IMG/VR virus record: IMGVR_UViG_3300048587_000389
Coordinates: 1 to 64,000 of that record
DNA from: a virus
Lineage: Duplodnaviria; Heunggongvirae; Uroviricota; Caudoviricetes
Strand: one strand, 5' to 3'
DNA: 64,000 bases
Part shown: one piece after another, positions 1 to 64,000 of the stretch
Layout of the letters: every line of letters begins with the position of its first letter
Numbering within the stretch: position 1 is the first letter of the stretch
Program-made: the position numbers and the translations under genes
The notes under the pieces: model-generated
The model's input: the letters and a program-made list of their open reading frames with translations, nothing else
Databases searched by the model: none
Told to the model about the DNA's origin: nothing

Positions 1-19
1 ATAGCAAGGAGAATAGTGT

Positions 20-343
20 ATGATGCCGTGGCAGAAGAAAGAGAAAAAGGATTCACTAGACTTTGGCGCAAAACGAGCTCCAAGATCTGGAGGTGGGTGG
101 ACAAACAAAGGTGACATGAAGACTTTGGAATTCTCATTCGATTCTAAAGACACCAAACACAACAGCTTTAAGATTAGTCAAGAACTTTGGGACAAAATAA
201 CAGATGATGCATATAAGCATAAGCCAGTACGAACTCCGGCTTTATCAATACAACTAAAATCAGGTCTTGAGCTGGTTGTATTGACGAAGGCAGATTTCAT
301 GTATATGAAAGAGCTATTCGAAAGGTATTTAGACCTACAATAA
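20..343 (+). CDS. hypothetical protein
   Basis: 107-aa ORF, no recognisable motifs; window-edge gene. Confidence 0.4.
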   Translation: MMPWQKKEKKDSLDFGAKRAPRSGGGWTNKGDMKTLEFSFDSKDTKHNSFKISQELWDKITDDAYKHKPVRTPALSIQLKSGLELVVLTKADFMYMKELFERYLDLQ

Positions 344-360
344 AAGTGAAAGGAGACATT

Positions 361-579
361 ATGTCTGAAGCGCGGTACACATTGACAGGACACAAAGCTG
401 TCATGGACATGTATGACGTTAAGTTAAGCAAAACTCTACCAAACGTAGAAGTTGAACTTGCTAAACTAGCTAATGGACGATGGGCAGTCAAGGGAGTCAA
501 TCCCGAGACCGGCATGACCATGTTCAAGCTCGTCAGTAAAGCAAAAGCAGCTGAAATTAGTGGTGAAGTTACAATATAA
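361..579 (+). CDS. hypothetical small protein
   Basis: ORF with AAAGGAG RBS 8 nt upstream of ATG at 361 (track ORF 346 is in frame). Confidence 0.45.
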   Translation: MSEARYTLTGHKAVMDMYDVKLSKTLPNVEVELAKLANGRWAVKGVNPETGMTMFKLVSKAKAAEISGEVTI

Positions 580-581
580 CT

Positions 582-1046
582 ATGTCAGAGATGCACGCAA
601 GCACCACACAAGCTTTGCAATCTCTTGCATCACAAGGTATAACTGCACCCGGTGAGGTAAGCGAGATCACTGTCCCTTCAAATTATTCTGAGATTCCCGA
701 TCACGGGGAAGGAAACTTAGGTGATTTGATGGGGCAGCTCGCTAGTTTTCTTAGCTATCTTGAACATCAGTATTCTATTAGAGAATCAGAATATGATCTT
801 TGGTCGAATCAACTAGAGTTTGAGCGCAAGAGAGTCTTACTTACTCTTGAAAATGAGCGCAAAGATCTCATGGAGGCTAAGGTAGAAAGTGCAGTGGCTG
901 GTCTCAAAACAGTTGTTATGACCAAGTACACAGAGATGAAGCTCCTCAAAGCTATACTTGAGGGTAAGAAACGTATAGCCGAGAGCTTATCTCGAGAATT
1001 ATCACGAAGAAACTTAGTATTCCAGATGTCAAGAGGAGGGTTGTAA
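582..1046 (+). CDS. hypothetical protein (coiled-coil)
   Basis: 154-aa ORF, stop overlaps next start (ATGTTG). Confidence 0.45.
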
Positions 1047-2278
1047 TGTTGTCAGATTATTTTGAACGATTTGATCCAGACGTTGCTCGTATAATGGGTG
1101 ATGAAGAACAAAGACAAAAAGAAACTATCGAATTGATAGCATCAGAAAACTTTGCATCTCAACAGGTGATGCTGGCACAAGGAAGTATCTTCACAAACAA
1201 ATATGCGGAAGGATATCCGGGAAAGAGATACTATGGCGGTTGTGTTAACATGGATAGCGCAGAGTCTCTTGCTATTTCGCGTGCTTGCCAGCTGTTTGGC
1301 TGCTCGTTCGCTAATGTACAACCTCATTCTGGCTGTCAAGCCAATATGGCTGTGTATTTTGCTTTGCTTGAGCCTGGTGATACTATTCTCTCTATGGAGC
1401 TTGCTCATGGGGGACATCTATCACACGGTTCTAAAGTCAGCTTTTCTGGTAAGATGTACAATTTTGTGCACTATCCGCTAAATCCAGAAACAGAGGTAAT
1501 TGATTATGATGTGGTTGAAAAACTTGCTCAAGAGCACAAACCAAAACTCATATTATGCGGAGCATCTGCATATCCTCGCTTCATTGACTTCGTTCGTATT
1601 AGCAACATTGCCAAAAGTGTTGGAGCTATTAGCATGGCTGATATTGCTCACATTGCTGGTCTTATTGCGGCTGGACTACATCCAGATCCCTTCCCACATA
1701 TTGACGTGGTAACAAGCACTACACACAAGACATTGAGAGGCCCACGAGGAGGACTCATTCTCACGAATAATGAGGAATACATTAAGAAGATCAACAAAAC
1801 AATCTTTCCAGGCATTCAAGGCGGTCCACTCATGCATGTAATTCTTGCAAAGGCAGTAGCTTTTGGAGAAGCTTTGAAACCAGAGTTCTTAGTCTATCAA
1901 AGAAACGTCATTAAGAATACTCAAGCTCTCTGTGAGAGTCTTCAAAAGAATGGATGGAGAGTCGTATCAGGCGGAACAGACAATCATCTGCTTCTTGTTG
2001 ATCTACGATCTCATGCAGTTGAAGGTAAATGGGCACAAGATAGATTAGATGAGAGTAACATTACAGCTAACAAGAACGCTATTCCTTATGATCCTGCATC
2101 ACCAGCAAATCCAAGTGGTATGCGATTCGGTGCAGCAGCAATGACTACACGAGGCTTCGATCAAGAAGCATTCTCTAAAGTTGGTGATCTCATTACCCAG
2201 TCTCTTCTTAAATTACGTAGCACTTATGATGTCAGACAAGATGTTCGTAAGCTTCTCATTGAAAAAGCTCTTTTTTAG
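1046..2278 (+). CDS. glyA: serine hydroxymethyltransferase
   Basis: 410 aa; SHMT hallmark stretches [27 protein letters not shown] (PLP-Lys region). Confidence 0.9.
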
Positions 2279-2317
2279 TGATTTACTTTTGAATACAAAC
2301 TGAATATAATAAGTATA

Positions 2318-3964
2318 TTGCTGGAGGACAATATGCGCAACAAAAAAGTTATTGCTATTGACGTCAACACAGGTGTAAAAGAAACCATAGACGACAGTAT
2401 CAAAGCAAAACAACGATCTCAATCTAAAGAACAAAAAGATACTTTGATGCATATTCTGAAATATGCGCAGCAAAAGAATCTTCCTGTTCGAAGAGAAGGA
2501 GAAGACGGAGCTTTTGCAGAGAACATGGTCATCGTTGGCAGATTTGCATTGGGTACAAAGAAAGACGTAGAATATCTTTTTGCAATCCTCAAGACTACAC
2601 TCCATATAGAGAGAATGCGCCAATATAGAATCTTAGCTCTTGCTTTGGCTTCAATGAATCCGATTATAGAAGTTAAAGACTTGTTTAGAAGAGCATTTCA
2701 ATCACTTATTGTAACTGAAGAAGATCTTTGTGAGTTCACAACTGTCATTAAGTCGAACAACTTACGCGGATATGGCAAAGTAATTCAAAAAGCTACAACA
2801 GCAAAGCTCAAGACACTTCCTATAGATCAGTATCTATTTGCAGCTCAGCGGACAAGAGTTCAAGATCATGATATGAGCTCAAGAGATCAGAGAACTGACT
2901 CATTCAAATTGAGTGATGTCATCAAACTTGCTCATGTCAAACCAGAAACAGATCAAGAGAAAGCGTTGTTCAAAGCACTCATTAAGGGTGACATGACAGA
3001 TGCTAATCTCCCTCCTCAATACACACGATACATTGAATACACATTAGCACAAGATGAGCGCAAAGCACAGATACTCGAAGAGATCCCGTTCTCTGTTGAT
3101 CTTGTCATGGCAAACAGACCAGGCAAGAGAGCAGCAAAATGGGCTTGTCTCCATTCAAATGTTTTAGAGATTGTGCGATACTTCAAGATGTTCTATGATT
3201 TTGAGCTCATGACTCATGATGCAGAGTGTATTAGACATGTATGTCAAACATTGAGTGATGAAAACAAGGTCTTAGAAGCTAAGCTCATTCCAACAACATA
3301 TCTCTCTTTAACTGATTCATTTCCATATTGTAAGAATCAGATTTTAGCTGCATTGTATGGCGCAGGAGAAATATCTTACGCTAACATGCTTCCTATAGAT
3401 GGCAAGTTCTTGATGTTTGTCAATCAAAGCATTCCAATGGAGCATACAATTGGAGTAAGCATGACAAGACAAGTGAGCCTTAAGTTGCTTGCAAATACAA
3501 TGTGTTCAATTTTGTATAAAAAAGCATCAGATGCTGAAATAATCCCATACACTCGTAAGGTAGAATCCATAAGCTTAGACAAATCAATGTCAACAGTGGC
3601 CATCTCAGATCTTCTTACACAAGGATATAGGGGCGCAAGCGTAGATAATCTTGCTCCATTTAAGTATTTGAATGAGCACAGACCACAAGCAAAGCATATC
3701 TTGTTCATTAATGCTGATAGAGCATGGCCAAACTTCTTATTAGAAACAGAGGCTGGATTATTGCTCTCACAGTATCTATCTTCTCTTGATTATGCACCAA
3801 CGCTATACTTTATCAACATGGCAAATGGAAGTGCACCAAGAGCGAATAGCTTGCAGAACTCTTTCTTTGTACCGCAATACAGCAAAGATTTGATGCCACA
3901 CATACTTCAACATGTGTCAAATCACACAGAATACTCTGAAGAACTTGATACAATAGTCTTTTAG
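2318..3964 (+). CDS. hypothetical 548-aa protein
   Basis: long uninterrupted ORF, no motif I can assign; immediately followed by tRNA-Gly. Confidence 0.6.
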   Translation: MLEDNMRNKKVIAIDVNTGVKETIDDSIKAKQRSQSKEQKDTLMHILKYAQQKNLPVRREGEDGAFAENMVIVGRFALGTKKDVEYLFAILKTTLHIERMRQYRILALALASMNPIIEVKDLFRRAFQSLIVTEEDLCEFTTVIKSNNLRGYGKVIQKATTAKLKTLPIDQYLFAAQRTRVQDHDMSSRDQRTDSFKLSDVIKLAHVKPETDQEKALFKALIKGDMTDANLPPQYTRYIEYTLAQDERKAQILEEIPFSVDLVMANRPGKRAAKWACLHSNVLEIVRYFKMFYDFELMTHDAECIRHVCQTLSDENKVLEAKLIPTTYLSLTDSFPYCKNQILAALYGAGEISYANMLPIDGKFLMFVNQSIPMEHTIGVSMTRQVSLKLLANTMCSILYKKASDAEIIPYTRKVESISLDKSMSTVAISDLLTQGYRGASVDNLAPFKYLNEHRPQAKHILFINADRAWPNFLLETEAGLLLSQYLSSLDYAPTLYFINMANGSAPRANSLQNSFFVPQYSKDLMPHILQHVSNHTEYSEELDTIVF

Positions 3965-3966
3965 TT

Positions 3967-4041
3967 GGGGATATAGCTCAGTTGGTCAAGAGCGGAACAT
4001 TGCCAATGTTCAGGTCGAGAGTTCGAATCTCTTTATCCCCT
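3967..4041 (+). tRNA. tRNA-Gly (anticodon GCC)
   Basis: cloverleaf folded by hand: acceptor GGGGATA/TATCCCC, anticodon loop TTGCCAA, T-arm GAGAGTTCGAATCTCTT. Confidence 0.8.
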
Positions 4042-4049
4042 CATAATTC

Positions 4050-4081
4050 GTATTTACAATTCTGTGAATACTTGTTATAAT
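4050..4081 (+). promoter_or_regulatory. sigma70-like promoter (TATTTACAA -35, 17-nt spacer, TATAAT)
   Basis: TTTACA at 4053-4058, TATAAT at 4076-4081; member of recurring cCTATTTACAA family. Confidence 0.5.
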
Positions 4082-4262
4082 ATACACAGACAAACAGAAT
4101 AATATCAGAAAACGGCATATCATGCAGTTTGTTGAGAAAACTCTGTGACCGTAACATAGTTCGTGTCCGACATATCAAGGTACTATGCGGGAAAAAGTGT
4201 AAGCCCTTAAAAGCTGACATGGTAACCCTAAAAGTAGAGACGAGAAACAGGAAGTATTATCT

Positions 4263-4370
4263 ATGATTACAGTCCGTCTACTTATCGGTTCAATTGTTTT
4301 TCTTATAGTCGTCTTGGCATTTGTCTGGATGTTTATAGGAGAGCAAAGAATGGATAAGAAAAAACCTTAA
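4263..4370 (+). CDS. small hydrophobic peptide (35 aa, single TM)
   Basis: AGGAAG RBS 9 nt upstream; sequence MITVRLLIGSIVFLIVVLAFVWMFIGEQRMDKKKP. Confidence 0.35.
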   Translation: MITVRLLIGSIVFLIVVLAFVWMFIGEQRMDKKKP

Positions 4371-4730
4371 GGGTCTGTATTGATTCGACAGGAACTGATC
4401 TTTAACATCTGCATGTGAGTTTGAATATACTCTAAAAGATTCAAAACTTTAAATGTCATTCAAAATGTCATTGCTTACGTAAACACTAAGCTATCTCAAG
4501 CAAAGAACTTCGTTGCAAGTTTGTTTGAGGTATCAACCCCAGCAACTATTGCCTTCGCTTAAGCAAGAAAAACATCTAAGCAAACTTCAACTGTAGAAGT
4601 AAAATAGCAGTGGTGGAGGGAGCCAACAGCATCCCCAATTAAACATGTAGACGATGTTATTTACTTTCACTGGACAGGGGGTCATTCCCCCTCAGATCCA
4701 CAATGATCACCTACTTTCAGTAGGGTTCAT

Positions 4731-4803
4731 GGGCCTTTAGTATAATGGTCAATTACGGTTGCTTTGCAAGCATCGAATAGGAGTTCGATTCTCCTAAGGT
4801 CCA
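4731..4803 (+). tRNA. tRNA-Ala (anticodon UGC)
   Basis: acceptor GGGCCTT/AAGGTCC (one GU), loop TTTGCAA, T-arm AGGAGTTCGATTCTCCT. Confidence 0.6.
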
Positions 4804-4965
4804 CAGTCAGCGGAAAACATAAAACAGCAGGACCGCATCCTAGTCTCTTGGTAGCTTGCTACCGTCCGTTATATAGGAGACAAAACAGCAGAAGCTTACA
4901 ACCCTGAAAAGTCGTTGCTTCAGTCAAAAGGAGTTTCTTAATGGTTCTCCCTCCGCTGCTCGGAT

Positions 4966-5039
4966 GAGGGCATAGTGTCAACGGTTAAGCACGACAGTCT
5001 CCAAAACTGTTTGTCTTGGTTCGAATCCAAGTGTCCTCG
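4966..5039 (+). tRNA. tRNA-Trp (anticodon CCA)
   Basis: acceptor GAGGGCA/TGTCCTC, anticodon stem ACAGT/ACTGT, loop CTCCAAA, T-arm CTTGGTTCGAATCCAAG. Confidence 0.75.
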
Positions 5040-5280
5040 CAGAATCGGTGTGGCTGAACAAACTGCTACGCATGGTTAAAGCATTCCGGAAGCTTCGAGA
5101 GAAGTAGTTGGACGGCAATAATAATCAAAATGTCGCCTGACTTTCGCAAGAATGAAGGAAGTTGTGAGTCCAATTATTTGCAATATAATAATGCGGAGGA
5201 TTCAATACTTGGAGAGTTAAAGCAATAAGGAGGGAGAGAAGTCTTCTGAGTTATTGAGTCTCTCCCACCATTCTAAACTT

Positions 5281-5353
5281 TGTGGGGTAGTGTAATGGTT
5301 ACGCACAGAGGTCTCATAATCCTCTAGAAACAGTTCGAATCTGTTCCCCGCAA
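5281..5353 (+). tRNA. tRNA with CAU anticodon (Met or Ile2), atypical 9-nt anticodon loop
   Basis: acceptor TGTGGGG/CCCCGCA, T-arm AACAGTTCGAATCTGTT; best stem AGAGG/CCTCT leaves loop TCTCATAAT. Confidence 0.5.
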
Positions 5354-5366
5354 CAATACATGTCTT

Positions 5367-5400
5367 CCCTATTTACAATTTCCCCGAATAATGATATGAT
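5367..5400 (+). promoter_or_regulatory. sigma70-like promoter of family cCTATTTACAA
   Basis: CCCTATTTACAA then 16 nt then TATGAT, just upstream of secreted-protein gene. Confidence 0.5.
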
Positions 5401-5434
5401 GAAAACTATTATAAAGCATAGGAGGCTTTTTCGT

Positions 5435-6451
5435 ATGAAGAAACTACTAGTATGCGGAGCGCTACTTACAATCGCTCTAGTTGGAGGACTATTCCTCAAA
5501 CCGCCATTAGGCATCGTACGAGCTACGACCGGCTATAATGTGAGCATAAATGAGAGTATCTCTTGTTTAGAATCACAAAACCAGTCGAAAACTATTTCAG
5601 GTACTGCTTCGTACAATGGAGATTCAAGCACACGCTTAATAGTGTACTTCAATCCACCAGGTCCAGACAATACACAAACTGTAGTCAATAGTCAAAGTGA
5701 ACCAAGCACATGGGATTTCACACGTCCGTTTGCATCAACAGGTTCATATACTATTACTGCACGTTTGTATAGTAGCTCATTCCCTGACATTGAAGGACAA
5801 AGTCAGGATACACCGGTTGCGCAAGATGTATGGACATTCACTCCATCTCTTTGTCCCACTCCGACTCCATCACCGAGTCCTAGTCCGACACCAACCCCTA
5901 CTCCAAGTCCAAGCCCAACGGCTACTCCGAGTCCAAGTCCTACACCGACACCGACTCCTAGCCCAACGCCTGAACCAACAGTAGAACCGAGTCCAACACC
6001 GACTCCAAGTCCTTCACCATCACCAACTCCTGAGCCAACAGTGGAGCCAACTGCAACACCAAGCCCTACACCGGCTCCATGTACGCAGAATTGCGGTGAT
6101 CCAAACCCACATGTACCAGCACCTCAAATGCCGGTAGCACCACAATGTGGATTGACTCCACCAGTCAAGATTGGAGCAAACTTCCATATCTTGCGCAAAG
6201 GTGGAACAGCAATAGCTAAATGGCATCCAACTGAGGGTGACAAAGCTCATATCTACTACAAGCAGAATAACTCGCCATCATGGCAGTATTCACTTGCAGA
6301 TATAGATAATGACGGCTATGCAGTTATTGACCACCTTGGAAACAAGGACATCACATTTGCTCTTCAACAAGCAAACGGATGTGCAGGTGGACCACTTACT
6401 CTACCTTTGGTAGACGGTCCAACAGCTGGCTGGACAATGTTCAGATATTAA
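5435..6451 (+). CDS. secreted protein with signal peptide and long Pro/Thr/Ser linker
   Basis: GGAGG RBS; N-term [17 protein letters not shown] signal-like; about 75-aa PTPSPSP linker; Cys-containing C-terminal domain. Confidence 0.6.
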
Positions 6452-6480
6452 GCTGAATATTAGCTGAATAATGTTTAGGA

Positions 6481-6515
6481 AGGCCCTCGAAAGAGGGCTT
6501 TCTTATTTCTTTTTC
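6481..6515 (+). terminator. rho-independent terminator
   Basis: AGGCCCTCGAAAGAGGGCTT hairpin followed by T-rich run. Confidence 0.7.
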
Positions 6516-6569
6516 TCCTAAAACGTGTTATAATAAATCTTACAAATACTTCACATATTTGAAAAACTA

Positions 6570-6644
6570 CGGGATGTAGTTCAGATGGTCAAGAACGCGT
6601 GATTTGGGATCACGAGGTCGCAGGTTCGAGCCCTGTCATCCCGA
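6570..6644 (+). tRNA. tRNA-Pro (anticodon UGG)
   Basis: acceptor CGGGATG/CATCCCG, anticodon stem CGTGA/TCACG, loop TTTGGGA, T-arm GCAGGTTCGAGCCCTGT. Confidence 0.8.
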
Positions 6645-6833
6645 CTCTGGTGAGTTCATGTAATAAAGCTTTGTCAAGGGCTTAACATGGCGGTACCGCA
6701 CTGAGTGTGCATAGGGCCGGCTTCAGTACTTATACATGACTCTACTTGACGACTGATTAGGAGTAACAGTCCAGCTTGATCACTGGATTAAGAGAATCTC
6801 CTCTCACCAGACTAAGAATACAAGGAGCGAACA

Positions 6834-7214
6834 ATGACTTATATAACTATCTTATGGACAGAAGATGAGCCTAAATTTGACATCAGAGAACATGAGCAAC
6901 TAAAGAATGCGGTTCTCTATCTTATACAACATGGCGCTCAATATACAAATCAAAAGATAGTTACCGAAGTTGATTGGTTACCTGGAGACAACGCACAACC
7001 TAAAGCAGCACCTGCTCAAGTTACAACTGCTGCAAAAGAAGAAGATCCAGGTCCACCCCCAGGCACAGTCATGGCGGGTGTTGATCAACCTCAAGTCATG
7101 GACCCTACAGGAATGACATCAGGCGGGTATAGACCACCACGTCCTGGACAGAAGTCAATCTTCGAAGGAGTCCTTCCCCCTCACGTTCTGGGCATTGTTC
7201 AAAACGACGATTAG
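6834..7214 (+). CDS. hypothetical protein (Pro-rich C-terminus)
   Basis: 126-aa ORF with AAGGAG RBS. Confidence 0.5.
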   Translation: MTYITILWTEDEPKFDIREHEQLKNAVLYLIQHGAQYTNQKIVTEVDWLPGDNAQPKAAPAQVTTAAKEEDPGPPPGTVMAGVDQPQVMDPTGMTSGGYRPPRPGQKSIFEGVLPPHVLGIVQNDD

Positions 7215-7260
7215 TCGCTTGTTCAGTGCCCTTTTTACTAAATAAATTGATGACCATGCT

Positions 7261-7668
7261 ATGCAAAATACAGAGCTTGTTGTTGCCGACCTCTATGAGG
7301 CTGCATTTCTGCTCACAAAAGGAGCGAAATTCGGTAGGGTGTTGACAGCATTTAGAAATGCGCACCACAAAGTCTTTGCCACATTTTCTTTGACCGATGT
7401 CTCACCAGACATGATTAAAGAGATGCATGACAAGAATGCGACAGTTCATTTTGCAAAATTCAAGTATCATCGACAAAGAGTAAAAGAGAAAGTACAAAAG
7501 TACATGGAAGAGAACGGGTTTGGTGATATAGACTCGAAAACAATTTACAAAACACATAGGGAGGTACGTAAAGTTTATAAAGAGCTCATGAAGAGTGCAT
7601 ACAACGGACCGAAGCGAATCATCCCACAAGAAGGAGAAGAATATGATGATCCAGCAGTTTTTGTTTGA
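7261..7668 (+). CDS. hypothetical protein
   Basis: 135-aa ORF. Confidence 0.45.
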   Translation: MQNTELVVADLYEAAFLLTKGAKFGRVLTAFRNAHHKVFATFSLTDVSPDMIKEMHDKNATVHFAKFKYHRQRVKEKVQKYMEENGFGDIDSKTIYKTHREVRKVYKELMKSAYNGPKRIIPQEGEEYDDPAVFV

Positions 7669-8278
7669 TCAAGAAGTTTTTGAAGAAGCGTATATACGAG
7701 CTCAGAAACAAGTCGAAATAGCAGAAATAACAAATAGAAAAGATAGAAGAAGCAAAGAGCAGAAAATAGAAGATGCGCACTGCGGAAACATTTCAGAGAT
7801 AATGTTTAACAGATTCTGTCTAGAGAATCTCAAAACTCCATTCACATGGACAGGACGAAATATAGAAGATGATGAAATGCTATTCGCAACAAGCGATTTC
7901 ATTCTCCATCAATTCAACGGTAATTTGAAGATCAACATCAAATCATCACTCTTTAATGACAACCCGGTGTATGGTCCAATCGTTACCACAGAGAGATTCA
8001 ATCTTCCGTGTTCTTTGGCTGTCAAGCTAGAGTCTGACCTTTACATCTACTCGTTAGTAGACATGGAGAACAGAAAAATCTATTGGATGTCAATGATTAG
8101 CGGTAAGAAATTGCGCATGATCAGAGACAGTCAGCAACATGATACTCCGTGCCAATATGACGGCGTGCAACAGCCTTATCCATTCGGTAGACCGGGAACA
8201 TACATTCTCATAGATCCAAAGCATGCGGATTGTAACGATCAATTGCGCGAATTCTTGACTAATACTCGTGTGTCCTAA
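7643..8278 (+). CDS. hypothetical protein
   Basis: GAAGGAGAAG RBS before ATG 7643 (in frame with track ORF 7595). Confidence 0.5.
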   Translation: MMIQQFLFDQEVFEEAYIRAQKQVEIAEITNRKDRRSKEQKIEDAHCGNISEIMFNRFCLENLKTPFTWTGRNIEDDEMLFATSDFILHQFNGNLKINIKSSLFNDNPVYGPIVTTERFNLPCSLAVKLESDLYIYSLVDMENRKIYWMSMISGKKLRMIRDSQQHDTPCQYDGVQQPYPFGRPGTYILIDPKHADCNDQLREFLTNTRVS

Positions 8279-8339
8279 CTTTTCACAGTTTGTGTGTTAT
8301 TGTTTTTTACAATAGACATACTACCAACAAAGGAGATTC

Positions 8340-8819
8340 ATGTACTCATTAGAAGCTGTACGACCCATAGTCGTAGAACAAAATGCAAAGCGCAAGCACT
8401 GGGATACTCAAGACTCGTCATTCGTAGGGAACTATTTAAGGGAAGAATTTCATGAACTAGAGCAGGCTTTCTGGCCTGATCAATTAGATAGATGGGAAAT
8501 TGCAAGTGAGATTGGTGACATCGGTTATTTAATGATTCGTTATCAGGAGCAGATGAAAAAAGAGGGCATTGAAGAGATGCCGGCGGATCTCTTTTTCTTT
8601 TGGCGTCTTGCTCAAAATGTTTCACAATGCATGGATATAAACTTTGGTGACGCTATCTTCATGAAGGCAGTTCGTAATGATCTTAAATATCCGTTTGCAG
8701 TAACAAGCGGATTCGAATCGTATGAAGAAGGAAGAGCAGTAAGCAAAAATATGTGGGCGCAAATGGGAGGAGATAAAGCATTCTACAAGTGGTATGAATC
8801 GGCCTTTGGCAAAATATAG
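8340..8819 (+). CDS. putative MazG-like nucleoside triphosphate pyrophosphohydrolase
   Basis: REEFHELEQA (EExxE) and EIGDIGYLM motifs resembling all-alpha NTP-PPase. Confidence 0.4.
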   Translation: MYSLEAVRPIVVEQNAKRKHWDTQDSSFVGNYLREEFHELEQAFWPDQLDRWEIASEIGDIGYLMIRYQEQMKKEGIEEMPADLFFFWRLAQNVSQCMDINFGDAIFMKAVRNDLKYPFAVTSGFESYEEGRAVSKNMWAQMGGDKAFYKWYESAFGKI

Positions 8820-8828
8820 GAGAATGCC

Positions 8829-9272
8829 ATGGACCGTGAAACATTAAGAAAGCTTGAAACACTAGGAGGATATGCGGCTGTCACTTGGCTGCTATCTATC
8901 ATAGCAACAGGAGCTTTCTCAGATACAGTACGAGAAGCGATACTTAAAAGAGATAGATATAGAAGTGTAGAATCAGGTGCACGACAGCATCTTGAAGCTG
9001 CCCACATAGATCACAACAAAAAGAATCCGAACTACGATACTGTAGAAAACGGTGTAACTCTTACAAGAAGAGAACACTACAAAGATCACGTTAAAAGAGC
9101 TGGAGAGAATGGATTACATAGAGGCCACAACGAATGGGCTCTTAGATCTATTTGGAACAGATTAAGTGATCACGACAAAGCAATACTGCGTGAAGAAGGA
9201 TATACGGCACCACCAGGTGTTGAAGAAGAACACGATCAACTAAGTCTATTTGATACGGTTAGTACCCGTTAG
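8829..9272 (+). CDS. HNH endonuclease
   Basis: AAHIDHNKKNP ... LTRREHYKDH resembles HNH motif (HHIDxN ... CxxCHxxKH). Confidence 0.55.
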   Translation: MDRETLRKLETLGGYAAVTWLLSIIATGAFSDTVREAILKRDRYRSVESGARQHLEAAHIDHNKKNPNYDTVENGVTLTRREHYKDHVKRAGENGLHRGHNEWALRSIWNRLSDHDKAILREEGYTAPPGVEEEHDQLSLFDTVSTR

Positions 9273-9336
9273 ACATATTTCAAAAATGTTGAAAGCGTGA
9301 TAGAATATATCTATATCAGGAATCTAAAAGGAGCTT

Positions 9337-9723
9337 ATGAAAATACTTTTGTATGGCGTAGGAAACGAAACCAAACAATATCAGGAAAACGGCAAAGAAA
9401 CTCACGAATTTTTCACATCCGCAAAAGCAATGGGTAAAAATGTTGCAGAATGTGATATGATTATAGTTACGGAGCGCCAGGGGTGGGATTACTTTGATAC
9501 ATTAGTCAACGGATTAGAAGATTTCGAAGATCAATGTATTAAGCATGGTGTAGACTATCGTCCAATTGTATTGTTCGTCTCAGAGTCACTAGATAAACAT
9601 CTAAGGACACTTCGACAACTCTATAATGGATATACCTTCTACTCTTCAGCAGAGACAGCTGGTCTCGGAGATGTACTCAATCACTATGAATTTGAGTATG
9701 ACGTCTCTTTTCTGAAAATCTAA
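9337..9723 (+). CDS. hypothetical protein
   Basis: 128-aa ORF, AAAGGAG RBS. Confidence 0.5.
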   Translation: MKILLYGVGNETKQYQENGKETHEFFTSAKAMGKNVAECDMIIVTERQGWDYFDTLVNGLEDFEDQCIKHGVDYRPIVLFVSESLDKHLRTLRQLYNGYTFYSSAETAGLGDVLNHYEFEYDVSFLKI

Positions 9724-9787
9724 AAATCAGTTATTCAAACTACGGCTGCCAGTAAGACTGGCTTTCGTAGTCTCTAAGGACATTATT

Positions 9788-11866
9788 ATGGGAAGACAAC
9801 TTGCAAAAGGCATGGGCGAAGCAGTCGCCAAAAGAACAGTACTGCGCACTATTGACGGAGTTCTCGAGACATGGGATGATGTTGCTAAGCGAGTTGCGCT
9901 AGGTAATGTGTCACTGTTAGACTACAACGAAGAAGAGTATCAAAAACTATATGGGCACATAACAAATGCAAGTTTGTTGATGAGCGGTAGACATCTTCAG
10001 CACGGAGATAAAGATCAGCATACACGCAACATGGAAGTGTTCACAAACTGCAGCACCGCTGCGAGCAGCTTCTTACTATTCTATTTGCTCTTAAACGGTA
10101 GTGGAGTAGGCAGAGCTTACGATTCAGATCTCGGCGTTGTAAACTGGGACTTCACTCCAGTTTCTCACGCGGTTCTCTCTGATAAGCACCCAGACTTTAA
10201 GTTTGGTGAAGATCAAAGCGCAGAAGAAGCACGACGCAAATATAAGAATGCTGAATGGCACATGGTAGATGATAGTCGTGAAGGATGGGCAAAAGTAGTC
10301 GAGATCTTAGAAACATTGGCTTACGAAAAGATTCACAAAGACAGAGTTTTTGTTTTTGACTTCTCTAATGTCCGTGCAGCAGGTACTCCTATCGGAGGAA
10401 TGCAAGATAGACCAGCATCAGGTCCAAGACCTACAATGCGCGCAATTCAAAATGTTCTCTCTATCAAAGGCAGTGGATTAAAGCCATGGGAGCAAGCAAT
10501 GTGGGTAGATCACTATTTGGCAGAGTGTGTTCTTGTAGGTGGCGCAAGACGAAGTGCTCGTATGAGTACTAAATACTGGAAAGATGAAGATGTCATTGAT
10601 TTTATCAACATCAAGAGAGGCGGCTTTCTTTGGAGCTCAAACAATTCAATAACAGTTGATGAAGAGTTTTGGAAGCAAGAATCACCACATGCTCAAGCTG
10701 TTCTTAAGGCAGCACTAGAAGCTGCTTATAATGACGGAACTGGAGAGCCAGGATTCATCAATCAAGATAAGCTTGTGCAGAACAATGAAGGTTTAGATGA
10801 ATTCGCTACAGGTGATTTTGTTGGTTCAAAGAAATATCAACTAGAAGAACCTACTAAAAAGCTCATGGCACACCTATTAAAGGTTGCAAGCACAAAAGAA
10901 TACAGTCAAATCACAAATCCATGTGGAGAGATTAGTTTACATGCACTTGGCGGTTACTGTGTTATTGCAGATGTCGTTCCTTACTATGCAGACAATCTTG
11001 ATCATGCAGAAGAGGCATTTAGAGTTGCTACAAGAGCTTTAATGCGTGTCAACACAATGGATAGTTTGTATGCTAAAGAAGTAACTCGCACAAATAGAAT
11101 TGGTGTAGGAATCACAGGACTTCATGAATTTGCATGGAAGTTCTTTGGCTTGGGCTTTAGAGACATGATTGATGAATCAAAGAGTGCTGATTTTTGGGCA
11201 ACAATGAAAAGATTTAGTGATGCGGTCAAAGATGAAGCTAAAAAGTATGCAGAAGTGCTCGGAGTCAATGTGCCTCATACAGACACAACAATCAAGCCTG
11301 CAGGGACCACAAGCAAGCTTTTTGGTTTGACAGAAGGTGCTCATTTGCCTTCAATGAAAGAATACATTCGCTGGGTGCAATTCCGTAATGATGATCCTCT
11401 TGTCAAAAAATATGAAGATCTCGGTTACCCAATCAAAAAGCTTAAAGTCTATCACGGCTCAACAGCAGTTGGCTTCCCAACTCAGCCAGAAATTTGTAAA
11501 CTTGGTATGGGTGACAGATTAGTCACAGCCGGTGAAGCTACTCCAGAAGAGCAGTACAAGTATCTTATGCTTTTAGAGAAGTATTGGATAGGCGCAACAG
11601 GGAATCAAGTTTCTTACACATTAAAGTATGTGGCAGATAAAGTCTCTTTTGAAGACTTTGCTGAAATGATTACGAAGTATCAATCACAAGTTAGATGTTG
11701 CAGTGTTATGCCACAAGGTGATGCTACTGCTTATGAGTATCAGCCAGAAGAACCAGTCACAATTGATGAGTTCATAAGAATTGCAGAAAACATCAAAGAT
11801 TCTACTTTGATTGAAGATATTGACTTAGAATCACTAAAATGTGCGAGTGGGGCTTGTCCTATTTAA
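9788..11866 (+). CDS. nrdJ: class II (adenosylcobalamin-dependent) ribonucleotide reductase, monomeric NrdJ-like
   Basis: 692 aa; active-site region TNPCGEISL (thiyl-radical Cys motif NPCGE) typical of class II RNR. Confidence 0.75.
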   Translation: MGRQLAKGMGEAVAKRTVLRTIDGVLETWDDVAKRVALGNVSLLDYNEEEYQKLYGHITNASLLMSGRHLQHGDKDQHTRNMEVFTNCSTAASSFLLFYLLLNGSGVGRAYDSDLGVVNWDFTPVSHAVLSDKHPDFKFGEDQSAEEARRKYKNAEWHMVDDSREGWAKVVEILETLAYEKIHKDRVFVFDFSNVRAAGTPIGGMQDRPASGPRPTMRAIQNVLSIKGSGLKPWEQAMWVDHYLAECVLVGGARRSARMSTKYWKDEDVIDFINIKRGGFLWSSNNSITVDEEFWKQESPHAQAVLKAALEAAYNDGTGEPGFINQDKLVQNNEGLDEFATGDFVGSKKYQLEEPTKKLMAHLLKVASTKEYSQITNPCGEISLHALGGYCVIADVVPYYADNLDHAEEAFRVATRALMRVNTMDSLYAKEVTRTNRIGVGITGLHEFAWKFFGLGFRDMIDESKSADFWATMKRFSDAVKDEAKKYAEVLGVNVPHTDTTIKPAGTTSKLFGLTEGAHLPSMKEYIRWVQFRNDDPLVKKYEDLGYPIKKLKVYHGSTAVGFPTQPEICKLGMGDRLVTAGEATPEEQYKYLMLLEKYWIGATGNQVSYTLKYVADKVSFEDFAEMITKYQSQVRCCSVMPQGDATAYEYQPEEPVTIDEFIRIAENIKDSTLIEDIDLESLKCASGACPI

Positions 11867-11937
11867 GTGAATGGTGTATCTATAAGGCTCACATAACAGA
11901 AGCCTACTCAGTGTCACTAGTGATCCCATAAATAGAG

Positions 11938-11969
11938 CCTATTTACACACATCGAATACATGATATAAT
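11938..11969 (+). promoter_or_regulatory. sigma70-like promoter (CCTATTTACA -35, extended -10 TGATATAAT)
   Basis: TTTACA 11942-11947, TGaTATAAT 11961-11969. Confidence 0.5.
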
Positions 11970-11975
11970 AAACTC

Positions 11976-12227
11976 ATGAAAATCTTTGGACAATTCGCAA
12001 GCTGGCTCATAGAAGTAACGTGGAGTATCTTTGTCTTTTTAGTGACATTACCACTTGCTATCATTTTGATGCCGATCTTTGTGATATTTCTGATACCGTT
12101 TGTGATAATGTTCGTTTTGGTGTTTGGACTTATCATAGCACTTGTTATAATAGTCGTAAAGATAGCAATAGTTGTCGCAATTATTGTGGCAATTATGCAC
12201 CTCATAACAAAGATTCTTAAAAAATAG
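11976..12227 (+). CDS. extremely hydrophobic 83-aa membrane peptide
   Basis: three predicted TM spans, almost no charged residues; promoter directly upstream; the opposite-strand ORFs here look low-complexity and spurious. Confidence 0.4.
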   Translation: MKIFGQFASWLIEVTWSIFVFLVTLPLAIILMPIFVIFLIPFVIMFVLVFGLIIALVIIVVKIAIVVAIIVAIMHLITKILKK

Positions 12228-12228
12228 T

Positions 12229-12313
12229 GGAAGCGTAGCATAGTGGACGAATGCACCGGCTTTGAAACCCGGAGATCTGAAAGGGTTCGTGGGTCCGAAT
12301 CCCACCGCTTCCG
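12229..12313 (+). tRNA. tRNA-Ser (anticodon UGA), class II with long variable arm
   Basis: acceptor GGAAGCG/CGCTTCC, loop TTTGAAA (anticodon stem has 31-39 mismatch), long V-arm, T-arm GTGGGTCCGAATCCCAC. Confidence 0.55.
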
Positions 12314-12458
12314 CAGAGTAAATGATTTGCAGCCCGTATCCCGGTCTGGTTAAGACTGCAAAATCATGAGCCGTGGCTACCTTGCCCGTAAGGGTGCTGC
12401 AATCAGCTTAATTGTTATGACAACTGAATGGTGTTGGCAATCCGGCTCTACTCTAAAT
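12314..12458 (+). ncRNA. structured non-tRNA insert between tRNA-Ser and tRNA-Asp (candidate small RNA)
   Basis: long stem ATGATTTGCAG...CTGCAAAATCAT, CCCGTAAGGG GNRA-type hairpin, no T-arm consensus, no ORF. Confidence 0.3.
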
Positions 12459-12532
12459 GCTCTTGTAGCTTAGTGGTTAAAAGCGTCTCCCTGTCACGGA
12501 GAAGACCGAGGGTTCGAATCCCTTCAAGGGCG
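12459..12532 (+). tRNA. tRNA-Asp (anticodon GUC)
   Basis: acceptor GCTCTTG/CAAGGGC, anticodon stem TCTCC/GGAGA, loop CTGTCAC, T-arm CGAGGGTTCGAATCCCTTC. Confidence 0.75.
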
Positions 12533-12545
12533 CAAAAGGAAAAAT

Positions 12546-12797
12546 ATGATTCAAGTACTTAAGTTTTATGCAGATTGGTGTGGACCCTGCAAGATTCTCA
12601 AAAACGTTATAGATCAACTCAAAGAAGACTTCAAGGATGTAGAATTCATTGACGTCAACATTGAAGAACAACAAGATTATGTGGCACAGCATGGAGTTAT
12701 GTCTGTCCCTACAGTTTTGATCTTCAAAAACGGTGAGGAAATTGCTCGAAAAGTAGGCATTCAATCACGATCAGTTTACGAGCAGTTTCTCGTTTAA
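12546..12797 (+). CDS. trxA: thioredoxin
   Basis: 83 aa with WCGPC active site. Confidence 0.85.
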   Translation: MIQVLKFYADWCGPCKILKNVIDQLKEDFKDVEFIDVNIEEQQDYVAQHGVMSVPTVLIFKNGEEIARKVGIQSRSVYEQFLV

Positions 12798-12857
12798 TTT
12801 CTTCTATTTGGATTAGTTGTTTACAATCTCCTCAGATTGAGATATAATAGTGCTTAT

Positions 12858-13352
12858 ATGAAGAGGATTCTAGCAATAGACCCTTCTTCATCGGCAGCAG
12901 GATTTGCATTTTTCATAGGAGCAACACCACAATGGTGCAAGACAATAAAGCCAAAGGGTGCAACGCTTCTAGACAGGATGGCAAATCTATTACATGAGGC
13001 CGGAGGACTAATAGATGAAAACAAACCTGACTATATCGCTATCGAGACTCCTTATTTAGGATTCAGTAAGTCGACGTCGTTGAAGATGGGACAGATCTTT
13101 GGAATGATCTGTGCTTTGTGTGTGTTAAAATCATACACCAGCCAGACAATTTTAGAGATCCATACAATGTCAGCAAAGAAAGCAGTGGGCGCTGGTCATG
13201 TGACTAGCCGAGACGCTAGCAAGATTGCTGTATCACAAGCAACAAAAATACTCTTCCCCTTTTTAGAAATAGAAGATGACAATGCCTCAGATGCATTGGC
13301 AATTGGTGTCGCGGCATTAGGAATGCTGCCATCCCAAATAGAGACAAGTTAA
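12858..13352 (+). CDS. ruvC: RuvC-like Holliday junction resolvase
   Basis: ILAIDPS, YIAIETPY, DNASDALAIG motifs (RuvC catalytic acidic residues); track ORF starts at TTG 12837. Confidence 0.7.
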   Translation: MKRILAIDPSSSAAGFAFFIGATPQWCKTIKPKGATLLDRMANLLHEAGGLIDENKPDYIAIETPYLGFSKSTSLKMGQIFGMICALCVLKSYTSQTILEIHTMSAKKAVGAGHVTSRDASKIAVSQATKILFPFLEIEDDNASDALAIGVAALGMLPSQIETS

Positions 13353-13361
13353 CGGAGCAAT

Positions 13362-13736
13362 ATGAATGAGAATCCAACAAAATTCCACAAGAGCTTAGGC
13401 AATGTAAAAGATGAAGAAGTCACAGATGGTGAAATTCGCTTACTTCAAGCGTTGATCCAAGACAGTGAATTTTGTATTGTCAATTACAGACTCAAAGAAA
13501 TTAAAGCTGCTGAAAAGATCAAAAAGATCTGGGATAGTATTAAACCAGACAAAAAGCTTGCGCAAGAATCAAGAGAGTTTATTGATTCACACCCACTCTT
13601 TGAATCAATGTGTGTGGCATCAGGAATCACACCAAAAGAAGGGCGCAAAAAGTTTTACAAACGCGTCAATGATAAATTAAGTAAGAGAACAAAGAAAAAA
13701 TATGGAAGAAGTAAAAAAGAAACTGCCGAATCGTAA
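13362..13736 (+). CDS. hypothetical protein (basic C-terminus), upstream of terminase genes
   Basis: 124-aa ORF. Confidence 0.45.
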   Translation: MNENPTKFHKSLGNVKDEEVTDGEIRLLQALIQDSEFCIVNYRLKEIKAAEKIKKIWDSIKPDKKLAQESREFIDSHPLFESMCVASGITPKEGRKKFYKRVNDKLSKRTKKKYGRSKKETAES

Positions 13737-14430
13737 ATATGCTAAGCCTCAAAAGGTAACAAATCAAGAGGACGAGAGATACCAATGGCAGACTGTTGGA
13801 TTTAAGAAACTCCCATACGCATCTCATGTCAATCAGAATTTGTCTACTATCTCAGAAAAGAGATTGAAGCGCATTCGTAAGGTAATGTATCACTACAGCC
13901 ACGGCAAGTCTGCAAAAGACATTGCTGATATGATGGGCATCAATCAAGTTCTTGTAAAGCGTGATCTTACAACTGCAGTCGTGTTGACTGGCAAGAACAT
14001 GAAATATGTCCCAAAACTTGAAAGAAAAATTATGGAATACACAACAGGGTATACAAAAAAGGCAGAAGAACTGTTTGTTAGAGTTGAGAAGCTAGTCACA
14101 CAACTGGAAAATGAGAGTGCTCATTTAGATGCTAAAAAAGCAATTCCTTTTGTCATGATGCTTGGTGAACTAAGACAAACACTTGAGCTTGGAGCAAAGC
14201 TTACAGGTGAATTACAATCAGGAACACGTATCAATGTGGTAATGTTCTCTGGTCTTATCAAAAAAATCATCGGTATCTTGGAAAGCGAACTTCCAAGAGA
14301 ACAATTCGCACGAATCAGAGATCGTATCAAGCTAGAAATGCAAGGGCAAGAGCCGCTTGGTTCTAAGGGTGGTGCAATCGAGATAGATGAGAACACAGTC
14401 ATCGATGGAGAAATAGTGAGTCAAGAATAA
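13702..14430 (+). CDS. putative terminase small subunit (HTH)
   Basis: helix-turn-helix SAKDIADMMGINQVLVKRDL; sits directly before TerL. Confidence 0.45.
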   Translation: MEEVKKKLPNRKYAKPQKVTNQEDERYQWQTVGFKKLPYASHVNQNLSTISEKRLKRIRKVMYHYSHGKSAKDIADMMGINQVLVKRDLTTAVVLTGKNMKYVPKLERKIMEYTTGYTKKAEELFVRVEKLVTQLENESAHLDAKKAIPFVMMLGELRQTLELGAKLTGELQSGTRINVVMFSGLIKKIIGILESELPREQFARIRDRIKLEMQGQEPLGSKGGAIEIDENTVIDGEIVSQE

Positions 14431-14431
14431 T

Positions 14432-16027
14432 ATGTCACAACAGAATACAGAAAATGCGTTATTAGACATCTTTCTTAATGAGTTTGACGAAGTAATAGAG
14501 GGCGATCCAGAATGGAAAGAAGAACCAGTTGATTTGGACACTTATGTAACTAGTCCACTGTTTCAAGATCTGCCACCATTCTCACCGCGACAAAGAGCAG
14601 CTATTGTCAATCTCATTGGTGAAGATCCAAAGAAAATCTTTAGAAGAGAGAACGGTGTCACAACAGCTGTCTTGCTTTGGGGCAAGGGAAGCGGAAAAGA
14701 CTATGTCACTTCTGTGGTTATTTCATACTTAGCCTATGTGCTTTGTTGTATGAAGAGTCCACAAAAGTTTTTGGGTATTGCTCCAGGAGAGCCTTTAGAC
14801 GTTATCAACGTTGCTTATTCAGCTTCACAGGCTAATCTTGTCTTCTTCTCAAAACTTAAGCAGCGTATTGACAAGCCAATGTTCAACCGTTTTGATCCAC
14901 ATATTATTGAGGACAAGATTGAGTTTCCGAATCAAGTACGTCTTCACAGTCGTCACTCAGAAAATGAATCGTATGAAGGTTTTAACGTTCTCATGTGGGT
15001 TATGGACGAAGCTTCAGCATTTAGAGACAAAACAAAGAGAGCAAACGCAGACAACATTTATGCAACTCTCAAATCATCAGCAACTTCACGTTTTGGTCGC
15101 CAATGGCTTGGGTTGGTAATTTCTTACCCTCGTTATCAAGGTGACTTTACACTTAGAATGTATGAACAGTCAGCGACTCAGCCACACATCTATGGTGATA
15201 AGGGCGCAACATGGGAGATTCATCCAATTCGTACAAGAGAAGATTTCGATGACGACTATAGAACAGATCCAGAAGATGCTCGCACTAAGTATGAGTGTAT
15301 TCCGCCAGCTATTACAGATGCGTTCTTCTCACTGCCAGACAAAGTGTTCGAGTGTGATACAGAGATAGAACCTATTGCCTTTGTTGAGCAGACTACTACT
15401 TTGCGCAGTACAATGGATGGAGAGAGACAGTACACAGCTCTATCAACAGATATTCTCAAGAAAGACTTTACAAACACATATTACATTCATTGCGACCCAG
15501 GTCTTATGTCAGACAGTTTCGTATTATGTATGGGACATGTTGTTGAGGGAGAAGAAGCGGAAGTTAAGAAGGACGAAGTTGTAGTTATTTTGCCAAGAGT
15601 GCAAATTGACTTGGTGCTCAGATGGGTCCCTCAGCAATCAAAACCGGTTGACGTTCTTAATGTAAAGGATGTCATTATCCAATTGAGTACGTATTTCAAT
15701 ATCAAAAAGGTCACATTCGACAAATGGAATAGTGCAAGCACGATTCAAGAATTGATCAATAATGGAATACCAGCAGAAGACATGTCATTCTCTAGAGGTC
15801 AGCAGTTAGAAATGTATCGCAATTTGAGAGCTTTGATCTACAATAACTTGATCAAGTGGCCAAACAATCCGATTCTATGCGAGGAGTTGATTAAATTGCA
15901 ATTCTTAAATGGAGCGAAGATTGACCACCCTCCTGGTGGAAGCAAAGACGTAGCAGACGCTGTTGCAGGTGTAACATGGTGGGCTTGTGAAGAAAAGCCA
16001 CAAAACGCTTGGATATTCGGATTATAA
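14432..16027 (+). CDS. terL: terminase large subunit
   Basis: Walker A GKGSGKD, Walker B VMDEASAF, C-terminal RNaseH-like nuclease acidic residues; 531 aa. Confidence 0.75.
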   Translation: MSQQNTENALLDIFLNEFDEVIEGDPEWKEEPVDLDTYVTSPLFQDLPPFSPRQRAAIVNLIGEDPKKIFRRENGVTTAVLLWGKGSGKDYVTSVVISYLAYVLCCMKSPQKFLGIAPGEPLDVINVAYSASQANLVFFSKLKQRIDKPMFNRFDPHIIEDKIEFPNQVRLHSRHSENESYEGFNVLMWVMDEASAFRDKTKRANADNIYATLKSSATSRFGRQWLGLVISYPRYQGDFTLRMYEQSATQPHIYGDKGATWEIHPIRTREDFDDDYRTDPEDARTKYECIPPAITDAFFSLPDKVFECDTEIEPIAFVEQTTTLRSTMDGERQYTALSTDILKKDFTNTYYIHCDPGLMSDSFVLCMGHVVEGEEAEVKKDEVVVILPRVQIDLVLRWVPQQSKPVDVLNVKDVIIQLSTYFNIKKVTFDKWNSASTIQELINNGIPAEDMSFSRGQQLEMYRNLRALIYNNLIKWPNNPILCEELIKLQFLNGAKIDHPPGGSKDVADAVAGVTWWACEEKPQNAWIFGL

Positions 16028-16158
16028 CTATTTGTCTTTGTGGACAATGATAGTTTTGTTGCCACCGTTTAAGATCATAACACCGAGGATCCAGAAAAAC
16101 ACTCCGAATGGAAGTGTAAACAGACCTACGATGAAAAAGACCATGGCCCAAAGCTTTC

Positions 16159-16329
16159 TCATGCAATCTCCTTTACAGTTATAGATGGTAAGGGTGTTTC
16201 AAATCCGCATTCATCATCAAGTTCTTCAAGGTCTGTGATCACTCTGTTATACACATGTTCTGATAAAACGAGTTTTTTATCAAAATCGTCTGGTACACCG
16301 TATTCTAGCTGAACTATGATTGTTTTCAT
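16159..16329 (-). CDS. small acidic protein (56 aa)
   Basis: below track size cut-off; start overlaps stop of upstream gene in leftward operon. Confidence 0.4.
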   Translation of the reverse strand: MKTIIVQLEYGVPDDFDKKLVLSEHVYNRVITDLEELDDECGFETPLPSITVKEIA

Positions 16330-16330
16330 G

Positions 16331-16588
16331 CTATGCTCCTGTTGCTACTTTAATTTCTGATTCGATTTTAGCAACTTTCTTGTTAAGCTCAAAAGAAGTG
16401 AGATAAACAACGTATTGTCCATTCTCCATCTTTCCCATACCAAGTTCAGTAATACATTCATGCTTGTCAAGAACATCTTGAAGATCATTGATCAATTCAA
16501 ATGCTCCATCTGCATTACATGCCTTGAGGGTAATTACTGGTGAGTTTTGTGGAATGTCTGTCATATAGTTTTCTTCTTTTTGTGCCAT
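16331..16588 (-). CDS. hypothetical small protein
   Basis: 85-aa ORF in leftward operon. Confidence 0.5.
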   Translation of the reverse strand: MAQKEENYMTDIPQNSPVITLKACNADGAFELINDLQDVLDKHECITELGMGKMENGQYVVYLTSFELNKKVAKIESEIKVATGA

Positions 16589-16776
16589 CTTGATGAATGG
16601 CCGTATGTTGTGAATTCTGGAGAAGCTTCTGATTTATCAACTATGACGAGATTTGATTTACCAAACAAAGTTACGATTGTTGTGCGGCACATTACAATTG
16701 TTTCATCTTTGCCATATCTTCCGACAAAGTATTTTAGTGCCTCTGCAATTTGTTGTCTTGCTTGTTCATCTGTCAT
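16561..16776 (-). CDS. hypothetical small protein
   Basis: start moved to ATG 16776 with AGGAGGAACAACAA RBS. Confidence 0.45.
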   Translation of the reverse strand: MTDEQARQQIAEALKYFVGRYGKDETIVMCRTTIVTLFGKSNLVIVDKSEASPEFTTYGHSSRWHKKKKTI

Positions 16777-16829
16777 TTGTTGTTCCTCCTGTAAGTGATT
16801 ATAACACACTGAATACGGTTTGTAAACAG

Positions 16830-16982
16830 CTAATTACTATATCCGTTCATTTCATACCACAGATTTACAACAGTTTGATATGTGGCATCATATTTTTTAG
16901 CAAGTTTTCTGAATGATTCTTCATCAGGTTCATTAAATGTGTCAAGTTCTTCTATAAGTGCATTTTGATTTTTGCTTTTCAT
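16830..16982 (-). CDS. small protein (50 aa)
   Basis: ORF MKSKNQNALIEELD..., below track cut-off. Confidence 0.35.
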   Translation of the reverse strand: MKSKNQNALIEELDTFNEPDEESFRKLAKKYDATYQTVVNLWYEMNGYSN

Positions 16983-16991
16983 ACAATTTCC

Positions 16992-17201
16992 TTATGTGTA
17001 TATATGCGCTTCACCATTGCGCATTTCTATTGTCCATTGATCTTCACCGTATGTCTCATTTAGAAATGCTTCTAATACATCTTCATCAATATCTAAGACG
17101 TATGCATACGGTAATCCAATTAGTGGATCTTTTAACACCTGAAACTTATATTTGTTTATCAAATCATCTGTAACTTCTATAAGATCGATATGGACTATCA
17201 T
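16992..17201 (-). CDS. hypothetical small protein
   Basis: AAAGGAGAACATC RBS. Confidence 0.5.
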   Translation of the reverse strand: MIVHIDLIEVTDDLINKYKFQVLKDPLIGLPYAYVLDIDEDVLEAFLNETYGEDQWTIEMRNGEAHIYT

Positions 17202-17212
17202 GATGTTCTCCT

Positions 17213-17365
17213 TTAAACTTCTGTTTTTTGTATTCTGTACTTTTTAGTAGGGTTGTCTTTAATAAGCTGATCTCTCATTTTCTGTGCTTCTTCTAAGGTT
17301 GATACACTTACAATAATATCTGAATCCTTACTGAGATCGTAGATTCTGAATGCATACTTTTTCAT
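17213..17365 (-). CDS. small protein (50 aa)
   Basis: GGAGGCCAACATG RBS; directly downstream of leftward promoter 17393-17421. Confidence 0.45.
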   Translation of the reverse strand: MKKYAFRIYDLSKDSDIIVSVSTLEEAQKMRDQLIKDNPTKKYRIQKTEV

Positions 17366-17392
17366 GTTGGCCTCCTTGTTTATATTGAATAT

Positions 17393-17421
17393 AGTATATC
17401 ACACGGAAAAAGGTTTGTAAA
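17393..17421 (-). promoter_or_regulatory. leftward sigma70-like promoter (ACTATTTACAA -35, TATACT -10) with upstream GATATAGT element
   Basis: read on minus strand: TTTACA(17)TATACT; GATATAGTCTGT immediately upstream of -35. Confidence 0.5.
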
Positions 17422-17435
17422 TAGTACAGACTATA

Positions 17436-17735
17436 TCAAATCTTAGCCAATTCTTCTTTAGCAACTTTCTTTAAGTATGATGCTGCCAATTCTTTTGTTT
17501 CCCATGTGTAAGCTTCTTCTGACAAGAATTCGTTGTGCTCAAAGAGTCTGTATCTAATAACTGCCTTGTTAGCAAAGCCATCATAACAAATTGCAACTTC
17601 AACAATGTGACCAGAGATGAATTCAATTCTCTTGTTGTTAAGCATTGCATAAACTTTTTGTCCAACACAATACTTTGGAGTCATTTTTATGAGTCGCCAT
17701 TTCTTACGGTCCTCAAGTTTTACTTTTTTGTACAT
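17436..17735 (-). CDS. hypothetical protein
   Basis: start set at ATG 17735 (AAGGAGG RBS) because promoter 17772-17800 lies inside the longer track ORF. Confidence 0.5.
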   Translation of the reverse strand: MYKKVKLEDRKKWRLIKMTPKYCVGQKVYAMLNNKRIEFISGHIVEVAICYDGFANKAVIRYRLFEHNEFLSEEAYTWETKELAASYLKKVAKEELAKI

Positions 17736-17771
17736 ATTTGCCTCCTTCGGCTGTATTCGGTTAACAAGTGT

Positions 17772-17800
17772 AATATAACTCACATTGTTCTATTTGTAAA
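17772..17800 (-). promoter_or_regulatory. leftward promoter CCCTATTTACAAA(17)TATATT
   Basis: same family motif on minus strand. Confidence 0.5.
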
Positions 17801-17851
17801 TAGGGAAATGAGGATGTAAAATGTTGTGAAACTTTGATAAAATGTACAAAT

Positions 17852-18598
17852 ATGAACAAAATAATAGCGATTGGTGACATCCATGGTCATTTTGATCAGC
17901 TCATGGAGCTTTGGGAAAAGTTAGAAGCTGAGGGTGTAGACTTTGATAAAGATGAGTTTGTCTTTCTTGGAGACTATGTTGATGGCGGACCAGATGTAAA
18001 GAAAGTTCTTGATTTTCTTATTGAGCTTAAAGCCACAAAAAAGAACTATCACTTTCTGTATGGCAATCACGAAGATCTATTGTTAGATGCACTTAGACCG
18101 CATCACCCTATATACGGTAGCTTTGATCTTTGGTATCAGCAAGGCGGAAGAGAAACTGTTGATTCGTTTGTAAGAGACATGGATCTTGAGCCGTATGAAA
18201 GATCTCTTATTAGCCCTAAGAATGTAATTACCGAAGAGTATGTGAGATTCTTAGCTACACTCGAGTCATTCTATGACACAGAGAAGTACTTCTTTGTGCA
18301 TGGAGGTATATATCCTAATAAGTCGATTGAAGAGAACAAAGAGACCACTTCAAGATACGATATGATCTGGATAAGAGATGAGTTCATCTTGTCAAAATAT
18401 GATTGGGGCAAGAAAATAATCTTTGGTCATACGATCAATGACGGTAGATACAACCCAGGCTTTCTCTCTCCAATTGTGCGCAAAAACAAGATTGGTATCG
18501 ATACTATGATGCACAATACTGGACGTTTGACAGCGGTTATTCTGCCAGATGAAACGTTCGTTCAAACAGATTATGTAGAAGATCTCGAGAAGATCTGA
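17852..18598 (+). CDS. PPP-family Ser/Thr protein phosphatase (lambda phosphatase / ApaH-like)
   Basis: GDIHGH, GDYVDGG, GNHE metallophosphatase motifs. Confidence 0.7.
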   Translation: MNKIIAIGDIHGHFDQLMELWEKLEAEGVDFDKDEFVFLGDYVDGGPDVKKVLDFLIELKATKKNYHFLYGNHEDLLLDALRPHHPIYGSFDLWYQQGGRETVDSFVRDMDLEPYERSLISPKNVITEEYVRFLATLESFYDTEKYFFVHGGIYPNKSIEENKETTSRYDMIWIRDEFILSKYDWGKKIIFGHTINDGRYNPGFLSPIVRKNKIGIDTMMHNTGRLTAVILPDETFVQTDYVEDLEKI

Positions 18599-18756
18599 TG
18601 TACAAAATGATTTGCACATGTTAGAATAGATTTAGTCGCATGTGTAACCTCCTTGTACTAGCTTATACATGACACTAAATCACTGCTTATGGCGCTAAAA
18701 GTATGTCTGGATTAGTCTGGGCTAAACTTAGGCGCCATTAGTAGTATAATAAACGT

Positions 18757-18948
18757 ATGGAACTAGACACACATCTCTTTGCGCTTCAAGATAAAATGAT
18801 TGCGTACAAACCAAAAGATTATCGAGGAGACGACTTCAGTTGGGAACTCAACGTAATCTACTGGATGGCGATGGCTAGAGAAAAGCTGCTAAATGGCTCG
18901 ATAACTATGGGAGTCATTGAAGGTGTAGCTAACAACATTTCCAAATAA
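18757..18948 (+). CDS. hypothetical small protein
   Basis: 63-aa ORF preceded by TAGTATAAT-like -10. Confidence 0.35.
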   Translation: MELDTHLFALQDKMIAYKPKDYRGDDFSWELNVIYWMAMAREKLLNGSITMGVIEGVANNISK

Positions 18949-19089
18949 TTTTCAGTATTTCTTTTTATTCGAAAACGTGATAGAATTAACTTCTATGTAC
19001 AACAAGGAGCAAATTGAACTGTATTTTCTTACAGTGACATTCGCCTTCTTGTTCTTCATCTATTATTATTTAAAGCTGAAAGGAGCTTT

Positions 19090-19668
19090 ATGAAAGCATT
19101 GCTAATAGTCTTAGCGATCTTTGGTGTTTTCGGACTATGGATGTTCGGATCCATAAAAGGAACATACAACTCGTTGGTCACTCAACGAAGCGCTGTAGAC
19201 AGACAATATAGTGATATCCAGGCTCAACTGCAACGAAGAGCAGATCTTATTCCAAACTTAGTGGCAACCACTAAAGGCGCCATGAAGCATGAACAGGCAG
19301 TCTTTGAAGACATCTCAAAAGCTCAAGCAGCTTTTACGAGAGCACCTCAAGGATCTAGCGAACAGCTCGATGCATACAACGGTTTAGGAACAGCTCTCCG
19401 CGGTTACATGGTTGTTGCGCAGCAATATCCACAACTAGCTGCTCTAGATATTGTCAAAGATTTGAATACGAATCTTGATGGTAGTGAGAACAGAATTAGT
19501 GTGGCACGTCAGAGATATAATGAGGAAGTTGAGAAATACAATAACTCTCTCATGAAGTTCCCTGGCAATCTTATTGCTAACTTCTTTGACTTCGAGAAGA
19601 AAGATTACTTCGCAGTTCAGTCTCCTGAAGATGAAAAAGCTCCAGAGATTGATATGACATTGGAGTAA
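19090..19668 (+). CDS. lemA: LemA-family membrane protein
   Basis: N-terminal TM, RRADLIPNLV and YNNSLMKFPGNLIA motifs typical of LemA. Confidence 0.65.
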   Translation: MKALLIVLAIFGVFGLWMFGSIKGTYNSLVTQRSAVDRQYSDIQAQLQRRADLIPNLVATTKGAMKHEQAVFEDISKAQAAFTRAPQGSSEQLDAYNGLGTALRGYMVVAQQYPQLAALDIVKDLNTNLDGSENRISVARQRYNEEVEKYNNSLMKFPGNLIANFFDFEKKDYFAVQSPEDEKAPEIDMTLE

Positions 19669-19718
19669 CAAAAGCAGAAGAAGTCAAAACACGATTAACA
19701 AAATAAAAGGAGCAAAAT

Positions 19719-20984
19719 ATGATTAGCTACGTAGTTGTGGAGCCCAATAAGGCACACGTAGTAGTAACAATGGGGAGAGGACGCAAAGTTTATCACCCAT
19801 CAAAAGAAGGATCGGCAAGTGCTTATTGGTACATCGGTCTTTTAATGAGACGTATCATCGTATCTCTTGAGAACGTAAAGCATGAGATTAATGATATCGT
19901 TCTAAGAGACAAGAATGTGGCACCATTCAACTGTGACATCACATGTTGGTTTAAGATCACAGATCCTCAACTTGCAGCAGAAAAGCTTGATGTAGATGAA
20001 GATGGCAACATCATGCAGTCTATTCGAGAAACACTCAATGCTCAAGTTCAAGGTGTAGCAAGAGACGCTGCAATGAAACAAGAGATTCTTGAATTGATGC
20101 GTGACCGCAAAACATTCAGTGAGACTCTCAAATCAGTGGTCAACGGTGATCTTGATGAGTGGGGTGTCCAATTAGTGAAACTCGAAATCATTGACTTTAC
20201 TGATGTTCCAAACAGCAGTGTCATTAAAGATTACGAAGCACGAAGCCAAGCAGAGATCAGTTCTTTGACTCGTATTAAAGTTGCAGAACAAGATCAACTT
20301 GCTCAAGTTAAAGAAGCAGTAGCAAAGAAAACTGCTGAACAAGCAAATATCGATGCTGATCAAGTAATTGAGTTGCGTACCATTGAGAAAGAGCAAACAG
20401 TTGGTGAACGTAAAGAAGCTTCAAGACTTGAAGTTGCAAAGGCTGCTGAAAAAGCAAACACTCAAGAAGTTTTGGCGCAAAAGACCAAAGTTCTTGGTGA
20501 AGCTGAATACACTGCTTTGGCTTTGAAGAAGAAAGCAGAAGGTGAGAAAGACGCTACAATTGAAGAGGCAACAGGTAAAGCAGAGGCTGTTAAGCTTGAG
20601 GCAGAAGCACAAGCAGAAGCTAAGACAAAGACTGGTACTGCTGAAGCAGAAGTCATTCGTCAAACTGGTACTGCTGAAGCTGATGCTACTGAAAAGAAAG
20701 CTGAGGCTCAGAAGAAATTCACAGATGTGTCCAAAGATATTGAGTTGGCTAAACTTGCTGCTGAAGTCATCAAAGTCAAGTTCACCTCAATGGCTGCTGC
20801 AGTAGAAAAAGCTAATGTCAATGTGGTTACACCAGACATGAAGTTTATGGGCTTCGGAGCAGAAGAAGGTGCAGGAATTGGCGCAATGGTGAAAGCTCTT
20901 CAATCTGTATCAGGTATTGACTTACCAAAAGCAGTTGAAGCAGGTGCAAAAGCATTAGCAAAGCCAACCACAACAAAGGCTTAA
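19719..20984 (+). CDS. SPFH/band-7 (flotillin-like) protein with long A/E/K-rich coiled coil
   Basis: N-terminal SPFH-like domain then about 200 aa of AEAKT-type repeats. Confidence 0.5.
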   Translation: MISYVVVEPNKAHVVVTMGRGRKVYHPSKEGSASAYWYIGLLMRRIIVSLENVKHEINDIVLRDKNVAPFNCDITCWFKITDPQLAAEKLDVDEDGNIMQSIRETLNAQVQGVARDAAMKQEILELMRDRKTFSETLKSVVNGDLDEWGVQLVKLEIIDFTDVPNSSVIKDYEARSQAEISSLTRIKVAEQDQLAQVKEAVAKKTAEQANIDADQVIELRTIEKEQTVGERKEASRLEVAKAAEKANTQEVLAQKTKVLGEAEYTALALKKKAEGEKDATIEEATGKAEAVKLEAEAQAEAKTKTGTAEAEVIRQTGTAEADATEKKAEAQKKFTDVSKDIELAKLAAEVIKVKFTSMAAAVEKANVNVVTPDMKFMGFGAEEGAGIGAMVKALQSVSGIDLPKAVEAGAKALAKPTTTKA

Positions 20985-20985
20985 T

Positions 20986-21132
20986 ATGATGGTCTACAAG
21001 GTTATTATCATGGAAGATGAATATGTCCTTGAAGATCTCCTTAACGAGTGGGCCGCCGAAGGATGGCGGCTTCACTCTGTTGAGTCGGAGTATAGAACAA
21101 ACATTATAATTTTTGAAAAGGAGAAGGTATGA
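20986..21132 (+). CDS. small protein (48 aa)
   Basis: ATG overlaps previous stop; below track cut-off. Confidence 0.3.
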   Translation: MMVYKVIIMEDEYVLEDLLNEWAAEGWRLHSVESEYRTNIIIFEKEKV

Positions 21133-21320
21133 ATATAAATCGCATTGTACGATTTGTCAAACTGGTCATTACAGTAATTGACGACATTTGGAGAATAAGC
21201 GCTTGGGAGAATGTGACTTGGTCATTTAATGGTACAAATGATGCAACAACACATCAGAAAAAGAGAGCTAATATCAAAGCCAAAGCAACAAAAGAGCACG
21301 GCACATTCAAAGATAAATAA
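21129..21320 (+). CDS. hypothetical small protein
   Basis: ATGA overlap with previous ORF. Confidence 0.4.
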   Translation: MNINRIVRFVKLVITVIDDIWRISAWENVTWSFNGTNDATTHQKKRANIKAKATKEHGTFKDK

Positions 21321-21329
21321 GGAGCACCT

Positions 21330-22100
21330 ATGAAGAAAATCATAGTCTTAGTTGCCCTCTTTGCTTTGTCTGTTACAACAGCTTTCGCAAAGTTCTCAAC
21401 TGGACTTCCAAACCCAAAAGCGTATGTCAGTGACTTTGCAAATGTCATTAGTCAAGAAGCAGAAGATCGCATCAATGAGAAACTCGACTACACAAAGAAG
21501 ATGACCACAAACGAAGTGGCAGTCGTTACGATTAAGAATCTCGGAGATGCATCAATAGAAGAGTACGGAATTGCTTTGGCTGATGAATGGAAGCCTGGAA
21601 CGGAAGAGGCAGACAACGGTGTCATTATGTTGTTTGCAATGGAAAATAGAAAAATGCGCATAGAAGTCGGTCAAGGACTTGAAGGAAAGCTTACAGATGT
21701 CAAAGCAAAGCGCATTTTAGATGATGTCATCAGACCAGAGTTCAAAGCAGAAAATTATGATGCTGGTGTTGAAAAAGGTGTAGATGAGGTTCTCCGAATA
21801 ATAAACTCATCAGAATCGGCAACAGTTGCTGAGCAGGAGACCACACAGAGTCCCAAAAAAGGCATCGGATTCTGGGGGTGGATGGTTATTATAATCATAG
21901 TTTTTGTGATTTTGGGCATACTAGGAGCTATCCTAGATGATGGTTCAGGAGGCACAACATCTTTTGACAGTGGTGGAGGTGGATTCTCTGGAGGATCGTT
22001 TACAAGTTTTAGCAGTAGCGATTCATCTGACAGTGGAAGCAGCTTTGACGGCTTCTCAGGTGGAAGCTTTAGCGGAGGCGGAGCCTCAGGAGGATGGTAA
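21330..22100 (+). CDS. TPM-domain (TLP18.3/DUF477-type) membrane protein with Gly/Ser-rich tail
   Basis: signal/TM, YVSDFANVIS ... GVIMLFAMENRKMRIEVGQGLE pattern of TPM phosphatase domain, TM, C-terminal GFSGGSFSGGGASGGW. Confidence 0.55.
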   Translation: MKKIIVLVALFALSVTTAFAKFSTGLPNPKAYVSDFANVISQEAEDRINEKLDYTKKMTTNEVAVVTIKNLGDASIEEYGIALADEWKPGTEEADNGVIMLFAMENRKMRIEVGQGLEGKLTDVKAKRILDDVIRPEFKAENYDAGVEKGVDEVLRIINSSESATVAEQETTQSPKKGIGFWGWMVIIIIVFVILGILGAILDDGSGGTTSFDSGGGGFSGGSFTSFSSSDSSDSGSSFDGFSGGSFSGGGASGGW

Positions 22101-22101
22101 T

Positions 22102-22410
22102 ATGTTAGATGCATCATGTTTTATTTGTCATAGACACATCTTTAATGCTGAAGATCTTGTAGAACACTTTCAGGACTGGCATAGTGAAGAGTTTGATGAT
22201 ACACATATTCTCATCTTAGCAGGAATGTGTATTGAAGGCCTCAAAGAAGCTGTTCAAGAAAAGATGGACAACACAGATGACGGAGACGGAAGTGACTTTG
22301 ATCTTGGCAGTTCTATAGATGTATTCGATTCATTGAGTACTGCAAAGAAAGTATTCGACGGATTCAGTGGCGGCAAATTTAGTGGAGGTGGCGCAAAAAG
22401 TGATTGGTGA
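22102..22410 (+). CDS. Cys/His-containing small protein with C-terminal GFSGGKFSGGGAKSDW tail
   Basis: GGAGGATGG RBS; C-terminal tail paralogous to that of the TPM protein. Confidence 0.45.
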   Translation: MLDASCFICHRHIFNAEDLVEHFQDWHSEEFDDTHILILAGMCIEGLKEAVQEKMDNTDDGDGSDFDLGSSIDVFDSLSTAKKVFDGFSGGKFSGGGAKSDW

Positions 22411-22462
22411 AAAAGTATGTACAAATACACGAAAACGTGGTATAATGTACTAACAATCACAT

Positions 22463-22536
22463 TCCTAAGTAGCATAATGGGCAAATGCAAGCGGCTGTTA
22501 ACCGCAAGACTGAAGGTTCGAATCCTTCCTTAGGAG
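22463..22536 (+). tRNA. tRNA-Asn (anticodon GUU)
   Basis: acceptor TCCTAAG/CTTAGGA, loop CTGTTAA, T-arm GAAGGTTCGAATCCTTC. Confidence 0.65.
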
Positions 22537-22541
22537 CAGTC

Positions 22542-22615
22542 GGGAGTATAATGTTAGAGGTCTAGCATATCACTCTTCCAAAGTGAAAGGGCCAGTTCGA
22601 ATCTGGTTACTCCCT
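22542..22615 (+). tRNA. tRNA-Gly (anticodon UCC)
   Basis: acceptor GGGAGTA/TACTCCC, anticodon stem TCACT/AGTGA, loop CTTCCAA. Confidence 0.75.
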
Positions 22616-22813
22616 CAAGGTATATGGTGACAAAGGAAGAGCAGTCACCGGTTCTGCACAATGGAGGATGCTCTAAGTGACCGTGCAGCTAAGTTGCCAA
22701 CAAGCCATACCTTACTAGACCGGGCCTTAGGGTAAAATTGCGATTTTATCTCTGCTTTAAACCAAGGTCGTTTAGCAGTTGAGCGGGTGCAATTCCCGCA
22801 CCGGTATCAATAC
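22616..22813 (+). ncRNA. structured non-tRNA insert in tRNA array (candidate small RNA or degenerate tRNA)
   Basis: hairpins GGTGAC...GTCACC, CTGCAC...GTGCAG, GCGGGTGCAATTCCCGC; no canonical T-arm or acceptor pairing found. Confidence 0.25.
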
Positions 22814-22887
22814 GGGACATTAGTTCAGCGGTCAAGAACACCAAGCTTATACCTTGGGAGTCGTAGGTTCGAATCCTACATGTCCCA
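22814..22887 (+). tRNA. tRNA-Ile (anticodon UAU)
   Basis: acceptor GGGACAT/ATGTCCC, anticodon stem CCAAG/CTTGG, loop CTTATAC. Confidence 0.7.
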
Positions 22888-22954
22888 CACTGTCTTTTGG
22901 GAGTAACTGATACTACCGCAGGTACTTCAGCACAGCCTCACCATAAGACGGTAT

Positions 22955-23029
22955 GCAGAATTAGCTCAGTTGGTCAAGAGTACTTCATTGACATTGAAGG
23001 GGTCACAAGTTCGAATCTTGTATTCTGCA
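22955..23029 (+). tRNA. tRNA-Val (anticodon GAC)
   Basis: acceptor GCAGAAT/ATTCTGC, anticodon stem CTTCA/TGAAG, loop TTGACAT. Confidence 0.75.
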
Positions 23030-23184
23030 CACTGTATAGGTTTAGCGGCCTATACCTCGGTCCCTACCTCGAAAGAGCGTCCGAGTACCTTAGCGGGTTT
23101 TAAGATGGGTTGCCTGACGGGGCGTAAACACTGGTGTGACCTAAACTTCGGCGGTCGGTCGAAGCACGGTTATCACTGGCACAT
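23030..23184 (+). ncRNA. second structured non-tRNA insert (candidate small RNA)
   Basis: CTCGG...CCGAG stem and GC-rich hairpins, no tRNA consensus, no ORF of 30 aa or more. Confidence 0.2.
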
Positions 23185-23258
23185 GCTTGCTTAGCTCAGC
23201 GGTCAAGAGCGCCGGTGTTACATACCGGGCGTCACAGGTTCGAATCCTGTAGCGAGCA
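23185..23258 (+). tRNA. tRNA-Val (anticodon UAC)
   Basis: acceptor GCTTGCT/AGCGAGC, anticodon stem CCGGT/ACCGG, loop GTTACAT. Confidence 0.7.
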
Positions 23259-23342
23259 CACGATGCAGAGTTGCACGTCCTGTGGAGGGACTGGTCTAGT
23301 ATCGGTCCTGTTGAAGCAGGGAACGACAACTCTCATCCACAT

Positions 23343-23416
23343 TGCCAAGTGGAGTAACGGGTAATCTCGTCTGTCTCTGAAACAGAAGATTGATAGTTCG
23401 AATCTATCCTTGGCAG
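23343..23416 (+). tRNA. tRNA-Gln (anticodon CUG)
   Basis: acceptor TGCCAAG/CTTGGCA, anticodon stem TCTGT/ACAGA, loop CTCTGAA. Confidence 0.65.
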
Positions 23417-23424
23417 CTTAACAT

Positions 23425-23498
23425 TCCGGAGTCGTCTAATTGGTCGAGGACACAAGACTTTGAATCTTGGAATCTGGGTTCGAACCCTAGCACCGGAG
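23425..23498 (+). tRNA. tRNA-Gln (anticodon UUG)
   Basis: anticodon stem CAAGA/TCTTG, loop CTTTGAA; acceptor TCCGGAG/CACCGGA has one mismatch. Confidence 0.55.
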
Positions 23499-23530
23499 CA
23501 TAGGAGCACAAAATAAACGAAAGGAAGATT

Positions 23531-23650
23531 ATGTTATACCAGATTGGTCTAATAGTTGTAGGAGTAGTTTATGTAGCAAGAACACGCAAGTTCGATGAAT
23601 TTGTGGCTCTTGATTTAGTATTGGTTTTGAGAGCTTTCGGGCTTATCTAA
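23531..23650 (+). CDS. small membrane peptide (39 aa)
   Basis: GAAAGGAAG RBS; MLYQIGLIVVGVVYVARTRKFDEFVALDLVLVLRAFGLI. Confidence 0.4.
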   Translation: MLYQIGLIVVGVVYVARTRKFDEFVALDLVLVLRAFGLI

Positions 23651-23658
23651 ACAGAAGA

Positions 23659-23732
23659 CGACCAGTAACTCAACGGATTAGAGTACCTGTCTTCGAAACA
23701 GTTTGTTGCAGGTTCGAATCCTGCCTGGTCGA
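23659..23732 (+). tRNA. tRNA-Arg (anticodon UCG)
   Basis: acceptor CGACCAG/CTGGTCG, loop CTTCGAA, T-arm GCAGGTTCGAATCCTGC. Confidence 0.65.
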
Positions 23733-23785
23733 CGAAAGATGTGGATCGCAATTATAACCACAGTGAAATAAAAAGATTGCGTCAA

Positions 23786-23859
23786 GCTTGTGTATATCAT
23801 CGGTCAAGATAGCTTCTCTGATAAAGAAGAGGTAGAAGGTTCGATTCCTTCCACAAGCA
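23786..23859 (+). tRNA. tRNA-Ile (anticodon GAU)
   Basis: acceptor GCTTGTG/CACAAGC, anticodon stem CTTCT/AGAAG, loop CTGATAA. Confidence 0.75.
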
Positions 23860-23986
23860 CCGCAGGTGGAGACTTTGATCTGAAGGTCTCATAAATGCAG
23901 TAATGCTAAGCAGTTGTAGATGTGAGGTTGCGATGTATCAGGTATGCTACAAGAATCAGTCCTGAACACAACCAGCCTGTGACAAT

Positions 23987-24063
23987 GATCGGGTAGCTTA
24001 ACGGACTAGAGCAGGTCCCTTCTAAGGACAAGGTTGAGGGTTCGATTCCCTCCCCGATCACCA
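23987..24063 (+). tRNA. tRNA-Arg (anticodon UCU), CCA encoded
   Basis: acceptor GATCGGG/CCCGATC, loop CTTCTAA, T-arm GAGGGTTCGATTCCCTC, then ACCA. Confidence 0.7.
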
Positions 24064-24064
24064 T

Positions 24065-24139
24065 GGGTCCTTAGCTCAGTTGGACTAGAGCAATCGGCTT
24101 TTAACCGATGTGTCCCGGGTTCGAGCCCCGGAGGACTCA
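24065..24139 (+). tRNA. tRNA-Lys (anticodon UUU)
   Basis: acceptor GGGTCCT/AGGACTC (GU), anticodon stem ATCGG/CCGAT, loop CTTTTAA. Confidence 0.75.
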
Positions 24140-24171
24140 CTATTTACAAACGCTGTATTCAATGATATAAT
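24140..24171 (+). promoter_or_regulatory. promoter ACTATTTACAA(16)TGaTATAAT
   Basis: family motif with extended -10. Confidence 0.5.
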
Positions 24172-24180
24172 CATGAGTAT

Positions 24181-24324
24181 ATGTGGAAAAAGATAGAACA
24201 ATTATTTGAATACATAAACAAACTGCTTGAACCAAAGTGTTGGCGATGTGGAGGATCAAACATGTACTACGGCGGATACTATCAAGAGAAACGATATTGT
24301 TCTGATTGCGGTAAAAGCGCATAA
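24181..24324 (+). CDS. zinc-ribbon small protein (47 aa)
   Basis: CWRCGG ... CSDCG paired CxxC. Confidence 0.4.
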   Translation: MWKKIEQLFEYINKLLEPKCWRCGGSNMYYGGYYQEKRYCSDCGKSA

Positions 24325-24326
24325 AT

Positions 24327-24402
24327 GGTGTCTGTAGTGTAGCGGTCAAACACGTCTGCTTGTGGAGCAGAAATTCGCGAGTTCGAATCTCGTCAGACAC
24401 CC
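24327..24402 (+). tRNA. tRNA-His (anticodon GUG)
   Basis: acceptor GGTGTCT/AGACACC, anticodon stem TCTGC/GCAGA, loop TTGTGGA. Confidence 0.75.
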
Positions 24403-24404
24403 TA

Positions 24405-24550
24405 TGAAAGACAGTGCACTCTTTAGTCTGTATTTGAAGCTGAATACGAAGTATCCTTGGTCGAAAGATCCTGAGAAACATCAAAAGAAGCTCAAATGGA
24501 TCAAGAATTTGATGATCAAAAGAGGTACAAAGAATAACAAGGCGCATTAG
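24405..24550 (+). CDS. possible small basic protein (48 aa)
   Basis: ATG just after tRNA-His; the longer track ORF 24362 starts inside the tRNA. Confidence 0.25.
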
Positions 24551-24614
24551 ATTAGCGGTAAAAATCGACTCCCTCTCAAGGAGTAGACCATCGGTTCGAA
24601 TCCGATATGCGTCA
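24541..24614 (+). tRNA. tRNA-Glu (anticodon CUC)
   Basis: acceptor GGCGCAT/ATGCGTC (GU), anticodon stem ACTCC/GGAGT, loop CTCTCAA. Confidence 0.65.
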
Positions 24615-24619
24615 CCCAT

Positions 24620-24692
24620 TGCTCTGTAGTTCAACGGATCAGAACACATCCCTGCGAAGGATGAAATGAGAGTTCGATTCTCTCTGGAGCAA
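24620..24692 (+). tRNA. tRNA-Arg (anticodon GCG)
   Basis: anticodon stem CATCC/GGATG, loop CTGCGAA; acceptor has two GU pairs. Confidence 0.5.
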
Positions 24693-24789
24693 CAAAGACA
24701 GATATAAAAGCGTTATGAGTCTCCGTAATGAGCCTCATCTGTGCACAAAAACAAAACTACAAGTTGCAACGAAGCTTGTCTGTCAAAAT

Positions 24790-24864
24790 GGCGCTATAGA
24801 ATAATTGGAATAGTTCGCTTGGTTTTCACCCAGGATGATACGGGTTCGAATCCCGTTAGCGTCA
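24790..24864 (+). tRNA. tRNA-Glu (anticodon UUC)
   Basis: acceptor GGCGCTA/TAGCGTC, anticodon stem CTTGG/CCAGG (GU), loop TTTTCAC, irregular D-arm. Confidence 0.5.
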
Positions 24865-24877
24865 CAGAGGAGCAAAT

Positions 24878-25204
24878 ATGACACTTAATGATTATCAAAA
24901 GAAGGCTATCATAACAGCAATCTACCCTTCTTTGTATGCAGTAGTCTACCCAGCACTCGGATTGAGTGGCGAAGCAGGTGAAGTAGCAGAGAAAGTCAAA
25001 AAGATAATCAGAGACAAGTCAGGTGTGGTTGATGAGGCCACAAAAGAAGCTATCAAAAAAGAACTTGGTGATGTGCTTTGGTATGTAAGTGCACTCTCTA
25101 GAGATCTCGGATTCACACTAGAGGAAGTAGCACAAGCTAATATAGATAAACTAACCAAAAGACATCAAGAAAACAAGATTCATGGCGAAGGCGATGATCG
25201 TTGA
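24878..25204 (+). CDS. MazG-like nucleotide pyrophosphohydrolase
   Basis: LGLSGEAGEVAEKVKK and ELGDVLWYVSALSRDLGFTLEEV, all-alpha NTP-PPase signature. Confidence 0.65.
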   Translation: MTLNDYQKKAIITAIYPSLYAVVYPALGLSGEAGEVAEKVKKIIRDKSGVVDEATKEAIKKELGDVLWYVSALSRDLGFTLEEVAQANIDKLTKRHQENKIHGEGDDR

Positions 25205-25276
25205 TACGGTGCCAGAATGGACAAATGGAGCTGCCTGCAAAGCAGCGTTGTAAGAGTTCGAGTCTCTTCCGTATCT
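25203..25276 (+). tRNA. tRNA-Cys (anticodon GCA)
   Basis: acceptor GATACGG/CCGTATC, anticodon stem GCTGC/GCAGC, loop CTGCAAA. Confidence 0.65.
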
Positions 25277-25280
25277 CAAT

Positions 25281-25355
25281 GGGTCTGTAGCTCAGTTGGT
25301 CCAGAGCAGCTCCCTCTTAAGGAGATTGTCGGTGGTTCGAGTCCACTCAGACTCA
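25281..25355 (+). tRNA. tRNA-Lys (anticodon CUU)
   Basis: acceptor GGGTCTG/CAGACTC (GU), loop CTCTTAA, T-arm GGTGGTTCGAGTCCACT. Confidence 0.7.
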
Positions 25356-25374
25356 CAAAGTATACAGTATACAG

Positions 25375-25403
25375 TTTACAGTATACTATAAACGTGATAT
25401 AAT
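25375..25403 (+). promoter_or_regulatory. promoter TTTACA(17)TGaTATAAT, followed by 15-codon mini-ORF and terminator
   Basis: preceded by three direct GTATACA repeats. Confidence 0.45.
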
Positions 25404-25494
25404 CAGATTATGCAAAACGCAACAACATTACTATATACCTTGTTTAGTCTCACATAATGTGGGCTTAGGTATAGTGTTTTGTTTGAACATACTT

Positions 25495-25518
25495 AAGCCT
25501 CACTTAGAGGCTTTTTTA
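25495..25518 (+). terminator. rho-independent terminator (or attenuator) before tRNA-Tyr
   Basis: AAGCCTCACTTAGAGGCTT hairpin then TTTTTT. Confidence 0.55.
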
Positions 25519-25528
25519 GTATCTATAT

Positions 25529-25612
25529 GCTGTGTTGGCCGAGTGGATAAAGGCGGCAGACTGTAAATCTGTCACTCATAGAGTTACGGGAGTTCGAATC
25601 TCTCACACAGCA
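25529..25612 (+). tRNA. tRNA-Tyr (anticodon GUA), class II
   Basis: acceptor GCTGTGT/ACACAGC, loop CTGTAAA, long variable arm, T-arm GGGAGTTCGAATCTCTC. Confidence 0.75.
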
Positions 25613-25695
25613 CAAAGTGTAGTATGGGCAACTGAAACGTGGAGCGCAATAGCTTGAAAAGCTACCACTAAGACGCCGAACGCACTACACCTAAT

Positions 25696-25768
25696 GCCGA
25701 TCTAGCCAAGTTGGTCAAGGCGCTGGATTGAAAACCCAGAGATCTCGGTTCGAGCCCGGGGGTCGGCA
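25696..25768 (+). tRNA. tRNA-Phe (anticodon GAA)
   Basis: acceptor GCCGATC/GGTCGGC, loop TTGAAAA, D-arm GCCAAGTTGGTCAAGGC. Confidence 0.6.
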
Positions 25769-25839
25769 CAATGAGACGGTGTATTATCCTTGTCCGGACG
25801 AGGGTGGGAGTAAAAACCCGTAAACAAGTGTCTCAGCAT

Positions 25840-25913
25840 GTCCGTGTGGCCAAATGGGTAAAGGCTCTAGTCTTAGAAACTAGGATGTGCGAGTTCGAAT
25901 CTCGCCATGGACA
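25840..25913 (+). tRNA. atypical tRNA, anticodon UAG (Leu), Leu-type 3-bp D-stem and 11-nt D-loop but short variable arm
   Basis: acceptor GTCCGTG/CATGGAC, D GCC-AAATGGGTAAA-GGC, anticodon stem CTAGT/ACTAG, loop CTTAGAA, 5-nt V region, discriminator A. Confidence 0.5.
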
Positions 25914-25917
25914 CAAT

Positions 25918-25997
25918 GCCGAAGTGGTGGAATTGGAATACACGTATGCCTAAGGAGCATATTCTTCGGATTGAGAGTTCGAGTCTCTCCTTCGGCA
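25918..25997 (+). tRNA. tRNA-Leu (anticodon AAG) with 11-nt variable arm
   Basis: acceptor GCCGAAG/CTTCGGC, D GTG-GAATTGGAATA-CAC, anticodon stem TATGC/GCATA, loop CTAAGGA, V-arm TTCTTCGGATT. Confidence 0.55.
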
Positions 25998-26071
25998 CAT
26001 TGTATTGAAAGTCAGAAAGCCTCTACTGCGGTGAAATAACGATGGGGAATGGCGTCCCCCAATACAACCAT

Positions 26072-26145
26072 GCCCGTATGGTGAAATGGGTAAACACAAC
26101 CGCCTCAAAAGCGGCAAGCTACAGGTTCGAGTCCTGTTATGGGCA
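26072..26145 (+). tRNA. atypical tRNA, anticodon CAA (Leu), same short-variable-arm architecture
   Basis: acceptor GCCCGTA/TATGGGC, D GTG-AAATGGGTAAA-CAC, loop CTCAAAA, discriminator A. Confidence 0.5.
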
Positions 26146-26196
26146 CAAGGAAAGGAGGTCACCATGAAATAGGTACAACTATTTTAAGGAGACTAT

Positions 26197-26364
26197 ATGT
26201 CTAAATGGAAGAGAAGGAAAGGTCACCGCATCTCAAGGAAAGATGAGAAGTGGGGCAAATCCGCGGATTGGTCAAGAATGATTCACAAATGGTGGGTTAT
26301 TGACTTATCAAAAAGAATGGAGCTTAGAAATAAGCTTCACCGATTAGACCTCAGCAATTATTGA
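26197..26364 (+). CDS. small basic protein (55 aa)
   Basis: AAGGAG RBS; MSKWKRRKGHRISRKDEKWGK..., Lys/Arg/Trp-rich. Confidence 0.4.
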   Translation: MSKWKRRKGHRISRKDEKWGKSADWSRMIHKWWVIDLSKRMELRNKLHRLDLSNY

Positions 26365-26452
26365 GGAGAGTTGGCAGAGTCTGGGTTATTGCAGCATCCT
26401 GCTAAGATGTCTGGTGAAAGCCACGCAGGTTCGAATCCTGTACTCTCCGCCA
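26365..26452 (+). tRNA. tRNA-Ser (anticodon GCU), class II, CCA encoded
   Basis: acceptor GGAGAGT/ACTCTCC, loop CTGCTAA, long V-arm, T-arm GCAGGTTCGAATCCTGT, GCCA 3' end. Confidence 0.75.
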
Positions 26453-26453
26453 A

Positions 26454-26527
26454 GCCGATGTAGCCAAACGGGTAAAGGCAGCGAGCTTAAACCTCGTAAT
26501 CTGTGGGTTCGAATCCCACCATCGGCA
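26454..26527 (+). tRNA. atypical tRNA, anticodon UAA (Leu), same short-variable-arm architecture
   Basis: acceptor GCCGATG/CATCGGC, D GCC-AAACGGGTAAA-GGC, anticodon stem GCGAG/CTCGT, loop CTTAAAC, discriminator A. Confidence 0.5.
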
Positions 26528-26531
26528 CCTG

Positions 26532-26563
26532 CTATTTACAATAGTATTCGAGTATGTTATAAT
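26532..26563 (+). promoter_or_regulatory. promoter GCTATTTACAA(17)TATAAT before tRNA-Thr
   Basis: family motif. Confidence 0.5.
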
Positions 26564-26571
26564 ACAATTAT

Positions 26572-26645
26572 GGCCGATTAGTTCAGTTGGACTAGAACAG
26601 ATCCCTTGTAACGATCAGACCAGAGTTCGAATCTCTGATTGGCCT
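26572..26645 (+). tRNA. tRNA-Thr (anticodon UGU)
   Basis: acceptor GGCCGAT/ATTGGCC (GU), loop CTTGTAA, T-arm CAGAGTTCGAATCTCTG. Confidence 0.65.
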
Positions 26646-26669
26646 CAGTATACTAACAAAAGGAGCACA

Positions 26670-26876
26670 ATGACTAGAATACTACGATTTATTGATTTGA
26701 TATTGCGACATATCCCAAAAGCATGGGCAATGTCAGAATATCCCTACTCATTCTTCATTGATGCTGGCTTTAAAGATGCCAAGCTTTTCAAAAATACTCA
26801 ACAATACGTAGAGAGTGCAATTATTTCTTTTGGGAGGAAGAATTATGATGTCACAATCACAACGAAAAGCAATTAA
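26670..26876 (+). CDS. hypothetical small protein
   Basis: AAAGGAG RBS. Confidence 0.45.
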   Translation: MTRILRFIDLILRHIPKAWAMSEYPYSFFIDAGFKDAKLFKNTQQYVESAIISFGRKNYDVTITTKSN

Positions 26877-26950
26877 CACCTTTGCTCTTTGGGCATTCGT
26901 CCCAGAGTTTATGGTCGTTCGGAAATTTGTAAACTTCATAAAGGATATGT

Positions 26951-27382
26951 ATGAGAACTATAAGACATTCAGTCTTCGAGACAAATAGCAGCAGCTCACA
27001 TTCAATTTCTATTTCAAAAGAGACAGCAGTCATGCAGACACTTCCTGTTGGTGCAGACGGTGTACTTCGTTTTAGCGGTGGAGAATTTGGATGGGAGTTT
27101 GAGCACTACTCTAGTGCAATGAGCAAAGCAATATACGCTCTTACTTGGGCTAAGCAATACGGCACAAAAGAAGATGTAGCAATGCTTAGAAAAGTTCTCA
27201 AAGAGCAAACTGGCGCAAAGAAAGTCTTGTTTGAGAGTGTAAGCGATGAGTACTATCCATGGGGATACATTGATCATCAGAGTGATGACGTCTGTAAAGA
27301 AGCTTTTGTCGATGAAGAGACACTAAGAATGTTTATATTCAACCCACAAAGTAATTTCACAACAGACAATGACAACCACTAA
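26951..27382 (+). CDS. hypothetical protein
   Basis: 143-aa ORF preceding radical SAM gene. Confidence 0.45.
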   Translation: MRTIRHSVFETNSSSSHSISISKETAVMQTLPVGADGVLRFSGGEFGWEFEHYSSAMSKAIYALTWAKQYGTKEDVAMLRKVLKEQTGAKKVLFESVSDEYYPWGYIDHQSDDVCKEAFVDEETLRMFIFNPQSNFTTDNDNH

Positions 27383-28277
27383 ACTCTACCAATACCGCAA
27401 CGGAAACTATGATGTGACCATCATGAAAGATGGCACAAAGATTAGAGACTATGATGAGTTTCCTCTTCCTGTTGTTCCTGAATCTATAGATCTCAAGATT
27501 ACGAACTATTGCGATGCTGGATGTGCTTTTTGTCATGAAATGAGCACCAAAGAAGGCAAACATTGTGAAATAGACCGCACTATCTCTTTGATGCACACTT
27601 TTGCTCCACACAATGCAGAAATAGCTATTGGCGGAGGCAATCCCCTTTCGCATCCAGACCTCAACTACTTCCTCCATGCAGTTAGAAGCATGGATCTTAT
27701 TGCTAACATCACAGTCAATCAGCTTCACATCAAGAAATTTGAGCATGAAATCAAGTTCTATCAAGAGCAGAATCTCATTAAAGGACTTGGTATCTCTTGG
27801 TTCCCACATAGAATTGAAGATTTAGACACTTTCATGGGTGAGAATGTGGTAATCCATATCATTATGGGAGTTCATCCTATCAGTGACATCGAGAGACTTC
27901 TGGAGCGGTTTAAGAAGGTGAAGATTTTAGTCCTCGGATACAAAACGTTTGGAAGAGGTGAGCATTACTATGATAAGCTCAATGAAGTTGTAGAAAAGAA
28001 CAAGTACGATTGGTTTACAAACATTGGCAGATTGATGCACAAAGAAGGATTGACACTTTCATTTGACAACTTAGCTATTGAACAACTCAAGATGAAACGA
28101 TTCTTCATAAAAGAGAATTGGGACAAGTTTTATATGGGTGATGACGGTCATTTTACAATGTATATAGATGCTGTCAAAGAAGAATATGCACGATCTTCTA
28201 CAAGTAAAAAGCGCTACAAATATAAAGATACTATCCCACAAATGTTTAACCACATAAGGAGTTTATATGTCAAATGA
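27369..28277 (+). CDS. radical SAM domain protein
   Basis: CDAGCAFC (CxxxCxxC) cluster motif and IAIGGGNPL glycine-rich SAM motif. Confidence 0.55.
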   Translation: MTTTKLYQYRNGNYDVTIMKDGTKIRDYDEFPLPVVPESIDLKITNYCDAGCAFCHEMSTKEGKHCEIDRTISLMHTFAPHNAEIAIGGGNPLSHPDLNYFLHAVRSMDLIANITVNQLHIKKFEHEIKFYQEQNLIKGLGISWFPHRIEDLDTFMGENVVIHIIMGVHPISDIERLLERFKKVKILVLGYKTFGRGEHYYDKLNEVVEKNKYDWFTNIGRLMHKEGLTLSFDNLAIEQLKMKRFFIKENWDKFYMGDDGHFTMYIDAVKEEYARSSTSKKRYKYKDTIPQMFNHIRSLYVK

Positions 28278-28461
28278 CACAGTCAACAACATGGTAGATG
28301 AGCAGCTCAAGAATCTGTTACTTGAATCAGTAAGAGCTAATCTCAATTTTATGAAGAAAAGTATCTCCTATTCTGAATTGGAAAACTTAATTGCCACATC
28401 AATATTGGCGGCAAGAACAAATATCATAAAGATAGTGGAGACAAAAGGTAATGCAGAGTAA
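28267..28461 (+). CDS. hypothetical small protein
   Basis: 64-aa ORF overlapping neighbours. Confidence 0.35.
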   Translation: MSNDTVNNMVDEQLKNLLLESVRANLNFMKKSISYSELENLIATSILAARTNIIKIVETKGNAE

Positions 28462-28825
28462 AGCCCCTTTCGAATCACGTCTGTTCAGTTTGGAAAACAA
28501 AAATGGCCTTAGAGAATACTGGCCCATACTCAATCGTGACAAGATCAAAGTGATTCAGGAGCAAATTGGTGTCGATTATGCAGAGCCCAAAAAATTACTT
28601 GCACGGTTTTACAGAAGTATCACAACATCAGTTGATCAATGTGTCTGTTTTGTAGACAAATGCATCAAATCTGAAGCTAAAAAGAAGCAAAAGGCCACAA
28701 AAGGTGAGATCATCCTTCTCTTTGCTCTCATACTAGTACTCTGGATGTTTATCGGTATCGAAGTAGCAGCTATAACTAGTCTCTTAGGCATCGTTACAAG
28801 TCTGTTGATGCACTCAAGAAAATAG
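28451..28825 (+). CDS. hypothetical protein with C-terminal TM
   Basis: 124-aa ORF. Confidence 0.4.
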   Translation: MQSKAPFESRLFSLENKNGLREYWPILNRDKIKVIQEQIGVDYAEPKKLLARFYRSITTSVDQCVCFVDKCIKSEAKKKQKATKGEIILLFALILVLWMFIGIEVAAITSLLGIVTSLLMHSRK

Positions 28826-28878
28826 ACTCTCCAACACTCTCAGCTCATCTCACATTCTCTCTCATTACAAAAGCAGAC

Positions 28879-28915
28879 AAGAAAAAAGCCACCGGTCTGG
28901 GCAGACGGCGGCGGC
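28879..28915 (-). terminator. leftward rho-independent terminator
   Basis: GCCGCCGTCT-GCCC-AGACCGGTGGC hairpin followed by TTTTTTCTT on minus strand. Confidence 0.55.
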
Positions 28916-28981
28916 TAATTTCTTATTTCTTGCAGTTGTTTCAGTTTTGCAGACAGTCTGCCGAAAACGGCCGACTCTGTT

Positions 28982-29113
28982 TTAGAGATCCAAGAAAGTT
29001 CTTTTGTGAATTCGTGGTCTTCCTGGGCGGTTGCGGATGCCCATTCGATATCGATACTCTTTCACAATCGGTTTAAGTGCCGATCTCACTAAGTTACGAA
29101 TTTGCTTCGCCAT
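28982..29113 (-). CDS. small basic protein (43 aa)
   Basis: GAAAGGAGACAAC RBS; MAKQIRNLVRSALKPIVKEYRYRMGIRNRPGRPRIHKRTFLDL. Confidence 0.4.
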   Translation of the reverse strand: MAKQIRNLVRSALKPIVKEYRYRMGIRNRPGRPRIHKRTFLDL

Positions 29114-29404
29114 GTTGTCTCCTTTCATAGTATTTTTACGTAGTAAAATCGTATTCATAAAGTATTTATAACGTATAATAAATTTGTAATAGATTTGTTA
29201 AAGTTATTTTCTCCTTTCCAATATTTGTTTTGTATTTATGAGTGGATCTTATATCATTTTTCTTAGTTTGTAAATAGGCAATAAGTGTATCAAAGTATAT
29301 CGCCCAGTATGTCACAAAATAGGATTTGTTTTGGGTAACCTTATAGATACACCATTTAACCGAATACATGTCAAATCAATTTTGGTATAGTTTGATATAG
29401 TTTT

Positions 29405-29438
29405 CCCTATTTACAAAGGTATAAAAAGATGGTATAAT
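29405..29438 (+). promoter_or_regulatory. promoter CCCTATTTACAAA(17)TGGTATAAT with upstream TTTGATATAGTTT
   Basis: first copy of duplicated promoter-leader cassette. Confidence 0.55.
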
Positions 29439-29472
29439 CAACTTAATATAAAAAATTAAATAGGAGCACCAA

Positions 29473-29727
29473 ATGAAAGTACCAAACTTGAACGAATTTG
29501 AAAAATACGTATACGACAACATTCGATCAATTGAAAAATATATCATCACTTACGGATTGCAAGATAGCATGATCACCTTAATTGAAGAGCCAAAAGCATT
29601 CAACTACTTTGACTTCAATCACATGGTTGGAAACCCTGATTGGGATTTTGCAGAAGCAGAAATTAAAGTTTACGGTGGAATTCTTTACGAAATCTGGAGT
29701 TCATACCAAGAAGAAGACGAGGAATAA
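29473..29727 (+). CDS. acidic small protein
   Basis: ATAGGAGCACCAAATG RBS. Confidence 0.5.
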   Translation: MKVPNLNEFEKYVYDNIRSIEKYIITYGLQDSMITLIEEPKAFNYFDFNHMVGNPDWDFAEAEIKVYGGILYEIWSSYQEEDEE

Positions 29728-29730
29728 ACT

Positions 29731-29764
29731 CCCTATTTACAAACATAAAAAACAATGGTATAAT
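29731..29764 (+). promoter_or_regulatory. second copy of promoter-leader cassette
   Basis: near-identical about 70-bp cassette. Confidence 0.55.
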
Positions 29765-29797
29765 CAACTTAATAAATAAATATAAAAGGAGGACAAA

Positions 29798-29950
29798 ATG
29801 AAAGCAATCGAATTTTACATCAACGGAGGACTCACCAACATCTTCCCAAATGAGACTGAAAATGATCAAAAGCTCATTGAAAGATACGAAAAGATCGTCT
29901 TACAACAAGATCCTACTCGAAAGATCACAAAAGTCGAGATAACCCTCTAA
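29798..29950 (+). CDS. small protein (50 aa)
   Basis: AAAGGAGGACAAAATG RBS; below track cut-off. Confidence 0.4.
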   Translation: MKAIEFYINGGLTNIFPNETENDQKLIERYEKIVLQQDPTRKITKVEITL

Positions 29951-29973
29951 TCTTCAAACTCTTCAATAGTTAT

Positions 29974-30000
29974 GGCCCCTGGAAACAGGGGTCTTTTTTG
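29974..30000 (+). terminator. rho-independent terminator
   Basis: GGCCCCTGGAAACAGGGGTC hairpin then TTTTTTG. Confidence 0.7.
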
Positions 30001-30333
30001 TATTCAGAGAGGTGTTCACTCAGTGCCCAAAATAGGACTCTCTCTTTGATGCTTATAGTATATACCTTCTCTCTGTATACCCCTACTCTGTGACAGCCCA
30101 TTCTGTTTTGGATAGCCCTACCGTACAGGCTACCATCAGTCAGCATAGGTACTGAGTACTGTATGGGCGCAAAAAGATAACCACTCCAGACTACCTTAGT
30201 CTATATAAGCTATACACACAACATCCTATAACACACATTAGAGAGTTTGTAAACAGTACTACTATTACTACATACTGCTGCTGCATATACACAGCACAGG
30301 ACTCAGACTGCTGAATACGAGACGGAGGGCGAC

Positions 30334-30571
30334 AGTATATCGTAGTATATCAGACGTTAACACACCGTATACCAGTGTATCGCAGTGTATCACACTGTAT
30401 AACACTATATCGCCTAATAAGAGAGTAGGGGTAGGGGGTAAGGGAGTAGCCTAACTATATAACACTATATCACTATATATCTTAGTATATCAAAGTATAA
30501 CAAAGTATATTCAAGAGTATCTTTGTGCGCCACAGCTAATAACACTATATCAGACTATATCGCACTATATC
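30334..30571. repeat. iteron array: about 20 copies of 8-bp motif A(G/C)T(A/G)TAT(C/A) at 10-bp phasing in three blocks, split by G-tract spacer
   Basis: AGTATATC/AGTGTATC/ACTATATC at 30334, 30344, 30364, 30374, 30384, 30394, 30404; 30454-30523; 30544, 30554, 30564; spacer GGGGTAGGGGGTAAGGGAG; no ORF in 29950-30868. Confidence 0.7.
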
Positions 30572-30868
30572 AAAAGGGGGTGGACCGCAATTCTTTCATG
30601 GCTTTGTGCGCTGCTAGGCGCTGGTAAGTCTCTAGCTCTGCAGAGAGACTAGACTATGAGCCCACCGTATTGCAAGTGTTTTTCTGGAGTATACGGCTAC
30701 ACTCATACGTTCGTTACACACAGTGTTAGGATAATCTATAGGCTGTATACGAGCAATGTCAAAGTGTGACTTGTAGTTACCTGCAGAGTGTAACGACTAT
30801 TAGCCCATGGGGGACTAGGGGGACAAAAAGTAGGCCTGCGTAGCAAAGTGATGTGGCGCAAAATGTAT

Positions 30869-31051
30869 TCGCAAGTGTCACTTGACACGCCCCCTAGAGA
30901 CACTGTCACCATGTGTCCTAATGTACCACTCAAACCACCGCTCTAGCACTGCAGCTGCAGCAACGCGATCTAAACCGATGCGCCCAAAAGCTGTCCATGT
31001 GAGACATGCGTTGAGTTGGGATATGAGTTCATTCACCTGGGTAGCGGTCAT
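30869..31051 (-). CDS. small protein (60 aa), last gene of leftward operon
   Basis: GGAGGCCACATG start context shared with several operon members. Confidence 0.35.
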
Positions 31052-31386
31052 GTGGCCTCCTTGTGACTGCTTTCTTGATGTTGGATGTGCATGTGGCTAG
31101 TGCCGTACTTGTGCTCTTGTGTGATGCGCCTTTTGACCGCATCTGATGGCTCGCGCAACATGTACACTGAGCTAAGTTGTAGGTGGCAAAAGGGACAGTG
31201 TATGGTGCCTCCCGCTGGCGGATGCATGCCGTTGGGATAGTACGCATTAGAAGCCAAAAGCGCATCACCTAACTTGGGTGTCTTGAGCAAGTAGACTGCT
31301 GCAGAGTTGCAGTTGAAGCACCAGATGCAAGGAAGCTGATAGACTGGCAAGTCTGCAACAATGAGCTGCGAAATGTCAACTTTCAC
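31048..31386 (-). CDS. Cys-rich small protein, member of DISQLIVA N-terminal family
   Basis: MKVDISQLIVADLP; CIWCFNCN and HCPFCH zinc-binding-like pairs. Confidence 0.5.
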   Translation of the reverse strand: MKVDISQLIVADLPVYQLPCIWCFNCNSAAVYLLKTPKLGDALLASNAYYPNGMHPPAGGTIHCPFCHLQLSSVYMLREPSDAVKRRITQEHKYGTSHMHIQHQESSHKEAT

Positions 31387-31724
31387 TTGGCCTCCGCAAG
31401 TGACTCTCTTTTGATGCGCTCTTTAAGCACATCTAGAGTATTATAGTAACTATTGTCCGCATCCTCAAAGTCTTTCTGATACTTCTCGTATCTCAGAGCA
31501 TAACACACAGGGCAATACCGATCTGGATAGTCTCCCGGTTCGTAGGGATCGTATCTAGTACAACTGTTCATCCAAGAACGACAGACTAACCGCTCGCAAA
31601 TAGTGCACTTACAGAATTTGTTGAGGTCATTAGATTCATGGGCGCAAAAGTCGCATTGATAGATGTCGATCTCCTTCTTCTGTGCCTCTACTGCTGGTAT
31701 GTCAATAATTTTCTTTTTGAGCAT
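31383..31724 (-). CDS. Cys-rich zinc-finger-like protein
   Basis: multiple CxxC pairs (CDFC, CKCTIC, CPVC). Confidence 0.5.
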   Translation of the reverse strand: MLKKKIIDIPAVEAQKKEIDIYQCDFCAHESNDLNKFCKCTICERLVCRSWMNSCTRYDPYEPGDYPDRYCPVCYALRYEKYQKDFEDADNSYYNTLDVLKERIKRESLAEAK

Positions 31725-31733
31725 GTTGTCTCA

Positions 31734-31967
31734 TCACATAGTCCTGTTGTACAAACTTCTCATGTGTTCGTCGAGAGACTCTAGACCGTAGGTCATGTCT
31801 CGCGTCGGAAAAAGTGTCTCACTAAAAGCCTGTCCTCCGTGCATCACAGTCAATAAGAGCTTGTCCTCATAGATAGAAACTATGTATACTGCCGGGCAGG
31901 GATCGCCTTCATTGTGCTCAGCTGCAAGTCTGTTGACTTCTTTTTGTATAGTGCTTTGTATTGTCAT
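31734..31967 (-). CDS. hypothetical small protein
   Basis: 77-aa ORF. Confidence 0.45.
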   Translation of the reverse strand: MTIQSTIQKEVNRLAAEHNEGDPCPAVYIVSIYEDKLLLTVMHGGQAFSETLFPTRDMTYGLESLDEHMRSLYNRTM

Positions 31968-32200
31968 GTGGCCTTTGGTAGTAGTACGAAGTGTACTTTG
32001 TCGTCGTAACCTTGTTGTGCCCTTAATCTGTCCATAAACTCATCAAGCGGTATGTCTTTGCATTCTGGATATTTCTCTAAGATTGTTTGTATTATCTCTT
32101 GTGCTCCCATTTTTACATACTCTTGCGCGCTTATGTCAAAAGTTAGAGACCGCGCTCCTTCTGGCTCTGCTACAATAAGCTGGCTAATATCAATTCTCAT
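31964..32200 (-). CDS. small protein, DISQLIVA family
   Basis: MRIDISQLIVAEPE. Confidence 0.5.
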   Translation of the reverse strand: MRIDISQLIVAEPEGARSLTFDISAQEYVKMGAQEIIQTILEKYPECKDIPLDEFMDRLRAQQGYDDKVHFVLLPKAT

Positions 32201-32378
32201 AGTTTCTCATCGGAGTCACAGTTGCGTGTGTGAGATGCAATCCACTGTCATCAAAATAGAGTTCTAGACTTAGCTGATCTCCTGCTCGCACGTTCATACC
32301 ATCAGGAAGCTTTACTCGAAATGAGTTGTCTTCTTCTAGTTTAATGAGTTTTTTGACGTCTATTCTAAGAGACTGCAT
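32190..32378 (-). CDS. small protein, DISQLIVA family (divergent)
   Basis: LRIDVKKLIKL. Confidence 0.45.
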   Translation of the reverse strand: MQSLRIDVKKLIKLEEDNSFRVKLPDGMNVRAGDQLSLELYFDDSGLHLTHATVTPMRNYEN

Positions 32379-32637
32379 GTCTCATCTCCATTACGTATCT
32401 ATTGTTTTGTTCTAGCGCTCTAATACCCTGCTGTATAGTTTCAAGTGTCAATGCTCTTCCTGCAGCTGGTGTCTCAGATAGCGTTGGCTGCGCATCTTCT
32501 TCCCATTCTATATTCTCTGGCCAAAAGAACTTGCGCTCTTTGATCATTGCAATCATGTCGTCAACATAAGTTTTCGGGAGAAACTCAGTCTGCGGAACAA
32601 CTAGCTTGCGGACATCAACTCTCAGTGGCTGGCTCAT
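32365..32637 (-). CDS. small protein, DISQLIVA family (divergent)
   Basis: LRVDVRKLVVP. Confidence 0.45.
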   Translation of the reverse strand: MSQPLRVDVRKLVVPQTEFLPKTYVDDMIAMIKERKFFWPENIEWEEDAQPTLSETPAAGRALTLETIQQGIRALEQNNRYVMEMRHAVS

Positions 32638-32902
32638 AGAAATATGAAACTCCAGCTAAGAGTGCATTCTGTTGAAGTGCTCGCAAAACTCCAGTTTCAT
32701 CCTTTGCGCTTATCATGCCTAGAAAACTAACTACGCATTGCTTTTCTGGCCAGTGTGCTGGAACATGTATTCCGGGCTCAAGAACTATTTCTTCTTGCTC
32801 AAATAAATTGATGTACTTGCCTTCAGCATCTTTGATGGGACATTCATAAAATGTGAATGTTACCTGCCCATTATAGAATGCTGCGATCAATAAACCTTCC
32901 AT
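32615..32902 (-). CDS. hypothetical small protein
   Basis: GGAGGCCACATGGAAGG start context. Confidence 0.45.
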   Translation of the reverse strand: MEGLLIAAFYNGQVTFTFYECPIKDAEGKYINLFEQEEIVLEPGIHVPAHWPEKQCVVSFLGMISAKDETGVLRALQQNALLAGVSYFYEPATES

Positions 32903-32910
32903 GTGGCCTC

Positions 32911-33168
32911 CTATATTTCTACATGCTCTTCAAAAGCTTTGTCATATACTTTCCAGCTGACTATGCATTTGAAATGTGCTAATCCTGTTTTTACTTTAAG
33001 CAATTCTATTGCGCTTTTCTTCATTTGTTCTACAACTGCATCAACTCTCTTTGGTTCCGTTTCACCTGGAATCTCAATAAGTACTTGTTTTGAAGTTCTG
33101 TAGTATGTGTCTAGCGAAATAGATTTTGTCATATTATTCTTGCGGTCTTTTAAAGACTGCGATTGCAT
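32911..33168 (-). CDS. hypothetical small protein
   Basis: 85-aa ORF. Confidence 0.45.
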   Translation of the reverse strand: MQSQSLKDRKNNMTKSISLDTYYRTSKQVLIEIPGETEPKRVDAVVEQMKKSAIELLKVKTGLAHFKCIVSWKVYDKAFEEHVEI

Positions 33169-33285
33169 AGCCGTTGTGATACGAGTAGTAAACTAACTCC
33201 CACCCCAAAGCCCCTTGCTCACTAAGCTTTGCTTGAAGCTCTTGAGTGCTAATCATCTGGTCAAGAACGTTGTATTCCCATTTTG

Positions 33286-33519
33286 TCATTTGTGTCTCCT
33301 CGATTGCTTATTACGCTTGTTTGCCGCGCGTCTTTTTTCTAATTGCTTCTGCTTGTGTCTGTCTTGATCAATTCTGTATTGTCCCATACGTTCACTAGGT
33401 TGAAGTTTACCGTACTGCTCTGCTTGGCGCAAAGTAAGAGGGACGTGTTTCTCTTGCTCTTCTGGCGGCAAAGTGTTAAGCAATTCTTCAGTTATGATCT
33501 CGCCTGTGTCTACATGCAT
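33286..33519 (-). CDS. small protein with highly basic C-terminus
   Basis: 77-aa ORF, KR-rich tail. Confidence 0.45.
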   Translation of the reverse strand: MHVDTGEIITEELLNTLPPEEQEKHVPLTLRQAEQYGKLQPSERMGQYRIDQDRHKQKQLEKRRAANKRNKQSRRHK

Positions 33520-33549
33520 ATAGTATCCTTTATCTTCTCAAAGCAAAGC

Positions 33550-33768
33550 CTATTTCTTGGCCTTGCATGTTCTTCCGCAGAGTTTGTTTACCACATTTTG
33601 TTCAAAAGCCTTATTCAGCGGACCAATTGTCACTAAAAGCGCAAATGCCCAGGAGATTGTCGTAGCTGCTACTGCCAGCCACCCATAAAATGAGTAAGAC
33701 CAAAACGTGTTGAGCCCAATAAGTGCTAACAAGGCTAGATATTTTGTTTTTCCTCTGAGATGGGCCAT
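33550..33768 (-). CDS. small membrane protein
   Basis: two hydrophobic spans. Confidence 0.4.
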   Translation of the reverse strand: MAHLRGKTKYLALLALIGLNTFWSYSFYGWLAVAATTISWAFALLVTIGPLNKAFEQNVVNKLCGRTCKAKK

Positions 33769-33947
33769 AATGGCTTTCCTTTTAATGTTAGTGACTTGTC
33801 TTCGCGATCTGCTCTGACTGAGTACTGAATCTTTATTTTTCCTGTGAGCAGCGCTTTCAAGATGAACAGCCTCTTGATTGGGAGTATGACTTCATACGTG
33901 TCCCACCTATTCCAAGTTACTGCTGGATATGTGACTGCTTTCTTCAC
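33735..33947 (-). CDS. hypothetical small protein
   Basis: 70-aa ORF. Confidence 0.4.
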   Translation of the reverse strand: MKKAVTYPAVTWNRWDTYEVILPIKRLFILKALLTGKIKIQYSVRADREDKSLTLKGKPLWPISEEKQNI

Positions 33948-33949
33948 TG

Positions 33950-34222
33950 TTACTCCTTATCTGGTATAAGACTGTAATATCGTGCTTCACCATTTACTGT
34001 GGCACACATATCTGGACTTTTATATCCACTGACATATTTGTATTCTTGTCCGTAAAATCCCTTACAAGCTTCATCTTGTGTCCAATATCCTTTATGCTGC
34101 GGACGAGTAGATGAATGCCATGCGCCAAAAATAACAATTATGATAACTGCTAGAATGACAAATACAAAGAACTTGTCATCGCCATCAGATTCTGTGTATT
34201 CCCATGATGAGCTGGTTGTCAT
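33950..34222 (-). CDS. small membrane protein
   Basis: FFVFVILAVIIIVIFGAW TM. Confidence 0.45.
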   Translation of the reverse strand: MTTSSSWEYTESDGDDKFFVFVILAVIIIVIFGAWHSSTRPQHKGYWTQDEACKGFYGQEYKYVSGYKSPDMCATVNGEARYYSLIPDKE

Positions 34223-34425
34223 ATCTCTTCCTCCATAAAGTCTTTGACTGCTGCTTGCATCATTTCACCACATACATACTTGATGAAGTGCATAAAATCT
34301 TCTGGATTAGAAAAGCGAGCAATAGTTTTTCCTGTGCTTTTCTCTATGAGGTCATACCAGTCTGCATGAGCTTTCGGGCCATGTGCAGTTGTCTTTCTAA
34401 CCTCGTAATTTATGTTGTTGAACAT
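34219..34425 (-). CDS. hypothetical small protein
   Basis: 68-aa ORF, ATGA overlap. Confidence 0.45.
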   Translation of the reverse strand: MFNNINYEVRKTTAHGPKAHADWYDLIEKSTGKTIARFSNPEDFMHFIKYVCGEMMQAAVKDFMEEEI

Positions 34426-34471
34426 ATTGCTCCTGTATGTCTATTATATTCGGAAATTATGCAAAAGTATA

Positions 34472-35080
34472 CTAGAGTTTTCGGTCAGATCCGTCTTTCC
34501 AAAACTTTGTCTTGCGCAGATAATGTTCTCTTCTGGCAATGTCCCATGCCTCCATACGGCTAATATTGCTCAATCTATCTGCTAACTTGATCATTATTCC
34601 GTGCTGTGACTTCAATCTAGGAAAATATCTTCCGTACGAGTCTTTTTCACCTTCATGAGTCACCTCCATCACTAAATCTGCAATTTCTTTCCCAAAATTG
34701 TCCAATAACTCATCATACGATGTATTTGTGTCCTCAATTGTGTCATGCAGTAACCCTGCAGCTAAAACAGCCTCATTTTTTGTTACTTTTTGCAAAATAT
34801 TGAACACGTTGAGTAAATGCGCATCAAAATATGACTTTCCTTCATCATCTAGTTGATCTTTGTGCTTACTTTGCGCAAAACGATATGCTCTGCCTACTAC
34901 CATGGGCAAAGAACCAACATATTCAGCATCTCTGCATATATCACACCCTTCTGGGTAATGAACATGGTTGCAGAAGCCGCTCGGGTTAGCAAGCTCTTTC
35001 TGAAAGCCGCAGTGCTTACAAAATAGATCTGGGCGCATTATTTTAAGTCTGCGCTCTTCACTTTTGCTATGGATTTTCAT
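34472..35080 (-). CDS. SpoT/Mesh1-like HD-domain (p)ppGpp hydrolase with N-terminal zinc ribbon (small alarmone hydrolase)
   Basis: AAGLLHDTIEDT and KLADRLSN motifs of RelA/SpoT hydrolase domain; CKHCG ... CDIC ribbon. Confidence 0.6.
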   Translation of the reverse strand: MKIHSKSEERRLKIMRPDLFCKHCGFQKELANPSGFCNHVHYPEGCDICRDAEYVGSLPMVVGRAYRFAQSKHKDQLDDEGKSYFDAHLLNVFNILQKVTKNEAVLAAGLLHDTIEDTNTSYDELLDNFGKEIADLVMEVTHEGEKDSYGRYFPRLKSQHGIMIKLADRLSNISRMEAWDIARREHYLRKTKFWKDGSDRKL

Positions 35081-35086
35081 GTTGTC

Positions 35087-35593
35087 CTAATCAGTTGTAT
35101 ATCTAATGAATTTGTTTCTTTGCATATCATTAAGATAAAATCTGAGATACTGAATACAAGCCAGCGTTTCATCTTCTGTCAAATTCTGTTTCCAGTATTT
35201 TTCTTTGAGCTCAATTCTGAACCATACACTTCCGTGTTTTGGGCCCATAAAATGTCCGCAACTTACTCTTTGTGAGTTCCATCCAGAGTATGATTTGACT
35301 CCGATGTATTCTTCTTTAAGTGTTTTTGCGCCGTTTCTTAAATCTTTAATTGCTTCGTTAATAGCATCAATGCACTCTTTTGTGAAATAGTCATTTGAAT
35401 TTCTCACCTCTATAATATGCACTCCAGCATCTGCAGCATCGTCGTTCAAGCCATCTTCTATAAGATTTCGTGCTTTGATAAGCTCATTAAGTGATTTATC
35501 AACACTTGCCATGTCTAGATCAAACTTTGTTTTGAGTCGCAATTTCATATCTTGTCTGATACTGATTTGCTTGTTTAGTTCTTCGTATGTCAT
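35087..35593 (-). CDS. hypothetical protein
   Basis: 168-aa ORF. Confidence 0.5.
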   Translation of the reverse strand: MTYEELNKQISIRQDMKLRLKTKFDLDMASVDKSLNELIKARNLIEDGLNDDAADAGVHIIEVRNSNDYFTKECIDAINEAIKDLRNGAKTLKEEYIGVKSYSGWNSQRVSCGHFMGPKHGSVWFRIELKEKYWKQNLTEDETLACIQYLRFYLNDMQRNKFIRYTTD

Positions 35594-35611
35594 TTGTCCT
35601 CCCTCAAAAGA

Positions 35612-35890
35612 CTAATTTAGTATTTGTGGAATAATAAAATCCACATCATCGTAAGAAATAATGCAATCTCTTTCAAGTTGAGGTGCCATTTTAAGCAACT
35701 GATCTTTGATTTTCTCAAAGTCTGTGCCCCACTCTTCTTCCATGACATCATCTAGTTTACATTTGATAACAAATTTTATGATGTTGGGCCCGTAAGTGTA
35801 TTCTCCCTCAGTCCATGCTTTAGAAAGATAGTAGATCAAAAATGTTACTTCATTAGACATATTTCTCCTTAATCTAGATGTGATGCACAT
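35612..35890 (-). CDS. hypothetical small protein
   Basis: 92-aa ORF. Confidence 0.45.
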   Translation of the reverse strand: MCITSRLRRNMSNEVTFLIYYLSKAWTEGEYTYGPNIIKFVIKCKLDDVMEEEWGTDFEKIKDQLLKMAPQLERDCIISYDDVDFIIPQILN

Positions 35891-36102
35891 TGGTATGTTA
35901 TACCGAATATGCCCTTGTTTTCTAATAGCACTCCACCACGCTTATCACAGTTTGTCTTGAATTGCGCAACCATCTCTTCACCTCTCCATATTGGCTGTGA
36001 CATCGCAATAAAAAGAAGTATGCCAAGCAAAATTGCTGTTGCTGTCCAAACACGCTCGCCTGCTTTTGTTGTAAAGAAGCCTCCGCCTATGACATCACCC
36101 AT
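35869..36102 (-). CDS. small membrane protein
   Basis: TM AILLGILLFIAM. Confidence 0.4.
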   Translation of the reverse strand: MGDVIGGGFFTTKAGERVWTATAILLGILLFIAMSQPIWRGEEMVAQFKTNCDKRGGVLLENKGIFGITYQCASHLD

Positions 36103-36103
36103 G

Positions 36104-36340
36104 TTACTCCTTTATTTTTTGGTCGTGGACCAAATTTGTAAACTTAGCCATTGCGCCATCAAATTGTTCTGCAATTTCGTTGATCTTTTTCTGATCAACA
36201 CCAATGTGAAGAGCCATGTCAGTTGCTTCTTTGAAAGTTTTGACAAATTGTGTTAACGCACTTCTCTGTTTGTCGTAAATGCGCTTCTTCCAGTATTCAG
36301 ATTTCTGTTCTGGTGTAAAAACTGTTCGAGTCTTACTCAT
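36104..36340 (-). CDS. hypothetical small protein
   Basis: 78-aa ORF. Confidence 0.45.
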   Translation of the reverse strand: MSKTRTVFTPEQKSEYWKKRIYDKQRSALTQFVKTFKEATDMALHIGVDQKKINEIAEQFDGAMAKFTNLVHDQKIKE

Positions 36341-36348
36341 ATTTCCTC

Positions 36349-37503
36349 CTAATCCTTGTAGGGATCATAAATATCTTTGCCGGCCATAGCAACTCCGACC
36401 GGTGTGAGCTGATGAAGTATTTCGATAGTGCCTTCATGATATGCAAGCACTTCGTTTAATTTTTTGTAAGCGTCTGGAGCCTCATCTGCTCCGCCACCCT
36501 TGAGGATGACTCCTCTTTCTCCAGCTTCCCACTGTACGACTTCCCAATCAATCTTTTTCTTAGCTTGACTGCGACTTAGAGCTCTTCCGGCACCATGTAC
36601 TGTAGTATATAGCGCTTCTTTAGAAGTGTCAGAGTCGATTCCACGGAGTATCACAGAGTTGTCCATCATATTCGAGCCAACAAATCCGAGCTGTCCAGGG
36701 AATGCCGGAGTACATCCTTTGCGGACTACCCAATACTTTTTCCCATAATGCTCTTCCTGCCAAGCAAAGTTGTGATGGTTGTGAATCTCTTCTACTGCTC
36801 TTGTCTGTAATATGTCCAAAACTTCTTCAACAACTGCATTACGGCCTGCATAAGCATATTCGCCAGCAAGTGTCATTGCTTCAATGTAAGCCTGACCTAA
36901 GTCAGTGCGCACATCAAAGAGAATAGGTGGACTGTCCATCTCTCCTTCATTTGCATGTTCATGGAATTCTTTTCCTTGATTAAGTGCTATAAATCCTGAA
37001 GCTGTCTTGTGGCCGAATCCTCTTGAACCGAAGTGTACTCCGATCCAGACAAATCCGTTCTCGTCTTTGAAGAGGTCAACATAATGGTTTCCACTACCAA
37101 CTGTTCCCAGCTGGTTAACCGCAAGATCATAAAGTTTACGTTGCGGCTCAAATTTAGCATCTTTGATGTGTTGTAAGACAATGTCATCCACTTTTTTCTT
37201 ATTTGTGCGACCAACGCCGAAGGATACTCTTTCAACAATTTCGTCCATAATCTTTCGAATGTCACCAAGATCTTCGATCTTAATATCAGTTCGAACGGCT
37301 TTGTTACCACACCCAATGTCATATCCCACACCGCTTGGAGAAATGAAATACTCATACGCAACAGTTCCGCCAATAGGCATTGAATAACCCACATGATGAT
37401 CAGCTGAAAGAACTGCATATTCGGCGTCTCCTGCTTCTGTGCATCTTATAAGTTGAGCATGTGCTCGCTGGTCTAATGGACCAAATGTTTTTACTTTTGT
37501 CAT
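36349..37503 (-). CDS. rtcB: RtcB-family RNA 3'-phosphate/5'-OH ligase
   Basis: GYDIGCGN, GSGNHYVDLF, HFGSRGFGHKTA, HNHHNF, VVRKGCT, TVHGAGR (RtcB metal and GTP-binding motifs). Confidence 0.8.
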   Translation of the reverse strand: MTKVKTFGPLDQRAHAQLIRCTEAGDAEYAVLSADHHVGYSMPIGGTVAYEYFISPSGVGYDIGCGNKAVRTDIKIEDLGDIRKIMDEIVERVSFGVGRTNKKKVDDIVLQHIKDAKFEPQRKLYDLAVNQLGTVGSGNHYVDLFKDENGFVWIGVHFGSRGFGHKTASGFIALNQGKEFHEHANEGEMDSPPILFDVRTDLGQAYIEAMTLAGEYAYAGRNAVVEEVLDILQTRAVEEIHNHHNFAWQEEHYGKKYWVVRKGCTPAFPGQLGFVGSNMMDNSVILRGIDSDTSKEALYTTVHGAGRALSRSQAKKKIDWEVVQWEAGERGVILKGGGADEAPDAYKKLNEVLAYHEGTIEILHQLTPVGVAMAGKDIYDPYKD

Positions 37504-37515
37504 ACGTGTATATTC

Positions 37516-37544
37516 ATTATAAACTTTTTATATTCGCTCGTAAA
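37516..37544 (-). promoter_or_regulatory. leftward promoter TTTACG(17)TATAAT immediately upstream of rtcB
   Basis: -10 ends about 6 nt before rtcB ATG, no SD, so possibly a leaderless transcript. Confidence 0.4.
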
Positions 37545-37571
37545 CTGCAAAAAGGCCCTCCGAAGAGGGCC
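37545..37571 (-). terminator. leftward rho-independent terminator after homing-endonuclease gene
   Basis: GGCCCTCTTCGGAGGGCC hairpin then TTTTT on minus strand. Confidence 0.6.
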
Positions 37572-37759
37572 GATTCTGCTAACCGTTGTATTGGATGTTC
37601 GTGAGCATTTTCTTTAGTGACCATGCTTCGTACTCAAGGAATGCGCTCAATACTTCATGTCCATGTAGCTCAAGGATCTCAGAGAATTTCTCTTTGAAAC
37701 TCTTGCGTGATAGTACATAACTTCGTAAAATCTTGTGAATATCTTCCATAAACTCTCCT

Positions 37760-38278
37760 TTAATCGTTCATTAATAAATCTGCGTTTTCTGTTTCCCATC
37801 GCAGTCGGGCTTGGTAAGCTTCTTCCTCGGTGAGGTGCAAGCCTAAGTTGTATTCGACACCGCGGACGGTGATGTAAGCTTGCCACTTACCATTACGAGT
37901 TTCGCAGACACCGTTGTACATGCTTGTAGCATCGTATGTCTTCTCTTCTCGTTCTCGGAATGATTTACCAATGTGATACCACCATGTGCGCCATTCAAGA
38001 TTCTGGATGCGCAAATCATCTTTGTCTCCATTGATGAAGCCCGGAGTCTGATGCTCATGATCAGGTGGAAGGCCGCGGAAGGTGATCAACATGAGGTATG
38101 GAACACTAAATGTCGCTGCTCTGCCCCTCTTAGAAAGAGAAACAAGGTGAAGTCCATTCTCATTGATCTGGTGCTTCAACAGCCGAATACCATTGCGGTA
38201 AACATGCCCCTTGGTGGACACTTCATAGCGGTAACCGGGAAGTGGAACCGGTTTGATGATTGCGACATTGTCGTTCAT
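37760..38278 (-). CDS. HNH homing endonuclease with C-terminal AP2 DNA-binding domain
   Basis: N-terminal HNH_3-type region (GYRYEVSTKGHVY ... HLVSLSKRG), C-terminal YNGVCETRNGKWQAYI ... EEEAYQARL AP2 signature. Confidence 0.6.
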   Translation of the reverse strand: MNDNVAIIKPVPLPGYRYEVSTKGHVYRNGIRLLKHQINENGLHLVSLSKRGRAATFSVPYLMLITFRGLPPDHEHQTPGFINGDKDDLRIQNLEWRTWWYHIGKSFREREEKTYDATSMYNGVCETRNGKWQAYITVRGVEYNLGLHLTEEEAYQARLRWETENADLLMND

Positions 38279-38376
38279 ACATCCTCCTTGTTATTTTGTA
38301 ACATATTCAGTATATTACAAAAACACAGGAGAAGTAAACTATATCTTTTGGGAACAAACTATATCAAATACAAGGG

Positions 38377-38550
38377 TTATTCAGCAGATTGCTGCTGTTT
38401 AATGAAGGTTTCTGCTTCTTCTTTTGTGGTAAACCAGCTGATAGACTGACCACTGTGTTGTTTCTTAGTATTGCCTGACGCAATTTCTTTGAATACAGTT
38501 ACACACCATGAATTAGCACGCTTTACCCATTTAGGTCCTAGAATTCTCAT
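38377..38550 (-). CDS. small protein (57 aa)
   Basis: TAAGGAGATAATATG RBS. Confidence 0.35.
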   Translation of the reverse strand: MRILGPKWVKRANSWCVTVFKEIASGNTKKQHSGQSISWFTTKEEAETFIKQQQSAE

Positions 38551-38559
38551 ATTATCTCC

Positions 38560-38724
38560 TTATATGTCCCATGACATTTGCTCAAGGCATTCGTCACAAA
38601 ACCAATGCTTTTTATCCCAATCACCTTCTTGATATTCATGAAGATATGGGTTGTATGTCCACTCACACATTTTCTTGTGTTTGCAAGAGTGACATTTGTG
38701 TAATTTCTTTTGTGGTTCTTTCAT
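38560..38724 (-). CDS. small zinc-ribbon protein (54 aa)
   Basis: CHSC ... CDEC; ATGA coupling with upstream gene. Confidence 0.35.
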   Translation of the reverse strand: MKEPQKKLHKCHSCKHKKMCEWTYNPYLHEYQEGDWDKKHWFCDECLEQMSWDI

Positions 38725-38894
38725 ACGTACACCTTTACGTATATTCCAGTTATATCACCAAAACGACGAAAAAGAAACTCCAAAAGTTCTGCTTTCTCTT
38801 CTTCGGGTAAGGCTACTCGAAGCTCTCTCGTGCCAATTTTGTCTGCGCCAAAGGTTTCTATAGCCTCATTTTCAATCATCTCAAATATGTTCAT
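38721..38894 (-). CDS. small protein (57 aa)
   Basis: ORF MNIFEMIENEA... Confidence 0.3.
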   Translation of the reverse strand: MNIFEMIENEAIETFGADKIGTRELRVALPEEEKAELLEFLFRRFGDITGIYVKVYV

Positions 38895-39088
38895 GGGATG
38901 TCCCTCCGAAGTATAAGGTTTATTGTTTTTGCTATGATTGCACTAAATCCTATAAACCAGAATGGCGGAAAGAATGAAAGCACAATCCAAAGATACATCT
39001 CTTCTGGATCTATGTCAAAGTTCCACCAATAGAGAAGCGCAAAGATATTAAGCCCGACTAGTGCAAAGTATATTGCTAAGAAATTCAT
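38891..39088 (-). CDS. small membrane protein
   Basis: two TM spans. Confidence 0.4.
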   Translation of the reverse strand: MNFLAIYFALVGLNIFALLYWWNFDIDPEEMYLWIVLSFFPPFWFIGFSAIIAKTINLILRRDIP

Positions 39089-39507
39089 GAGTTGAGTTCT
39101 TTCTTATGTGCAAAGTAGTGGTCTGTGCAACAGTAGTCTTTCTTCTTGGTAAACTTCCAGTTGCGATTTGCAAAGAAGCCTATGCCGCAAGAAGGGTATT
39201 GACATGTGCATTCTTCATCTAGATCATAATTCTTGCCAATCTTTTCACAGTCTGGACTACAGAACATCAATGCGCTTCTCTTTTTTGATGCTAGACTGTG
39301 CACATTAATGGGATCGCCACAAATGACACATCTAAACTTCTCGTTGACAAAAGCTTGCTTGACAAAGGAGTAATTAGCACCAATGCATTGCTCAAAAATA
39401 GCCTTAACTCGCTGGCGAGTAATGCCATAAGCGTCACCGATGCTTTCAAGAGTTGCCTCCGGCATCAATAACTTGCCAATGATTTCTCCTTTTATGTCTT
39501 CTGCCAT
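39085..39507 (-). CDS. HTH plus Cys-rich zinc-finger protein (possible transcription regulator)
   Basis: sigma region-4-like HTH ATLESIGDAYGITRQRVKAIF; CVIC ... CSPDC ... CTCQYPSC. Confidence 0.45.
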   Translation of the reverse strand: MAEDIKGEIIGKLLMPEATLESIGDAYGITRQRVKAIFEQCIGANYSFVKQAFVNEKFRCVICGDPINVHSLASKKRSALMFCSPDCEKIGKNYDLDEECTCQYPSCGIGFFANRNWKFTKKKDYCCTDHYFAHKKELNS

Positions 39508-39508
39508 A

Positions 39509-39793
39509 TTAGTAACTGATCATCTTTTCAGTGATCACCTTATCTTTATATTCAGCTAAAAAACGGTTTGCTAGCTCCTTTTTAGGAATGCGATTGTGGA
39601 AGTAAGCGTCTACTTTTCTGCTAATTGATCTGAGTGTTGTTTTGTGATCATCGTCATAGTCTATTGAATAGATATGTACTTTGAACTTATATCCTTCAGA
39701 CTCTATATCAACAACGTATTGTGATGAATCGAGCGAGAAGAACTTCTCAATCTCTGATTTTGAGCGCATATTCAAGACTTTAAATGTGTGCAT
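39509..39793 (-). CDS. hypothetical small protein
   Basis: 94-aa ORF. Confidence 0.45.
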   Translation of the reverse strand: MHTFKVLNMRSKSEIEKFFSLDSSQYVVDIESEGYKFKVHIYSIDYDDDHKTTLRSISRKVDAYFHNRIPKKELANRFLAEYKDKVITEKMISY

Positions 39794-39997
39794 ACATCCT
39801 CCGTATATGTTTTATATTTGAGTTGATTGTATCACAAAAATGGGAAGTTGTAAATATGAAAAAAGCTACCAATTGCTGAGTTTGAGGAACTTACGTTTGT
39901 AGGGGAGGACGTATGTCTCAGCAGCTTGGTAGCTTATGTTGTAATTATATCAAACTATATCGTACTATAACATCCCCAGATTTGTAGCACGAGGCCC

Positions 39998-40474
39998 TCA
40001 GTTTCCCAGTAAAGGCACTGAAGTATGGGGTTGGATATTATATCCATCCACTTTTTCAAGGTATTTTCCCAAGTATTCGAGATAAGTGTTCCGGTCATCT
40101 CCGGGTGGCATGTCAATAAGTTCATCCGCGATACATAAACTCTTCACTATGCGTGGATATAACGACTGTTCTACAGCATTTAAGTGAACACGAAGTGAAG
40201 TATAGTTTTGCGGGTTAAGAATCTCTAGTTCTTTAGCTAGTTTCTTGTCAATGTCTTCAAGGAAAAATACAACATCTCTAGCATATCCTCCGCTAGCTAC
40301 ATGATGATAATCGTGTAACCAACACAAAGCAACAATCTCGTTATTGTATCCTTTAGCAATTGCTCGCTGGACTACACGCTTTACGTGAAAGATTATTGGT
40401 CTGTCGTACAGAGACTTGTGCTCGTAGAGACTAAGCCCCAGTTGTACTGTCTGCTGGAGCTGAAGGGATGTCAG
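39998..40474 (-). CDS. putative HD-domain hydrolase
   Basis: IFHVKRV ... ALCWLHDYHH His-Asp signature; start uncertain (track ORF extends to 40561, overlapping upstream gene). Confidence 0.35.
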   Translation of the reverse strand: MTSLQLQQTVQLGLSLYEHKSLYDRPIIFHVKRVVQRAIAKGYNNEIVALCWLHDYHHVASGGYARDVVFFLEDIDKKLAKELEILNPQNYTSLRVHLNAVEQSLYPRIVKSLCIADELIDMPPGDDRNTYLEYLGKYLEKVDGYNIQPHTSVPLLGN

Positions 40475-40805
40475 CATAAACTTGAAGCTCCTCTTTAGCG
40501 GCATTTTCTTTGTTAGATGATGGCATGACGTCCAAGAACACGAAACCAATTCCTTTGTCAAATTCTTTCTTTGTCATTTTTGCCCATCCTTCAGCCTTAG
40601 AAAGTGATCGCCAGTTTTTGTTTACCCAAGCTTCGAACTCTTCCTGCACTTCTTGGGGCGCATAAAAAGCTCTTACATTCCATTGAATGCCTGGGAGCAT
40701 AAGTTGATCAAGGTCAATGCCGAATTGTCGATACATATTCCAGCCAATAGACTTGTTAGGGTCTAGCAGAGATGTATCTAGTTGTGTAATTTCTCTAGTT
40801 GTCAT
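40431..40805 (-). CDS. hypothetical protein
   Basis: GAGGAGGAAAATG RBS at internal Met. Confidence 0.45.
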   Translation of the reverse strand: MTTREITQLDTSLLDPNKSIGWNMYRQFGIDLDQLMLPGIQWNVRAFYAPQEVQEEFEAWVNKNWRSLSKAEGWAKMTKKEFDKGIGFVFLDVMPSSNKENAAKEELQVYADIPSAPADSTTGA

Positions 40806-40954
40806 TTTCCTCCTCATCTTCTATGCTATGCATAGCGTCTTCAAATCCTTGCCAATTATCTACTCCGTACTCTTCAAGAGCTTCTAATTCTCTTGAGCGT
40901 CGTTTCAATCCATTGTACTCGGACATTGAAATTGTAATTGTTTCTTCTGGCATG

Positions 40955-41437
40955 TTACTCCTTTTCGTCGAACTCACCTTTAATAGCTCGCATAACTTGA
41001 TCTACAATTGTTGTGAGATGCTCTGGCGTAGTATCTAAGTGCGCATCAAGAACTTCTCTCACTCTTCGTCTATCTTCAAGACTGTCCCAAATAACTGTTC
41101 CGAAACATTCCTGTATCTTTCCGCCTTTGAGAACAACAATCCAGTATGAATCATCTGTAATGTCAGTTACTTCTACATTGCAATCAAGATCTGGAACTAT
41201 TGCTGCCACCGCTCGTAAATAATTGAGAAATGCTTCGTAATACTCTATTTTTGTGAAGTATATTTGATCTAGACTTTTTGAGTATGTAGCAAAGCCGTAT
41301 GCTTGGTGCTTGTTAAGACCTTCAAGTCTTTTAACTTGATTCTCATTAAGGTCAACTGAATCAAGCTCAATACTTGAAGCATCAAGATTTTCTTTTTCAG
41401 CAGACTCGATGATAGCCCTATTAGGATTCTTTTTCAT
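40955..41437 (-). CDS. hypothetical acidic protein
   Basis: GGAGGAGCGTATG RBS at internal Met of track ORF. Confidence 0.4.
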   Translation of the reverse strand: MKKNPNRAIIESAEKENLDASSIELDSVDLNENQVKRLEGLNKHQAYGFATYSKSLDQIYFTKIEYYEAFLNYLRAVAAIVPDLDCNVEVTDITDDSYWIVVLKGGKIQECFGTVIWDSLEDRRRVREVLDAHLDTTPEHLTTIVDQVMRAIKGEFDEKE

Positions 41438-41453
41438 ACGCTCCTCCTTACTA

Positions 41454-41996
41454 TTATATTCTAGATTGTTTTCGAAGTACATCAGCAACATGGGACTGGA
41501 TCTTACTAAGTTGTACTGGCGTGTAGTTGATTTGCTCAACACACACATTGTAAAAAGATTTAGGGTTCGGGACTGGTCCTACTCCTTTCGAGTGCACATG
41601 ACCGTGGACATTAAAGAAGTTACTCGGCAATCCTCGAATAGGATAGTGTGAGAAAATGATTTTATACTTATCAAACTCTTTGAAAATAGGCTCACCAATA
41701 ACACGGAATCCCATTTCTTCATAGAGAGCTATACTCTTTGTGTCGTGGTTACCGAGTATCAGCCATTTATTGCCATTTAGTTGTTTGATGTATTCTCTGG
41801 CTTCTTCAATGGGACACAAAAAGACGTCTCCTAAATGGAGAATATTGGAATGCTTTGAAACTGTATTGTTCCAGTTTCGCACCATCATTTCATTGTGATT
41901 TTCAGGCCTATTTTCGTACTTGACTATATTTTTGTGACCAAAGTGTGTGTCCGATATAATCCAAGTGTTACTGTTTAGCCAGTTCTGTCGACTCAT
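41454..41996 (-). CDS. calcineurin-like metallophosphoesterase
   Basis: ISDTHFGH, GDVF, GNHD, HGHVH motifs. Confidence 0.6.
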   Translation of the reverse strand: MSRQNWLNSNTWIISDTHFGHKNIVKYENRPENHNEMMVRNWNNTVSKHSNILHLGDVFLCPIEEAREYIKQLNGNKWLILGNHDTKSIALYEEMGFRVIGEPIFKEFDKYKIIFSHYPIRGLPSNFFNVHGHVHSKGVGPVPNPKSFYNVCVEQINYTPVQLSKIQSHVADVLRKQSRI

Positions 41997-42180
41997 ACAG
42001 ATATGCTTTCTTTAATGCATCTTCAAGATCTGCACCGATAAAGGTGCGGCGAGTATCTTGACGTACTTCGCCATATTTTGTAATGTTGTACACGTCAACA
42101 ACAGAATCTTGTGCCGGTGAAAACTCCATGAATACGTAAAAACGCATTGATAACCACTGTAACATTTCTGTCGTTGTCAT
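41968..42180 (-). CDS. hypothetical small protein
   Basis: 70-aa ORF. Confidence 0.4.
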   Translation of the reverse strand: MTTTEMLQWLSMRFYVFMEFSPAQDSVVDVYNITKYGEVRQDTRRTFIGADLEDALKKAYLYESTELAKQ

Positions 42181-42197
42181 GCAACCTCCTTATTTTT

Positions 42198-42407
42198 TTA
42201 TTTGTACTCGATTTGTATTCTTTGTGATGGATACATTGTTTCGTCTAAGCAAGAGGCTGGGAGGTCATTAAGAGTCATTGTTCGGCGAGCTATGTCGCAA
42301 AACTGCTCTGGGTTATAGATCTGGAAAAGTATAGAACCAATCATTGCGAGCATGACAGTAGCAATGATAGTCATAACAAGAATTTCAACTAGTGTTAGGT
42401 TTCGCAT
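42198..42407 (-). CDS. small protein with pilin-like hydrophobic N-terminus
   Basis: MRNLTLVEILVMTIIATVMLAM resembles prepilin-type N-terminal helix; start inferred at internal Met. Confidence 0.3.
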   Translation of the reverse strand: MRNLTLVEILVMTIIATVMLAMIGSILFQIYNPEQFCDIARRTMTLNDLPASCLDETMYPSQRIQIEYK

Positions 42408-42423
42408 ATACTCTCTTTTTTTT

Positions 42424-42458
42424 GTAAAAATGTGGGGGAGAGATATTTCACCCTCCCC
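42424..42458 (-). terminator. possible leftward terminator
   Basis: GGGGGAGAGATATTTCACCCTCCCCC hairpin with T-run on minus strand. Confidence 0.35.
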
Positions 42459-42468
42459 CTCCATTTCT

Positions 42469-42882
42469 TTAGTTACTGTAACAGTAGTCTGAGAAGCTGT
42501 AAGATCTGCGGATCTTAGCAACAGTTGATTCAGAAATACCGTAATCAAACTCTTCTGCGATGTAAGCATCGGATACACCTTTGTTCGCCTGAGCTTTGAT
42601 GTAGTCAAAGACTTCTGAGGTTACTTTTCGGCGTCCTGTGCCTAACTCTGGACGAGGAGCTTGGTATTCTTCGTAAGTCAAGGTGACAGTTACGAGCAAC
42701 CAGTTAGAGCCATCGTCTTCTACATAAGCAGAGTGAGCAACTTGAACAGAACCAAACTTGTCGTTTTCACCGACTTGTTCCGTCAAACTTGCAACAGCCT
42801 CTTCAATACTCTCCTCAATGGCGAGGTCAGTTGAGTTACTGAGATCTACCGAGAAGGTTGCCACTTTTACTTGTGTCAACAT
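42469..42882 (-). CDS. hypothetical acidic protein, first gene of leftward operon
   Basis: GGAGGAACTATG RBS, promoter about 40 nt upstream. Confidence 0.5.
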   Translation of the reverse strand: MLTQVKVATFSVDLSNSTDLAIEESIEEAVASLTEQVGENDKFGSVQVAHSAYVEDDGSNWLLVTVTLTYEEYQAPRPELGTGRRKVTSEVFDYIKAQANKGVSDAYIAEEFDYGISESTVAKIRRSYSFSDYCYSN

Positions 42883-42924
42883 AGTTCCTCCTTTGCGGTT
42901 TTCCGCATATTTTATGTTAGTTCA

Positions 42925-42953
42925 AGTATATTCCAGTTTTCTGGGCTTGTAAA
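42925..42953 (-). promoter_or_regulatory. leftward promoter CATATTTACAAG(17)TATACT with upstream GATATAGTTTGT
   Basis: family motif on minus strand. Confidence 0.5.
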
Positions 42954-42962
42954 TATGACAAA

Positions 42963-43208
42963 CTATATCAAATCTTCAAGCTGATCAGGTGATGGAATAT
43001 TTGTGATTTTCTTGAGAATGGCTGCCTGCTTGACAACGTTATAATCTACTCTACGATCGTCGTAGCTGTAATAACCTTTGTCAAGTTTTTTAAGCTGGGG
43101 GAATTGAGAGAGAAACTGCTGAAAAGTAGGGGCAGGAGCAGCAGATGCTGTCTTTGTATCCTCTACTACAGTATTCTTTAATTGGGTATCTTCGTTAAAC
43201 TTCTTCAT
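42963..43208 (-). CDS. hypothetical small protein
   Basis: 81-aa ORF upstream of promoter 42925-42953. Confidence 0.4.
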   Translation of the reverse strand: MKKFNEDTQLKNTVVEDTKTASAAPAPTFQQFLSQFPQLKKLDKGYYSYDDRRVDYNVVKQAAILKKITNIPSPDQLEDLI

Positions 43209-43372
43209 ATATTATTCCTTCATTATAACATAATTAAGACTGCATGTAAACACTAAAACTTGCAGTAGTTGTATTGTATCATTACTGCGATTCTGTAATT
43301 CTGCGATTCTATCTCTAACTAACTAATTCGATACTGCTTTCTGCATTCTGCTATCTGCTTAATAATACTGCA

Positions 43373-43440
43373 TAATTGGCGTGTTGCGGGCGATTGGCGT
43401 GTGTACGGAATACGTATCGCGCAATTGGCGTGTGCTCGCG
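43373..43440. promoter_or_regulatory. three direct repeats AATTGGCGTGTG in divergent intergenic region (candidate operator)
   Basis: copies at about 43374, 43393, 43423; GC-rich islands in AT-rich DNA between leftward and rightward operons. Confidence 0.4.
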
Positions 43441-43517
43441 GGAAATTAGTAAATAATTATGCGAAAAATATGATACAATAAGCTCTATCTTCAATTAAAG
43501 GATTTAAGGAGCAAGCT

Positions 43518-43895
43518 ATGTTGATTACACGTGATGTATTTGCAAGTGATTTTGATGCATTCATTGATAAAATGAGAAGCATCCTTTTGAAGAAAAATCA
43601 TGACTACACGGCTGGTGCCGGGGCGGCGGACCCACTTCACAACTTCCGTCGATCAGAGAACTTCGGAGTACCAGGATGGAAAGGTGCTTTAGTACGATTC
43701 TCTGACAAATTCTCAAGATTAGAAACATTTGCGAAAAAAGAACATTTTGAAGTCAATGATGAAAACTTCCAAGACACACTCATTGATGCAGCAAACTATC
43801 TCTTCCTCATATCTGAACTTTACAAGGAGTACAAAAATGCCAAAGATAGTGAAAGCACTAAAGATAGCAATCGACCTTCAGTCGTTACTGGATAA
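43518..43895 (+). CDS. hypothetical protein
   Basis: AAGGAGCAAGCTATG RBS. Confidence 0.5.
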   Translation: MLITRDVFASDFDAFIDKMRSILLKKNHDYTAGAGAADPLHNFRRSENFGVPGWKGALVRFSDKFSRLETFAKKEHFEVNDENFQDTLIDAANYLFLISELYKEYKNAKDSESTKDSNRPSVVTG

Positions 43896-44370
43896 GAGTG
43901 CAAAAGATAAAAAAATTGAACTCATAAAAGCGTTTAAGGGAGCACTTGGAGCAATCACAGTGTTTTCTGATGTGTTTGATTTGTATCTAATTAACCCGTA
44001 TTCTCACGTAAATACAGATGATGTATTAGACTGGCTTAAAGATGCTGACTGTCAAGGGACGTTCAGAAAGATCATTCCTTTTGACGAACAGCTTAAAAAC
44101 TTCTACTTAGACAACGGTATTAGTGTTACAATAACTTCAAGCAGACAAATTGCTTCTGCAACAAAAGACATCTCTAATGTGTACTTTTTGAAAAAGGCGC
44201 ATGTTAAAGATGATATTGATACTCAAATACTAAAAGTTGTTAGATGGCGTGACATAATAAGAGATGTCACTAAGTTTGCATCTACAGAGATAAACTATGA
44301 TATTAGACCAGATCAAGTCAACATGGAACAATCTGACAACAAAGAGTCAGAAAGCCCAATACAGCCTTAG
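43837..44370 (+). CDS. hypothetical protein
   Basis: CAAGGAG RBS at ATG 43837 (in frame with track ORF 43729). Confidence 0.45.
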   Translation: MPKIVKALKIAIDLQSLLDKSAKDKKIELIKAFKGALGAITVFSDVFDLYLINPYSHVNTDDVLDWLKDADCQGTFRKIIPFDEQLKNFYLDNGISVTITSSRQIASATKDISNVYFLKKAHVKDDIDTQILKVVRWRDIIRDVTKFASTEINYDIRPDQVNMEQSDNKESESPIQP

Positions 44371-45946
44371 CGCTGCAGGTAATAGAGATGATGTAGGGCA
44401 AGAAGTTCCAGCTCGTTACTCTCCAGAAATTAGAGAAAAAATCTATAAGACACCAATTGTATTTGCTGCGCTTAGTCGTATTGCAGATCAGGTATCTAAA
44501 GTAGACTGGGAGTTAGTCCCTAAAAAAGATCTACTAACTGAGTTTGGTTATGCATCTGGTGAAGATGGCAAGAGCATTTTTGTTATGACTCGTAAGGATT
44601 ACGGTCGCTTCCGCACTAAATATACAGGTGAAGACAAAGCTAAAATCTCATCAAAGACTAAACAACATATTGAGAAAGTCTATAATCTCTTTGCAAATCC
44701 AAACGAAAATACAGAGAGTTTCACTTCACTTCGAAAGAAACTTGCGTTAGACCTTAAGATACATGACGCAGCTGCACTCGAGAAGACTAGAAATGGTCTT
44801 GGAGAAGTTGTAGAACTGTACACAGCACCAGCCCCATACATTAGAATGAATTACGACAAAAATGGAAGACTCTTGTCTCCTGCGTACATTCAATATGATC
44901 CAAAGCTTCCAACAACTAAAGTAGCAACATGGGAAAAGAACGAGCTTGCTTACATGATGATGAATCCAATTTCAACAAGCATGTACGGTGTCTCACCTCT
45001 TGATGTTATTGCGCAAATAGTTGCTACTCTTATTAACGCACTCAACTACAACGGAAAATACTTTGAATCAGCAGCTCTTCCAGAAGGTTACTTTACTCTT
45101 CCTGGTCTCACTGAAGTACAAGCAAGACGCTTGATGCAAAAGTGGGAACAAGACATTAAGCAGAAGCATCACAAAGTAGTCTTCATGCCTGAAGGTGCTA
45201 CATTCCACCAATTCCGCTTCTCAAACGTAGAAATGCAATGGCTGCAAGGTCAAAAGTTCTACATGGAAATTGTGATGGCTGTTCTTGGTATCACAAAAAT
45301 TGAGCTTGGCTTCACAGAAGATGTAAACCGAGCAACCTCAGACAACCAATCATTCGTATTCAAAAACGGTACAATCATCCCAATGCTCAACTTGATTGCT
45401 GAAAAGATCAATCAAGAAGTGATCGGTGAACTAGGTTTTGGATATGATGATGTAAGTTTTGTGTTCAAGAACGTAGACTTGGCTGATAAAGAGACCATGG
45501 ACAAAATTCATGATCGAGCAGTCAAATCAGGACGTATGACAATCAACGAAACAAGAGAAGAAGCAGGCTATCCTCCATACGAAAAAATGGGTGACAAACC
45601 TGTTATTGCTACATCACAGGGTCTAGTCTTCCTTGAACAGTTTGATATGCAGTTCCAAGAGTATGAAGAAGAATTCACATTCTTGCAGGATCTTGCTAAG
45701 AAGCTTAACTTACCGATGGCAGAAGTTCGAAGAAGACTTAAATCTAATCAAATGGACAGCGAAGGAAAACCTATCGCTTCACAGCAACCTCAACAGCCTA
45801 AGACTCCACCAAGCGCTCCTAAGCCTGCCGCAGACCAAACACCTGCAGTAGATGAATCTAAAAAAGATGCTAATTCAGTGCTACTAGTTGAAGGTCTCCA
45901 AAAGATTGCTGATGCTGTCGATAAAGCAATCAATGAAGAAAACTAG
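44297..45946 (+). CDS. putative portal protein
   Basis: 549 aa; position before minor-head, protease, scaffold, MCP; start uncertain. Confidence 0.4.
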   Translation: MILDQIKSTWNNLTTKSQKAQYSLSAAGNRDDVGQEVPARYSPEIREKIYKTPIVFAALSRIADQVSKVDWELVPKKDLLTEFGYASGEDGKSIFVMTRKDYGRFRTKYTGEDKAKISSKTKQHIEKVYNLFANPNENTESFTSLRKKLALDLKIHDAAALEKTRNGLGEVVELYTAPAPYIRMNYDKNGRLLSPAYIQYDPKLPTTKVATWEKNELAYMMMNPISTSMYGVSPLDVIAQIVATLINALNYNGKYFESAALPEGYFTLPGLTEVQARRLMQKWEQDIKQKHHKVVFMPEGATFHQFRFSNVEMQWLQGQKFYMEIVMAVLGITKIELGFTEDVNRATSDNQSFVFKNGTIIPMLNLIAEKINQEVIGELGFGYDDVSFVFKNVDLADKETMDKIHDRAVKSGRMTINETREEAGYPPYEKMGDKPVIATSQGLVFLEQFDMQFQEYEEEFTFLQDLAKKLNLPMAEVRRRLKSNQMDSEGKPIASQQPQQPKTPPSAPKPAADQTPAVDESKKDANSVLLVEGLQKIADAVDKAINEEN

Positions 45947-46703
45947 CCTCCAAAAACTATCTGAGATTCTTAAAACGTTTATCAAAGCTTCCAAGTCTAA
46001 AGACTGGATAGAACCTGATGATGAGCGCTATCAAAAGATCTTGCGTAAATATGAAAAAGAACTGTCAAAGGTTTGGAATCGTGAGCGCAATGATTATGCA
46101 AAGCGCATAAAGAAAAAAGATCTCGACATTGATGAAACAATAGAAGATTATCCAGACCAAGAGTTAGATCACTCAGACTACATAGACGATGCTCTAGCAA
46201 TTTTAGCTTTAGCTTTCGGAGCAGGCGTCCTCGTCGGTTTTGAAGAGATTCAGAACAGAGGAATAACTGTTGAAATTCCCTCAAATCCGTGGCAATACTT
46301 TGAAGAAGCTGGTGAAATACACGACTATTCTCATGCTGCGCTCTCTAAAGAACAACAAGACTTTAACGATGCCTTCGAACAGTATAATAAAATTGAAAAT
46401 GGGAAACAACAACTCAAAGATTGGTTTGATAAGAACAAATATCGTCTTACAGATTTAATGCTTGGCGGCGTTGTTTGGTACGGCATAAACTACGGCTTTG
46501 CAAAAGCAGCTATCGTGGCTCAAGATGAAACTTTTTTATATTGGCTCACAGAAAAAGATAGCAAAGTGTGTAGTAATTGCAAATTATTAGAAAGCAACAA
46601 TCCATATTCGAAAGACAACCCGCTCACGACTCTCCCAGGAGGAGGAAAAACTATCTGCGGAAGTCGATGTAGATGCATAATAGATACAAAAGAGAGAGAG
46701 TAA
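45933..46703 (+). CDS. putative head morphogenesis (minor head) protein
   Basis: about 256 aa following portal; C-terminal CSNC ... CGSRCRC; start uncertain. Confidence 0.3.
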   Translation: MKKTSLQKLSEILKTFIKASKSKDWIEPDDERYQKILRKYEKELSKVWNRERNDYAKRIKKKDLDIDETIEDYPDQELDHSDYIDDALAILALAFGAGVLVGFEEIQNRGITVEIPSNPWQYFEEAGEIHDYSHAALSKEQQDFNDAFEQYNKIENGKQQLKDWFDKNKYRLTDLMLGGVVWYGINYGFAKAAIVAQDETFLYWLTEKDSKVCSNCKLLESNNPYSKDNPLTTLPGGGKTICGSRCRCIIDTKERE

Positions 46704-46704
46704 C

Positions 46705-46962
46705 ATGAACTTATCAAGCTTAATGCCACTCGTTCTCCCGATCGTTTCGTACGTCTCTGGCTTTTTAAGCGGGTGGATCATACGCGACATGGTAAAACAA
46801 AAAACAGCAAGTAAGTCTGGTTTCGTTTTAACTGTAGTAACAACGATATGGGCAATTTCAATGTTTGTCGACATTGTGAGTTCCCAATACGAAACATCAC
46901 CACTTGTCCACGGTTTGATGGGGGCTATTGTAGGATTTTTCTACAGACCTAAGGGAGACTAA
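46705..46962 (+). CDS. small membrane protein
   Basis: three hydrophobic spans. Confidence 0.4.
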   Translation: MNLSSLMPLVLPIVSYVSGFLSGWIIRDMVKQKTASKSGFVLTVVTTIWAISMFVDIVSSQYETSPLVHGLMGAIVGFFYRPKGD

Positions 46963-46963
46963 T

Positions 46964-47737
46964 ATGATGGACGTAGTACAAAGACATTCAAGCACGTTCT
47001 TTGAGCGTGTAAAACAGCAATTCTTCTATATGGTAGCTATGGCTACAATGTTCACACTCATAGGGTGGGGCTTGCCACAGATCTACTATCAGTACTTAGA
47101 CAAGACACAATACTATTCACTGTCACAACCAGTGTCTGTAGACAAACCTGTTTACGAACCATGTGACAGTGTCAATATAATAGCGAAGCGTGTAGCACTA
47201 GCACCTCTTGTAGTTGATATTGATAACAGTCTTATTTTAGTAGAGACAGCGACTGATTCATCTAAGCTATTACGAGTGTATGAATTGCCACGAAGAGAAA
47301 ATCTTGTAATTCAAGAAACAGACGGTGCTATAGTAAGTGCAGAACTAGTACTTCCATGTACTTTAGTAGACGGCACATATTTTTGGCAAGGCGCAGTTGA
47401 GTATGAGCACAACGGCAAAGCAACTACATACATCTACGCAACTGATCAATTTGAAGTAAAGAATGCTTCTGAGGCAGCTCAACTTTCACCAGCCAGAGCA
47501 AGATCACTGCAGTCTACCCCAAAGCCAGCACCAACTCAAGTTCCAGCATCAACACAGCAGCCACAGCAACAAAGCTCTCAGCCAAGTCAGCAGACAATAA
47601 ATGTTGTCAATCAACAGCCTGCCCAACAGCCACAGCAGAGCCAGCAACCACAACATACACCAGCACCAACACAGCAACCTTCTGTTATAGAAACAGTTGG
47701 TGACACTGTTGGTGATATTTTAGACGGACTACTATAA
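46964..47737 (+). CDS. protein with N-terminal TM and C-terminal Gln/Pro-rich low-complexity region
   Basis: PKPAPTQVPASTQQPQQQSSQPSQQ. Confidence 0.45.
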   Translation: MMDVVQRHSSTFFERVKQQFFYMVAMATMFTLIGWGLPQIYYQYLDKTQYYSLSQPVSVDKPVYEPCDSVNIIAKRVALAPLVVDIDNSLILVETATDSSKLLRVYELPRRENLVIQETDGAIVSAELVLPCTLVDGTYFWQGAVEYEHNGKATTYIYATDQFEVKNASEAAQLSPARARSLQSTPKPAPTQVPASTQQPQQQSSQPSQQTINVVNQQPAQQPQQSQQPQHTPAPTQQPSVIETVGDTVGDILDGLL

Positions 47738-47738
47738 T

Positions 47739-48104
47739 ATGCGCCAAAAAAGAAGAGCAACAAGTGAAGAAATGTATATCATCGAAGAGCTCGAAAAGAT
47801 CTTCGGTAAAGGAAGAGTTCGTATTGATTACGATATCATGAGCGAACCATGTATTTTCTTTGCATACAAAGGACCACATGACGTCGTCTATAAGCTAACA
47901 CCTGACGGTCGTTATTCTAGAAATGCAGGACATTACATAGTCCAAGCACGAGATGCCATTATAGAGTACATTAAACAAAGAGATTTAGAGATCTATAATG
48001 CTGAGAAAGAAAGACAGTATCAGCAAAATATGAATACAACCCGTGAGCGAGTTGCACAAGGAAACTTGAGTGACATGCCTACAGGAGAGGAGCAAGATGA
48101 GTGA
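47739..48104 (+). CDS. hypothetical protein
   Basis: 121-aa ORF. Confidence 0.45.
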   Translation: MRQKRRATSEEMYIIEELEKIFGKGRVRIDYDIMSEPCIFFAYKGPHDVVYKLTPDGRYSRNAGHYIVQARDAIIEYIKQRDLEIYNAEKERQYQQNMNTTRERVAQGNLSDMPTGEEQDE

Positions 48105-48297
48105 GTTAGACACAGAGCTATATAGTTCTCAAACAGAGATACTCGGTATAGAACAAGTAGATTTTGCATTGAGTGAGCCAGTTTTCATTCGACTTCAAGT
48201 CATCAACAGCGGAACTAATCACAAAATGCCAAACGATCTTATACAACAGATTGCTGAATGTATAAGAAAATATGAAGTCAACAAGGAGACAAAATGA
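48070..48297 (+). CDS. hypothetical small protein
   Basis: 75-aa ORF. Confidence 0.35.
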   Translation: MTCLQERSKMSELDTELYSSQTEILGIEQVDFALSEPVFIRLQVINSGTNHKMPNDLIQQIAECIRKYEVNKETK

Positions 48298-48420
48298 AAG
48301 AAGACACACAATTACTCTTGGAGCTAAGAGCTGATCAAGAGAAGGCAGAACGTGAAGCATACGCTGCTGAGACTCAAGAGAGTCAAGATAGATATCACTA
48401 TGCGGCACAGACTTTAGGGT

Positions 48421-48615
48421 TTGAGCCTAAGGAGGAAAATGAAAAATAAGAAAAAGCAAGAAGAAAAAGTAGTAGTAGAAGCTGCTGAAGTTGTTGAAAA
48501 AGAAGAAGTTGTAGCATCACCACATGATCCAGTTCTTCGTCCAACAATTGGGCGCAGAAATAAACCAGAAGATGACGGAAAAATTCGTGACTGCTGGGGA
48601 ACTGTAATGGGCTAA
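48421..48615 (+). CDS. hypothetical small protein
   Basis: AAGGAGG RBS. Confidence 0.4.
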   Translation: MSLRRKMKNKKKQEEKVVVEAAEVVEKEEVVASPHDPVLRPTIGRRNKPEDDGKIRDCWGTVMG

Positions 48616-48616
48616 T

Positions 48617-48814
48617 ATGAAAATCGAAATAACAACGAACGATACATTTGATCCTGAATCTACGGTCATTGTTGTCAATGGCAACAAGTACAAGAATACC
48701 GTGGGATTACAATTAAAAATAGCAAAGGATGCTCATGGTTCGTTAGTTATTGAGCACGAATCAGGCTACCTCGAAGCATATCAAGCCAAGGAGGAAAAGA
48801 AAGACTATGAATAA
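48617..48814 (+). CDS. hypothetical small protein
   Basis: 65-aa ORF. Confidence 0.4.
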   Translation: MKIEITTNDTFDPESTVIVVNGNKYKNTVGLQLKIAKDAHGSLVIEHESGYLEAYQAKEEKKDYE

Positions 48815-49832
48815 AAACACTTTTAAGTTCTTCACTGGAACTTTGAAGGCAGTCAAAGAAGACAATGCTAGATACATTGTCGGTATCGCATCATCTACAT
48901 CAATTGATAGAGACAACGATAGAATGTCCAAAGATGCTCTTCATACAATGAAGGCAACAGCTGAAAGTAACTTAACAATTTTCACAAACCATGAATATAG
49001 AGTACCTGACGATCTCTTCGGAAACGTCGTTGATGCTGAAATTCATGCTAAAAAAGATGCAGAGCCAATCGTAATTAAGTCAGATGATGATGAAGTTTCG
49101 GTTGTTACGTATGATCCAACAGACTTTCAAATTAAAGTCAAGGTTGTTTCAGACGAAGTAAATCCAAAAGCAGGGCAAATTTATAAAGCTATTGAAGAAG
49201 GTCTCAATCTAGGATTTTCAATAGGTGGCGCAGTACGTAAAGTATCTCGTGTTGTAGATGATGTAACTCAAAAAGCATTCAATCTTATTGAAGCTATTGA
49301 TTTGTACGAAATCTCAATTGTCGGTATCCCATCTAATGTAGATGCCATGAACCTCGCAATCTCTAAGTCGCTCAAAGGAGTACAAGCTCCCGAGATTAGC
49401 AAAGAAGAAATTGTAGAGATCCTCACTAAAGCAAAAGAAATTGCATCTGAACCAAAAATCACTGATGAAGCAGTTCTCAAGCACTATGTCAAAATACTCA
49501 AGTCAATGTATGACGATGAGTATTGTTATGATTGTGTACAAGAGCCAACTGAAGAGCAGAAAGAAGAATGGGCAGAAGAAGATCGTCAATGGGCAAAAGC
49601 ACAAGCTGAAAATGCTCTCATGGCAGTTTCTGAAGCAGTTTCTGTTTCAAAATACGATGATGACGTCATTCACTTGCGATCACATGCTAGCGAAATGCAA
49701 TATGCATTAATGATTGGCGCAGACACAACTGCGCTCGCAGCTCATATTCAAGAGCACCTTACACAACTTGAAAAAGTTATGAAGGCAGATGCCAAAGAAG
49801 AAGAGAACAAATCACCTTATCAAATGAGTTAA
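48807..49832 (+). CDS. prohead protease (HK97-type) with C-terminal extension
   Basis: GIASSTSIDRDNDRMSKDAL resembles prohead protease GxASxxxxDxxGD motif; AAGGAGG RBS. Confidence 0.5.
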   Translation: MNKNTFKFFTGTLKAVKEDNARYIVGIASSTSIDRDNDRMSKDALHTMKATAESNLTIFTNHEYRVPDDLFGNVVDAEIHAKKDAEPIVIKSDDDEVSVVTYDPTDFQIKVKVVSDEVNPKAGQIYKAIEEGLNLGFSIGGAVRKVSRVVDDVTQKAFNLIEAIDLYEISIVGIPSNVDAMNLAISKSLKGVQAPEISKEEIVEILTKAKEIASEPKITDEAVLKHYVKILKSMYDDEYCYDCVQEPTEEQKEEWAEEDRQWAKAQAENALMAVSEAVSVSKYDDDVIHLRSHASEMQYALMIGADTTALAAHIQEHLTQLEKVMKADAKEEENKSPYQMS

Positions 49833-49845
49833 CTGAGGCACAAAT

Positions 49846-50082
49846 ATGAATGACAATCAAGTTCTATTGGATAAAATAAACACAGAACATCGATACATGC
49901 AAGTTGGTGATGCAGTACCAGTCAACATGTTTGATGATCATGACTCAGAAATTGTAGAACATACTAAGCAACTTGAGATTCTCAAATCACAAGAAAATGA
50001 TAATGTTTTGCAATCTCGCAGTATATCTCTTTTGGAGGCTCACATAGCTTTACATAAAGAGTACAAAGAGTCAAAATTATAA
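49846..50082 (+). CDS. hypothetical small protein
   Basis: 78-aa ORF. Confidence 0.4.
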   Translation: MNDNQVLLDKINTEHRYMQVGDAVPVNMFDDHDSEIVEHTKQLEILKSQENDNVLQSRSISLLEAHIALHKEYKESKL

Positions 50083-50138
50083 TTTTTGAATGCACATAAC
50101 ATAAATGTGTGTAATAATAAACAGGAAGGTAACTAACA

Positions 50139-50660
50139 ATGTCTGAAGATAAATCATTACTTGAAAAAGTAAACAAAACTCTTGAAGCTATAACTGCACT
50201 CAAGACCGGTGAACCAACACAAAAAGTTGAAGAAGTTGCGGAGGTTAAAGATGAAGCTGTTGAAGAAGTTAAAGCAGAATCTACTGAAACAGAAGCAAAA
50301 GAAACAGAAGCAGCTGAAGAAGTTGCAGAAGTGGAAGCAGTTGCAGAAGCAACTGAAGCTGGCGAAGAGGAAGTTAGCAAAGAGGATGAGGGGAAAGAAG
50401 CATCAGTCGAAACTCCAGTCGTTAAAGCAGCTGAAGTAAAAGTTGATGTATCCGCTCAAATTTCTGAAAAAGTACTGGAAGCAGTTACTGGTTTAGCATC
50501 AGTCGTTAAAGGACTTGCACAAGACGTTGAAGCATTGAAGAATGCTAAGACATCTAAGAAAAGTGTAATGCCTGACGAAGTTAAATCTGAGGAAGCTCAA
50601 GAAGATACAGAGCAAGCAAAAGCTCTTAAACACGCAAATTACATTTTCGGGAATAAATAA
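50139..50660 (+). CDS. acidic scaffold-like protein
   Basis: E/A/K-rich alpha-helical low complexity, located between protease and MCP. Confidence 0.5.
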   Translation: MSEDKSLLEKVNKTLEAITALKTGEPTQKVEEVAEVKDEAVEEVKAESTETEAKETEAAEEVAEVEAVAEATEAGEEEVSKEDEGKEASVETPVVKAAEVKVDVSAQISEKVLEAVTGLASVVKGLAQDVEALKNAKTSKKSVMPDEVKSEEAQEDTEQAKALKHANYIFGNK

Positions 50661-50752
50661 CCGAACAACCGCTATCCGCGGTTGCTAGGAGATTAAACAG
50701 TCTCTTAACAATCGCGGATAACGCGACAATAATAGTACAAGGAGGTTTACAC

Positions 50753-51697
50753 ATGTCAGAAGTCGACGTAAAGAAGGCTTTGGGTGGTGTTAACACTAGC
50801 GCAGGTCAAGGTGGAGATTTTATCCCTCGTGATCTTGCTGCAGAACTTATTGAATACGTAAAATGGAACTCTGTTGGACGTAATCTTTGGGATCAAGTGG
50901 TAATGCCAACTCCAGTTTTCGATATACCTAAACTCACTGGCGTCAACTCTATCTACTTTGTAGGTGAAGGCTCACAACCAACTCAATCTGGAATGGCAAC
51001 TGCACAAGTTACCCTTACAGCTAAGAAGTTGATGGGTATCCTTACAGTAGACGCAGAAATTGACGAAGACTCAAAGATTGCTCTTCTCCCACTTATCAAA
51101 CAGGACTTCGGTACTGAAATTGGTTTGGCAGAGACAGACGCATTTTTCAATGGAGACACAGATTTTGCAGTCAGTGATCACCCAAGAAAAGCATTTGATG
51201 GTTTGAGAAAACTTGCTACTGGTTCAGCAGTTGATGCTGCCGGTTCAAGAATTACTCTCCGTCACTTGAATCAAGGTCTTGTGAATCTTGGCCGATACGG
51301 TCAGAACCCAATGATGATTGACGTCTTTGGCGCTCCTGTTGTTATTGGTGAGCTTCGTAAGCTGTATGCAGACTTTGATAAATACACTGTATTTAACCAA
51401 GGCGCACTTAAGACTGGACAAGTCGGTGCAATTTGGGGAATGAACGTGTATGTCAATGGTTTGATTCCTACAGATCTTACATACGGCGGTTCAACTGGTT
51501 CAGGTTACACTGAAGCCCTTTTGGTCCATCGCAAGACACCAATCATCGGAGACCGAAGAGCAATTAAGTTCAAAACATTCGATCAGATCTGGACAGACCA
51601 GACTCTCATCGTTCCGTCAGAACGTATTGCATTCAATGTTCGTTGGAGAGACGCTATCGTCAAGATCACTAACTTAGAGGCAACTCTCAGTGCGTAA
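50753..51697 (+). CDS. major capsid protein (HK97 fold)
   Basis: 314 aa after scaffold; AAGGAGG RBS; composition and length typical. Confidence 0.6.
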   Translation: MSEVDVKKALGGVNTSAGQGGDFIPRDLAAELIEYVKWNSVGRNLWDQVVMPTPVFDIPKLTGVNSIYFVGEGSQPTQSGMATAQVTLTAKKLMGILTVDAEIDEDSKIALLPLIKQDFGTEIGLAETDAFFNGDTDFAVSDHPRKAFDGLRKLATGSAVDAAGSRITLRHLNQGLVNLGRYGQNPMMIDVFGAPVVIGELRKLYADFDKYTVFNQGALKTGQVGAIWGMNVYVNGLIPTDLTYGGSTGSGYTEALLVHRKTPIIGDRRAIKFKTFDQIWTDQTLIVPSERIAFNVRWRDAIVKITNLEATLSA

Positions 51698-51733
51698 TTG
51701 ATATAGTTAACAATTGCTAAAAAAGGAGCAGCA

Positions 51734-52684
51734 ATGTCTGATCTTATACAGATCAAGCATCTCGAGAGTCCCAACATTACAACATTTGTAAATGGGAAAC
51801 AAATCGAGATTCGGAACCATTCAGCGTTTGTCGATCGTGAGACCGCAAAAGCTATGATGGAAGGACCGTTTGGATACGAGTTGGTTGGCATTTATGACAA
51901 CTTTCTCGAATTCACAAACAACATCCCCGTAAACTTGACTGAATTTGAAGGACTAGCTGCTCCTGATAGCACGGTAATTGTGGCAACTCCGTTAGCAGGC
52001 CACAAACTCTATTCATGGGCTCGTTTAACCGAGTCTTTTTTAGCGTCAGAATCTAAAAGACGCTTACATATTGTATTCACAATAGATGATCCAAATGCTG
52101 AGTGGCGCAAGTCTGTAGAAGATTGGGCGCAAGCAAATGTTCATAATTTCAAAAAGATCACAATAATTATCTGGGACCACGATGCAATCATGGCATGGAA
52201 TCGTGTGTTCAAAATTACAGTAGGACGACAACTCATTTTCAACTATGCTCGTACCACTGATGCTTCTCATCTTTGGTTTGTTGATTCAGACACTATTCAC
52301 AAAGGTGATGCTCTTCCAAAACTGCTTTCACACAACAGAGACTGTGTATCAGGACTCTATCATTTTAAGAGTGTTATGGGTGGCGGTCCTGTAGTATTTG
52401 ACGGACAGGGTGACAGAACAATGCCACCTTCATGTTTAGGAAAACAACGTGTAGAAGTGAAGCCAAATTCAGGACTTTATGAAGTAGATTGGACCGGAGC
52501 GGGGAGTTTGCTAGTTACTAAAAAGATATTTTCAAGATATAATTTTAACTGGAGCAAATGGATTCAACGCAATGGTGAAGACGCCTGGCTTTGTATGATG
52601 GCGCAACACGAAACTAAACAAAAAACTCTCGTAGATACTTCAGTGCATGCGGTACATCTTGATGAATCAGGAAGGGAATGGTAA
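51734..52684 (+). CDS. glycosyltransferase-like protein with N-terminal PNIxTFxxGKQI domain
   Basis: N-terminal about 50 aa paralogous to next gene; FVDSDT DxD-like motif. Confidence 0.45.
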   Translation: MSDLIQIKHLESPNITTFVNGKQIEIRNHSAFVDRETAKAMMEGPFGYELVGIYDNFLEFTNNIPVNLTEFEGLAAPDSTVIVATPLAGHKLYSWARLTESFLASESKRRLHIVFTIDDPNAEWRKSVEDWAQANVHNFKKITIIIWDHDAIMAWNRVFKITVGRQLIFNYARTTDASHLWFVDSDTIHKGDALPKLLSHNRDCVSGLYHFKSVMGGGPVVFDGQGDRTMPPSCLGKQRVEVKPNSGLYEVDWTGAGSLLVTKKIFSRYNFNWSKWIQRNGEDAWLCMMAQHETKQKTLVDTSVHAVHLDESGREW

Positions 52685-53925
52685 TGAACGTAAAAGTAAG
52701 ACACCCAAATCACCCTAATATCATGACGTTTATTGATGGTAAGCAAATCACCATCAAAGACCATGAGGGATGGACAGATTTTGATACAGCAGTCAAACTT
52801 ATTGATGCGCCCTTCGGTTATGAATGGTGCCCAGGATCACTTCCTTTCAATCCAGAAACTTGGACAAAAGAACACAAGATAATCACTTGGAATCACATTA
52901 TGCCGTATTATGAAGGATACGGATATGTTGGACAAATGATGCTTAAAGGCTTGACAAATATCGGAATCGATGCTAGAGTTTTCTACAAATCTGATGCTTC
53001 ATACATCAACCGTGAGGCTTTAGAAGCTCTTTGGAAGGATCGTTCATTTGACAGTTGGGGTATATGGCATCACTTCTGGATGAAGCCTAATATGATGCCA
53101 CACAAGAAAAGAGCAATGTACACAATGTGGGAGAGCACCAAGCTCAATGAGGGCTGGGTATCTGCATGCAATGAAGTAAACTTGCTTTTTGTTCCATGTC
53201 AAGAAAATGTAGAGATATTTCAAAAGAACGGTGTCACGACTCAGATTGAAGTTGTAGAACACGGCGTAGATCAAGAATACTACTACTATCGTCCAAAAGT
53301 AAAGAAAGACAAATTCCGTATTGGTACAATGGGAAGTCTGGTTCCGCGCAAAGATCCTGAACTTCTTATTAGAGCATTCCTAGACGAGTTTAAAGATCAA
53401 GATGATGTTGAACTCTATCTCAAAGACACAAACGAAGATACAGAAATTGAGCGCAAGTACAAAGACGAAAAACAGCTTATTTTCAATGGCAAAAAATTAT
53501 CACCACTAGAGGTAGGAGAGATCCTCGCTTCTTTTGATATTGCAGTGTTTCCATCACACGGAGAAGGATTCGGCTTGGGAGGATTACAGGCAATGGGGTG
53601 CGGAACAACATGTATCTGCACTGGTTGGTGTGGCTACAAACAATATTTGAATCCGGAGTATAACTATGAACTTAAATACAAGCTCGTCGATATTGACAAG
53701 GTTGCATCAAACAACACAACATATAGTGGACAGTGGGCACAAGGTGATTATGAACATCTACGTCAGCTTCTCCGTTATGCTTATGATCATCAAGATGAGA
53801 TTCATGACAAAGGAAGAAGAGCTGCGCAGTGGGTTAAAGAGCATTGGACTTGGGAAAGAGCAGCCAAACAAATAGTAGACGCAATTGACAAATGGGAGAG
53901 ACAGCATGGCAACAGTAGCTGCTAA
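52684..53925 (+). CDS. GT4-family glycosyltransferase with same N-terminal domain
   Basis: FPSHGEGFGLGGLQAMGCG (E-x7-E region). Confidence 0.55.
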   Translation: MNVKVRHPNHPNIMTFIDGKQITIKDHEGWTDFDTAVKLIDAPFGYEWCPGSLPFNPETWTKEHKIITWNHIMPYYEGYGYVGQMMLKGLTNIGIDARVFYKSDASYINREALEALWKDRSFDSWGIWHHFWMKPNMMPHKKRAMYTMWESTKLNEGWVSACNEVNLLFVPCQENVEIFQKNGVTTQIEVVEHGVDQEYYYYRPKVKKDKFRIGTMGSLVPRKDPELLIRAFLDEFKDQDDVELYLKDTNEDTEIERKYKDEKQLIFNGKKLSPLEVGEILASFDIAVFPSHGEGFGLGGLQAMGCGTTCICTGWCGYKQYLNPEYNYELKYKLVDIDKVASNNTTYSGQWAQGDYEHLRQLLRYAYDHQDEIHDKGRRAAQWVKEHWTWERAAKQIVDAIDKWERQHGNSSC

Positions 53926-54619
53926 CATCATTGTTGGACAGAAATACGAGCAATATTTTCAATTCACACTTCAATCAATAAAGTGGGTGGATGAAATTGT
54001 CATAGTCAATACTGGAGACAGTAACAACCCCAACCTCAAAACAATAAGAGACTTTGCACCAAATGCAAAAGTTATTCAATTTGAAGGAGCATTCACATTT
54101 AGTGCAGCAAGAAACAAGGCACTTGAGAATACTAAAAGTCTTTGGATTTTGTGGGTAGATGCAGATGAAGTACACTTCAATGATTTTGAGCGAGTAGTAA
54201 GAGAAATTATAGCAGCTCCCAAAGGGGACGCATATCAGTTTGGCTTCCACCACTTCATTCTTGATATGTTCCATTATCAAAATATAGATTTGCGTCTCAA
54301 TCTCTTTATGAATGTAGATAAGAGATGGCATGGCAATGTGCATGAATATGTGCATCCAATTCAAAAAGCAGTTCCTCACGAATATCGCTATCACCACTAC
54401 GGATATACAAAGCCACAAAGAGAGATCTATGAAAACTGGCGTCTCTATTGGAGTCTCAACCCAGATGAATTGTCAAAACTCAATGAAGAGCGTGATCCTG
54501 ACGGTATCATATCTGATAGAGTAACAGTTGCGCACCCGTACATCGGGCCGTATCCTGAAGTGATACAATCTTATATACAACAACAGCCTATGAAAGTAGA
54601 TGGATACAAATTTCTATGA
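53906..54619 (+). CDS. GT2-family glycosyltransferase
   Basis: IVIVNTGDSN, ARNKALE, WVDADE. Confidence 0.5.
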   Translation: MATVAANIIVGQKYEQYFQFTLQSIKWVDEIVIVNTGDSNNPNLKTIRDFAPNAKVIQFEGAFTFSAARNKALENTKSLWILWVDADEVHFNDFERVVREIIAAPKGDAYQFGFHHFILDMFHYQNIDLRLNLFMNVDKRWHGNVHEYVHPIQKAVPHEYRYHHYGYTKPQREIYENWRLYWSLNPDELSKLNEERDPDGIISDRVTVAHPYIGPYPEVIQSYIQQQPMKVDGYKFL

Positions 54620-55275
54620 CAAAGACAGGAATAATTCTCACAACTTACAACAATTTAGAAATGACCAAAAAAGCTCTCAAAAGCTTGATGGAGAATACTA
54701 AAAACTTTGAGCTTGTCATAGTTGATTGCGCATCAACAGATGGAACTGTAGAATGGGTAGAACAACAAGGCATTCAAATGATTCACTTTGACAAGTATGT
54801 GTCTTTAACAGAAGCTCTTAACGCAGGCATTCGCCACTTTTTTGATAAAGAAAAGCCAGATCTCTACTACAATATTTGTTGGATTCACAATGACATGACT
54901 TTTGAGAAGGGATGGTTAGAAGCTCTTGAAGTTTATCTTGATCACAATCCAAAATGCGGCAGAGTCTCATCACAGAATACAAGAGATTCAATTGAGCCAG
55001 AGAGACCAGGAAATGAATTACCTTGCTTGATACGAGGTCACGTGTTGAAACAGATAGGACTTTTTGATGAGAGGTTTATTGGTATAGGTGGCCGAGAAGA
55101 TTGGGATCTGAATAAAAGAATACTAGACAACGGTTTCAGTGTAATGATTACACCAACGAGTAGAGTGTATCATGTAGGTATGGCAACACGCAGCCAGAGA
55201 AACACTGATGCAGAGGCTGATCATAATGCAGCTGTGTATTTTCAGAAATGGGGCACATATAATGGATTCGTCTAA
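54616..55275 (+). CDS. GT2-family glycosyltransferase
   Basis: GIILTTYNNLEMTKKALKSL, VIVDCASTDGT. Confidence 0.55.
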   Translation: MTKTGIILTTYNNLEMTKKALKSLMENTKNFELVIVDCASTDGTVEWVEQQGIQMIHFDKYVSLTEALNAGIRHFFDKEKPDLYYNICWIHNDMTFEKGWLEALEVYLDHNPKCGRVSSQNTRDSIEPERPGNELPCLIRGHVLKQIGLFDERFIGIGGREDWDLNKRILDNGFSVMITPTSRVYHVGMATRSQRNTDAEADHNAAVYFQKWGTYNGFV

Positions 55276-56029
55276 GAAGATTACGGTCATCATGCCGTGC
55301 TATAAAAATACTGAGTACACAGACAGAGCTATTGCTAGTTTATTGCGCACAAGCAAGAGACTTAAAGAGATCATCATAATTGAGAATGACCCAGAAGGAT
55401 CTACTCTCATGATGCTCAAAGAGCGAGGCTACACGTGCAGTATTCTTTGGAATAAAGAAAATGCAGGCGTATCAAAGTCATGGAATGCAGGCATTTATAT
55501 GTCATCAACTGATTTAGTTGCAGTTGCTAACAACGACATTGAAATGATTACGGAAGGATGGGATGATATTGCTGTTCAGTATTTTGAGAAGAATGAAAAA
55601 GCAGCAATAGTATGTTCATGGCCGGTAGGACACAGAGACGAGTTTCTGAATCCGAACAATGATCCTGTTGAAGGGTTGAACGGAAGCTTCTTTGTTGTCA
55701 GCAAAGAGAAGGTACGAGAAACAGCTAACTTCAAACTCAAAAGAGAGTATATCGATACAGAATACACACCAGCATATTGGGAAGATGCAGATCTTTTAGT
55801 ACAGGTAAGAGCGCAGAAATATGAATCATACGTTCTTCCAAGTATAAAAATGGTGCACTTCTCAAATACTACAGCAAGACAAATACTTCCTTCACACAAA
55901 GGAATGGACAACCCTTACTGGAAAAACTTAGACTACTTTAATAAAAAATACGGAGTTCATATCTGGGACTATTTTAAGGTTCACCTTAGTAATGTCTTAG
56001 ACGAAAATACAAATGCCAGACTCATCTAA
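55262..56029 (+). CDS. GT2-family glycosyltransferase
   Basis: ITVIMPCYKNTEYTDRAIASL. Confidence 0.55.
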   Translation: MDSSKKITVIMPCYKNTEYTDRAIASLLRTSKRLKEIIIIENDPEGSTLMMLKERGYTCSILWNKENAGVSKSWNAGIYMSSTDLVAVANNDIEMITEGWDDIAVQYFEKNEKAAIVCSWPVGHRDEFLNPNNDPVEGLNGSFFVVSKEKVRETANFKLKREYIDTEYTPAYWEDADLLVQVRAQKYESYVLPSIKMVHFSNTTARQILPSHKGMDNPYWKNLDYFNKKYGVHIWDYFKVHLSNVLDENTNARLI

Positions 56030-56549
56030 ACTACAACCAAAAGAAGAGATAGAACAGTTTTACGAGACTCCTGACCCATGGGGTTACAAGACTCGTGAAG
56101 ATGATGCTATTCGTAAAGCACTGATTATCGGTGCTATTCCAGTTGATGATTACGAGTCTGTTCTTGATATTGGCTGCGGTGAAGGATTCATCACAGAAAC
56201 ACTTCCTGGAGAAAAAGTTCTTGGTATTGATATTTCAGAAAAAGCAATAGAACGAACAAAGCCAACACCACGTATTAGATACATTGCTGGCGACATCAAT
56301 GAAATGCATTTAAGTCCACGAAGCGTAGATCTTGTTATTGCAACAGGAGCTCTCTATCCGCATTATGTGACTAAAGAAACAATTGATAAAATTATAAAAG
56401 CCACAAACAAGTATCTTGTGACATGTCATATTGAAACGGTTGGGAAAGTAGAGATACCGTTAGAGCCAATTAAACGCGGCTTCTTCAAATACAACGGCAT
56501 GGTAGAAGAGCTTTGTGTTTATGATTTAAGAACAAATCTCATTCTATGA
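56013..56549 (+). CDS. SAM-dependent methyltransferase
   Basis: VLDIGCGEGF motif I. Confidence 0.55.
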   Translation: MPDSSKLQPKEEIEQFYETPDPWGYKTREDDAIRKALIIGAIPVDDYESVLDIGCGEGFITETLPGEKVLGIDISEKAIERTKPTPRIRYIAGDINEMHLSPRSVDLVIATGALYPHYVTKETIDKIIKATNKYLVTCHIETVGKVEIPLEPIKRGFFKYNGMVEELCVYDLRTNLIL

Positions 56550-57049
56550 TTTACGTAGCACATGAACTAAAACAGAAACATATTGACTTCATACGAAGCA
56601 AACAGAATTGGGTATTCTTAAACGACTACACTGATCCTGTAAATCAGAATGTGATGACTTTTGATGGTCCTTACACTTCTCTTCTTGAAGGTGCAGATCA
56701 ACTTAAGATCCCGTTTGAGGTGTTTGTCTTTTGGGGCAATCTCGGAACAGATCGTCTTAAGAATACAGATCAGCGATTCTGTACATGGGATGAAACAAAG
56801 CAATTAGAAAAATATGGTGCAAGATTACAGTGGCACACAAGAACACATCGAAGACTAACTGAGATTGATGCGCAAGAACAAGAATTTGACATCATACCAG
56901 CATTTGAATGTGAGTGGTTCGCTTATCCATACGGAGACTTCAACGAATCAGCAAAAGAGATAACAAAAAAGTATTATAGAGGAGCAGTATCGGTTATTCA
57001 AGGTAACGACACAGATGTGTATTGTTTAAACCGATCAGACATATCATGA
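56546..57049 (+). CDS. polysaccharide deacetylase (NodB/CE4-like)
   Basis: MTFDGP (TFDDG motif), LQWHTRTHRRL His motif. Confidence 0.5.
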   Translation: MIYVAHELKQKHIDFIRSKQNWVFLNDYTDPVNQNVMTFDGPYTSLLEGADQLKIPFEVFVFWGNLGTDRLKNTDQRFCTWDETKQLEKYGARLQWHTRTHRRLTEIDAQEQEFDIIPAFECEWFAYPYGDFNESAKEITKKYYRGAVSVIQGNDTDVYCLNRSDIS

Positions 57050-57732
57050 CAGTCGGTGTAGCAATATCAAGTTATAAGTACGGAATGTATCTGGCAAATT
57101 GCCTTGATTCTGTATTTGCGCAAACAAAGAAGCCTGATCAAATCATCGTAGTAGATGATGCTTCAGATGATGGTGGCTTGACTAAACACATAGCTGACAT
57201 GTGGGGCGTTGAGTGTATAGTTCGTGAAAAGAACATGGGCACAAGAGACAACTTTCAAGACATTCTTGTAAATCACATGAAGACTGATCTTATGTTCTTT
57301 CTTGGAGCAGACAACTGGCTTCACCCTCAATACATAGAGCGTACATACGAGCAAATCAACGACAGAGTAAAGTTAGTTGGTACTAACACATACATTGTTG
57401 GAGAATTTGGAAACATGGTTTGTCACATTGCTCCTGACTGGTACAATGATTCTAGAGATCTTCCGATGTGGGATTACAAAGAGAAGAATCTCGAATATGA
57501 CAACTGGATTCATGGGTCTGCATTATTTGATAGAAAAATTGCTATTGAACTCGGCGGCTTTTATCCAAGTGTTGTGACACAGCTTTCTGATCACGATATG
57601 TGGAGAGCATTTTACAAAGCAGGATGGGAAGTAAGAAAATCAGATCTTCCACTTCTTTATTATAGAAAGCACAGATTTAATTTCAATCAAAGTGAAGTGA
57701 AACTGGGCATTGAACAACGAGGACAAAAATAG
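57046..57732 (+). CDS. GT2-family glycosyltransferase
   Basis: VGVAISSYKYGMYLANCLDSVFAQT, IIVVDDASDDG. Confidence 0.55.
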   Translation: MTVGVAISSYKYGMYLANCLDSVFAQTKKPDQIIVVDDASDDGGLTKHIADMWGVECIVREKNMGTRDNFQDILVNHMKTDLMFFLGADNWLHPQYIERTYEQINDRVKLVGTNTYIVGEFGNMVCHIAPDWYNDSRDLPMWDYKEKNLEYDNWIHGSALFDRKIAIELGGFYPSVVTQLSDHDMWRAFYKAGWEVRKSDLPLLYYRKHRFNFNQSEVKLGIEQRGQK

Positions 57733-57733
57733 T

Positions 57734-58009
57734 ATGAACATCTCACAAATACATCCAGTAGCAGGTTATGTTATTGTCAAAGAGCAAGAAGAGGGTGAAG
57801 TAAAAACAGCATCAGGCTTGATTCTTACAACAGGAACAGAAAAACAGAGCGATGGAACAATTGTAGCTCTTGCTGATGATCTTAAAGAAACATACAAGAT
57901 TGGTGACAAAATCATCTTCAAGAGATGGACTGTCAATGAGTATAAGATCAGCGATAAAACATATCAATTTGTTAAGCATGAAGATGTCCTAGCGCTTATT
58001 AAGGAATAA
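57734..58009 (+). CDS. groES: GroES-like co-chaperonin
   Basis: 91 aa; VKTASGLILT, mobile-loop and GDKIIFKRW pattern of Hsp10. Confidence 0.55.
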   Translation: MNISQIHPVAGYVIVKEQEEGEVKTASGLILTTGTEKQSDGTIVALADDLKETYKIGDKIIFKRWTVNEYKISDKTYQFVKHEDVLALIKE

Positions 58010-58010
58010 C

Positions 58011-58895
58011 ATGAACATAGCAATAATGTCAACATATAATCAGGTATGCGGCATAGCAGACTATACTGCATCGCTTGTTCGTCATATTCCTGAAGAACAC
58101 GAAGTTAAGATCATTGCGCCGTATCTTACAGAAGTGCACCCATCAGTGTGTGCTGTCGGTCCAGAAGATCCAAGAACACATCGCTATTTTAACGCCACAA
58201 TATGGGACGGGCGCATAGGAATAGAAGCTGATAAAATCACAGAGATAGCAGAGTGGGCTGATGTACTACACATCCAGTTTCAAGATGCGCTCTATCACCA
58301 TGACTGGTTTTTGATTCTCTTAAAACGACTACACGGAAAGTGCAAACTAGTAGTAACTCTCCACGATACATGTCTTGGAAAGATCTGGCCGCTCATGGAT
58401 TTCTTTGATGAAGTCTTTACAATGAAGCCAGAGGTAAAAGCACAAGCTCCAAGAGCTCAGCTCATCCCGATGCCTATCTACAACCGCAAGCCGCTTTTGA
58501 AAGGGTTTGGTCTCGGCAGAAGTAAACACGATGTCATCAGTAGGATTTGTAATGACTTAAGGATAGATTACCAATACACAAAGGCTGATGACAACTGGAT
58601 GCCCATCGATGAACTGCTTGTATGGTTAAGGGATTCAGACGGTATCGTACTGTTCTATGATGAAGTTTCTACAGCTGGTTCATCTGCAGGTGCGCGTACA
58701 GCGCTCTCTACACGTAGACCAGTCTTTGTCAATAGAGTAACATGGTTCAACGACATCCCAGAAGATGCAGTCATCAAATTCAATGACGAATTAGATCTTA
58801 AGCGTGTGCTTGAGGAGCATTTTTCTAACGACTATATGGAAAAGTGTTCGTATGAAAACGTCATCTCGCAGCATTTAGAAGCATATTCTAGATAA
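58011..58895 (+). CDS. possible GT4-like glycosyltransferase
   Basis: N-terminus MNIAIMSTYNQVCGIADYT resembles GT4 N-domain. Confidence 0.3.
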   Translation: MNIAIMSTYNQVCGIADYTASLVRHIPEEHEVKIIAPYLTEVHPSVCAVGPEDPRTHRYFNATIWDGRIGIEADKITEIAEWADVLHIQFQDALYHHDWFLILLKRLHGKCKLVVTLHDTCLGKIWPLMDFFDEVFTMKPEVKAQAPRAQLIPMPIYNRKPLLKGFGLGRSKHDVISRICNDLRIDYQYTKADDNWMPIDELLVWLRDSDGIVLFYDEVSTAGSSAGARTALSTRRPVFVNRVTWFNDIPEDAVIKFNDELDLKRVLEEHFSNDYMEKCSYENVISQHLEAYSR

Positions 58896-58997
58896 CTTCA
58901 ATCTCCATTTTTTCTCACAAAACAACAGTGCGCAAAAATTATAATAAACTTAAACCAGTTTAGTGCTGGTTAGAATAATGTATTATAGGAGATCATA

Positions 58998-59519
58998 ATG
59001 GCAGCAACATATAACTGGGCTCAAAGATACGGTGCCCCTGCGGGTACTGAAGTTGATCTTGGTGCTTCAGGAAACTTGTTTAACTTTAAGACTGCTGATG
59101 ATGCTACTGCAGCTAACTATTCCTCAAACCCTATCACTGCTTCAGATGCAGCTGATGGTGGTAACTCATACGAGGTATGGCTACGTGCTCACTTTACCGG
59201 AACATTCAACCAGATTGATAACCTTCAATTCTGGATGAGTACAAACTTCTCTCCATCAACAGGTTTAACTGTTAACTGGAAGGGAAATAACTCTGGTTCA
59301 TACGCAGCACCAACTACAGATGATTCAACTGTAGCAACTGCATCAGTACCAACATCAGATCCAGGTACAGCAAACGTGTCAATTGGCACATCACTATCAG
59401 GCAACCTTACAGCCGCAGGCTACTCAGACTATATTGTCTTGCAGCTTCATGTCGGTACTACGGCTGCTTCTGGTGATACGTCACTTGCAACATTTACTTT
59501 GCAGTACGACGAGCAATAA
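58998..59519 (+). CDS. Ser/Thr/Ala-rich virion-associated protein (candidate glycosylation substrate or tail tube)
   Basis: strong RBS ATAGGAGATCATAATG; composition. Confidence 0.45.
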   Translation: MAATYNWAQRYGAPAGTEVDLGASGNLFNFKTADDATAANYSSNPITASDAADGGNSYEVWLRAHFTGTFNQIDNLQFWMSTNFSPSTGLTVNWKGNNSGSYAAPTTDDSTVATASVPTSDPGTANVSIGTSLSGNLTAAGYSDYIVLQLHVGTTAASGDTSLATFTLQYDEQ

Positions 59520-59536
59520 AATGAAAGGGCAATACA

Positions 59537-59848
59537 ATGCTACAAACAAATCCAGATAATCAAGAATTCATAAACGCAATCAAGAACCTTCAAGAAGGTG
59601 AAACGATTGAAGTAGCAGACGGCACACTCTTAGTAGAAGCCGTCTTTTCAGTGCCTACTCATTTTAGATGGCATCAAAACATATTCAAACCAGGCATGAT
59701 CCTCAAGAAACAAGACTCTAATGCTAGAGTTTATGTAAGTGCAACACAGCTTGGATGGACTCTGGAATCATATCCAGAAGATTACTTTGAGGACAGACAA
59801 ATAGTTGATGGTGAGGTGCTTTCAGCACAAGGTCACCCAACAGAATAA
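59537..59848 (+). CDS. hypothetical protein
   Basis: 103-aa ORF. Confidence 0.45.
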   Translation: MLQTNPDNQEFINAIKNLQEGETIEVADGTLLVEAVFSVPTHFRWHQNIFKPGMILKKQDSNARVYVSATQLGWTLESYPEDYFEDRQIVDGEVLSAQGHPTE

Positions 59849-59863
59849 AAATTAAGGAGCAAT

Positions 59864-60289
59864 ATGAGTGACATACAAGTCAATCACAAATACGACGTAA
59901 ATTGGGAATGGATCGCTGAATATCAAGATGGAAGCATTCTAAATGAAGACTTCTACTCTGAAGATCCAAAGAATTACGGTCACATAGATCACGAAAGATT
60001 AGTGTGGCTTTGGTTAGTACCAGTTGGTCAAAGACAAATGCGCAGATTTGGAGTTAACTTAAAGACAGGAATGTTTTTGATTAACGGTGTAGAAGTACAC
60101 ACTGCGTTGCCAGAAGGTGAACGACGCTTGATCAACTTTAAGCGAGTTCAGCAACAGTTTGGACCTGATGCACAGCCTGCATCTTGCAGACACGGAATAG
60201 GATTCCAAGTTACAATTGATGACGTAAACTATCAGCAGTTTATGCTTATTGATCCAGATGGCAAAATTACAATAAGCAACAAGAAATAA
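59864..60289 (+). CDS. hypothetical protein
   Basis: AAGGAGCAATATG RBS. Confidence 0.5.
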   Translation: MSDIQVNHKYDVNWEWIAEYQDGSILNEDFYSEDPKNYGHIDHERLVWLWLVPVGQRQMRRFGVNLKTGMFLINGVEVHTALPEGERRLINFKRVQQQFGPDAQPASCRHGIGFQVTIDDVNYQQFMLIDPDGKITISNKK

Positions 60290-60336
60290 AGACGAATTAC
60301 ATCGGCTTGAGTTCAATACAATGAGCGCAATGAAGA

Positions 60337-60363
60337 AGCTAGCCGATGTGCTAGCTTTTTTCG
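60337..60363 (+). terminator. rho-independent terminator
   Basis: AGCTAGC-CGATGT-GCTAGCT then TTTTTTC. Confidence 0.65.
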
Positions 60364-60376
60364 TATAGGGATCAAT

Positions 60377-63300
60377 ATGGCAATTGCATTAGATGCAGCC
60401 TCTAGTCAAAGCACAGCTACAGCGACATCTCTGACATTCTCTCACACAGTGAGTGCAGATGCGGATCGTTACCTTGTAGTTGGCGTGCACTGGGAAGGTG
60501 ATTCTGATGACATCACAGGCGTTACATTTAATGGTGACGCAATGGAGAGAATCGGAATGGTTGCAGGCTATTCTGGTTGGATCTATGCTTACGGTCTTGT
60601 AAACCCAGATTCAGGAACACACGATGTTGTAGTTTCTGCTGGCACTTCAGATAAAATTGTAGCCGGTGCTGTATCATACGAAGGTGTTCACCAAACAGTT
60701 CCTGTTGACAACAAAGTTTCAGATTTCAATTCAGGTATTTCATCTGGCTCTTGGAATGGTGCTGAAGTTCTCACACGTGTTACAGATTCATGGGGTGTTC
60801 TCATGTCAGACAAGACAGCAGGCGGAACAATGTCTGCTGGTGGTGGATCAACACACAGATCTTCAGGTAACGGCTTCGGTATCTTTGACTCTAATGGTGC
60901 TCTTGGTGCCCCTGCGCTAGAAAGAATGAATGCTTATGCATCAGACGGTACACAAAACTGGGCACACATGCTGTTCAATCTTATTCCATCTGGCGCTACT
61001 CTCCCTGCCGGTATTCTGATTCACAATACAACTAACGGAAACAACACAGACTTTTCACACGTTCATCCAGCAGATTTAACAAATGATGCTCTTATCGTTA
61101 TGATAGGAACTCATCAGGGTGTCATCACAGGAGTTACGTACGGTGGCGAAGCAATGACTAAGCTTGCTGAAGGTAGCTCATCAAATGACGAAGACGGCTC
61201 TATTTGGATGCTTCTTGATCCACCTACTGGATCAAACACAGTTGACATCACTCGATCAGGTGGCTCATGGCATGGAGCTACTGCACTTTCAATATCAAAC
61301 GTAAGACAGTCTACAACACCTATCACATCTGCTTCTACTGAGGGTGGAAATGAGTCAAGCCCAGATATTGACATTACTCCTCTTTCAAATAACAACCTGA
61401 TTCTTACTGCAATCGGTGCTGAAGCTTACACATATACTGACGATCCTCAGGTTACCCTTGCTGGTATTCACGGTCAGTCTTATGAAGCAATGGCTGCGTC
61501 AATGTACATTCAGCAAAAAGCTGCTACATTCAACTCACAAACATATTTAGCATCAGGCCAGAGATATGGTTTAGCAGTAGTTGCTCTAGAACCAGAGTAC
61601 GCTTACGGAATCAACTCTGTCAGCCAAGCAACTGCAGCAGCAACAACAATCACTATCCCAGCACATCAAACAGGAGACTTGCTTGTTATATACGCTGCTA
61701 GAAATGGTAGCACAACAGCACCTACAGTTCCTTCAGGATGGACAACAGCCGGTGTCAATACTGGAACAACGACATCATGTGTGTCAGCATACAAGACTGC
61801 AGCTTCTGGTTCAGAGACATCAGGAACATGGACAAATGCAGGTTTATTAGCTTGTCATGTATACCGTGGCGCAGGAATGGCTGTTCGTCATGCCGGTGCT
61901 AATGGATCAAGCACAACTGTTAACTACTCAGGTGTAACAACAATGTCATTACCGGGACAATCACATGGTGTCCGTTTCTCAATGACTTCTGTTACAAATG
62001 CTTCTCTAGAAACAGCCCCATCAGGATTCTATAACAAAACAAATCTATCAAGCGGTTTTGAGATTGCTGGTCATGATACTCATTATCCAACATCATCAAT
62101 AGCATTTGCGGGTGTGTCTGTCGGTGGAACAAGCGGTAACTGGATTTCACAGTCTCTTGAACTTCTACCATCATTCGGTAACCCAGTTATTGAGGCCTCA
62201 ACGGGAAACAACTCAGGCAACGTTCTTGGTAATGTATCTACATCATCACATGCAGGTTACATTGGAAGTATCACTGCTTATCTTGATGCTTCTGCTGCTT
62301 CAAGAGTCGGTAAGTTTGCGCTTTATGATGCAACATCAGATGCACTGCTTGGTGTTACAGCAGAAATAGCTGTTTCTGAAACAGCAAGCTGGCAAACAGC
62401 AAGCTTTACTACTCCGATTGCTGTTACTGCTGCGACAAACTACTATGTTCTTGCTTTATGTGACGGAAGTACTCAAGTCACAATAGCTCGTACAGCTGCT
62501 ACAGACGCAGGTAGATTTGTAGCACAATCATACGCATCAGGATTCCCTGACCCAAGTGGAACATCAACAAACAACTTCCGCTATTCTATATTTGCTAACT
62601 ACACAACATATACACCACCTGCGTCAACAACGTATACTGTCACGGTAACTGCAAAAGCTAGAGTTAAAGCAACACAAACAAAAACAGTAACTGCTAAAGC
62701 TCGTGTTAAGAGTGCAGGTACTACACGCACTGTTACAGCTAAAGCGCGTGTTAAGTTCTTGCGAACTGTAACTGTTACTGCTAAGGCAAGAGTTAAAAAT
62801 GCGCAAACAAAAACTGTTACAGCTAAAGCAAAAGTTGTTCACAAAGCAGAGACATTATCTGATAACTTCAATGACAATTCAATTGATGGCGCAAAATGGA
62901 CTGGTGATGATGCAAGCATTGATGAGGTAAACAACCAGCTAGAGATTACACTCGGAACTGGATCAAGCTATCACCAATTAGAAACAGTCAACAAGTATTC
63001 ACTTGTTGGATCACGATTCTCAGCTCAAGTAGTATCAGCAGGCAATCAGGCAACATACCCATCACACAGTGCAATTATTTATGCTCGCTTTGGTGATGAT
63101 CACAACAACAAGATTTACATCTCAATTGCTGATGAAGAAATAGTCATCCACAAAATTGTTGGTGGTGTAGGTACAAGTGTAGGAACACCTCTAGCATACG
63201 ATCCTGATGTGCACAAATATGTTGCTATCAGTGAGCTTGCTGGTGAAACTTACTTTGAGTACTCTACAGACACTACAAGCTGGTCAAACATCATTGATCC

Positions 63301-64000
63301 AGTTACAAGCCCAATTGATACTCGCGAGCTTACATTTGCTATCCAAGGTGGTAAGTGGCAGACAGAAGCTGCGGGTGACACAATTATATTTGACAATGTC
63401 AACCTTGGCACACTCACACGTACTGTTCAAGCAAAAGCTAGAGTCAAGAAATTAGCACAGACAGTTACTGTCCAATCTAAAGCAAGAGTTAAGAAGCTTG
63501 CTCAGACAGTCACTGTAACCGCTAAAGCTCGTGTTAAGTCATCTGGTACAATAAGAACTGTTACAGCAAAAGCTCGTGTCAAAACAACACAGACAGCAAC
63601 AGTCAGTGCAAGAGCATTTGTTGTATCTGCAACAAGTACAGAAACAGTTACTGTAACTGCAAAAGCTCGTATTAAAGTTGTACAAACTGCAACAGTTACT
63701 GCAAAAGCCAGAGTTAAAGTTACACAGACTCAGACTGTTACTGCTAAAGCAAGAGTTAAATCACTTGGCACAACAAGAACTGTGACTGCTAGAGCTCGTG
63801 TTAAACAGATCAACAACACTGTTACTGTAACTGCTCGTGCTAGAGTAAATGTTATTCAGACAGTTACTATCACAGCAAAAGCTAGAGTTAAGAATGCGCA
63901 AACTCAAACTGTCACATCAAAAGCTCGTGTAAAACGACTTGGTATGACTCAGACAGTTACTGCAAGAGCACGTATTGCTGGTGCAGGTACTCCTGTGACT
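60377..64000 (+). CDS. very large repeat-containing structural protein (more than 1208 aa, 3' end beyond window); candidate tail fibre or receptor-binding protein
   Basis: open frame from ATG 60377 to window end, not in ORF track because no stop; three N-terminal about 190-aa domain repeats and about 19 tandem 13-aa TVTAKARVKxxQT repeats in two blocks. Confidence 0.65.
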   Translation, partial: MAIALDAASSQSTATATSLTFSHTVSADADRYLVVGVHWEGDSDDITGVTFNGDAMERIGMVAGYSGWIYAYGLVNPDSGTHDVVVSAGTSDKIVAGAVSYEGVHQTVPVDNKVSDFNSGISSGSWNGAEVLTRVTDSWGVLMSDKTAGGTMSAGGGSTHRSSGNGFGIFDSNGALGAPALERMNAYASDGTQNWAHMLFNLIPSGATLPAGILIHNTTNGNNTDFSHVHPADLTNDALIVMIGTHQGVITGVTYGGEAMTKLAEGSSSNDEDGSIWMLLDPPTGSNTVDITRSGGSWHGATALSISNVRQSTTPITSASTEGGNESSPDIDITPLSNNNLILTAIGAEAYTYTDDPQVTLAGIHGQSYEAMAASMYIQQKAATFNSQTYLASGQRYGLAVVALEPEYAYGINSVSQATAAATTITIPAHQTGDLLVIYAARNGSTTAPTVPSGWTTAGVNTGTTTSCVSAYKTAASGSETSGTWTNAGLLACHVYRGAGMAVRHAGANGSSTTVNYSGVTTMSLPGQSHGVRFSMTSVTNASLETAPSGFYNKTNLSSGFEIAGHDTHYPTSSIAFAGVSVGGTSGNWISQSLELLPSFGNPVIEASTGNNSGNVLGNVSTSSHAGYIGSITAYLDASAASRVGKFALYDATSDALLGVTAEIAVSETASWQTASFTTPIAVTAATNYYVLALCDGSTQVTIARTAATDAGRFVAQSYASGFPDPSGTSTNNFRYSIFANYTTYTPPASTTYTVTVTAKARVKATQTKTVTAKARVKSAGTTRTVTAKARVKFLRTVTVTAKARVKNAQTKTVTAKAKVVHKAETLSDNFNDNSIDGAKWTGDDASIDEVNNQLEITLGTGSSYHQLETVNKYSLVGSRFSAQVVSAGNQATYPSHSAIIYARFGDDHNNKIYISIADEEIVIHKIVGGVGTSVGTPLAYDPDVHKYVAISELAGETYFEYSTDTTSWSNIIDPVTSPIDTRELTFAIQGGKWQTEAAGDTIIFDNVNLGTLTRTVQAKARVKKLAQTVTVQSKARVKKLAQTVTVTAKARVKSSGTIRTVTAKARVKTTQTATVSARAFVVSATSTETVTVTAKARIKVVQTATVTAKARVKVTQTQTVTAKARVKSLGTTRTVTARARVKQINNTVTVTARARVNVIQTVTITAKARVKNAQTQTVTSKARVKRLGMTQTVTARARIAGAGTPVT

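What the first reader, a model, noticed from the sequence alone, without database searches (positions are those of the whole stretch)
25840..26527. Three paralogous tRNAs with Leu-type D-arms and Leu anticodons (UAG, CAA, UAA) but no long variable arm
Hand-folding gives three 74-nt tRNAs (25840-25913, 26072-26145, 26454-26527). Each has a 3-bp D-stem and 11-nt D-loop (AAATGGGTAAA / AAACGGGTAAA) as in class II tRNA-Leu, discriminator A73 and a 5-nt variable region. All three anticodons decode leucine codons. A fourth, tRNA-Leu(AAG) at 25918, keeps an 11-nt variable arm. Bacterial and phage tRNA-Leu are normally class II, so consistent loss of the arm across Leu isoacceptors suggests a derived family, an altered LeuRS requirement, or non-canonical function.
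Basis: seen in the sequence. Interest (0 to 1): 0.65.

Follow-up and report, generated by a model that had tools for sequence, protein, structure and literature searches.

The report
Arm-less leucine tRNAs in a phage
This phage carries three genuine leucine tRNAs that lack the long extra arm textbooks give to bacterial leucine tRNAs; the same short form turns out to be common in phages and in Actinomycetota, so this is a real but ordinary member of a little-discussed tRNA type.

Summary
ARAGORN and Rfam call three 74-nt tRNAs with Leu anticodons UAG, CAA and UAA (65-72 bits), each with a 5-nt variable loop, a 3-bp D-stem and A73. A fourth, Leu(AAG), keeps an 11-nt mini-arm. They are not peculiar to this genome. 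The same design is annotated in cultured phages (E. coli phage 4MG, KVP40-like Vibrio phages, T5-like Proteus, Providencia and Klebsiella phages, Mesorhizobium phage Cp1R7A-A1). It occurs in at least 120 IMG/VR contigs and as solitary chromosomal genes in many Actinomycetota. S. coelicolor has a published, LeuRS-charged type I tRNA-Leu. In a scan that ignored arm length, 14 of 82 phage tRNA-Leu(UAR) genes were arm-less. Across 124 family members the cloverleaf covaries strongly and A73 is invariant. The D-arm signature plus A73 occurs in 1 of 1,413 non-Leu phage tRNAs. Ser and Tyr tRNAs in the same arrays keep their arms. All six Leu codons behave as leucine in the window's genes. Best reading: ordinary leucine-decoding tRNAs charged by host LeuRS, which in bacteria needs neither the arm nor the anticodon. 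Recoding and pseudogene readings are rejected. Charging was not tested. New member of a known kind; modest interest.

The parts
25840..25913 (+). Class I (arm-less) tRNA-Leu, anticodon UAG, reading CUA/CUG. Variable loop GAUGU, A73, no encoded CCA.
   Evidence: ARAGORN; Rfam 66.6 bits; cloverleaf parse.
25918..25997 (+). tRNA-Leu, anticodon AAG, the CUY reader. It has an 11-nt mini variable arm UUCUUCGGAUU (a short stem capped by UUCG), G13.A22, G37 and A73.
   Evidence: ARAGORN; Rfam 53.8 bits; parse. Mesorhizobium phage Cp1R7A-A1 Leu(GAG) has the same layout, TCCTTCGGGTT.
26072..26145 (+). Class I (arm-less) tRNA-Leu, anticodon CAA, reading UUG. Variable loop AAGCU, A36-A37-A38, A73.
   Evidence: ARAGORN; Rfam 65.4 bits; parse. 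IMG/VR contig L001 carries a Leu(UAA) with the same D-arm and the same variable loop.
26454..26527 (+). Class I (arm-less) tRNA-Leu, anticodon UAA, reading UUA/UUG. Variable loop AAUCU, A73.
   Evidence: ARAGORN; Rfam 71.6 bits, the best tRNA score in the region; parse.
25529..25612 (+). Internal control: tRNA-Tyr(GUA) in the same array keeps a full long variable arm (84-85 nt).
26365..26452 (+). Internal control: tRNA-Ser(GCU), immediately upstream of Leu(UAA), keeps a full long arm (88 nt). The second Ser(UGA), at 12229-12314, does too.

Best explanation
The three genes encode functional elongator tRNAs that are charged with leucine by the host's LeuRS and read UUA/UUG, UUG and CUA/CUG during phage translation. 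Leu(AAG) covers CUU/CUC. Together they give this phage, which carries at least 32 tRNAs covering all 20 amino acids, its own full leucine decoding set. They work without the long arm because bacterial-type LeuRS does not use the arm or the anticodon. It reads A73 and the shape of the D-loop/T-loop corner (U8:A14, A15:U48, G18G19, A20a, U54:A58), and all of these are present. Losing the arm therefore costs little for Leu, whereas Ser and Tyr tRNAs need theirs. The arm has been shortened or lost many times in phages and in Actinomycetota. The window's genes were inherited or acquired already arm-less, not truncated three times in this genome. Shown here: gene structure, family membership, covariation, Leu-specific signature, and the leucine meaning of the codons. 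Inferred: aminoacylation by host LeuRS and use in translation.
For: The tRNA calls and scores are strong and the cloverleaf is complete. Every E. coli Leu identity element listed in review PMC9976931 is present in all three tRNAs. The same review reports that arm-less and anticodon-arm-less E. coli tRNA-Leu variants remain chargeable. Features that the search pattern did not specify are the Leu hallmarks: A73 in 249 of 249 well-folded hits, and a 13:22 mismatch in 243 of 249. The cloverleaf is paired in 98.1% of cells, against 58% in shuffles and at most 46% in slid controls, and all 20 pairs show compensatory changes. The D-arm signature plus A73 occurs in 1 of 1,413 non-Leu phage tRNAs. Arm loss is specific to Leu: in the same loci 168 of 215 Leu tRNAs are 79 nt or shorter, while 84 of 85 Ser and 33 of 41 Tyr tRNAs are 84 nt or longer. 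Codon meaning was tested over 3,241 codons aligned to a syntenic relative. TTA, TTG, CTA and CTG align with Leu in 49-67% of cases, against 64-65% for CTT and CTC, and they interchange freely with CTT. All six codons also sit at conserved-Leu columns of SHMT. There is precedent: S. coelicolor type I tRNA-Leu(CAA) is charged by its own LeuRS and by human mitochondrial LeuRS. Cultured phages carry the same design, including E. coli K-12 phage 4MG, KVP40-like phi-Grn1, Proteus phage Stubb and Providencia phage PR1, Klebsiella phage Sugarland and Mesorhizobium phage Cp1R7A-A1.
Against: No aminoacylation or expression data exist for these tRNAs or, as far as I could find, for any phage arm-less tRNA-Leu. 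E. coli LeuRS failed to charge the S. coelicolor type I tRNA-Leu(CAA) in vitro, so not every bacterial LeuRS accepts every arm-less substrate. The host is unknown; the nearest cellular SHMT homologs are from gut Firmicutes, and the cellular genome with the closest SHMT carries a normal 85-nt tRNA-Leu(UAG). Single-sequence MFE folds of two of the three tRNAs are not perfect cloverleaves, which is usual for tRNAs. The codon test shows what the codons mean, not which tRNA reads them.
Confidence: 0.85

Rival explanations
1. Arm loss is an adaptation, not just a tolerated loss. Arm-less tRNA-Leu would escape a tRNA-targeting nuclease or toxin that recognises type II tRNAs by the long arm. That nuclease could be a host defence, or the phage's own weapon against host tRNA. 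The tRNAs would still decode leucine, so this adds to the main explanation and does not replace it.
For: The window encodes an RtcB RNA ligase at 36349-37503(-) and a near-complete tRNA set. Both are consistent with pressure on the tRNA pool. Phage tRNAs are known to rescue infection from tRNA-cleaving defences (titles and abstracts listed: PARIS, and anticodon-loop escape in PMC10264068). Human SLFN11 cleaves type II tRNAs (reference cited in PMC13056530). The arm-less form is more frequent in phage arrays (14 of 82) than textbook bacterial tRNA sets would suggest.
Against: No bacterial nuclease specific for long-arm tRNAs was found. The one bacterial Schlafen characterised cleaves tRNA-Lys, Ala, Met, Val, Phe and Ile, not type II tRNAs. 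24 of 120 survey loci carry a full-arm Leu beside the arm-less one. Ser and Tyr keep their arms. Actinomycetota carry the arm-less form as an ordinary chromosomal gene, where phage escape cannot be the reason.
Confidence: 0.1
2. The tRNAs have Leu anticodons but another amino-acid identity, so the phage partly recodes UUR and CUR codons. Yeast mitochondria do this with CUN read as Thr, and Candida with CUG read as Ser.
For: Class I architecture with Leu anticodons is how natural CUN reassignments look (my own knowledge).
Against: TTA, TTG, CTA and CTG sit at conserved Leu positions and interchange with CTT and CTC in orthologs. When they differ, the replacements are Ile, Phe, Met and Val, as for ordinary Leu. 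The tRNAs carry the Leu-specific D-arm and A73. They have no G3:U70 (Ala), no G-1 (His) and no long arm (Ser). Most other synthetases need their own anticodon (established identity rules, review).
Confidence: 0.02
3. The genes are decaying pseudogenes, or tRNA-like elements with a non-translational role such as processing punctuation, a primer or a decoy.
For: Phage tRNA arrays do contain tRNA-like RNAs of unknown function, for example the T5 'tRNA-like stable RNA' annotations. No expression data exist here.
Against: Their Rfam scores are among the highest in the array. All stems are intact. The family keeps 98% pairing through hundreds of compensatory changes, and it keeps an invariant A73, a 7-nt anticodon loop with U33, and Leu anticodons only. 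That is the pattern of selection for decoding.
Confidence: 0.03

Closest known systems
Type I tRNA-Leu(CAA) of Streptomyces coelicolor (Fan et al., NAR 2019, PMC6614811)
   Same: It is a bacterial-world tRNA with a Leu anticodon and a short variable loop, and it coexists with arm-bearing tRNA-Leu in one compartment. It has been shown to be leucylated by a single LeuRS. My genome scan shows this type is widespread in Actinomycetota as a solitary chromosomal gene, with the same D-loop and A73.
   Different: That tRNA is chromosomal and a single isoacceptor. In that system A73 is not an identity element, and a LeuRS-specific domain is needed. Here three isoacceptors are arm-less, they sit in a phage tRNA array, and the likely host is not an actinomycete (40% GC; SHMT nearest to Firmicutes).
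Arm-less tRNA-Leu genes annotated in cultured phages: Escherichia phage 4MG, KVP40-like Vibrio phages (phi-Grn1), Demerecviridae of Proteus, Providencia and Klebsiella (Stubb, PR1, Sugarland), and Mesorhizobium phage Cp1R7A-A1
   Same: They share the 74-75 nt design: U8, A14 A15, G18 G19, a 13:22 mismatch, a 5-6 nt variable loop and A73. Cp1R7A-A1 also pairs arm-less CAA and CAG tRNAs with a CUY reader that keeps an 11-nt UUCG-capped mini-arm.
   Different: These phages are unrelated to the window's phage (no DNA match; portal 27% identity or less). Sequence identity to the window's tRNAs is only about 62-76%. Most of them encode CCA, and the window's genes do not. I found no paper that discusses them.
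Animal mitochondrial tRNA-Leu (class I)
   Same: [quoted passage not shown] Human mitochondrial LeuRS also charges the bacterial type I tRNA-Leu.
   Different: Mitochondrial tRNAs have relaxed, often degenerate cores. The phage tRNAs keep a canonical core and score highly against the general tRNA model.
Engineered E. coli tRNA-Leu variants lacking the variable arm (Larkin et al. 2002; Asahara et al. 1993 and 1998, as summarised in PMC9976931)
   Same: They show that a bacterial LeuRS can charge tRNA-Leu without the arm, provided A73 and the D/T-loop corner are intact. Those are the elements conserved here.
   Different: Those are laboratory constructs. The window holds natural genes kept under selection.
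Canonical phage class II tRNA-Leu (T5 Leu(UAG) 85 nt; Ruegeria phage RpAliso; Pelagibacter phage Mosig)
   Same: The D-arm signature and A73 are the same. The D-arm of Mosig Leu(UAA) is nearly identical to that of the window's Leu(CAA).
   Different: They keep a 13-nt or longer variable arm.

Membership tests
tRNA (Rfam RF00005) | Full-length match to the covariance model above the gathering score of 29 bits | tested here: met
   66.6, 65.4 and 71.6 bits, with model positions 1-71 of 71 matched. ARAGORN agrees.
Bacterial tRNA-Leu (identity set as defined for E. coli) | Discriminator A73 | tested here: met
   A73 in all three tRNAs. It is invariant in 249 of 249 family members although the search pattern did not specify it.
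Bacterial tRNA-Leu (identity set as defined for E. coli) | Core tertiary elements: U8:A14, the A15:U48 Levitt pair, G18G19 and A20a in the D-loop, and U54:A58 | tested here: met
   All are present in the three sequences. The element list comes from the review. A15:U48 alone is not Leu-specific in this phage, because several other tRNAs also have it.
Bacterial tRNA-Leu (identity set as defined for E. coli) | Leu-type D-arm: a 3-bp stem with unpaired 13:22 (A22) and a 9-nt AAYNGGYAN loop | tested here: met
   A13.A22 and AAYGGGTAA in all three. With A73, this signature occurs in 1 of 1,413 non-Leu phage tRNAs, against 105 of 137 long-arm Leu tRNAs.
Bacterial tRNA-Leu (identity set as defined for E. 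coli) | Anticodon of the Leu box, with the codons read as leucine | tested here: met
   The anticodons are UAG, CAA and UAA. The matching codons behave as Leu in ortholog and homolog alignments.
Bacterial tRNA-Leu (identity set as defined for E. coli) | Aminoacylation with leucine by LeuRS | not testable with these tools
   This needs biochemistry or charged-tRNA sequencing. The published data are mixed: arm-less E. coli variants are charged, but E. coli LeuRS did not charge the S. coelicolor type I tRNA-Leu.
Class II (type II) tRNA | Long variable arm of more than 10 nt forming a stem-loop | tested here: not met
   The three tRNAs have 5-nt variable loops, and a 74-nt molecule cannot hold an arm. 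Leu(AAG), with 11 nt, is borderline.
Type I tRNA-Leu (as defined in PMC6614811) | Leu anticodon plus a short variable loop in an otherwise canonical cloverleaf, coexisting with arm-bearing tRNA-Leu | tested here: met
   The family-wide cloverleaf is supported by covariation. Only the mini-arm Leu(AAG) coexists with them in the window.

The most novel reading that the evidence does not exclude
Arm-less tRNA-Leu is a phage counter-measure. By dropping the long arm, which marks type II tRNAs, phage leucine tRNAs would become invisible to an arm-recognising tRNA nuclease or toxin while still being charged by LeuRS, which ignores the arm. The nuclease could be a host defence or a phage-encoded weapon against host tRNA. 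The window's RtcB ligase and its near-complete tRNA set would belong to the same tRNA-pool arms race.
Probability: 0.1. Interest if true: 0.7.

Novelty: new member of a known kind. Interest (0 to 1): 0.35.

Why it matters
For this window it matters little. The genes are ordinary leucine tRNAs, and an annotator should label them tRNA-Leu without flagging recoding. The wider by-product is more useful. The rule that bacterial and phage tRNA-Leu are class II has a large, structured exception. In a length-agnostic sample, about one in six phage tRNA-Leu(UAR) genes was arm-less, and about 30% of the UAG isoacceptors. A graded series of mini-arms exists, and the arm-less form is widely present in Actinomycetota. 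Yet the literature I could search treats the single S. coelicolor case as rare. This is natural, large-scale confirmation that bacterial LeuRS does not need the arm while SerRS and TyrRS do. It also gives a ready panel of natural substrates, including one from an E. coli K-12 phage, for testing why E. coli LeuRS rejected the Streptomyces type I tRNA. Isotype-specific tRNA models that expect an arm may mis-score these genes.

Tried and rejected
(1) Close relatives of the phage. Megablast of the Leu region against GenBank phages found nothing. The portal matches known phages at 27% identity or less. A radical-SAM anchor next to the Leu cluster fetched only distant jumbo-phage loci with no Leu tRNAs nearby. 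The one syntenic relative I reached (L258) has no tRNA genes in the 21 kb held, so conservation of these exact genes in sister phages could not be tested.

(2) The lineage-specific D-arm pattern found one viral contig, one metagenome contig (not examined further) and no cellular genome. It was too narrow, and I replaced it with a general pattern.

(3) An exact look-up of the window's own contig failed twice. Only its length, 94,156 bp, and its JGI origin are known.

(4) Recoding is rejected by the codon tests.

(5) Pseudogene status is rejected by scores and covariation.

(6) A phage-encoded LeuRS: the window has no ORF longer than 692 aa, and no synthetase domain appeared among the 20 ORFs I scanned. 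The remaining roughly 30 kb of the contig was not visible.

(7) Schlafen-type nucleases as a driver: the characterised bacterial enzyme is not specific for type II tRNAs.

(8) Literature: eight searches and targeted reads found no paper describing arm-less tRNA-Leu in phages. Subscription-only papers, such as the 1980s T5 tRNA sequencing work and the KVP40 genome paper, could not be searched.

(9) T5 itself carries a normal 85-nt Leu(UAG), so the trait is not general to Demerecviridae.

Full report
1. WHAT IS THERE

The window is part of a tailed phage. It encodes a portal protein, a prohead protease, RtcB, SHMT and a class II-like RNR, at about 40% GC. It carries at least 32 tRNA genes: ARAGORN finds 31, and Rfam adds a tRNA-Gly(UCC) at 22542-22615.

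In the finding's interval ARAGORN calls tRNA-Leu(UAG) at 25840-25914, Leu(AAG) at 25918-25998, Leu(CAA) at 26072-26146 and Leu(UAA) at 26454-26529. Rfam's tRNA model matches the three short genes end to end at 66.6, 65.4 and 71.6 bits against a threshold of 29. Those scores are among the best in the array.

The three short genes share these features:
- a 7-bp acceptor stem and U8;
- a 3-bp D-stem with A13.A22 unpaired;
- the D-loop AAYGGGTAA;
- a 5-nt variable loop ending in U48;
- a canonical T-arm and A73.

Leu(AAG) has an 11-nt variable region, UUCUUCGGAUU. Tyr and both Ser tRNAs keep full arms. The shared D-arm motif occurs three times in the window against none expected. A 74-nt molecule leaves no room for a hidden arm.

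One correction is needed. The three are only 61-65% identical to each other, and each has a closer relative (72-76%) in another phage contig. They are old isoacceptors, not recent duplicates.

2. IS IT UNUSUAL?

It is less unusual than it looks. The D-arm motif led to an IMG/VR contig with a 75-nt Leu(UAA) that has the same D-arm and variable loop as the window's Leu(CAA). Beside it sits a Leu(UAG) with a 9-nt variable region.

BLAST of single tRNAs against GenBank phages then showed short genes annotated tRNA-Leu in cultured phages:
- Mesorhizobium phage Cp1R7A-A1. Its CAA and CAG tRNAs are arm-less and its CUY reader keeps an 11-nt UUCG-capped mini-arm, the same layout as the window.
- KVP40-like Vibrio phage phi-Grn1, Proteus phage Stubb and Providencia phage PR1.
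- Klebsiella phage Sugarland and E. coli K-12 phage 4MG.
- In all, 187 GenBank phage records match the KVP40-type gene.

T5, Ruegeria phage RpAliso and Pelagibacter phage Mosig have normal long-arm Leu tRNAs.

I then wrote a general pattern for an arm-less tRNA-Leu. It specifies U8, A14 A15, G18 G19, A20a, A22, a Leu anticodon, a 5-nt loop ending in U, and the T-loop. It specifies no stems and no discriminator.
- In the window it hits only the three genes.
- In one-genome-per-species bacteria and archaea it also hits at least 120 contigs.

ARAGORN calls every checked viral hit tRNA-Leu at 75-77 nt inside a tRNA array. The cellular hits are mostly solitary chromosomal genes in Actinomycetota, with a median of one tRNA per 8-kb locus. 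That matches the one published bacterial case, S. coelicolor type I tRNA-Leu(CAA), which is charged by its own LeuRS (PMC6614811).

A scan that ignored variable-region length found 82 phage tRNA-Leu(UAR) genes:

| Variable region | Genes | Share |
|---|---|---|
| 5 nt (arm-less) | 14 | 17% |
| 11-12 nt (mini-arm) | 9 | 11% |
| 13 nt or more (full arm) | 59 | 72% |

Among UAG isoacceptors, 10 of 33 are arm-less.

3. ARE THEY REAL, FUNCTIONAL LEUCINE tRNAs?

Four independent lines of evidence say yes.

(a) Unspecified features. Among 249 pattern hits with a complete cloverleaf, the discriminator is A in all 249, and 13:22 is a mismatch in 243.

(b) Covariation. In an ungapped alignment of 124 distinct family members, including the window's three, 98.1% of cells form standard pairs. 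Shuffled controls give 58% and slid controls at most 46%. All 20 pairs show compensatory double changes.

(c) Specificity. Among 1,889 tRNAs that ARAGORN finds in the phage loci, the Leu D-arm signature plus A73 occurs in 1 of 1,413 non-Leu tRNAs. It occurs in 105 of 137 long-arm, 22 of 32 mini-arm and 144 of 175 arm-less Leu tRNAs. The Leu counts are inflated by how the loci were chosen. The non-Leu count is not.

(d) Codon meaning. A syntenic relative (JGI 3300005077, contig Ga0071116_1000073) gave 13 ORF pairs and 3,241 aligned codons. The table shows how often each window codon aligns with Leu in the relative:

| Window codon | Aligned with Leu |
|---|---|
| TTA | 28 of 57 |
| TTG | 46 of 69 |
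| CTA | 20 of 34 |
| CTG | 11 of 21 |
| CTT | 51 of 80 |
| CTC | 32 of 49 |

The replacements are mostly Ile, Phe, Met and Val. The first four codons interchange freely with CTT. In SHMT, all six codons occupy columns that are at least 90% Leu in homologs.

4. HOW IT MOST LIKELY WORKS

The tRNA identity review (PMC9976931) states the E. coli leucine identity set. It is A73, the A15:U48 Levitt pair, G18G19 and A20a, and the D/T-loop contacts G18:U55, G19:C56 and U54:A58. It does not include the anticodon or the long arm, and variants lacking the arm remain chargeable. Every listed element is present in the three tRNAs.

From my own knowledge, SerRS and bacterial TyrRS bind the long arm directly. 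That predicts arm loss should be tolerated only in Leu. The data agree. In the phage loci that carry arm-less Leu, 168 of 215 Leu tRNAs are 79 nt or shorter, but 84 of 85 Ser and 33 of 41 Tyr tRNAs are 84 nt or longer. The window shows the same contrast.

Variable-region lengths form a series of 5, 7, 9, 10, 11, 12 and 13 or more nt. Short UUCG-type capped stems recur, for example TCTTCGGGT in five contigs. This looks like stepwise shortening of an element that LeuRS does not read.

I therefore conclude, with about 0.85 confidence, that these are ordinary leucine-decoding tRNAs charged by the host LeuRS, and that they supply UUR and CUR decoding within a near-complete phage tRNA set. Aminoacylation itself is inferred, not shown.

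5. WHAT REMAINS OPEN

E. coli LeuRS did not charge the S. coelicolor type I tRNA-Leu in vitro. Yet phages of E. coli K-12, Klebsiella, Proteus, Providencia and Vibrio carry arm-less Leu tRNAs. One possible explanation is that the phage tRNAs keep the E. coli determinants, in particular A73, which Streptomyces LeuRS does not use. This is untested.

The host of the window's phage is unknown. The closest cellular SHMT homologs (62% identity) are from gut Firmicutes. No LeuRS is encoded in the window.

Whether arm loss is merely tolerated or is selected remains speculative. Escape from an arm-recognising nuclease is one possibility, and the window does encode RtcB. However, the only characterised bacterial Schlafen nuclease is not specific for type II tRNAs. 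Arm-less and full-arm Leu tRNAs coexist in 24 of 120 loci. And Actinomycetota carry the arm-less form chromosomally.

6. COMPARISON AND NOVELTY

The genes pass every sequence-level test for bacterial tRNA-Leu except the long arm. The arm defines class II architecture, not leucine identity. The genes fit the "type I tRNA-Leu" category of Fan et al. 2019. Identical designs are already deposited and annotated in GenBank phages.

I found no paper that discusses arm-less tRNA-Leu in phages. The searchable library lacks most subscription journals, so this is not proof that none exists.

Verdict: a correct observation, a new member of a known kind, and modest interest (0.35). The survey by-product deserves a short note of its own: roughly one in six phage tRNA-Leu(UAR) genes is arm-less, the loss is specific to Leu, and the form is widespread in Actinomycetota.

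Noticed in passing
window 22542-22615 (+): Rfam finds a tRNA-Gly(UCC) at 52.8 bits that ARAGORN does not call. With it the window has at least 32 tRNAs covering all 20 amino acids.
   Followed up: partly
window 22814-22888, 24620-24693, 25918-25998: Three anticodons are unusual for bacterial systems: Ile(UAU), Arg(GCG) and Leu(AAG). A34 in Leu(AAG) would need deamination to inosine, or would have to read CUU as unmodified A. Most tRNA genes in the array do not encode the CCA end.
   Followed up: no
window 36349-37503 (-), 34472-35080 (-): An RtcB RNA ligase (Pfam E = 5e-68) and a nearby HD-domain protein (HD_4, as found in RelA/SpoT-type hydrolases). Both are consistent with tRNA repair or stress countermeasures in a phage that carries its own tRNA set.
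   Followed up: no
window 19090-22100 (+); L003 1-186: A LemA-like, SPFH/Band-7 and TPM-like membrane gene cluster lies directly upstream of the main tRNA array. Mesorhizobium phage Cp1R7A-A1 also has an HflK/HflC-like SPFH gene just upstream of its tRNA array.
   Followed up: no
window 24878-25204 (+), 26198-26365 (+): Small ORFs are embedded in the tRNA array: a MazG-like 108-aa protein and a very basic 55-aa peptide between Leu(CAA) and Ser(GCU).
   Followed up: no
window 25375-25403 and 26535-26563 (+): Two identical near-consensus extended -10 promoters (TTTACA, 17 nt, TATAAT; 11 of 12 matches) sit inside the array, the second just upstream of tRNA-Thr. A terminator-like hairpin lies at 25495-25513.
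   Followed up: no
window 22814-22888, 26454-26528, 26072-26146 (- strand): Rfam 'Plastid-ycf2 5'UTR' matches, below the gathering score, lie antisense to the tRNAs. They appear to be an artefact of that model resembling an antisense tRNA.
   Followed up: no
L138-L257 (genome-contig loci): Arm-less tRNA-Leu (anticodons UAA 67, CAA 31, UAG 16, CAG 7; all A73) is widespread as a solitary chromosomal gene across Actinomycetota, including Nocardioides, Nocardia, Amycolatopsis, Mycobacterium, Rhodococcus, Bifidobacterium and Corynebacterium. This is far beyond the single S. coelicolor case in the literature I could search. A few multi-copy loci in Planctomycetota, Acidobacteriota and Bacteroidota MAGs look like phage contigs.
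   Followed up: partly
L261 2501-2575 (Escherichia phage 4MG, NC_022968): A phage that grows on E. coli K-12 encodes an arm-less tRNA-Leu(UAA), although E. coli LeuRS was reported not to charge the Streptomyces type I tRNA-Leu (PMC6614811). This is an unexplained discrepancy that could be tested directly.
   Followed up: partly
L001, L023, L040, L070, L085; window 25918-25997; L003 3082-3164: Mini variable arms of 9-12 nt recur. Many are capped by a UUCG-type tetraloop, for example TCTTCGGGT in Leu(UAG) of five unrelated contigs. They are intermediate between class I and class II.
   Followed up: partly
L021, L036, L049, L028, L039: In the surveyed phage arrays ARAGORN also calls suppressor-type tRNAs ('Pyl' CUA in L021 and L036; 'SeC' UCA in L049) and tmRNA genes (L028, L039).
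   Followed up: no
L258 (JGI 3300005077, Ga0071116_1000073, 56689-77927): The closest syntenic relative of the window's phage (SHMT 72%, RNR 67%, a 531-aa ORF 74% identical) has no tRNA genes in the stretch where the window has seven. tRNA content therefore varies sharply between related phages.
   Followed up: partly
A1 columns 1 and 73: The first acceptor pair is G1:U72 in 48 of 124 arm-less phage tRNA-Leu sequences, an unusually high share of wobble pairs at that position.
   Followed up: no

What the first reader, a model, noticed from the sequence alone, without database searches (positions are those of the whole stretch)
29950..30900. ORF-free 900-bp region with about 20 phased 8-bp iterons and a G-tract spacer: candidate replication origin or centromere
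Between 30334 and 30571 the motif A(G/C)T(A/G)TAT(C/A) recurs about 20 times. In two blocks the copies sit at exactly 10-bp (one helical turn) spacing: 30334 to 30404 (8 positions, 7 clear copies) and 30544, 30554, 30564. The blocks are separated by GGGGTAGGGGGTAAGGGAG, and AT-rich DNA lies upstream. Same-face phased iterons are the signature of an initiator- or ParB-type binding site (origin or partition site). Related ACTATATC-type motifs also occur next to several leftward promoters (17417, 38351-38366, 42956), so one DNA-binding protein may serve both.
Basis: seen in the sequence. Interest (0 to 1): 0.7.

Follow-up and report, generated by a model that had tools for sequence, protein, structure and literature searches.

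The report
Phased 10-bp repeat array in phage gap
A gene-free 927-bp stretch of a new, roughly 94-kb phage holds about 17 copies of an 8-base motif, all spaced in exact multiples of 10 bases; the same motif sits just upstream of some of the phage's early promoters, so it is probably a protein-docking platform, and I think it most likely marks the genome end or packaging region rather than a proven replication origin or centromere.

Summary
Window 29951-30877 has no credible gene. Between 30334 and 30571, A(G/C)T(A/G)TAT(C/A) fills 16-17 of 24 consecutive 10-bp slots in a single register: three blocks, one orientation, with G-tracts beside them. Dinucleotide shuffles give at most 3 in-register copies.

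Read on the other strand, the unit is GATATAGT/GATATACT. It also sits exactly 8 nt upstream of the -35 hexamer at four of eleven TATTTACAA-N17-TATAAT promoters, in the promoter's orientation. So one sequence-specific factor, a phage regulator or host RNA polymerase, probably reads both.

The gap lies between convergent gene blocks: a rightward tRNA/TerL block and 12.3 kb of small leftward early genes. By gene order it matches the genome-end / terminal-repeat junction of the nearest characterised phages (Streptomyces phage Yaboi; phage T5 has the same layout). Phage T7 has a comparable phased heptamer array beside its terminal repeat. The one true relative found (portal 70% identical) has a looser cluster of the same motif in the equivalent gap.

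Origin and centromere readings are not excluded, but nothing specific supports them: the genes screened include no initiator or partition gene, the array has no adjacent unwinding element and the gap has no DnaA box, and the GC-skew signal is confounded by transcription direction. Function is inferred throughout.

The parts
29951..30877 (.). Untranslated 927-bp gap between two converging gene blocks: rightward genes end at 29950, the last leftward gene ends at 30878.
   Evidence: ORF list. Codon-usage score and absence of ribosome-binding sites for internal ORFs. No Rfam match and no significant RNA fold.
29974..29998 (+). Intrinsic terminator closing the rightward block (GGCCCCTG-GAAA-CAGGGGTC followed by TTTTTT).
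   Evidence: Terminator scan.
30334..30411 (+). Left block of the array: 8 slots of 10 bp, 6 exact copies plus one with one mismatch (AGTATATC x2, ACCGTATA, AGTGTATC x2, ACTGTATA, ACTATATC).
30412..30453 (+). Spacer that keeps the 10-bp register. Successive units at 30404 and 30454 are exactly 50 bp apart. It contains the G-tract GGGGTAGGGGGTAAGGGAG (30427-30445).
   Evidence: Five of the nine TAGGGG occurrences in the window lie in or beside this gap.
30454..30521 (+). Middle block: 7 slots (ACTATATA, ACTATATC, TATATATC, AGTATATC, AGTATAAC, AGTATATT, AGAGTATC). This is the most AT-rich part of the array.
30522..30543 (+). Second spacer (two slots). It carries TTTGTGCGCC, one of four copies of a GGCGCA(A/C)AA motif in the gap (30166, 30523, 30604, 30855).
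30544..30571 (+). Right block: three exact ACTATATC units at 10-bp spacing, followed by AAAAGGGGGTGG.
30809..30897 (.). G5/C5 elements near the early-gene side of the gap: GGGGG at 30809, then CTAGGGGG (30815-30822) paired with CCCCCTAG (30890-30897). The relative L287 has a similar G5...C5 pair at the equivalent place.
30638..30807 (+). Two copies of a 27-nt direct repeat (CTGCAGAG...ACTAT.AGCCCA, at 30638-30664 and 30781-30807). This is further repeat structure in the gap.
29284..29301 (+). Two units at 10-bp spacing (AGTGTATC, AGTATATC). They lie 9 nt upstream of the -35 hexamer of the leftward promoter at 29274-29246.
29384..29401 (-). Two units at 10-bp spacing, reading GGTATAGT and GATATAGT on the + strand. 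They lie 8 nt upstream of the -35 hexamer of the strong rightward promoter at 29410-29438.
17430..17437 (+). One unit 8 nt upstream of the -35 hexamer of the leftward promoter TATTTACAA at 17423. A second copy, at 17393, serves as that promoter's -10 element (TATACT).
42962..42969 (+). One unit 8 nt upstream of the -35 hexamer of the leftward promoter TATTTACAA at 42955.
38338..38365 (+). Two units 20 bp apart upstream of a leftward promoter. The proximal unit abuts a TTTACT -35 hexamer.
30878..43208 (-). Block of about 35 small leftward genes (12.3 kb) transcribed towards the gap. I propose it as the counterpart of the early genes carried in the terminal repeats of Yaboi and T5.

Best explanation
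What it is: a multi-site docking platform for one sequence-specific DNA-binding factor, built from a 10-bp unit whose conserved 8 bases read GATATAGT/GATATACT on the - strand. The same unit, in one or two copies, lies at about -51 to -44 of a subset of the phage's sigma-70-type early promoters. Those promoters have weak -10 hexamers, so the factor also acts in transcription. It is either a phage early regulator or the host RNA polymerase itself, because the unit is also an extended -10 look-alike (TGnTATAGT).

How it would work: in the array, 16-17 units in one orientation and one 10-bp register would let the factor polymerise head to tail along about 240 bp.

What I think it is for (inferred): the gap is the genome-end / terminal-repeat junction of a T5- or Yaboi-style siphovirus, and the array is part of the end-recognition region. 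That covers terminase or end-binding, packaging start or stop, or an entry checkpoint like the T5 injection-stop region.

Shown: the array, its register, the shared promoter element, the convergent gene-free setting, and the positional match to known genome ends.

Inferred: that protein binds at all, which protein it is, and the end or packaging role.
For: 1. The array and its single register are far beyond chance.
2. The unit sits at a fixed offset in four of eleven TATTTACAA promoters (17423-, 29276-, 29408+, 42955-), with a variant arrangement at 38358. Promoters with the unit mostly have weak TATACT or TAAGAT -10 hexamers, whereas those without it have TGnTATAAT.
3. TerL's nearest characterised relatives are Brevibacillus phage Jenst (33.6% identity), Thermus phiYS40 (31%) and Streptomyces BE-cluster phages such as Yaboi (30.6%).
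4. Yaboi has a 12.4-kb terminal repeat of about 27 small leftward genes. Before the right-hand copy come a rightward tRNA/tmRNA block and an 885-bp non-coding gap. That gap holds the physical end and 13-bp-phased CAGCC repeats.
5. Gene order matches. In Yaboi it is HJ resolvase - RuvC - TerL - Band7/tRNAs | END | small leftward genes | switch | portal. In the window it is the same, with the gap where Yaboi has its end.
6. In T5, a 2.2-kb untranslated, repeat-rich region between convergent blocks holds the terminal-repeat boundary and the proposed injection-stop signal.
7. T7 has about 13 CCTAAAG heptamers at 13-bp spacing right next to its 160-bp terminal repeat. CCCCCATAGGGGG lies nearby and a leftward host promoter lies inside the array.
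8. The relative L287 (portal 70% identical, about 40 window ORFs with tblastn matches, in the same order) has a 713-bp gap in the same place. That gap has 5-6 units in the same orientation, the locus's highest lag-10 signal, and a G5/C5 pair.
9. Three unrelated viral contigs have imperfect 10-bp TAGTATAT-type arrays just upstream of TerS-TerL-portal, the classic place for packaging sites.
Against: - There are no physical-end data. The source contig and the relative's contig both read straight through the gap.
- TerL identity to phages with terminal repeats is only about 30%, and no phylogeny was built. Jenst's repeat is just 359 bp, so the packaging mode is not established.
- A promoter-linked motif is not what one expects of a terminase site.
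- No DnaA boxes are present, unlike the terminal regions of T5 and Yaboi.
- In L287 the units are not strictly phased, so the exact register here may partly be a legacy of slippage.
- The link between similar arrays and terminase genes in other contigs is post hoc and rests on few cases.
Confidence: 0.35

Rival explanations
1. Replication origin. The units are iterons for a phage initiator that also regulates promoters. Binding along the array distorts neighbouring DNA, or promotes an R-loop at the G-tract, and starts replication.
For: - The array has an iteron-like anatomy: repeated octamers in blocks with a spacer.
- G-rich tracts lie on one strand.
- The least stable DNA of the whole window (29120-29480) lies within 1.2 kb and carries four more units between divergent promoters.
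- In unrelated contig L049, a similar array is followed by 70 bp of AT-rich DNA and a perfect DnaA box.
Against: - No initiator, helicase or primase gene was found among the window proteins screened.
- No unwinding element adjoins the array and there is no DnaA box in the gap.
- Transcription converges on the site.
- The cumulative GC skew is at a maximum here and at a minimum near 42-43 kb, which is the opposite of origin polarity, though it is confounded by coding strand.
Confidence: 0.22
2. Purely transcriptional device. The array is a reservoir or sink, a nucleation site or a roadblock for the early-promoter factor. It would time the early-to-middle switch or insulate the two converging transcription units.
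For: - The unit occupies an activator-type position at promoters with weak -10 hexamers.
- The array lies exactly where two transcription units collide.
- A candidate early HTH protein (39085-39507) is expressed from a promoter that lacks the unit. It is conserved at 54% identity in the relative.
Against: - I know of no precedent in lytic phages for an array of about 17 sites acting as a sink.
- The relative manages with 5-6 unphased copies.
- A good terminator already ends the rightward block.
Confidence: 0.18
3. Host RNA polymerase 'promoter island'. Each unit is an extended -10 look-alike, and TTGATA from one unit plus TATAGT two units on mimic a -35/-10 pair. The array would then capture sigma-70 holoenzyme rather than a dedicated phage protein.
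For: - The scan finds two leftward promoter-like sites inside the array, each 10 of 12 matches with a TG motif.
- From my reading of the unit sequences, the invariant positions of the unit are those that matter for -10 recognition (T-12, A-11, T-7), while -10 and -8 vary.
- Units serve as real -10 elements at 17393 and 38309.
- T7's terminal array contains the leftward host promoter A0.
Against: - Promoter-like matches in the 2.8-kb region scanned (28800-31600) are no more frequent than in shuffles: 7 found against 7.4 expected.
- Most units lack the T of the TG motif.
- There is no obvious transcript or gene downstream of the array.
Confidence: 0.1
4. Partition centromere of the parC/tubC type for a plasmid-like prophage state.
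For: - A short motif at one-helical-turn spacing in blocks is the classic parC form.
- The TerL relative Jenst has an 11-bp-phased TTCACCT array (seven direct copies by Tandem Repeats Finder, plus further inverted copies in the sequence) directly upstream of a ParM-like 'partition protein'.
Against: - No ParM, ParA, TubZ or adaptor gene was found among the window proteins screened, and there is no Jenst par or rep homologue.
- The array is not upstream of any operon.
- The genome looks lytic: 31 tRNAs, a tmRNA and no integrase among the proteins screened.
Confidence: 0.06
5. Neutral, fast-evolving minisatellite that grew by slippage from a promoter fragment and has no function of its own.
For: - Neighbouring units are most alike, which fits local duplication.
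- The spacers look like decayed units (AGTAGGGGTA).
- The relative has far fewer, unphased copies.
- Perfect 10-bp TATA-type tandem repeats are common in AT-rich viral contigs.
Against: - Eight of the ten positions are conserved across units, while the two linker bases vary freely.
- The register is kept for 230 bp without a single indel.
- A motif cluster is retained in the equivalent gap of a relative whose proteins are only 25-70% identical.
Confidence: 0.09

Closest known systems
Short-repeat array at the left end of phage T7 (about 13 CCTAAAG heptamers, nt 175-341, beside the 160-bp terminal repeat)
   Same: Untranslated; a short motif in one orientation at a fixed spacing, in two blocks. 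G5/C5 tracts lie nearby and a leftward host promoter lies inside the array. It is adjacent to a genome terminus.
   Different: The period is 13 bp rather than 10 bp, and the motif is a heptamer. T7 is an unrelated podovirus. To my knowledge the function of the T7 array itself is not settled. No physical end has been shown here.
Phage T5 'repeat region 3' / injection-stop region at the inner edge of the left terminal repeat
   Same: A large untranslated, repeat-rich region. It lies between a block of small pre-early genes transcribed towards it and a converging early block, and it contains a terminal-repeat boundary.
   Different: T5's repeats are 15-66 bp long and irregularly spaced, with palindromes and paired DnaA boxes. 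None of these is present here. There is no detectable protein homology to T5.
Terminal gap of Streptomyces phage Yaboi (BE cluster, Stanwilliamsviridae)
   Same: Closest characterised relative by TerL and portal, with matching overall gene order. An 885-bp non-coding gap lies between a rightward tRNA/tmRNA block and about 12 kb of small leftward genes. The gap contains short phased repeats and the physical end.
   Different: The repeats are CAGCC at 13-bp spacing, only 5+2 copies, and confined to the terminus. Two perfect inverted DnaA boxes are present. Protein identities to the window are only 23-43%.
parC-type centromeres, for example the array upstream of the ParM-like gene of Brevibacillus phage Jenst (R1 parC and pSK41 parC from my own knowledge)
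   Same: A 7-8-bp motif repeated at one helical turn in blocks. The binding protein also controls promoters.
   Different: Those arrays overlap the promoter of the partition operon. Here there is no partition gene, and the array lies between converging genes.
Iteron origins built from short repeats (P4 ori/crr octamers, SaPI ori; from my own knowledge)
   Same: Repeated short motifs in two or more blocks around a spacer.
   Different: Those origins have an adjacent initiator or helicase gene and an AT-rich spacer. Here the spacer is G-rich and no initiator gene was found among the window proteins screened.
Tandem 10-11-bp sites of OmpR/PhoB-type activators upstream of the -35 hexamer (from my own knowledge)
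   Same: Direct repeats at one-turn spacing, oriented with the promoter and ending just upstream of -35. This matches the promoter-linked units.
   Different: No such regulator has been identified in the phage, and those systems have no array of 17 units.

Membership tests
Iteron-type replication origin | Cluster of direct repeats able to bind an initiator | tested here: met
   16-17 units in 24 phased slots.
Iteron-type replication origin | AT-rich DNA-unwinding element directly beside the iterons | tested here: not met
   The flanks of the array are 45-58% GC. The nearest strongly unstable DNA is at 29120-29480, 0.9 kb away.
Iteron-type replication origin | Linked initiator (rep) or helicase gene | tested here: not met
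   No such domain in any window protein screened. About 30 kb of the contig was not available.
Iteron-type replication origin | Host-factor sites (DnaA boxes) | tested here: not met
   No TTATCCACA match with up to 1 mismatch in 28255-35495. The window total equals chance expectation.
Iteron-type replication origin | Supports replication / copy-number peak | not testable with these tools
   This needs marker-frequency or plasmid assays. GC skew is confounded by coding strand.
parC / tubC-type partition centromere | Short repeats at about one helical turn | tested here: met
   Exact 10-bp register.
parC / tubC-type partition centromere | Lies directly upstream of, and regulates, a partition NTPase-adaptor operon | tested here: not met
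   The array lies between converging genes. No ParM, ParA or TubZ was found among the window proteins screened, and there is no Jenst par homologue.
Genome-end / terminal-repeat junction region of large siphoviruses with direct terminal repeats (as in T5 and Yaboi) | Large untranslated, repeat-rich gap next to a block of small early genes, between converging blocks | tested here: met
   A 927-bp gap with a 12.3-kb leftward small-gene block on one side. The same layout is seen in T5, Yaboi and the relative L287.
Genome-end / terminal-repeat junction region of large siphoviruses with direct terminal repeats (as in T5 and Yaboi) | Position equivalent to a mapped end in related genomes | tested here: met
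   The order HJ resolvase-RuvC-TerL-tRNAs | gap | small genes | portal matches Yaboi.
Genome-end / terminal-repeat junction region of large siphoviruses with direct terminal repeats (as in T5 and Yaboi) | Terminase of a terminal-repeat packaging lineage | tested here: inconclusive
   The best TerL hits are phages with terminal repeats, but identity is only 30-34% and no tree was built.
Genome-end / terminal-repeat junction region of large siphoviruses with direct terminal repeats (as in T5 and Yaboi) | Physical DNA end or repeat boundary inside the gap | not testable with these tools
   This needs read-start and coverage analysis or end sequencing of virion DNA.
Structured non-coding RNA gene | Rfam match or a fold significantly more stable than shuffles | tested here: not met
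   Only one chance-level Rfam hit. Fold z-scores range from -1.5 to +0.5.

The most novel reading that the evidence does not exclude
The array is a capture device for the host transcription machinery, or for an early phage activator, placed at the terminal-repeat boundary. By binding about 17 copies of the factor that also drives a subset of early promoters, it would couple genome entry or packaging to how much of that factor is available. That would make it a sequence-defined counterpart of the unexplained T5 injection-stop signal, built from promoter elements rather than DnaA boxes.
Probability: 0.1. Interest if true: 0.75.

Novelty: new variant of a known kind. Interest (0 to 1): 0.45.

Why it matters
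- Large phages with long terminal repeats have poorly understood, repeat-rich untranslated regions at their ends. T5's injection-stop signal has been unexplained for decades.
- This phage offers an unusually clean case. One 8-bp word is repeated in perfect helical register, and the same word has a defined position at promoters. That gives a concrete handle for finding the binding protein by footprinting or pull-down.
- It also allows a test of whether end recognition, DNA entry and early transcription share a factor.
- If the array is instead an origin, it would be the first origin defined for this uncharacterised phage lineage.
- Either way, the promoter grammar found here is useful for annotating this group: cCC-TATTTACAA-N17-TATAAT, with or without the upstream GATATAGT.

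Tried and rejected
- DNA similarity: blastn of the gap against 50,697 phage records found no match.
- Structured RNA: Rfam and RNA folding of both flanks on both strands gave nothing significant, so I rejected a structured RNA.
- Coding repeat: rejected on the ORF and codon-score results.
- Relatives through neighbouring genes:
  - The radical-SAM gene and RtcB in IMG/VR gave only distant hits with no shared gene order.
  - The Logan contig L157 shares only RtcB.
  - The adjacent genes 31383-31724 and 31048-31386 have no homologues.
  - Exact-protein look-ups of window proteins failed.
That scan was wasted.
- Success came only through the HTH protein 39085-39507, which led to the 94-kb relative L287.
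- DnaA boxes: none in the gap.
- G-quadruplex: by my reading of the sequence, the spacer has only three G-runs, so no canonical four-run motif.
- Integration site (attP): no integrase among the proteins screened, and the genome looks lytic.
- Candidate DNA-binding proteins: Pfam and PHROGs on the small early proteins gave only one weak HTH (39085-39507, sigma-70 region 4, E = 8e-4, below the curated cut-off).
- Jenst's terminal gap: it has dispersed repeats and a TAGTATAGATATAGAT stretch, but no phased array.
Full report
**Setting.** The window comes from a novel tailed phage.
- It carries 31 tRNA genes and a tmRNA, a class II ribonucleotide reductase, and portal, protease and capsid genes.
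- TerL is at 14432-16027 and a RuvC-like resolvase at 12837-13352. RtcB and an HD-domain protein lie in the leftward block.
- An identical RtcB in the protein collection lies on a JGI contig of 94,156 bp, which is probably the source.
- Rightward genes run from the start of the window to 29950 and end at a good intrinsic terminator (29974-29998).
- About 35 small leftward genes run from about 43.2 kb down to 30878.
- The finding therefore sits in a 927-bp gap (29951-30877) between converging transcription units.

**Checking the observation.** The gap is gene-free.
- Internal ORFs are 65 aa or shorter, score at or below about 0 bits per codon on a codon-usage test, and lack ribosome-binding sites. 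The flanking genes have AGGAG-type sites.
- The motif A(G/C)T(A/G)TAT(C/A) occurs 31 times on the + strand of the window and 7 times on the - strand. Thirteen of the + copies lie in 30334-30564.
- Written in 10-bp rows from 30334 to 30564 there are 24 slots. My count from the rows is 12 exact copies, 4 with one mismatch and 1 with two, all in the same register.
There are three (30334-30411, 30454-30521, 30544-30571), and the register holds across both spacers.
- Lag-10 self-identity over 240 bp is 128, against a window mean of 62 (sd 9), and is the top peak in 64 kb.
- There are 14 in-register copies, against at most 3 in 1000 dinucleotide shuffles of the region itself.
- Eight of the ten unit positions are conserved; the two linker bases are free.
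- The gap holds other repeats as well: TAGGGG/G5 tracts, a CTAGGGGG/CCCCCTAG pair, four GGCGCA(A/C)AA copies, and a 27-nt direct repeat.
- It is not a known RNA family and does not fold better than shuffled sequence.

**The motif is also a promoter element.** This is the main new result.
- The phage's promoters follow a clear consensus: cCC-TATTTACAA-N17-(TGn)TATAAT. Eleven carry the exact TATTTACAA, and the two next to the gap match 11 of 12 consensus positions.
- Four of the eleven (17423-, 29276-, 29408+, 42955-) carry the array unit 8-9 nt upstream of the -35 hexamer. On the promoter's own strand it reads GATATAGT, GATATACT or GATACACT. That places it at about -51 to -44. Two of these promoters have a second copy exactly 10 bp further upstream. 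A fifth promoter (38358) has two copies 20 bp apart.
- For an 8-mer at a fixed offset, my estimate of the chance expectation is about 0.001 occurrences in eleven promoters.
- Promoters with the unit mostly have weak -10 hexamers (TATACT, TAAGAT). Those without it, including the ones driving tRNA and tmRNA genes, have TGnTATAAT. The unit therefore behaves like an activator or UP-type site (inference).
- The unit is itself an extended -10 look-alike, and it serves as the real -10 element at 17393 and 38309.
- Outside the array, the motif is not enriched over shuffles at a loose threshold, so only the position-specific cases count.
- All array units are oriented as for leftward promoters, but no -35/-10 pair follows any block at the promoter spacing.
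The factor could be a phage protein or host RNA polymerase.
- The only phage candidate with any DNA-binding signal is 39085-39507: a weak sigma-70 region 4 HTH, expressed from a promoter that lacks the unit.

**Tests of the origin and centromere reading.**
- No initiator, helicase loader, primase, ParA/ParM/TubZ or integrase domain was found in the roughly 70 window proteins screened. About 30 kb of the contig was not available.
- No DnaA box occurs in the gap.
- The array has no AT-rich unwinding element beside it. The least stable DNA of the whole window is the divergent-promoter region at 29120-29480, which carries four units.
- The cumulative GC skew peaks at 28-31 kb and bottoms at 42-43 kb. 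This follows the coding-strand switches. If it reflected replication, it would mark a terminus here, not an origin.
- parC-type centromeres sit upstream of their operon, and this array does not. For contrast, the TerL relative Jenst has a textbook case: an 11-bp-phased TTCACCT array directly upstream of a ParM-like gene. The window has no homologue of that system.

**Where the gap sits in related genomes.**
- TerL's nearest characterised relatives are Brevibacillus phage Jenst, Thermus phiYS40 and Streptomyces BE-cluster phages such as Yaboi, at 30-34% identity. The portal also hits the BE cluster.
- From the offset between duplicated genes (gene 1 at 485, its copy at 119303), Yaboi has a 12,432-bp direct terminal repeat containing about 27 small leftward genes.
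- The right-hand copy of that repeat is preceded by a rightward tRNA/tmRNA/Band-7 block and an 885-bp non-coding gap. That gap contains the physical end, 13-bp-phased CAGCC repeats confined to the terminus, and two inverted DnaA boxes.
- Homologous genes keep the same order in both genomes. Yaboi: HJ resolvase, RuvC, TerL, then tRNAs, END, small leftward genes, strand switch, portal. In the window the gap occupies the END position, and the leftward block is 12.3 kb.
- T5 shows the same logic. Pre-early genes are transcribed towards a 2.2-kb untranslated, repeat-rich region that holds the terminal-repeat boundary and the proposed injection-stop signal, with early genes converging from the other side.
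- T7 has about 13 CCTAAAG heptamers at 13-bp spacing immediately inside its 160-bp terminal repeat. CCCCCATAGGGGG lies close by and a leftward host promoter lies within the array.
- Jenst's terminal gap is about 880 bp, repeat-rich, and contains a TAGTATAGATATAGAT stretch.

**A true relative.**
- The HTH protein led to a Logan contig of 94,003 bp (L287). Its portal is 70% identical, and about 40 window ORFs have tblastn matches in the same order.
- L287 has the same 12.4-kb block of small genes and then a 713-bp gene-free gap, followed by converging genes.
- The genes closest to the gap on both sides are not conserved between the two phages.
- The L287 gap contains 5-6 units in the same orientation relative to the early block (19% of the locus's matches in 3.5% of its length). 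It also has the highest lag-10 signal of the locus (z about 4.2-4.7) and a G5...C5 pair.
- The copies in L287 are not in a strict register, and the two gaps do not align. So a cluster of this motif at this junction is conserved, but the high copy number and perfect phasing are special to the window. They may owe something to recent tandem expansion.
- L287 uses the same promoter consensus, and one of its promoters has GACATAGT at the same offset.

**Similar arrays elsewhere.**
- A scan of IMG/VR for three phased units found 68 loci, mostly perfect tandem repeats.
- Among the imperfect arrays, three (L016, L038, L049) lie in non-coding DNA just upstream of a terminase-portal module (TerL and portal in L038 and L049, with a recognisable small-terminase gene only in L049; TerL in L016). 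L007 has a shorter array in the same position. This is the classic place for packaging sites.
- The association is post hoc and rests on few cases.
- In L049 the array is followed by AT-rich DNA and a perfect DnaA box, which looks equally like an origin.

**Verdict.**
- The array is real and almost certainly a protein-binding platform that shares its recognition word with a subset of early promoters.
- I rank its role as follows:
  - part of the genome-end / terminal-repeat junction (packaging or end function, or a T5-like entry checkpoint): 0.35;
  - replication origin: 0.22;
  - purely transcriptional sink or insulator: 0.18;
  - RNA polymerase promoter island: 0.10;
  - neutral minisatellite: 0.09;
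  - centromere: 0.06.
- None of these is demonstrated. The quickest decisive test is read-start and coverage analysis of the raw reads.

Noticed in passing
window, promoters at 4051+, 5370+, 11940+, 17423-, 17802-, 24141+, 26533+, 29276-, 29408+, 29734+, 39856-, 42955-: The phage has a very uniform sigma-70-type promoter consensus, cCC-TATTTACAA-N17-(TGn)TATAAT. Several of these promoters drive tRNA and tmRNA genes. The relative L287 uses the same consensus.
   Followed up: yes
window 3967-26646: 31 tRNA genes and a tmRNA (4371-4703), all on the + strand. The distant relative Yaboi has a comparable tRNA/tmRNA block.
   Followed up: partly
window 52678-58895: Directly after the major capsid gene (50753-51697) comes a run of about seven glycosyltransferases, a methyltransferase and a polysaccharide deacetylase. 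This suggests glycosylation of the virion or of the host surface.
   Followed up: no
window 31048-32637 (- strand): Four adjacent small proteins share an N-terminal motif: M(K/R)(V/I)DISQLIVA... in two of them, and a looser R(I/V)DV(K/R)KL(I/V) form in the other two. This is a paralogous family next to the gap. The first two genes beside the gap (30878-31386) have unusually high GC and weak codon scores.
   Followed up: no
window 43374-43433: Three copies of AATTGGCGTGT lie in the divergent control region between the early block and the structural genes. This is a second, different candidate operator set.
   Followed up: no
window 28982-29114 (- strand): A 43-aa, very basic ORF (MAKQIRNLVR...RPGRPRIHKR) with a good ribosome-binding site, its own unit-bearing promoter and a terminator, but a poor codon score. 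It could be a small DNA-binding protein or not a gene at all.
   Followed up: partly
window 26951-28277: A gene pair (a 143-aa protein matching phrog_28997 plus a radical-SAM enzyme) recurs together in several 118-430-kb IMG/VR phage contigs. No other genes are shared in order.
   Followed up: partly
L282 (Brevibacillus phage Jenst) 2870-3042: A textbook parC-like array: TTCACCT-type units at 11-bp spacing (seven direct copies by Tandem Repeats Finder, plus further inverted copies), directly upstream of a ParM-like 'partition protein' and next to a replication initiator gene. A tandem run of TTATCCACA-type 9-mers lies at 1878-1913.
   Followed up: partly
L280 (Streptomyces phage Yaboi) 5720-5760 and 5893-6167: Two perfect inverted DnaA boxes lie 70-90 bp outside the terminal-repeat boundary. 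13-bp-phased CAGCC repeats lie just inside it and are found nowhere else in the genome. The DnaA boxes echo those in the T5 injection-stop region.
   Followed up: partly
L016 8928-9160, L038 972-1080, L049 2237-2400, L007 about 5300: Unrelated viral contigs carry imperfect 10-bp TAGTATAT-type arrays in the non-coding DNA just upstream of their terminase-portal genes. In L049 the array is followed by 70 bp of AT-rich DNA, a perfect DnaA box and a G6 tract.
   Followed up: partly
window 34472-37503 (- strand): RtcB RNA ligase and an HD-domain protein sit in the early leftward block. With the many tRNAs, this suggests tRNA repair as a counter-defence. The HD protein is conserved in L287.
   Followed up: no

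Follow-up and report, generated by a model that had tools for sequence, protein, structure and literature searches.

An intact RtcB RNA ligase and a small alarmone hydrolase (SAH) of a virus-restricted type share one transcription unit in the window, a stretch of 64,000 nucleotides (positions 1 to 64,000 of IMG/VR record IMGVR_UViG_3300048587_000389) from an apparently virulent, previously undescribed environmental phage. Together with the phage tRNAs and a tmRNA, these two proteins may keep translation going when the host or a competitor attacks the translation apparatus, a reading to which about even weight is given. The features considered are the following:

3967–26646, plus strand: tRNA island with 31 (ARAGORN) or 32 (Rfam) tRNA genes
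4371–4703, plus strand: phage tmRNA within the tRNA island (Rfam RF00023)
17852–18598, plus strand: PPP-family (lambda/NinI/ApaH-like) phosphatase (PF00149, 3e-19; phrog_246, NinI-like, 2e-45)
34472–34903, minus strand: predicted SAH catalytic core, residues 60–202, virus-restricted "DD type" (PF13328, PDB matches, family alignment, AF2 and Foldseek)
34904–35080, minus strand: Cys/His-rich N-terminal extension of the SAH, 59 residues (C21xxC24, C37, H39, H41, C46xxC49)
35087–35593, minus strand: 168-aa phrog_13608 protein, function unassigned, immediately preceding the SAH gene in unit C
36349–37503, minus strand: RtcB 3'-phosphate/5'-OH RNA ligase, 384 aa (PF01139, phrog_1075), first gene of leftward unit C
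37516–37544, minus strand: sigma-70-type promoter of unit C, TTTACG-17-TATAAT, ending 12 nt upstream of the rtcB ATG
37554–37571, minus strand: intrinsic terminator-like hairpin GGCCCTCTTCGGAGGGCC followed by TTTTT, closing unit B
37760–38278, minus strand: putative relic of a NUMOD4/HNH_3-family homing endonuclease, unit B
39826–39854, minus strand: promoter of unit B, TTTACA-17-TACAAT
39998–40474, minus strand: divergent SAH-like HD paralog of 158 aa, final gene in unit A
41454–41996, minus strand: calcineurin-like metallophosphoesterase, 180 aa, unit A
43222–43250, minus strand: promoter of unit A, TTTACA-17-TATAAT, with TG

The RtcB, HD_4, HD, metallophosphoesterase and HNH genes all lie on the minus strand, where the first-pass annotation had placed them. 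They belong to a leftward early or accessory block of about 31.0–43.25 kb, which is driven by three sigma-70-type promoters and thus divided into three units with about 45 small, mostly unannotated ORFs. Matches to the promoter consensus TTTACR-N16-18-TAYAAT number 12 in the window, where chance would give 0.17; several of the 12 sit inside or beside the tRNA island. The promoter reported upstream of rtcB was recovered: at 37571 to 37554 a GC-rich hairpin ending in a T-run precedes TTTACG-17-TATAAT (37544 to 37516), and the rtcB leader is very short because this promoter ends so close to the start codon. The SAH lies four small genes downstream of RtcB in unit C. The genes from one to the other follow closely on the same strand, and no terminator is predicted in this interval.

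The RtcB assignment is confirmed by Pfam (PF01139, E = 5e-68) and PHROG (phrog_1075, E = 2e-72). Alignment to Pyrococcus horikoshii RtcB shows D62, C65, N139, H140, H157, H244 and H303 to be kept, and these positions correspond to the metal ligands and the GMP-accepting histidine (H303) of that enzyme. With every catalytic residue present, the ligase is predicted to be catalytically intact. It shares the Pfam family, the Mn-binding residues and the GMP-accepting histidine with the RtcB proteins of E. coli, P. horikoshii and phages (PHROG 1075), and is a stand-alone phage gene, as in 681 deposited phage records. It differs from them in being short (384 aa), in having at most 52% identity to any deposited phage RtcB, and in falling far short of the curated NCBIfam thresholds for the E. 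coli-type and PrfH-associated models. None of the partners RtcA, RtcR, archease and PrfH was found within the window.

The HD_4 protein (34472–35080) exceeds the gathering score of PF13328 (E = 1.5e-15) and carries the motifs LLHDTIEDT and KLADRLSN. Its sequence matches in the PDB are Rel, Mesh1, SAH and Aph1 proteins. The core is modelled by AF2 with a pLDDT above 90 and is matched by Foldseek to Mesh1, Rel, SpoT and Aph1. As the family alignment shows H88, H112-D113, E116-D117, D168 and N172 to be retained, the protein can be classed by its residues as a catalytically intact SAH. The N-terminal extension had been called a zinc ribbon. Its Cys/His motif is present, so a putative zinc knuckle or ribbon can be proposed at the level of the motif, but the extension has no significant Pfam or PDB match and a pLDDT below 50. 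It is probably translated, because AGGA lies 4 nt upstream of the ATG at 35080 and no such motif precedes Met60. Among 33 other ORFs of the family, two (L111/P0012 and L138) have an analogous extension with two CxxC motifs; the N-termini of P0102 and P0002/P0028 are also rich in Cys.

The other genes named in the first-pass annotation fared unevenly. The second HD protein has no match in Pfam, NCBIfam or the PDB; hhalign relates it to the SAH family (95.7% probability, E = 9e-9), which indicates a real but remote homology. Four distant relatives came out of an exhaustive HMMER search, and one of them scores above the Pfam cut-offs for HD_4 and HD. The paralog still has the metal ligands H31, H55-D56 and D118, but H59-V60 stand in place of the catalytic Glu-Asp dyad and D122 in place of the conserved Asn. 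The metallophosphoesterase is sub-threshold in Pfam (7.9e-5), but its family is recognised through phrog_547 (2e-45) and PDB 1xm7 (4e-8). It has a weak PdeM-like NCBIfam match, and all its metal motifs are present (D16, H18, D57, N83-H84, H117, H133, H135). The supposed HNH-AP2 homing endonuclease does belong to phrog_959 (5e-18), with weak NUMOD4/HNH_3 matches, but Pfam detects no AP2 domain in it. When it is aligned with four phage proteins annotated as HNH endonucleases, Phe stands at the catalytic His (GFINGDK) and Leu at the Asn, so it appears to be a relic. Catalytic residues are therefore complete in RtcB, the SAH and the metallophosphoesterase, and lost from the HD paralog and the HNH protein. 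The lambda-type phosphatase is where it had been reported; NCBIfam describes it as ApaH/PrpE/Pnkp-like, and it is unlinked to the leftward block.

The strongest alternative, which is somewhat unlikely, is that unrelated accessory genes have met by chance in one hypervariable early region, where they act alone or decay and have no joint function. The three separate promoters, the terminator and the crowd of small unannotated ORFs are in line with it, as is the loss of catalytic residues from the HNH protein and the HD paralog. Synteny is not kept either. RtcB is near one of 26 DD-type SAH loci in an unbiased set, and an SAH near one of 80 RtcB loci; a metallophosphoesterase is near 4/26 related SAH loci versus 10/80 and 6/53 control loci, which is no enrichment. 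Two further phage contigs have RtcB and a DD-type SAH on one strand at most 1.3 kb apart, with a different gene order and unrelated intervening genes. The RtcB of one of these, L081, has 29% identity to that of the window, and the 168-aa protein has no homology to the ORFs that occupy its position in L081 and L002. The clustering of RtcB, the SAH and their neighbours is thus idiosyncratic, and the "module" of the first-pass annotation does not hold as a conserved one. Against a purely accidental assembly stand the intact RtcB and SAH in one tightly packed unit, and their adjacency in three phages with differing gene orders and RtcB subclades. Both gene types are also repeatedly embedded in tRNA arrays elsewhere, and this genome makes a large investment in translation, with 32 tRNAs and a tmRNA. 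Nothing shows that the metallophosphoesterase, the dyad-less HD paralog or the His-less HNH relic, which belong to other transcription units, take part in translation protection.

An ordinary role for the SAH in (p)ppGpp hydrolysis, suppressing the host stringent response so that rRNA, tRNA and the sigma-70-type phage promoters would stay active, is improbable. Such a role agrees with its membership in HD_4, with Rel, SpoT and Mesh1 as its top sequence and fold matches, and with the conserved metal and ED-dyad residues; the phage depends on 12 sigma-70-like promoters, and close SAH relatives such as L137 and L139 have Arg at position 78. Mesh1 and the Rel/SpoT hydrolase domains have the same metal ligands, ED dyad and D-x-x-x-N motif as the SAH, and the profile is closer by sequence to Mesh1 than to Aph1. 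The base pocket, however, consists of D78/D79/E80 and R175. The Arg pair and Ser that stack on or bond guanine in TtRel (R43/R44/S45) are replaced by D78/D79/E80, invariantly in the clade, so that the Arg-Arg/Lys base-contact motif becomes Asp-Asp. R175 aligns with TtRel T153; this residue, at N+3, is Asp in Mesh1 and Thr in Rel. The inter-helix loop is also about 13 residues shorter than in Mesh1 and the Rel/SpoT domains. Of the 128 sequences that have Asp at position 78, 125 show the charge swap (Asp78/Arg175), a covariation that does not amount to many independent events because one clade dominates the D/R class. The swapped pair may merely keep a salt bridge, with specificity unchanged. 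The clade is virus-restricted, being nearly absent among 185,579 cellular genomes, and a counter-defence role therefore suits the SAH better than housekeeping.

The (p)ppApp-specific hydrolase Aph1 of a Bacteroides caccae prophage (PDB 7smg) excludes ppGpp through D24 and R119 (PMC10083569); this Asp and the Arg of the C-terminal helix abolish ppGpp hydrolysis. The SAH core is of similar size (about 145 aa, aligned end to end), and its predicted structure matches the fold (TM 0.73, normalised to Aph1). D78 aligns with D24, Asp thereby replacing the guanine-stacking Arg in both; an Arg follows on the helix after D-x-x-x-N, and the C-terminal Tyr is kept (Y187, Aph1 Y134). Identity is only about 24–27%, however, and the helix Arg is at N+3 rather than N+5. 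Two of six Aph1 signature residues (D24 and Y134) are clearly matched; D116, R119 and K133 fall on S174, E177 and H186 in the ungapped alignment and do not match the SAH unless gaps are introduced. Neither a (p)ppApp synthetase nor a MuF toxin was found adjacent to the SAH. Since the pocket is charge-swapped, the preferred substrate is probably adenosine-based, either (p)ppApp or pyrophosphorylated tRNA CCA ends, and (p)ppGpp is less likely; the label "SpoT-like ppGpp hydrolase" looks doubtful, while the SAH family and its catalytic residues stand.

Removal of pyrophosphate from tRNA CCA ends by SAHs has been described (Kurata 2021 preprint). The phage SAHs PaSpo (Salmonella phage SSU5) and PbcSpo (phage PVP-SE1) neutralise toxSAS toxins, in fact all those tested (PMC7229694). 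Both are phage proteins and, like the SAH of the window, single-domain RSH hydrolases that carry HD and ED motifs; by analogy a counter-toxSAS role is plausible here. Neither has been described with a Cys/His-rich N-terminal extension. PaSpo (SSU5_099), with 29% identity over 82 residues, keeps the Arg (GQKRKYTGEDYINHP) yet neutralises adenosine-type toxSAS products, so an Arg is compatible with adenosine substrates, and the activity does not depend on the Asp.

The large tRNA set was confirmed and covers all 20 amino acids. The tmRNA is full-length with an intact tRNA-like domain (RF00023, 65.1 bits against a gathering score of 47, E = 4e-23); ARAGORN makes no tmRNA call at its coordinates. 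Among 60 RtcB-anchored loci, 26 hold tRNAs. RtcB lies inside tRNA arrays in at least five phage contigs other than this one; it is within or abuts them in L006, L030, L034, L038, L041 and L070. DD-type SAH genes are flanked by tRNA genes in L114 and L120. The frequent embedding of phage RtcB genes in tRNA arrays ties RtcB to tRNAs. In the window, RtcB is about 10 kb from the tRNA island and on the opposite strand, which counts against the joint reading. A use of RtcB in the phage's own RNA metabolism (maturation or re-joining of tRNA and tmRNA precursors, or repair after its own RNases) could draw on this array context and on the many tRNAs and the tmRNA, but is very improbable, as the tRNA genes are ordinary, unsplit and intron-free (ARAGORN, Rfam), bacterial-type tRNA maturation requires no ligase, and neither a splicing endonuclease nor a phage RNase could be identified within the window.

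Counter-defence has already been proposed for jumbo phages, where the repair of cleaved tRNA by RtcB and an alarmone phosphodiesterase of the HD type were read in this way (PMC7824862); here it is the context, RtcB inside tRNA arrays elsewhere, that backs it. The first-pass interpretation thus survives in its family assignments, the predicted intact RtcB and the tRNA-array context, and fails in the module, with the ppGpp substrate in doubt. The strategic logic, by which a phage restores or replaces tRNAs destroyed by host defence, is that of T4, whose Pnkp and Rnl1 repair tRNA against the anticodon nuclease PrrC, and of phage tRNAs that evade tRNA-targeting defences (PMC11555353, PMC10802454). 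RtcB differs in sealing 3'-P/5'-OH ends directly, with no healing step, and no Pnkp or ATP-dependent ligase was found within the window.

If translation is protected in this phage, RtcB would use GTP and Mn to directly reseal tRNAs, and possibly other RNAs, bearing the 2',3'-cyclic-phosphate/5'-OH ends that cuts by metal-independent RNases would leave. The SAH would strip 3'-pyrophosphate with its Mn/HD-ED centre, either from (p)ppApp that toxic alarmone synthetases produce or from pyrophosphorylated A76 of tRNA CCA ends. Depleted host tRNAs would be replaced by phage tRNAs, and the phage tmRNA would rescue ribosomes stalled on broken mRNAs. Such a toolkit for translation protection is largely familiar; the SAH is its new part.

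The leftward block is made up of minus-strand genes running from ~43.25 kb down to ~31.0 kb. The window contains 12 copies of a promoter-like consensus, TTTACR-N16-18-TAYAAT, where 0.17 would be expected by chance, and these copies look like the phage's promoter set for the host RNA polymerase. Many of them have an extended -10 TG, and several lie in or beside the tRNA island. The copies are located as follows.

Plain copies: 4053, 11942, 12820, 24143, 25375, 26535, 29410, 29736
Copies marked (-): 16826, 37544, 39854, 43250

Leftward-facing copies at 43250, 39854 and 37544 define three transcription units, A, B and C. Unit A contains a metallophosphoesterase gene and ends with the gene for a second HD protein. 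Unit B, which holds the gene of an HNH protein, is closed by a strong T-run hairpin (37571->37554). The first gene of unit C is rtcB, and the gene of a small alarmone hydrolase (SAH) also belongs to it. The main products are the following.

39998-40474 (-), second HD protein, 158 aa, unit A
39085-39507 (-), 140-aa protein, unit B
37760-38278 (-), HNH protein, unit B
36349-37503 (-), RNA ligase RtcB, 384 aa, unit C
34472-35080 (-), SAH, an HD_4 protein, unit C

The N-terminus of the 140-aa protein of unit B weakly resembles the helix-turn-helix of sigma-70 region 4; the protein also contains several CxxC pairs and may be a regulator. With the unit B terminator hairpin ahead of it, rtcB has its own promoter, as the first-pass annotation had proposed. 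The -10 box of this promoter ends only 12 nt ahead of the ATG (37503-37544, -) and a Shine-Dalgarno motif is absent; the rtcB mRNA may have almost no leader or none at all. Between rtcB and the SAH gene, successive genes overlap or are separated by no more than 18 nt, and no terminator is predicted. The two genes are therefore likely to be co-transcribed.

The SAH is a member of the RSH hydrolases. It scores 57.7 bits against HD_4 (PF13328; gathering score, 27.2), and the core of its AF2 model (residues 56-200, pLDDT mostly >90) is matched by Foldseek to Mesh1, TtRel, RelSeq, SpoT and Aph1, all with a probability of 1.00. Its sequence also aligns with the Rel, SpoT, Mesh1, SAH and Aph1 structures. 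Residues H88, H112-D113, E116-D117, D168 and N172 show little or no variation across the family, in which the metal ligands H...HD...D, the catalytic ED dyad and D-x-x-x-N are kept in more than 400 metagenomic proteins. The HD hydrolase recognised at this position in the first-pass annotation is thus a sound call with an intact catalytic centre.

Its description as a SpoT-like ppGpp hydrolase is made doubtful by the base pocket. TtRel contacts guanine through stacking of R43 and R44 and through bonds from S45 and T153 (PMC10083569). By alignment, these guanine-contacting residues of the Rel/SpoT/Mesh1 type are absent from the window SAH: D78, D79 and E80 stand at the positions of R43, R44 and S45, and the invariant R175 stands at that of T153 (family and Aph1 alignment). 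The family alignment has an invariant Q-x-D-D-x-G where Rel has Q-x-R-K-S-G. Among the 251 distinct RSH hydrolases of the dataset, Asp78 is paired with Arg at the third residue after N172 (N+3) in 125 of 128 cases, and proteins with Arg or Lys at position 78 have Asp, Thr or Ser at N+3, never Arg. This alignment pattern is a charge swap, and it is largely the signature of one clade, hereafter the DD type, rather than the outcome of many independent events. Three IMG/VR proteins that are close relatives of this clade (L137, L139 and L142) are natural intermediates of the swap: positions 78-79 read R-D, with Thr at N+3, or, in L142, C-D, with Arg at N+3. The altered pocket predicts an adenosine-based or tRNA-end substrate rather than ppGpp.

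A related exchange is found in Aph1, in which D24 replaces R43 and a D24R/R119A double mutant gains ppGpp hydrolysis (PMC10083569). The Aph1 sequence was recovered through locus L099 and aligned with the SAH family. From its six-residue signature (D24, R96, D116, R119, K133, Y134), only D24 and Y134 have clean counterparts in the window SAH, namely D78 and Y187. R96 is off by one from R155, and the counterparts of D116, R119 and K133 are S174, E177 and H186, the invariant R175 lying two residues from the R119 position. With just two of the six residues clean, the protein was not assigned to the Aph1 family. Nor is it PaSpo (SSU5_099), which retains Arg and is 29% identical to it over 82 residues. 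Aph1 is an immunity protein encoded beside a (p)ppApp-synthetase toxin, and the window has no such synthetase. A motif search validated on long RSHs found no RelA/SpoT synthetase motif in the 64-kb window or in any phage locus. The idea that the SAH confers immunity to a self-encoded toxSAS (toxic alarmone synthetase) or MuF toxin is therefore rejected for these 64 kb.

The DD type is almost exclusively viral, with more than 400 sequences. Hundreds of its members, 55-70% identical, were found in IMG/VR and metagenomes. When 185,579 species-representative genomes were searched, the 80 best matches included the DD type on just two short contigs (L193 and L194, 5.5-6.1 kb) of Methanosarcina MAGs. 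These are the only DD-type genes found in cellular assemblies, and the two contigs may be of archaeal viruses or may have been misbinned. The window SAH also has a Cys/His-rich N-terminal extension of 59 residues that is absent from most family members. It is probably translated, because AGGA precedes the first ATG by 4 nt and no such motif precedes Met60. Other extensions with two CxxC pairs occur in L111/P0012 and L138, and further Cys-rich N-termini in P0102 and P0002/P0028. The extension has no significant match in PDB or Pfam, the best being an A20-type zinc finger (E=0.75), and its AF2 confidence is low. The "zinc ribbon" is accordingly kept as a motif-level guess, and kinship with the zinc-finger-like toxSAS antitoxins or with a known domain is not claimed.

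The second HD protein has no match in sequence searches of Pfam, NCBIfam or PDB. A word-based search returned one homolog and exhaustive HMMER four remote ones, one of which passes the Pfam HD_4 and HD thresholds. As the AF2 model (pLDDT 46) is too poor for a fold search, homology is based on exhaustive HMMER and on a profile-profile comparison with the SAH family (hhalign, 95.7% probability, E=9e-9, 115 columns). The HD assignment of the first-pass annotation is borne out in this homology and in the metal ligands H31, H55-D56 and D118, which are kept, but the catalytic dyad is gone. LHDYHHV replaces LHDxxED, with H59 for the Glu, V60 for the Asp and D122 at the position of N172. These exchanges identify the protein, at the level of sequence, as a degenerate SAH paralog. 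Pyrophosphate hydrolysis by the canonical mechanism is unlikely, and the protein may only bind a ligand.

The placement of RtcB in its family is unambiguous by both Pfam and PHROG. Residues 28-372 match positions 13-424 of the 426 of PF01139 (230.7 bits, E=5e-68). In the alignment, D62, C65, H140, H157, H244 and H303 correspond to D95, C98, H203, H234, H329 and H404 of the P. horikoshii enzyme. The site for two Mn ions (Asp, Cys and three His) and the GMP-accepting His (H303) are thus complete, N139 is also kept, and the original assignment holds. We infer a GTP- and Mn-dependent ligase joining 2',3'-cyclic phosphate or 3'-phosphate ends to 5'-OH ends. RtcB is common among phages (681 deposited records), and a literature search found no experimental paper on its role in them. 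A comparative study of jumbo phages infers that it religates tRNAs cut by metal-independent RNases (PMC7824862). The genomic context of RtcB agrees with this published view: tRNA genes lie within 10 kb at 26 of the 60 IMG/VR loci anchored on relatives of the window RtcB. The gene is inside a tRNA array in L006, L030, L034, L038 and L070 and directly after one in L041. DD-type SAH genes are likewise found between tRNA genes in L114 and L120. The presence of both genes in phage tRNA arrays provides independent genomic support for the putative repair of tRNA by phage RtcB.

The calcineurin-like phosphoesterase, of 180 aa, is confirmed by phrog_547 (2e-45), although its Pfam score is under the gathering score, and by the presence of all metal motifs (DxH, GD, GNH(D/E), H and GHxH), represented by SDTH (D16, H18), LGD57, GN83H84D, H117 and GH133VH135. 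Its nearest solved relative is the uncharacterised aq_1665 of Aquifex. The gene in unit B, previously taken for an HNH-AP2 homing endonuclease, does belong to the NUMOD4/HNH_3 group, with Pfam matches below the gathering score, but its product is probably an inactive relic. Where four annotated homologs, gathered by tblastn, have N-H-I/N-D-G...N-N, the window protein has G-F-I-N-G...D-L, the catalytic His (general base) being replaced by Phe and the motif Asn by Leu. An AP2 domain gave no Pfam match even at E<=1. The last 60 residues of the protein match C-terminal stretches in several PHROGs of HNH endonucleases, and the likeness to AP2 is by eye only.

The proposal that these genes form an RNA-repair and stress-nucleotide module is not upheld. 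In two further phage contigs, L002 and L081 (the L112 contig), the genes of RtcB and a DD-type SAH share a strand and lie within 1.3 kb of each other, which hints at selection for linkage. Both were found with the window's own proteins as queries; their gene order differs, the genes in between are unrelated, and the L081 RtcB is just 29% identical. Homology of the ORFs adjoining the SAH gene in the window, L081 and L002 was rejected, since each falls into a different PHROG and they cannot be aligned. Of 26 DD-type SAH loci sampled without bias, one has RtcB near the SAH gene and four have a metallophosphoesterase there, the latter at the same rate as in control loci (10/80 and 6/53). An early small-sample enrichment of the phosphoesterase (5/12 loci) vanished in this larger sample, and a conserved RtcB-SAH-metallophosphoesterase module is rejected. 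Other neighbourhoods of the family are small phage gene blocks with occasional translation-related genes. Within 2 kb of a DD-type SAH gene are encoded a 107-aa RF-1-domain protein (L104, 11778-12101) and a 364-aa eRF1/baeRF/acVLRF1-like protein (L108, 9666-10760), which may reflect further links to ribosome rescue. The SAH-carrying viral contig L158 has a tmRNA at 3562-4011 (tag ANDSAYSLAA). tRNAs with a CUA anticodon, labelled "Pyl" by ARAGORN, are present in L158 (6078-6154) and L163 (16217-16293) and are possibly amber suppressors.

The phage itself is new. Megablast of the leftward block gave no match among 50,697 deposited phage records, which hold no near-identical relative, and no deposited phage protein is more than 55% identical to the ribonucleotide reductase (RNR) or to RtcB. 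The window codes for a large terminase, a virion protein, a RuvC-like resolvase, a class II RNR and a serine hydroxymethyltransferase (SHMT). The 31 tRNA genes predicted by ARAGORN cover all 20 amino acids and lie without exception on the + strand, at 3967-26646. ARAGORN missed a 32nd tRNA at 22542-22615 (+; Rfam, 52.8 bits) and a tmRNA, which is flanked by tRNA-Gly and tRNA-Ala in the tRNA island. The tRNA-like domain of the tmRNA is convincing, and one possible reading frame of its tag terminates in ...SFKMSLLT-UAA. Features outside the leftward block are as follows.

1046-2278 (+), SHMT, Pfam SHMT E=9e-162
4371-4703 (+), tmRNA, full-length match to Rfam RF00023, 65 bits, E=4e-23
9788-11866, class II RNR, with the SHMT gene near
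17852-18598, PPP phosphatase, lambda/NinI/ApaH-like
19719-20984 (+), SPFH/Band-7 protein
21330-22100 (+), TPM-domain phosphatase, after the SPFH/Band-7 gene
27369-28277, radical-SAM protein

The phosphatase at 17852-18598 is of the lambda type, as first annotated, and is located elsewhere in the genome than the leftward block. The proximity of the SHMT and class II RNR genes suggests folate/thymidylate or modified-base metabolism. The SPFH/Band-7, TPM-domain phosphatase and radical-SAM genes are unusual cargo beside the tRNA island. GC content is low (0.35) at 16001-18000 and 28001-30000, and AT skew is negative (-0.15) at 16001-18000 only.

Research on host defences aimed at tRNA is expanding rapidly; examples are PrrC, PARIS, retron Eco7/PtuAB, Septu and CapRel-type toxSAS. 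Phages are known to respond with substitute tRNAs, with the T4 repair pathway and, as overexpression tests show, with stand-alone alarmone hydrolases. Phage SAHs neutralise all toxSAS toxins tested (PMC7229694), and SAHs can strip tRNA CCA ends of the pyrophosphate added by toxSAS (Kurata et al. preprint). Evasion of tRNA-targeting defences by phage tRNAs is also known (PMC11555353, PMC10802454). When these published results are combined with the anatomy of the locus, it is best read as a translation-maintenance and counter-defence set, for which we infer activities, substrates and targets alike. RtcB would deal with endonucleolytic damage to tRNA or other RNA, an adenosine-directed SAH would handle toxSAS products, and the complete tRNA complement and the tmRNA would be the other members of the set. 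The counter-defence role suggested in the first-pass annotation is in this way partly supported by family assignments and context, but it is essentially already published.

A more specific possibility, which we regard as rather unlikely, is that unit C is a two-enzyme tRNA repair operon directed against both known chemical routes of tRNA inactivation. RtcB would then mend anticodon-loop breaks, and the DD-type SAH would be mainly an RNA 3'-end repair enzyme, not a nucleotide hydrolase, stripping the pyrophosphate added to tRNA A76 by CapRel- or FaRel2-type toxSAS defences. The charge-swapped, adenine-adapted pocket and the putative N-terminal zinc knuckle of this phage's protein would aid recognition of the CCA end, and the HD paralog that lacks the dyad might bind the same ligands without catalysis or act as a decoy for them. 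If true, phages would hold a dedicated counter to both routes.

Read as a translation-maintenance and counter-defence set, the locus adds no new principle. What is new is the virus-restricted, charge-swapped SAH clade, with a Cys/His-rich extension in this phage, together with its dyad-less paralog. The DD-type family has never been characterised in spite of its more than 400 sequences, and its inverted-charge pocket allows a sharp substrate prediction. If the prediction of an adenosine-based or tRNA-end substrate proves right, many virome genes would be wrongly annotated as "ppGpp hydrolase" and in need of correction, and the DD-type SAH would be a specific anti-toxSAS enzyme.
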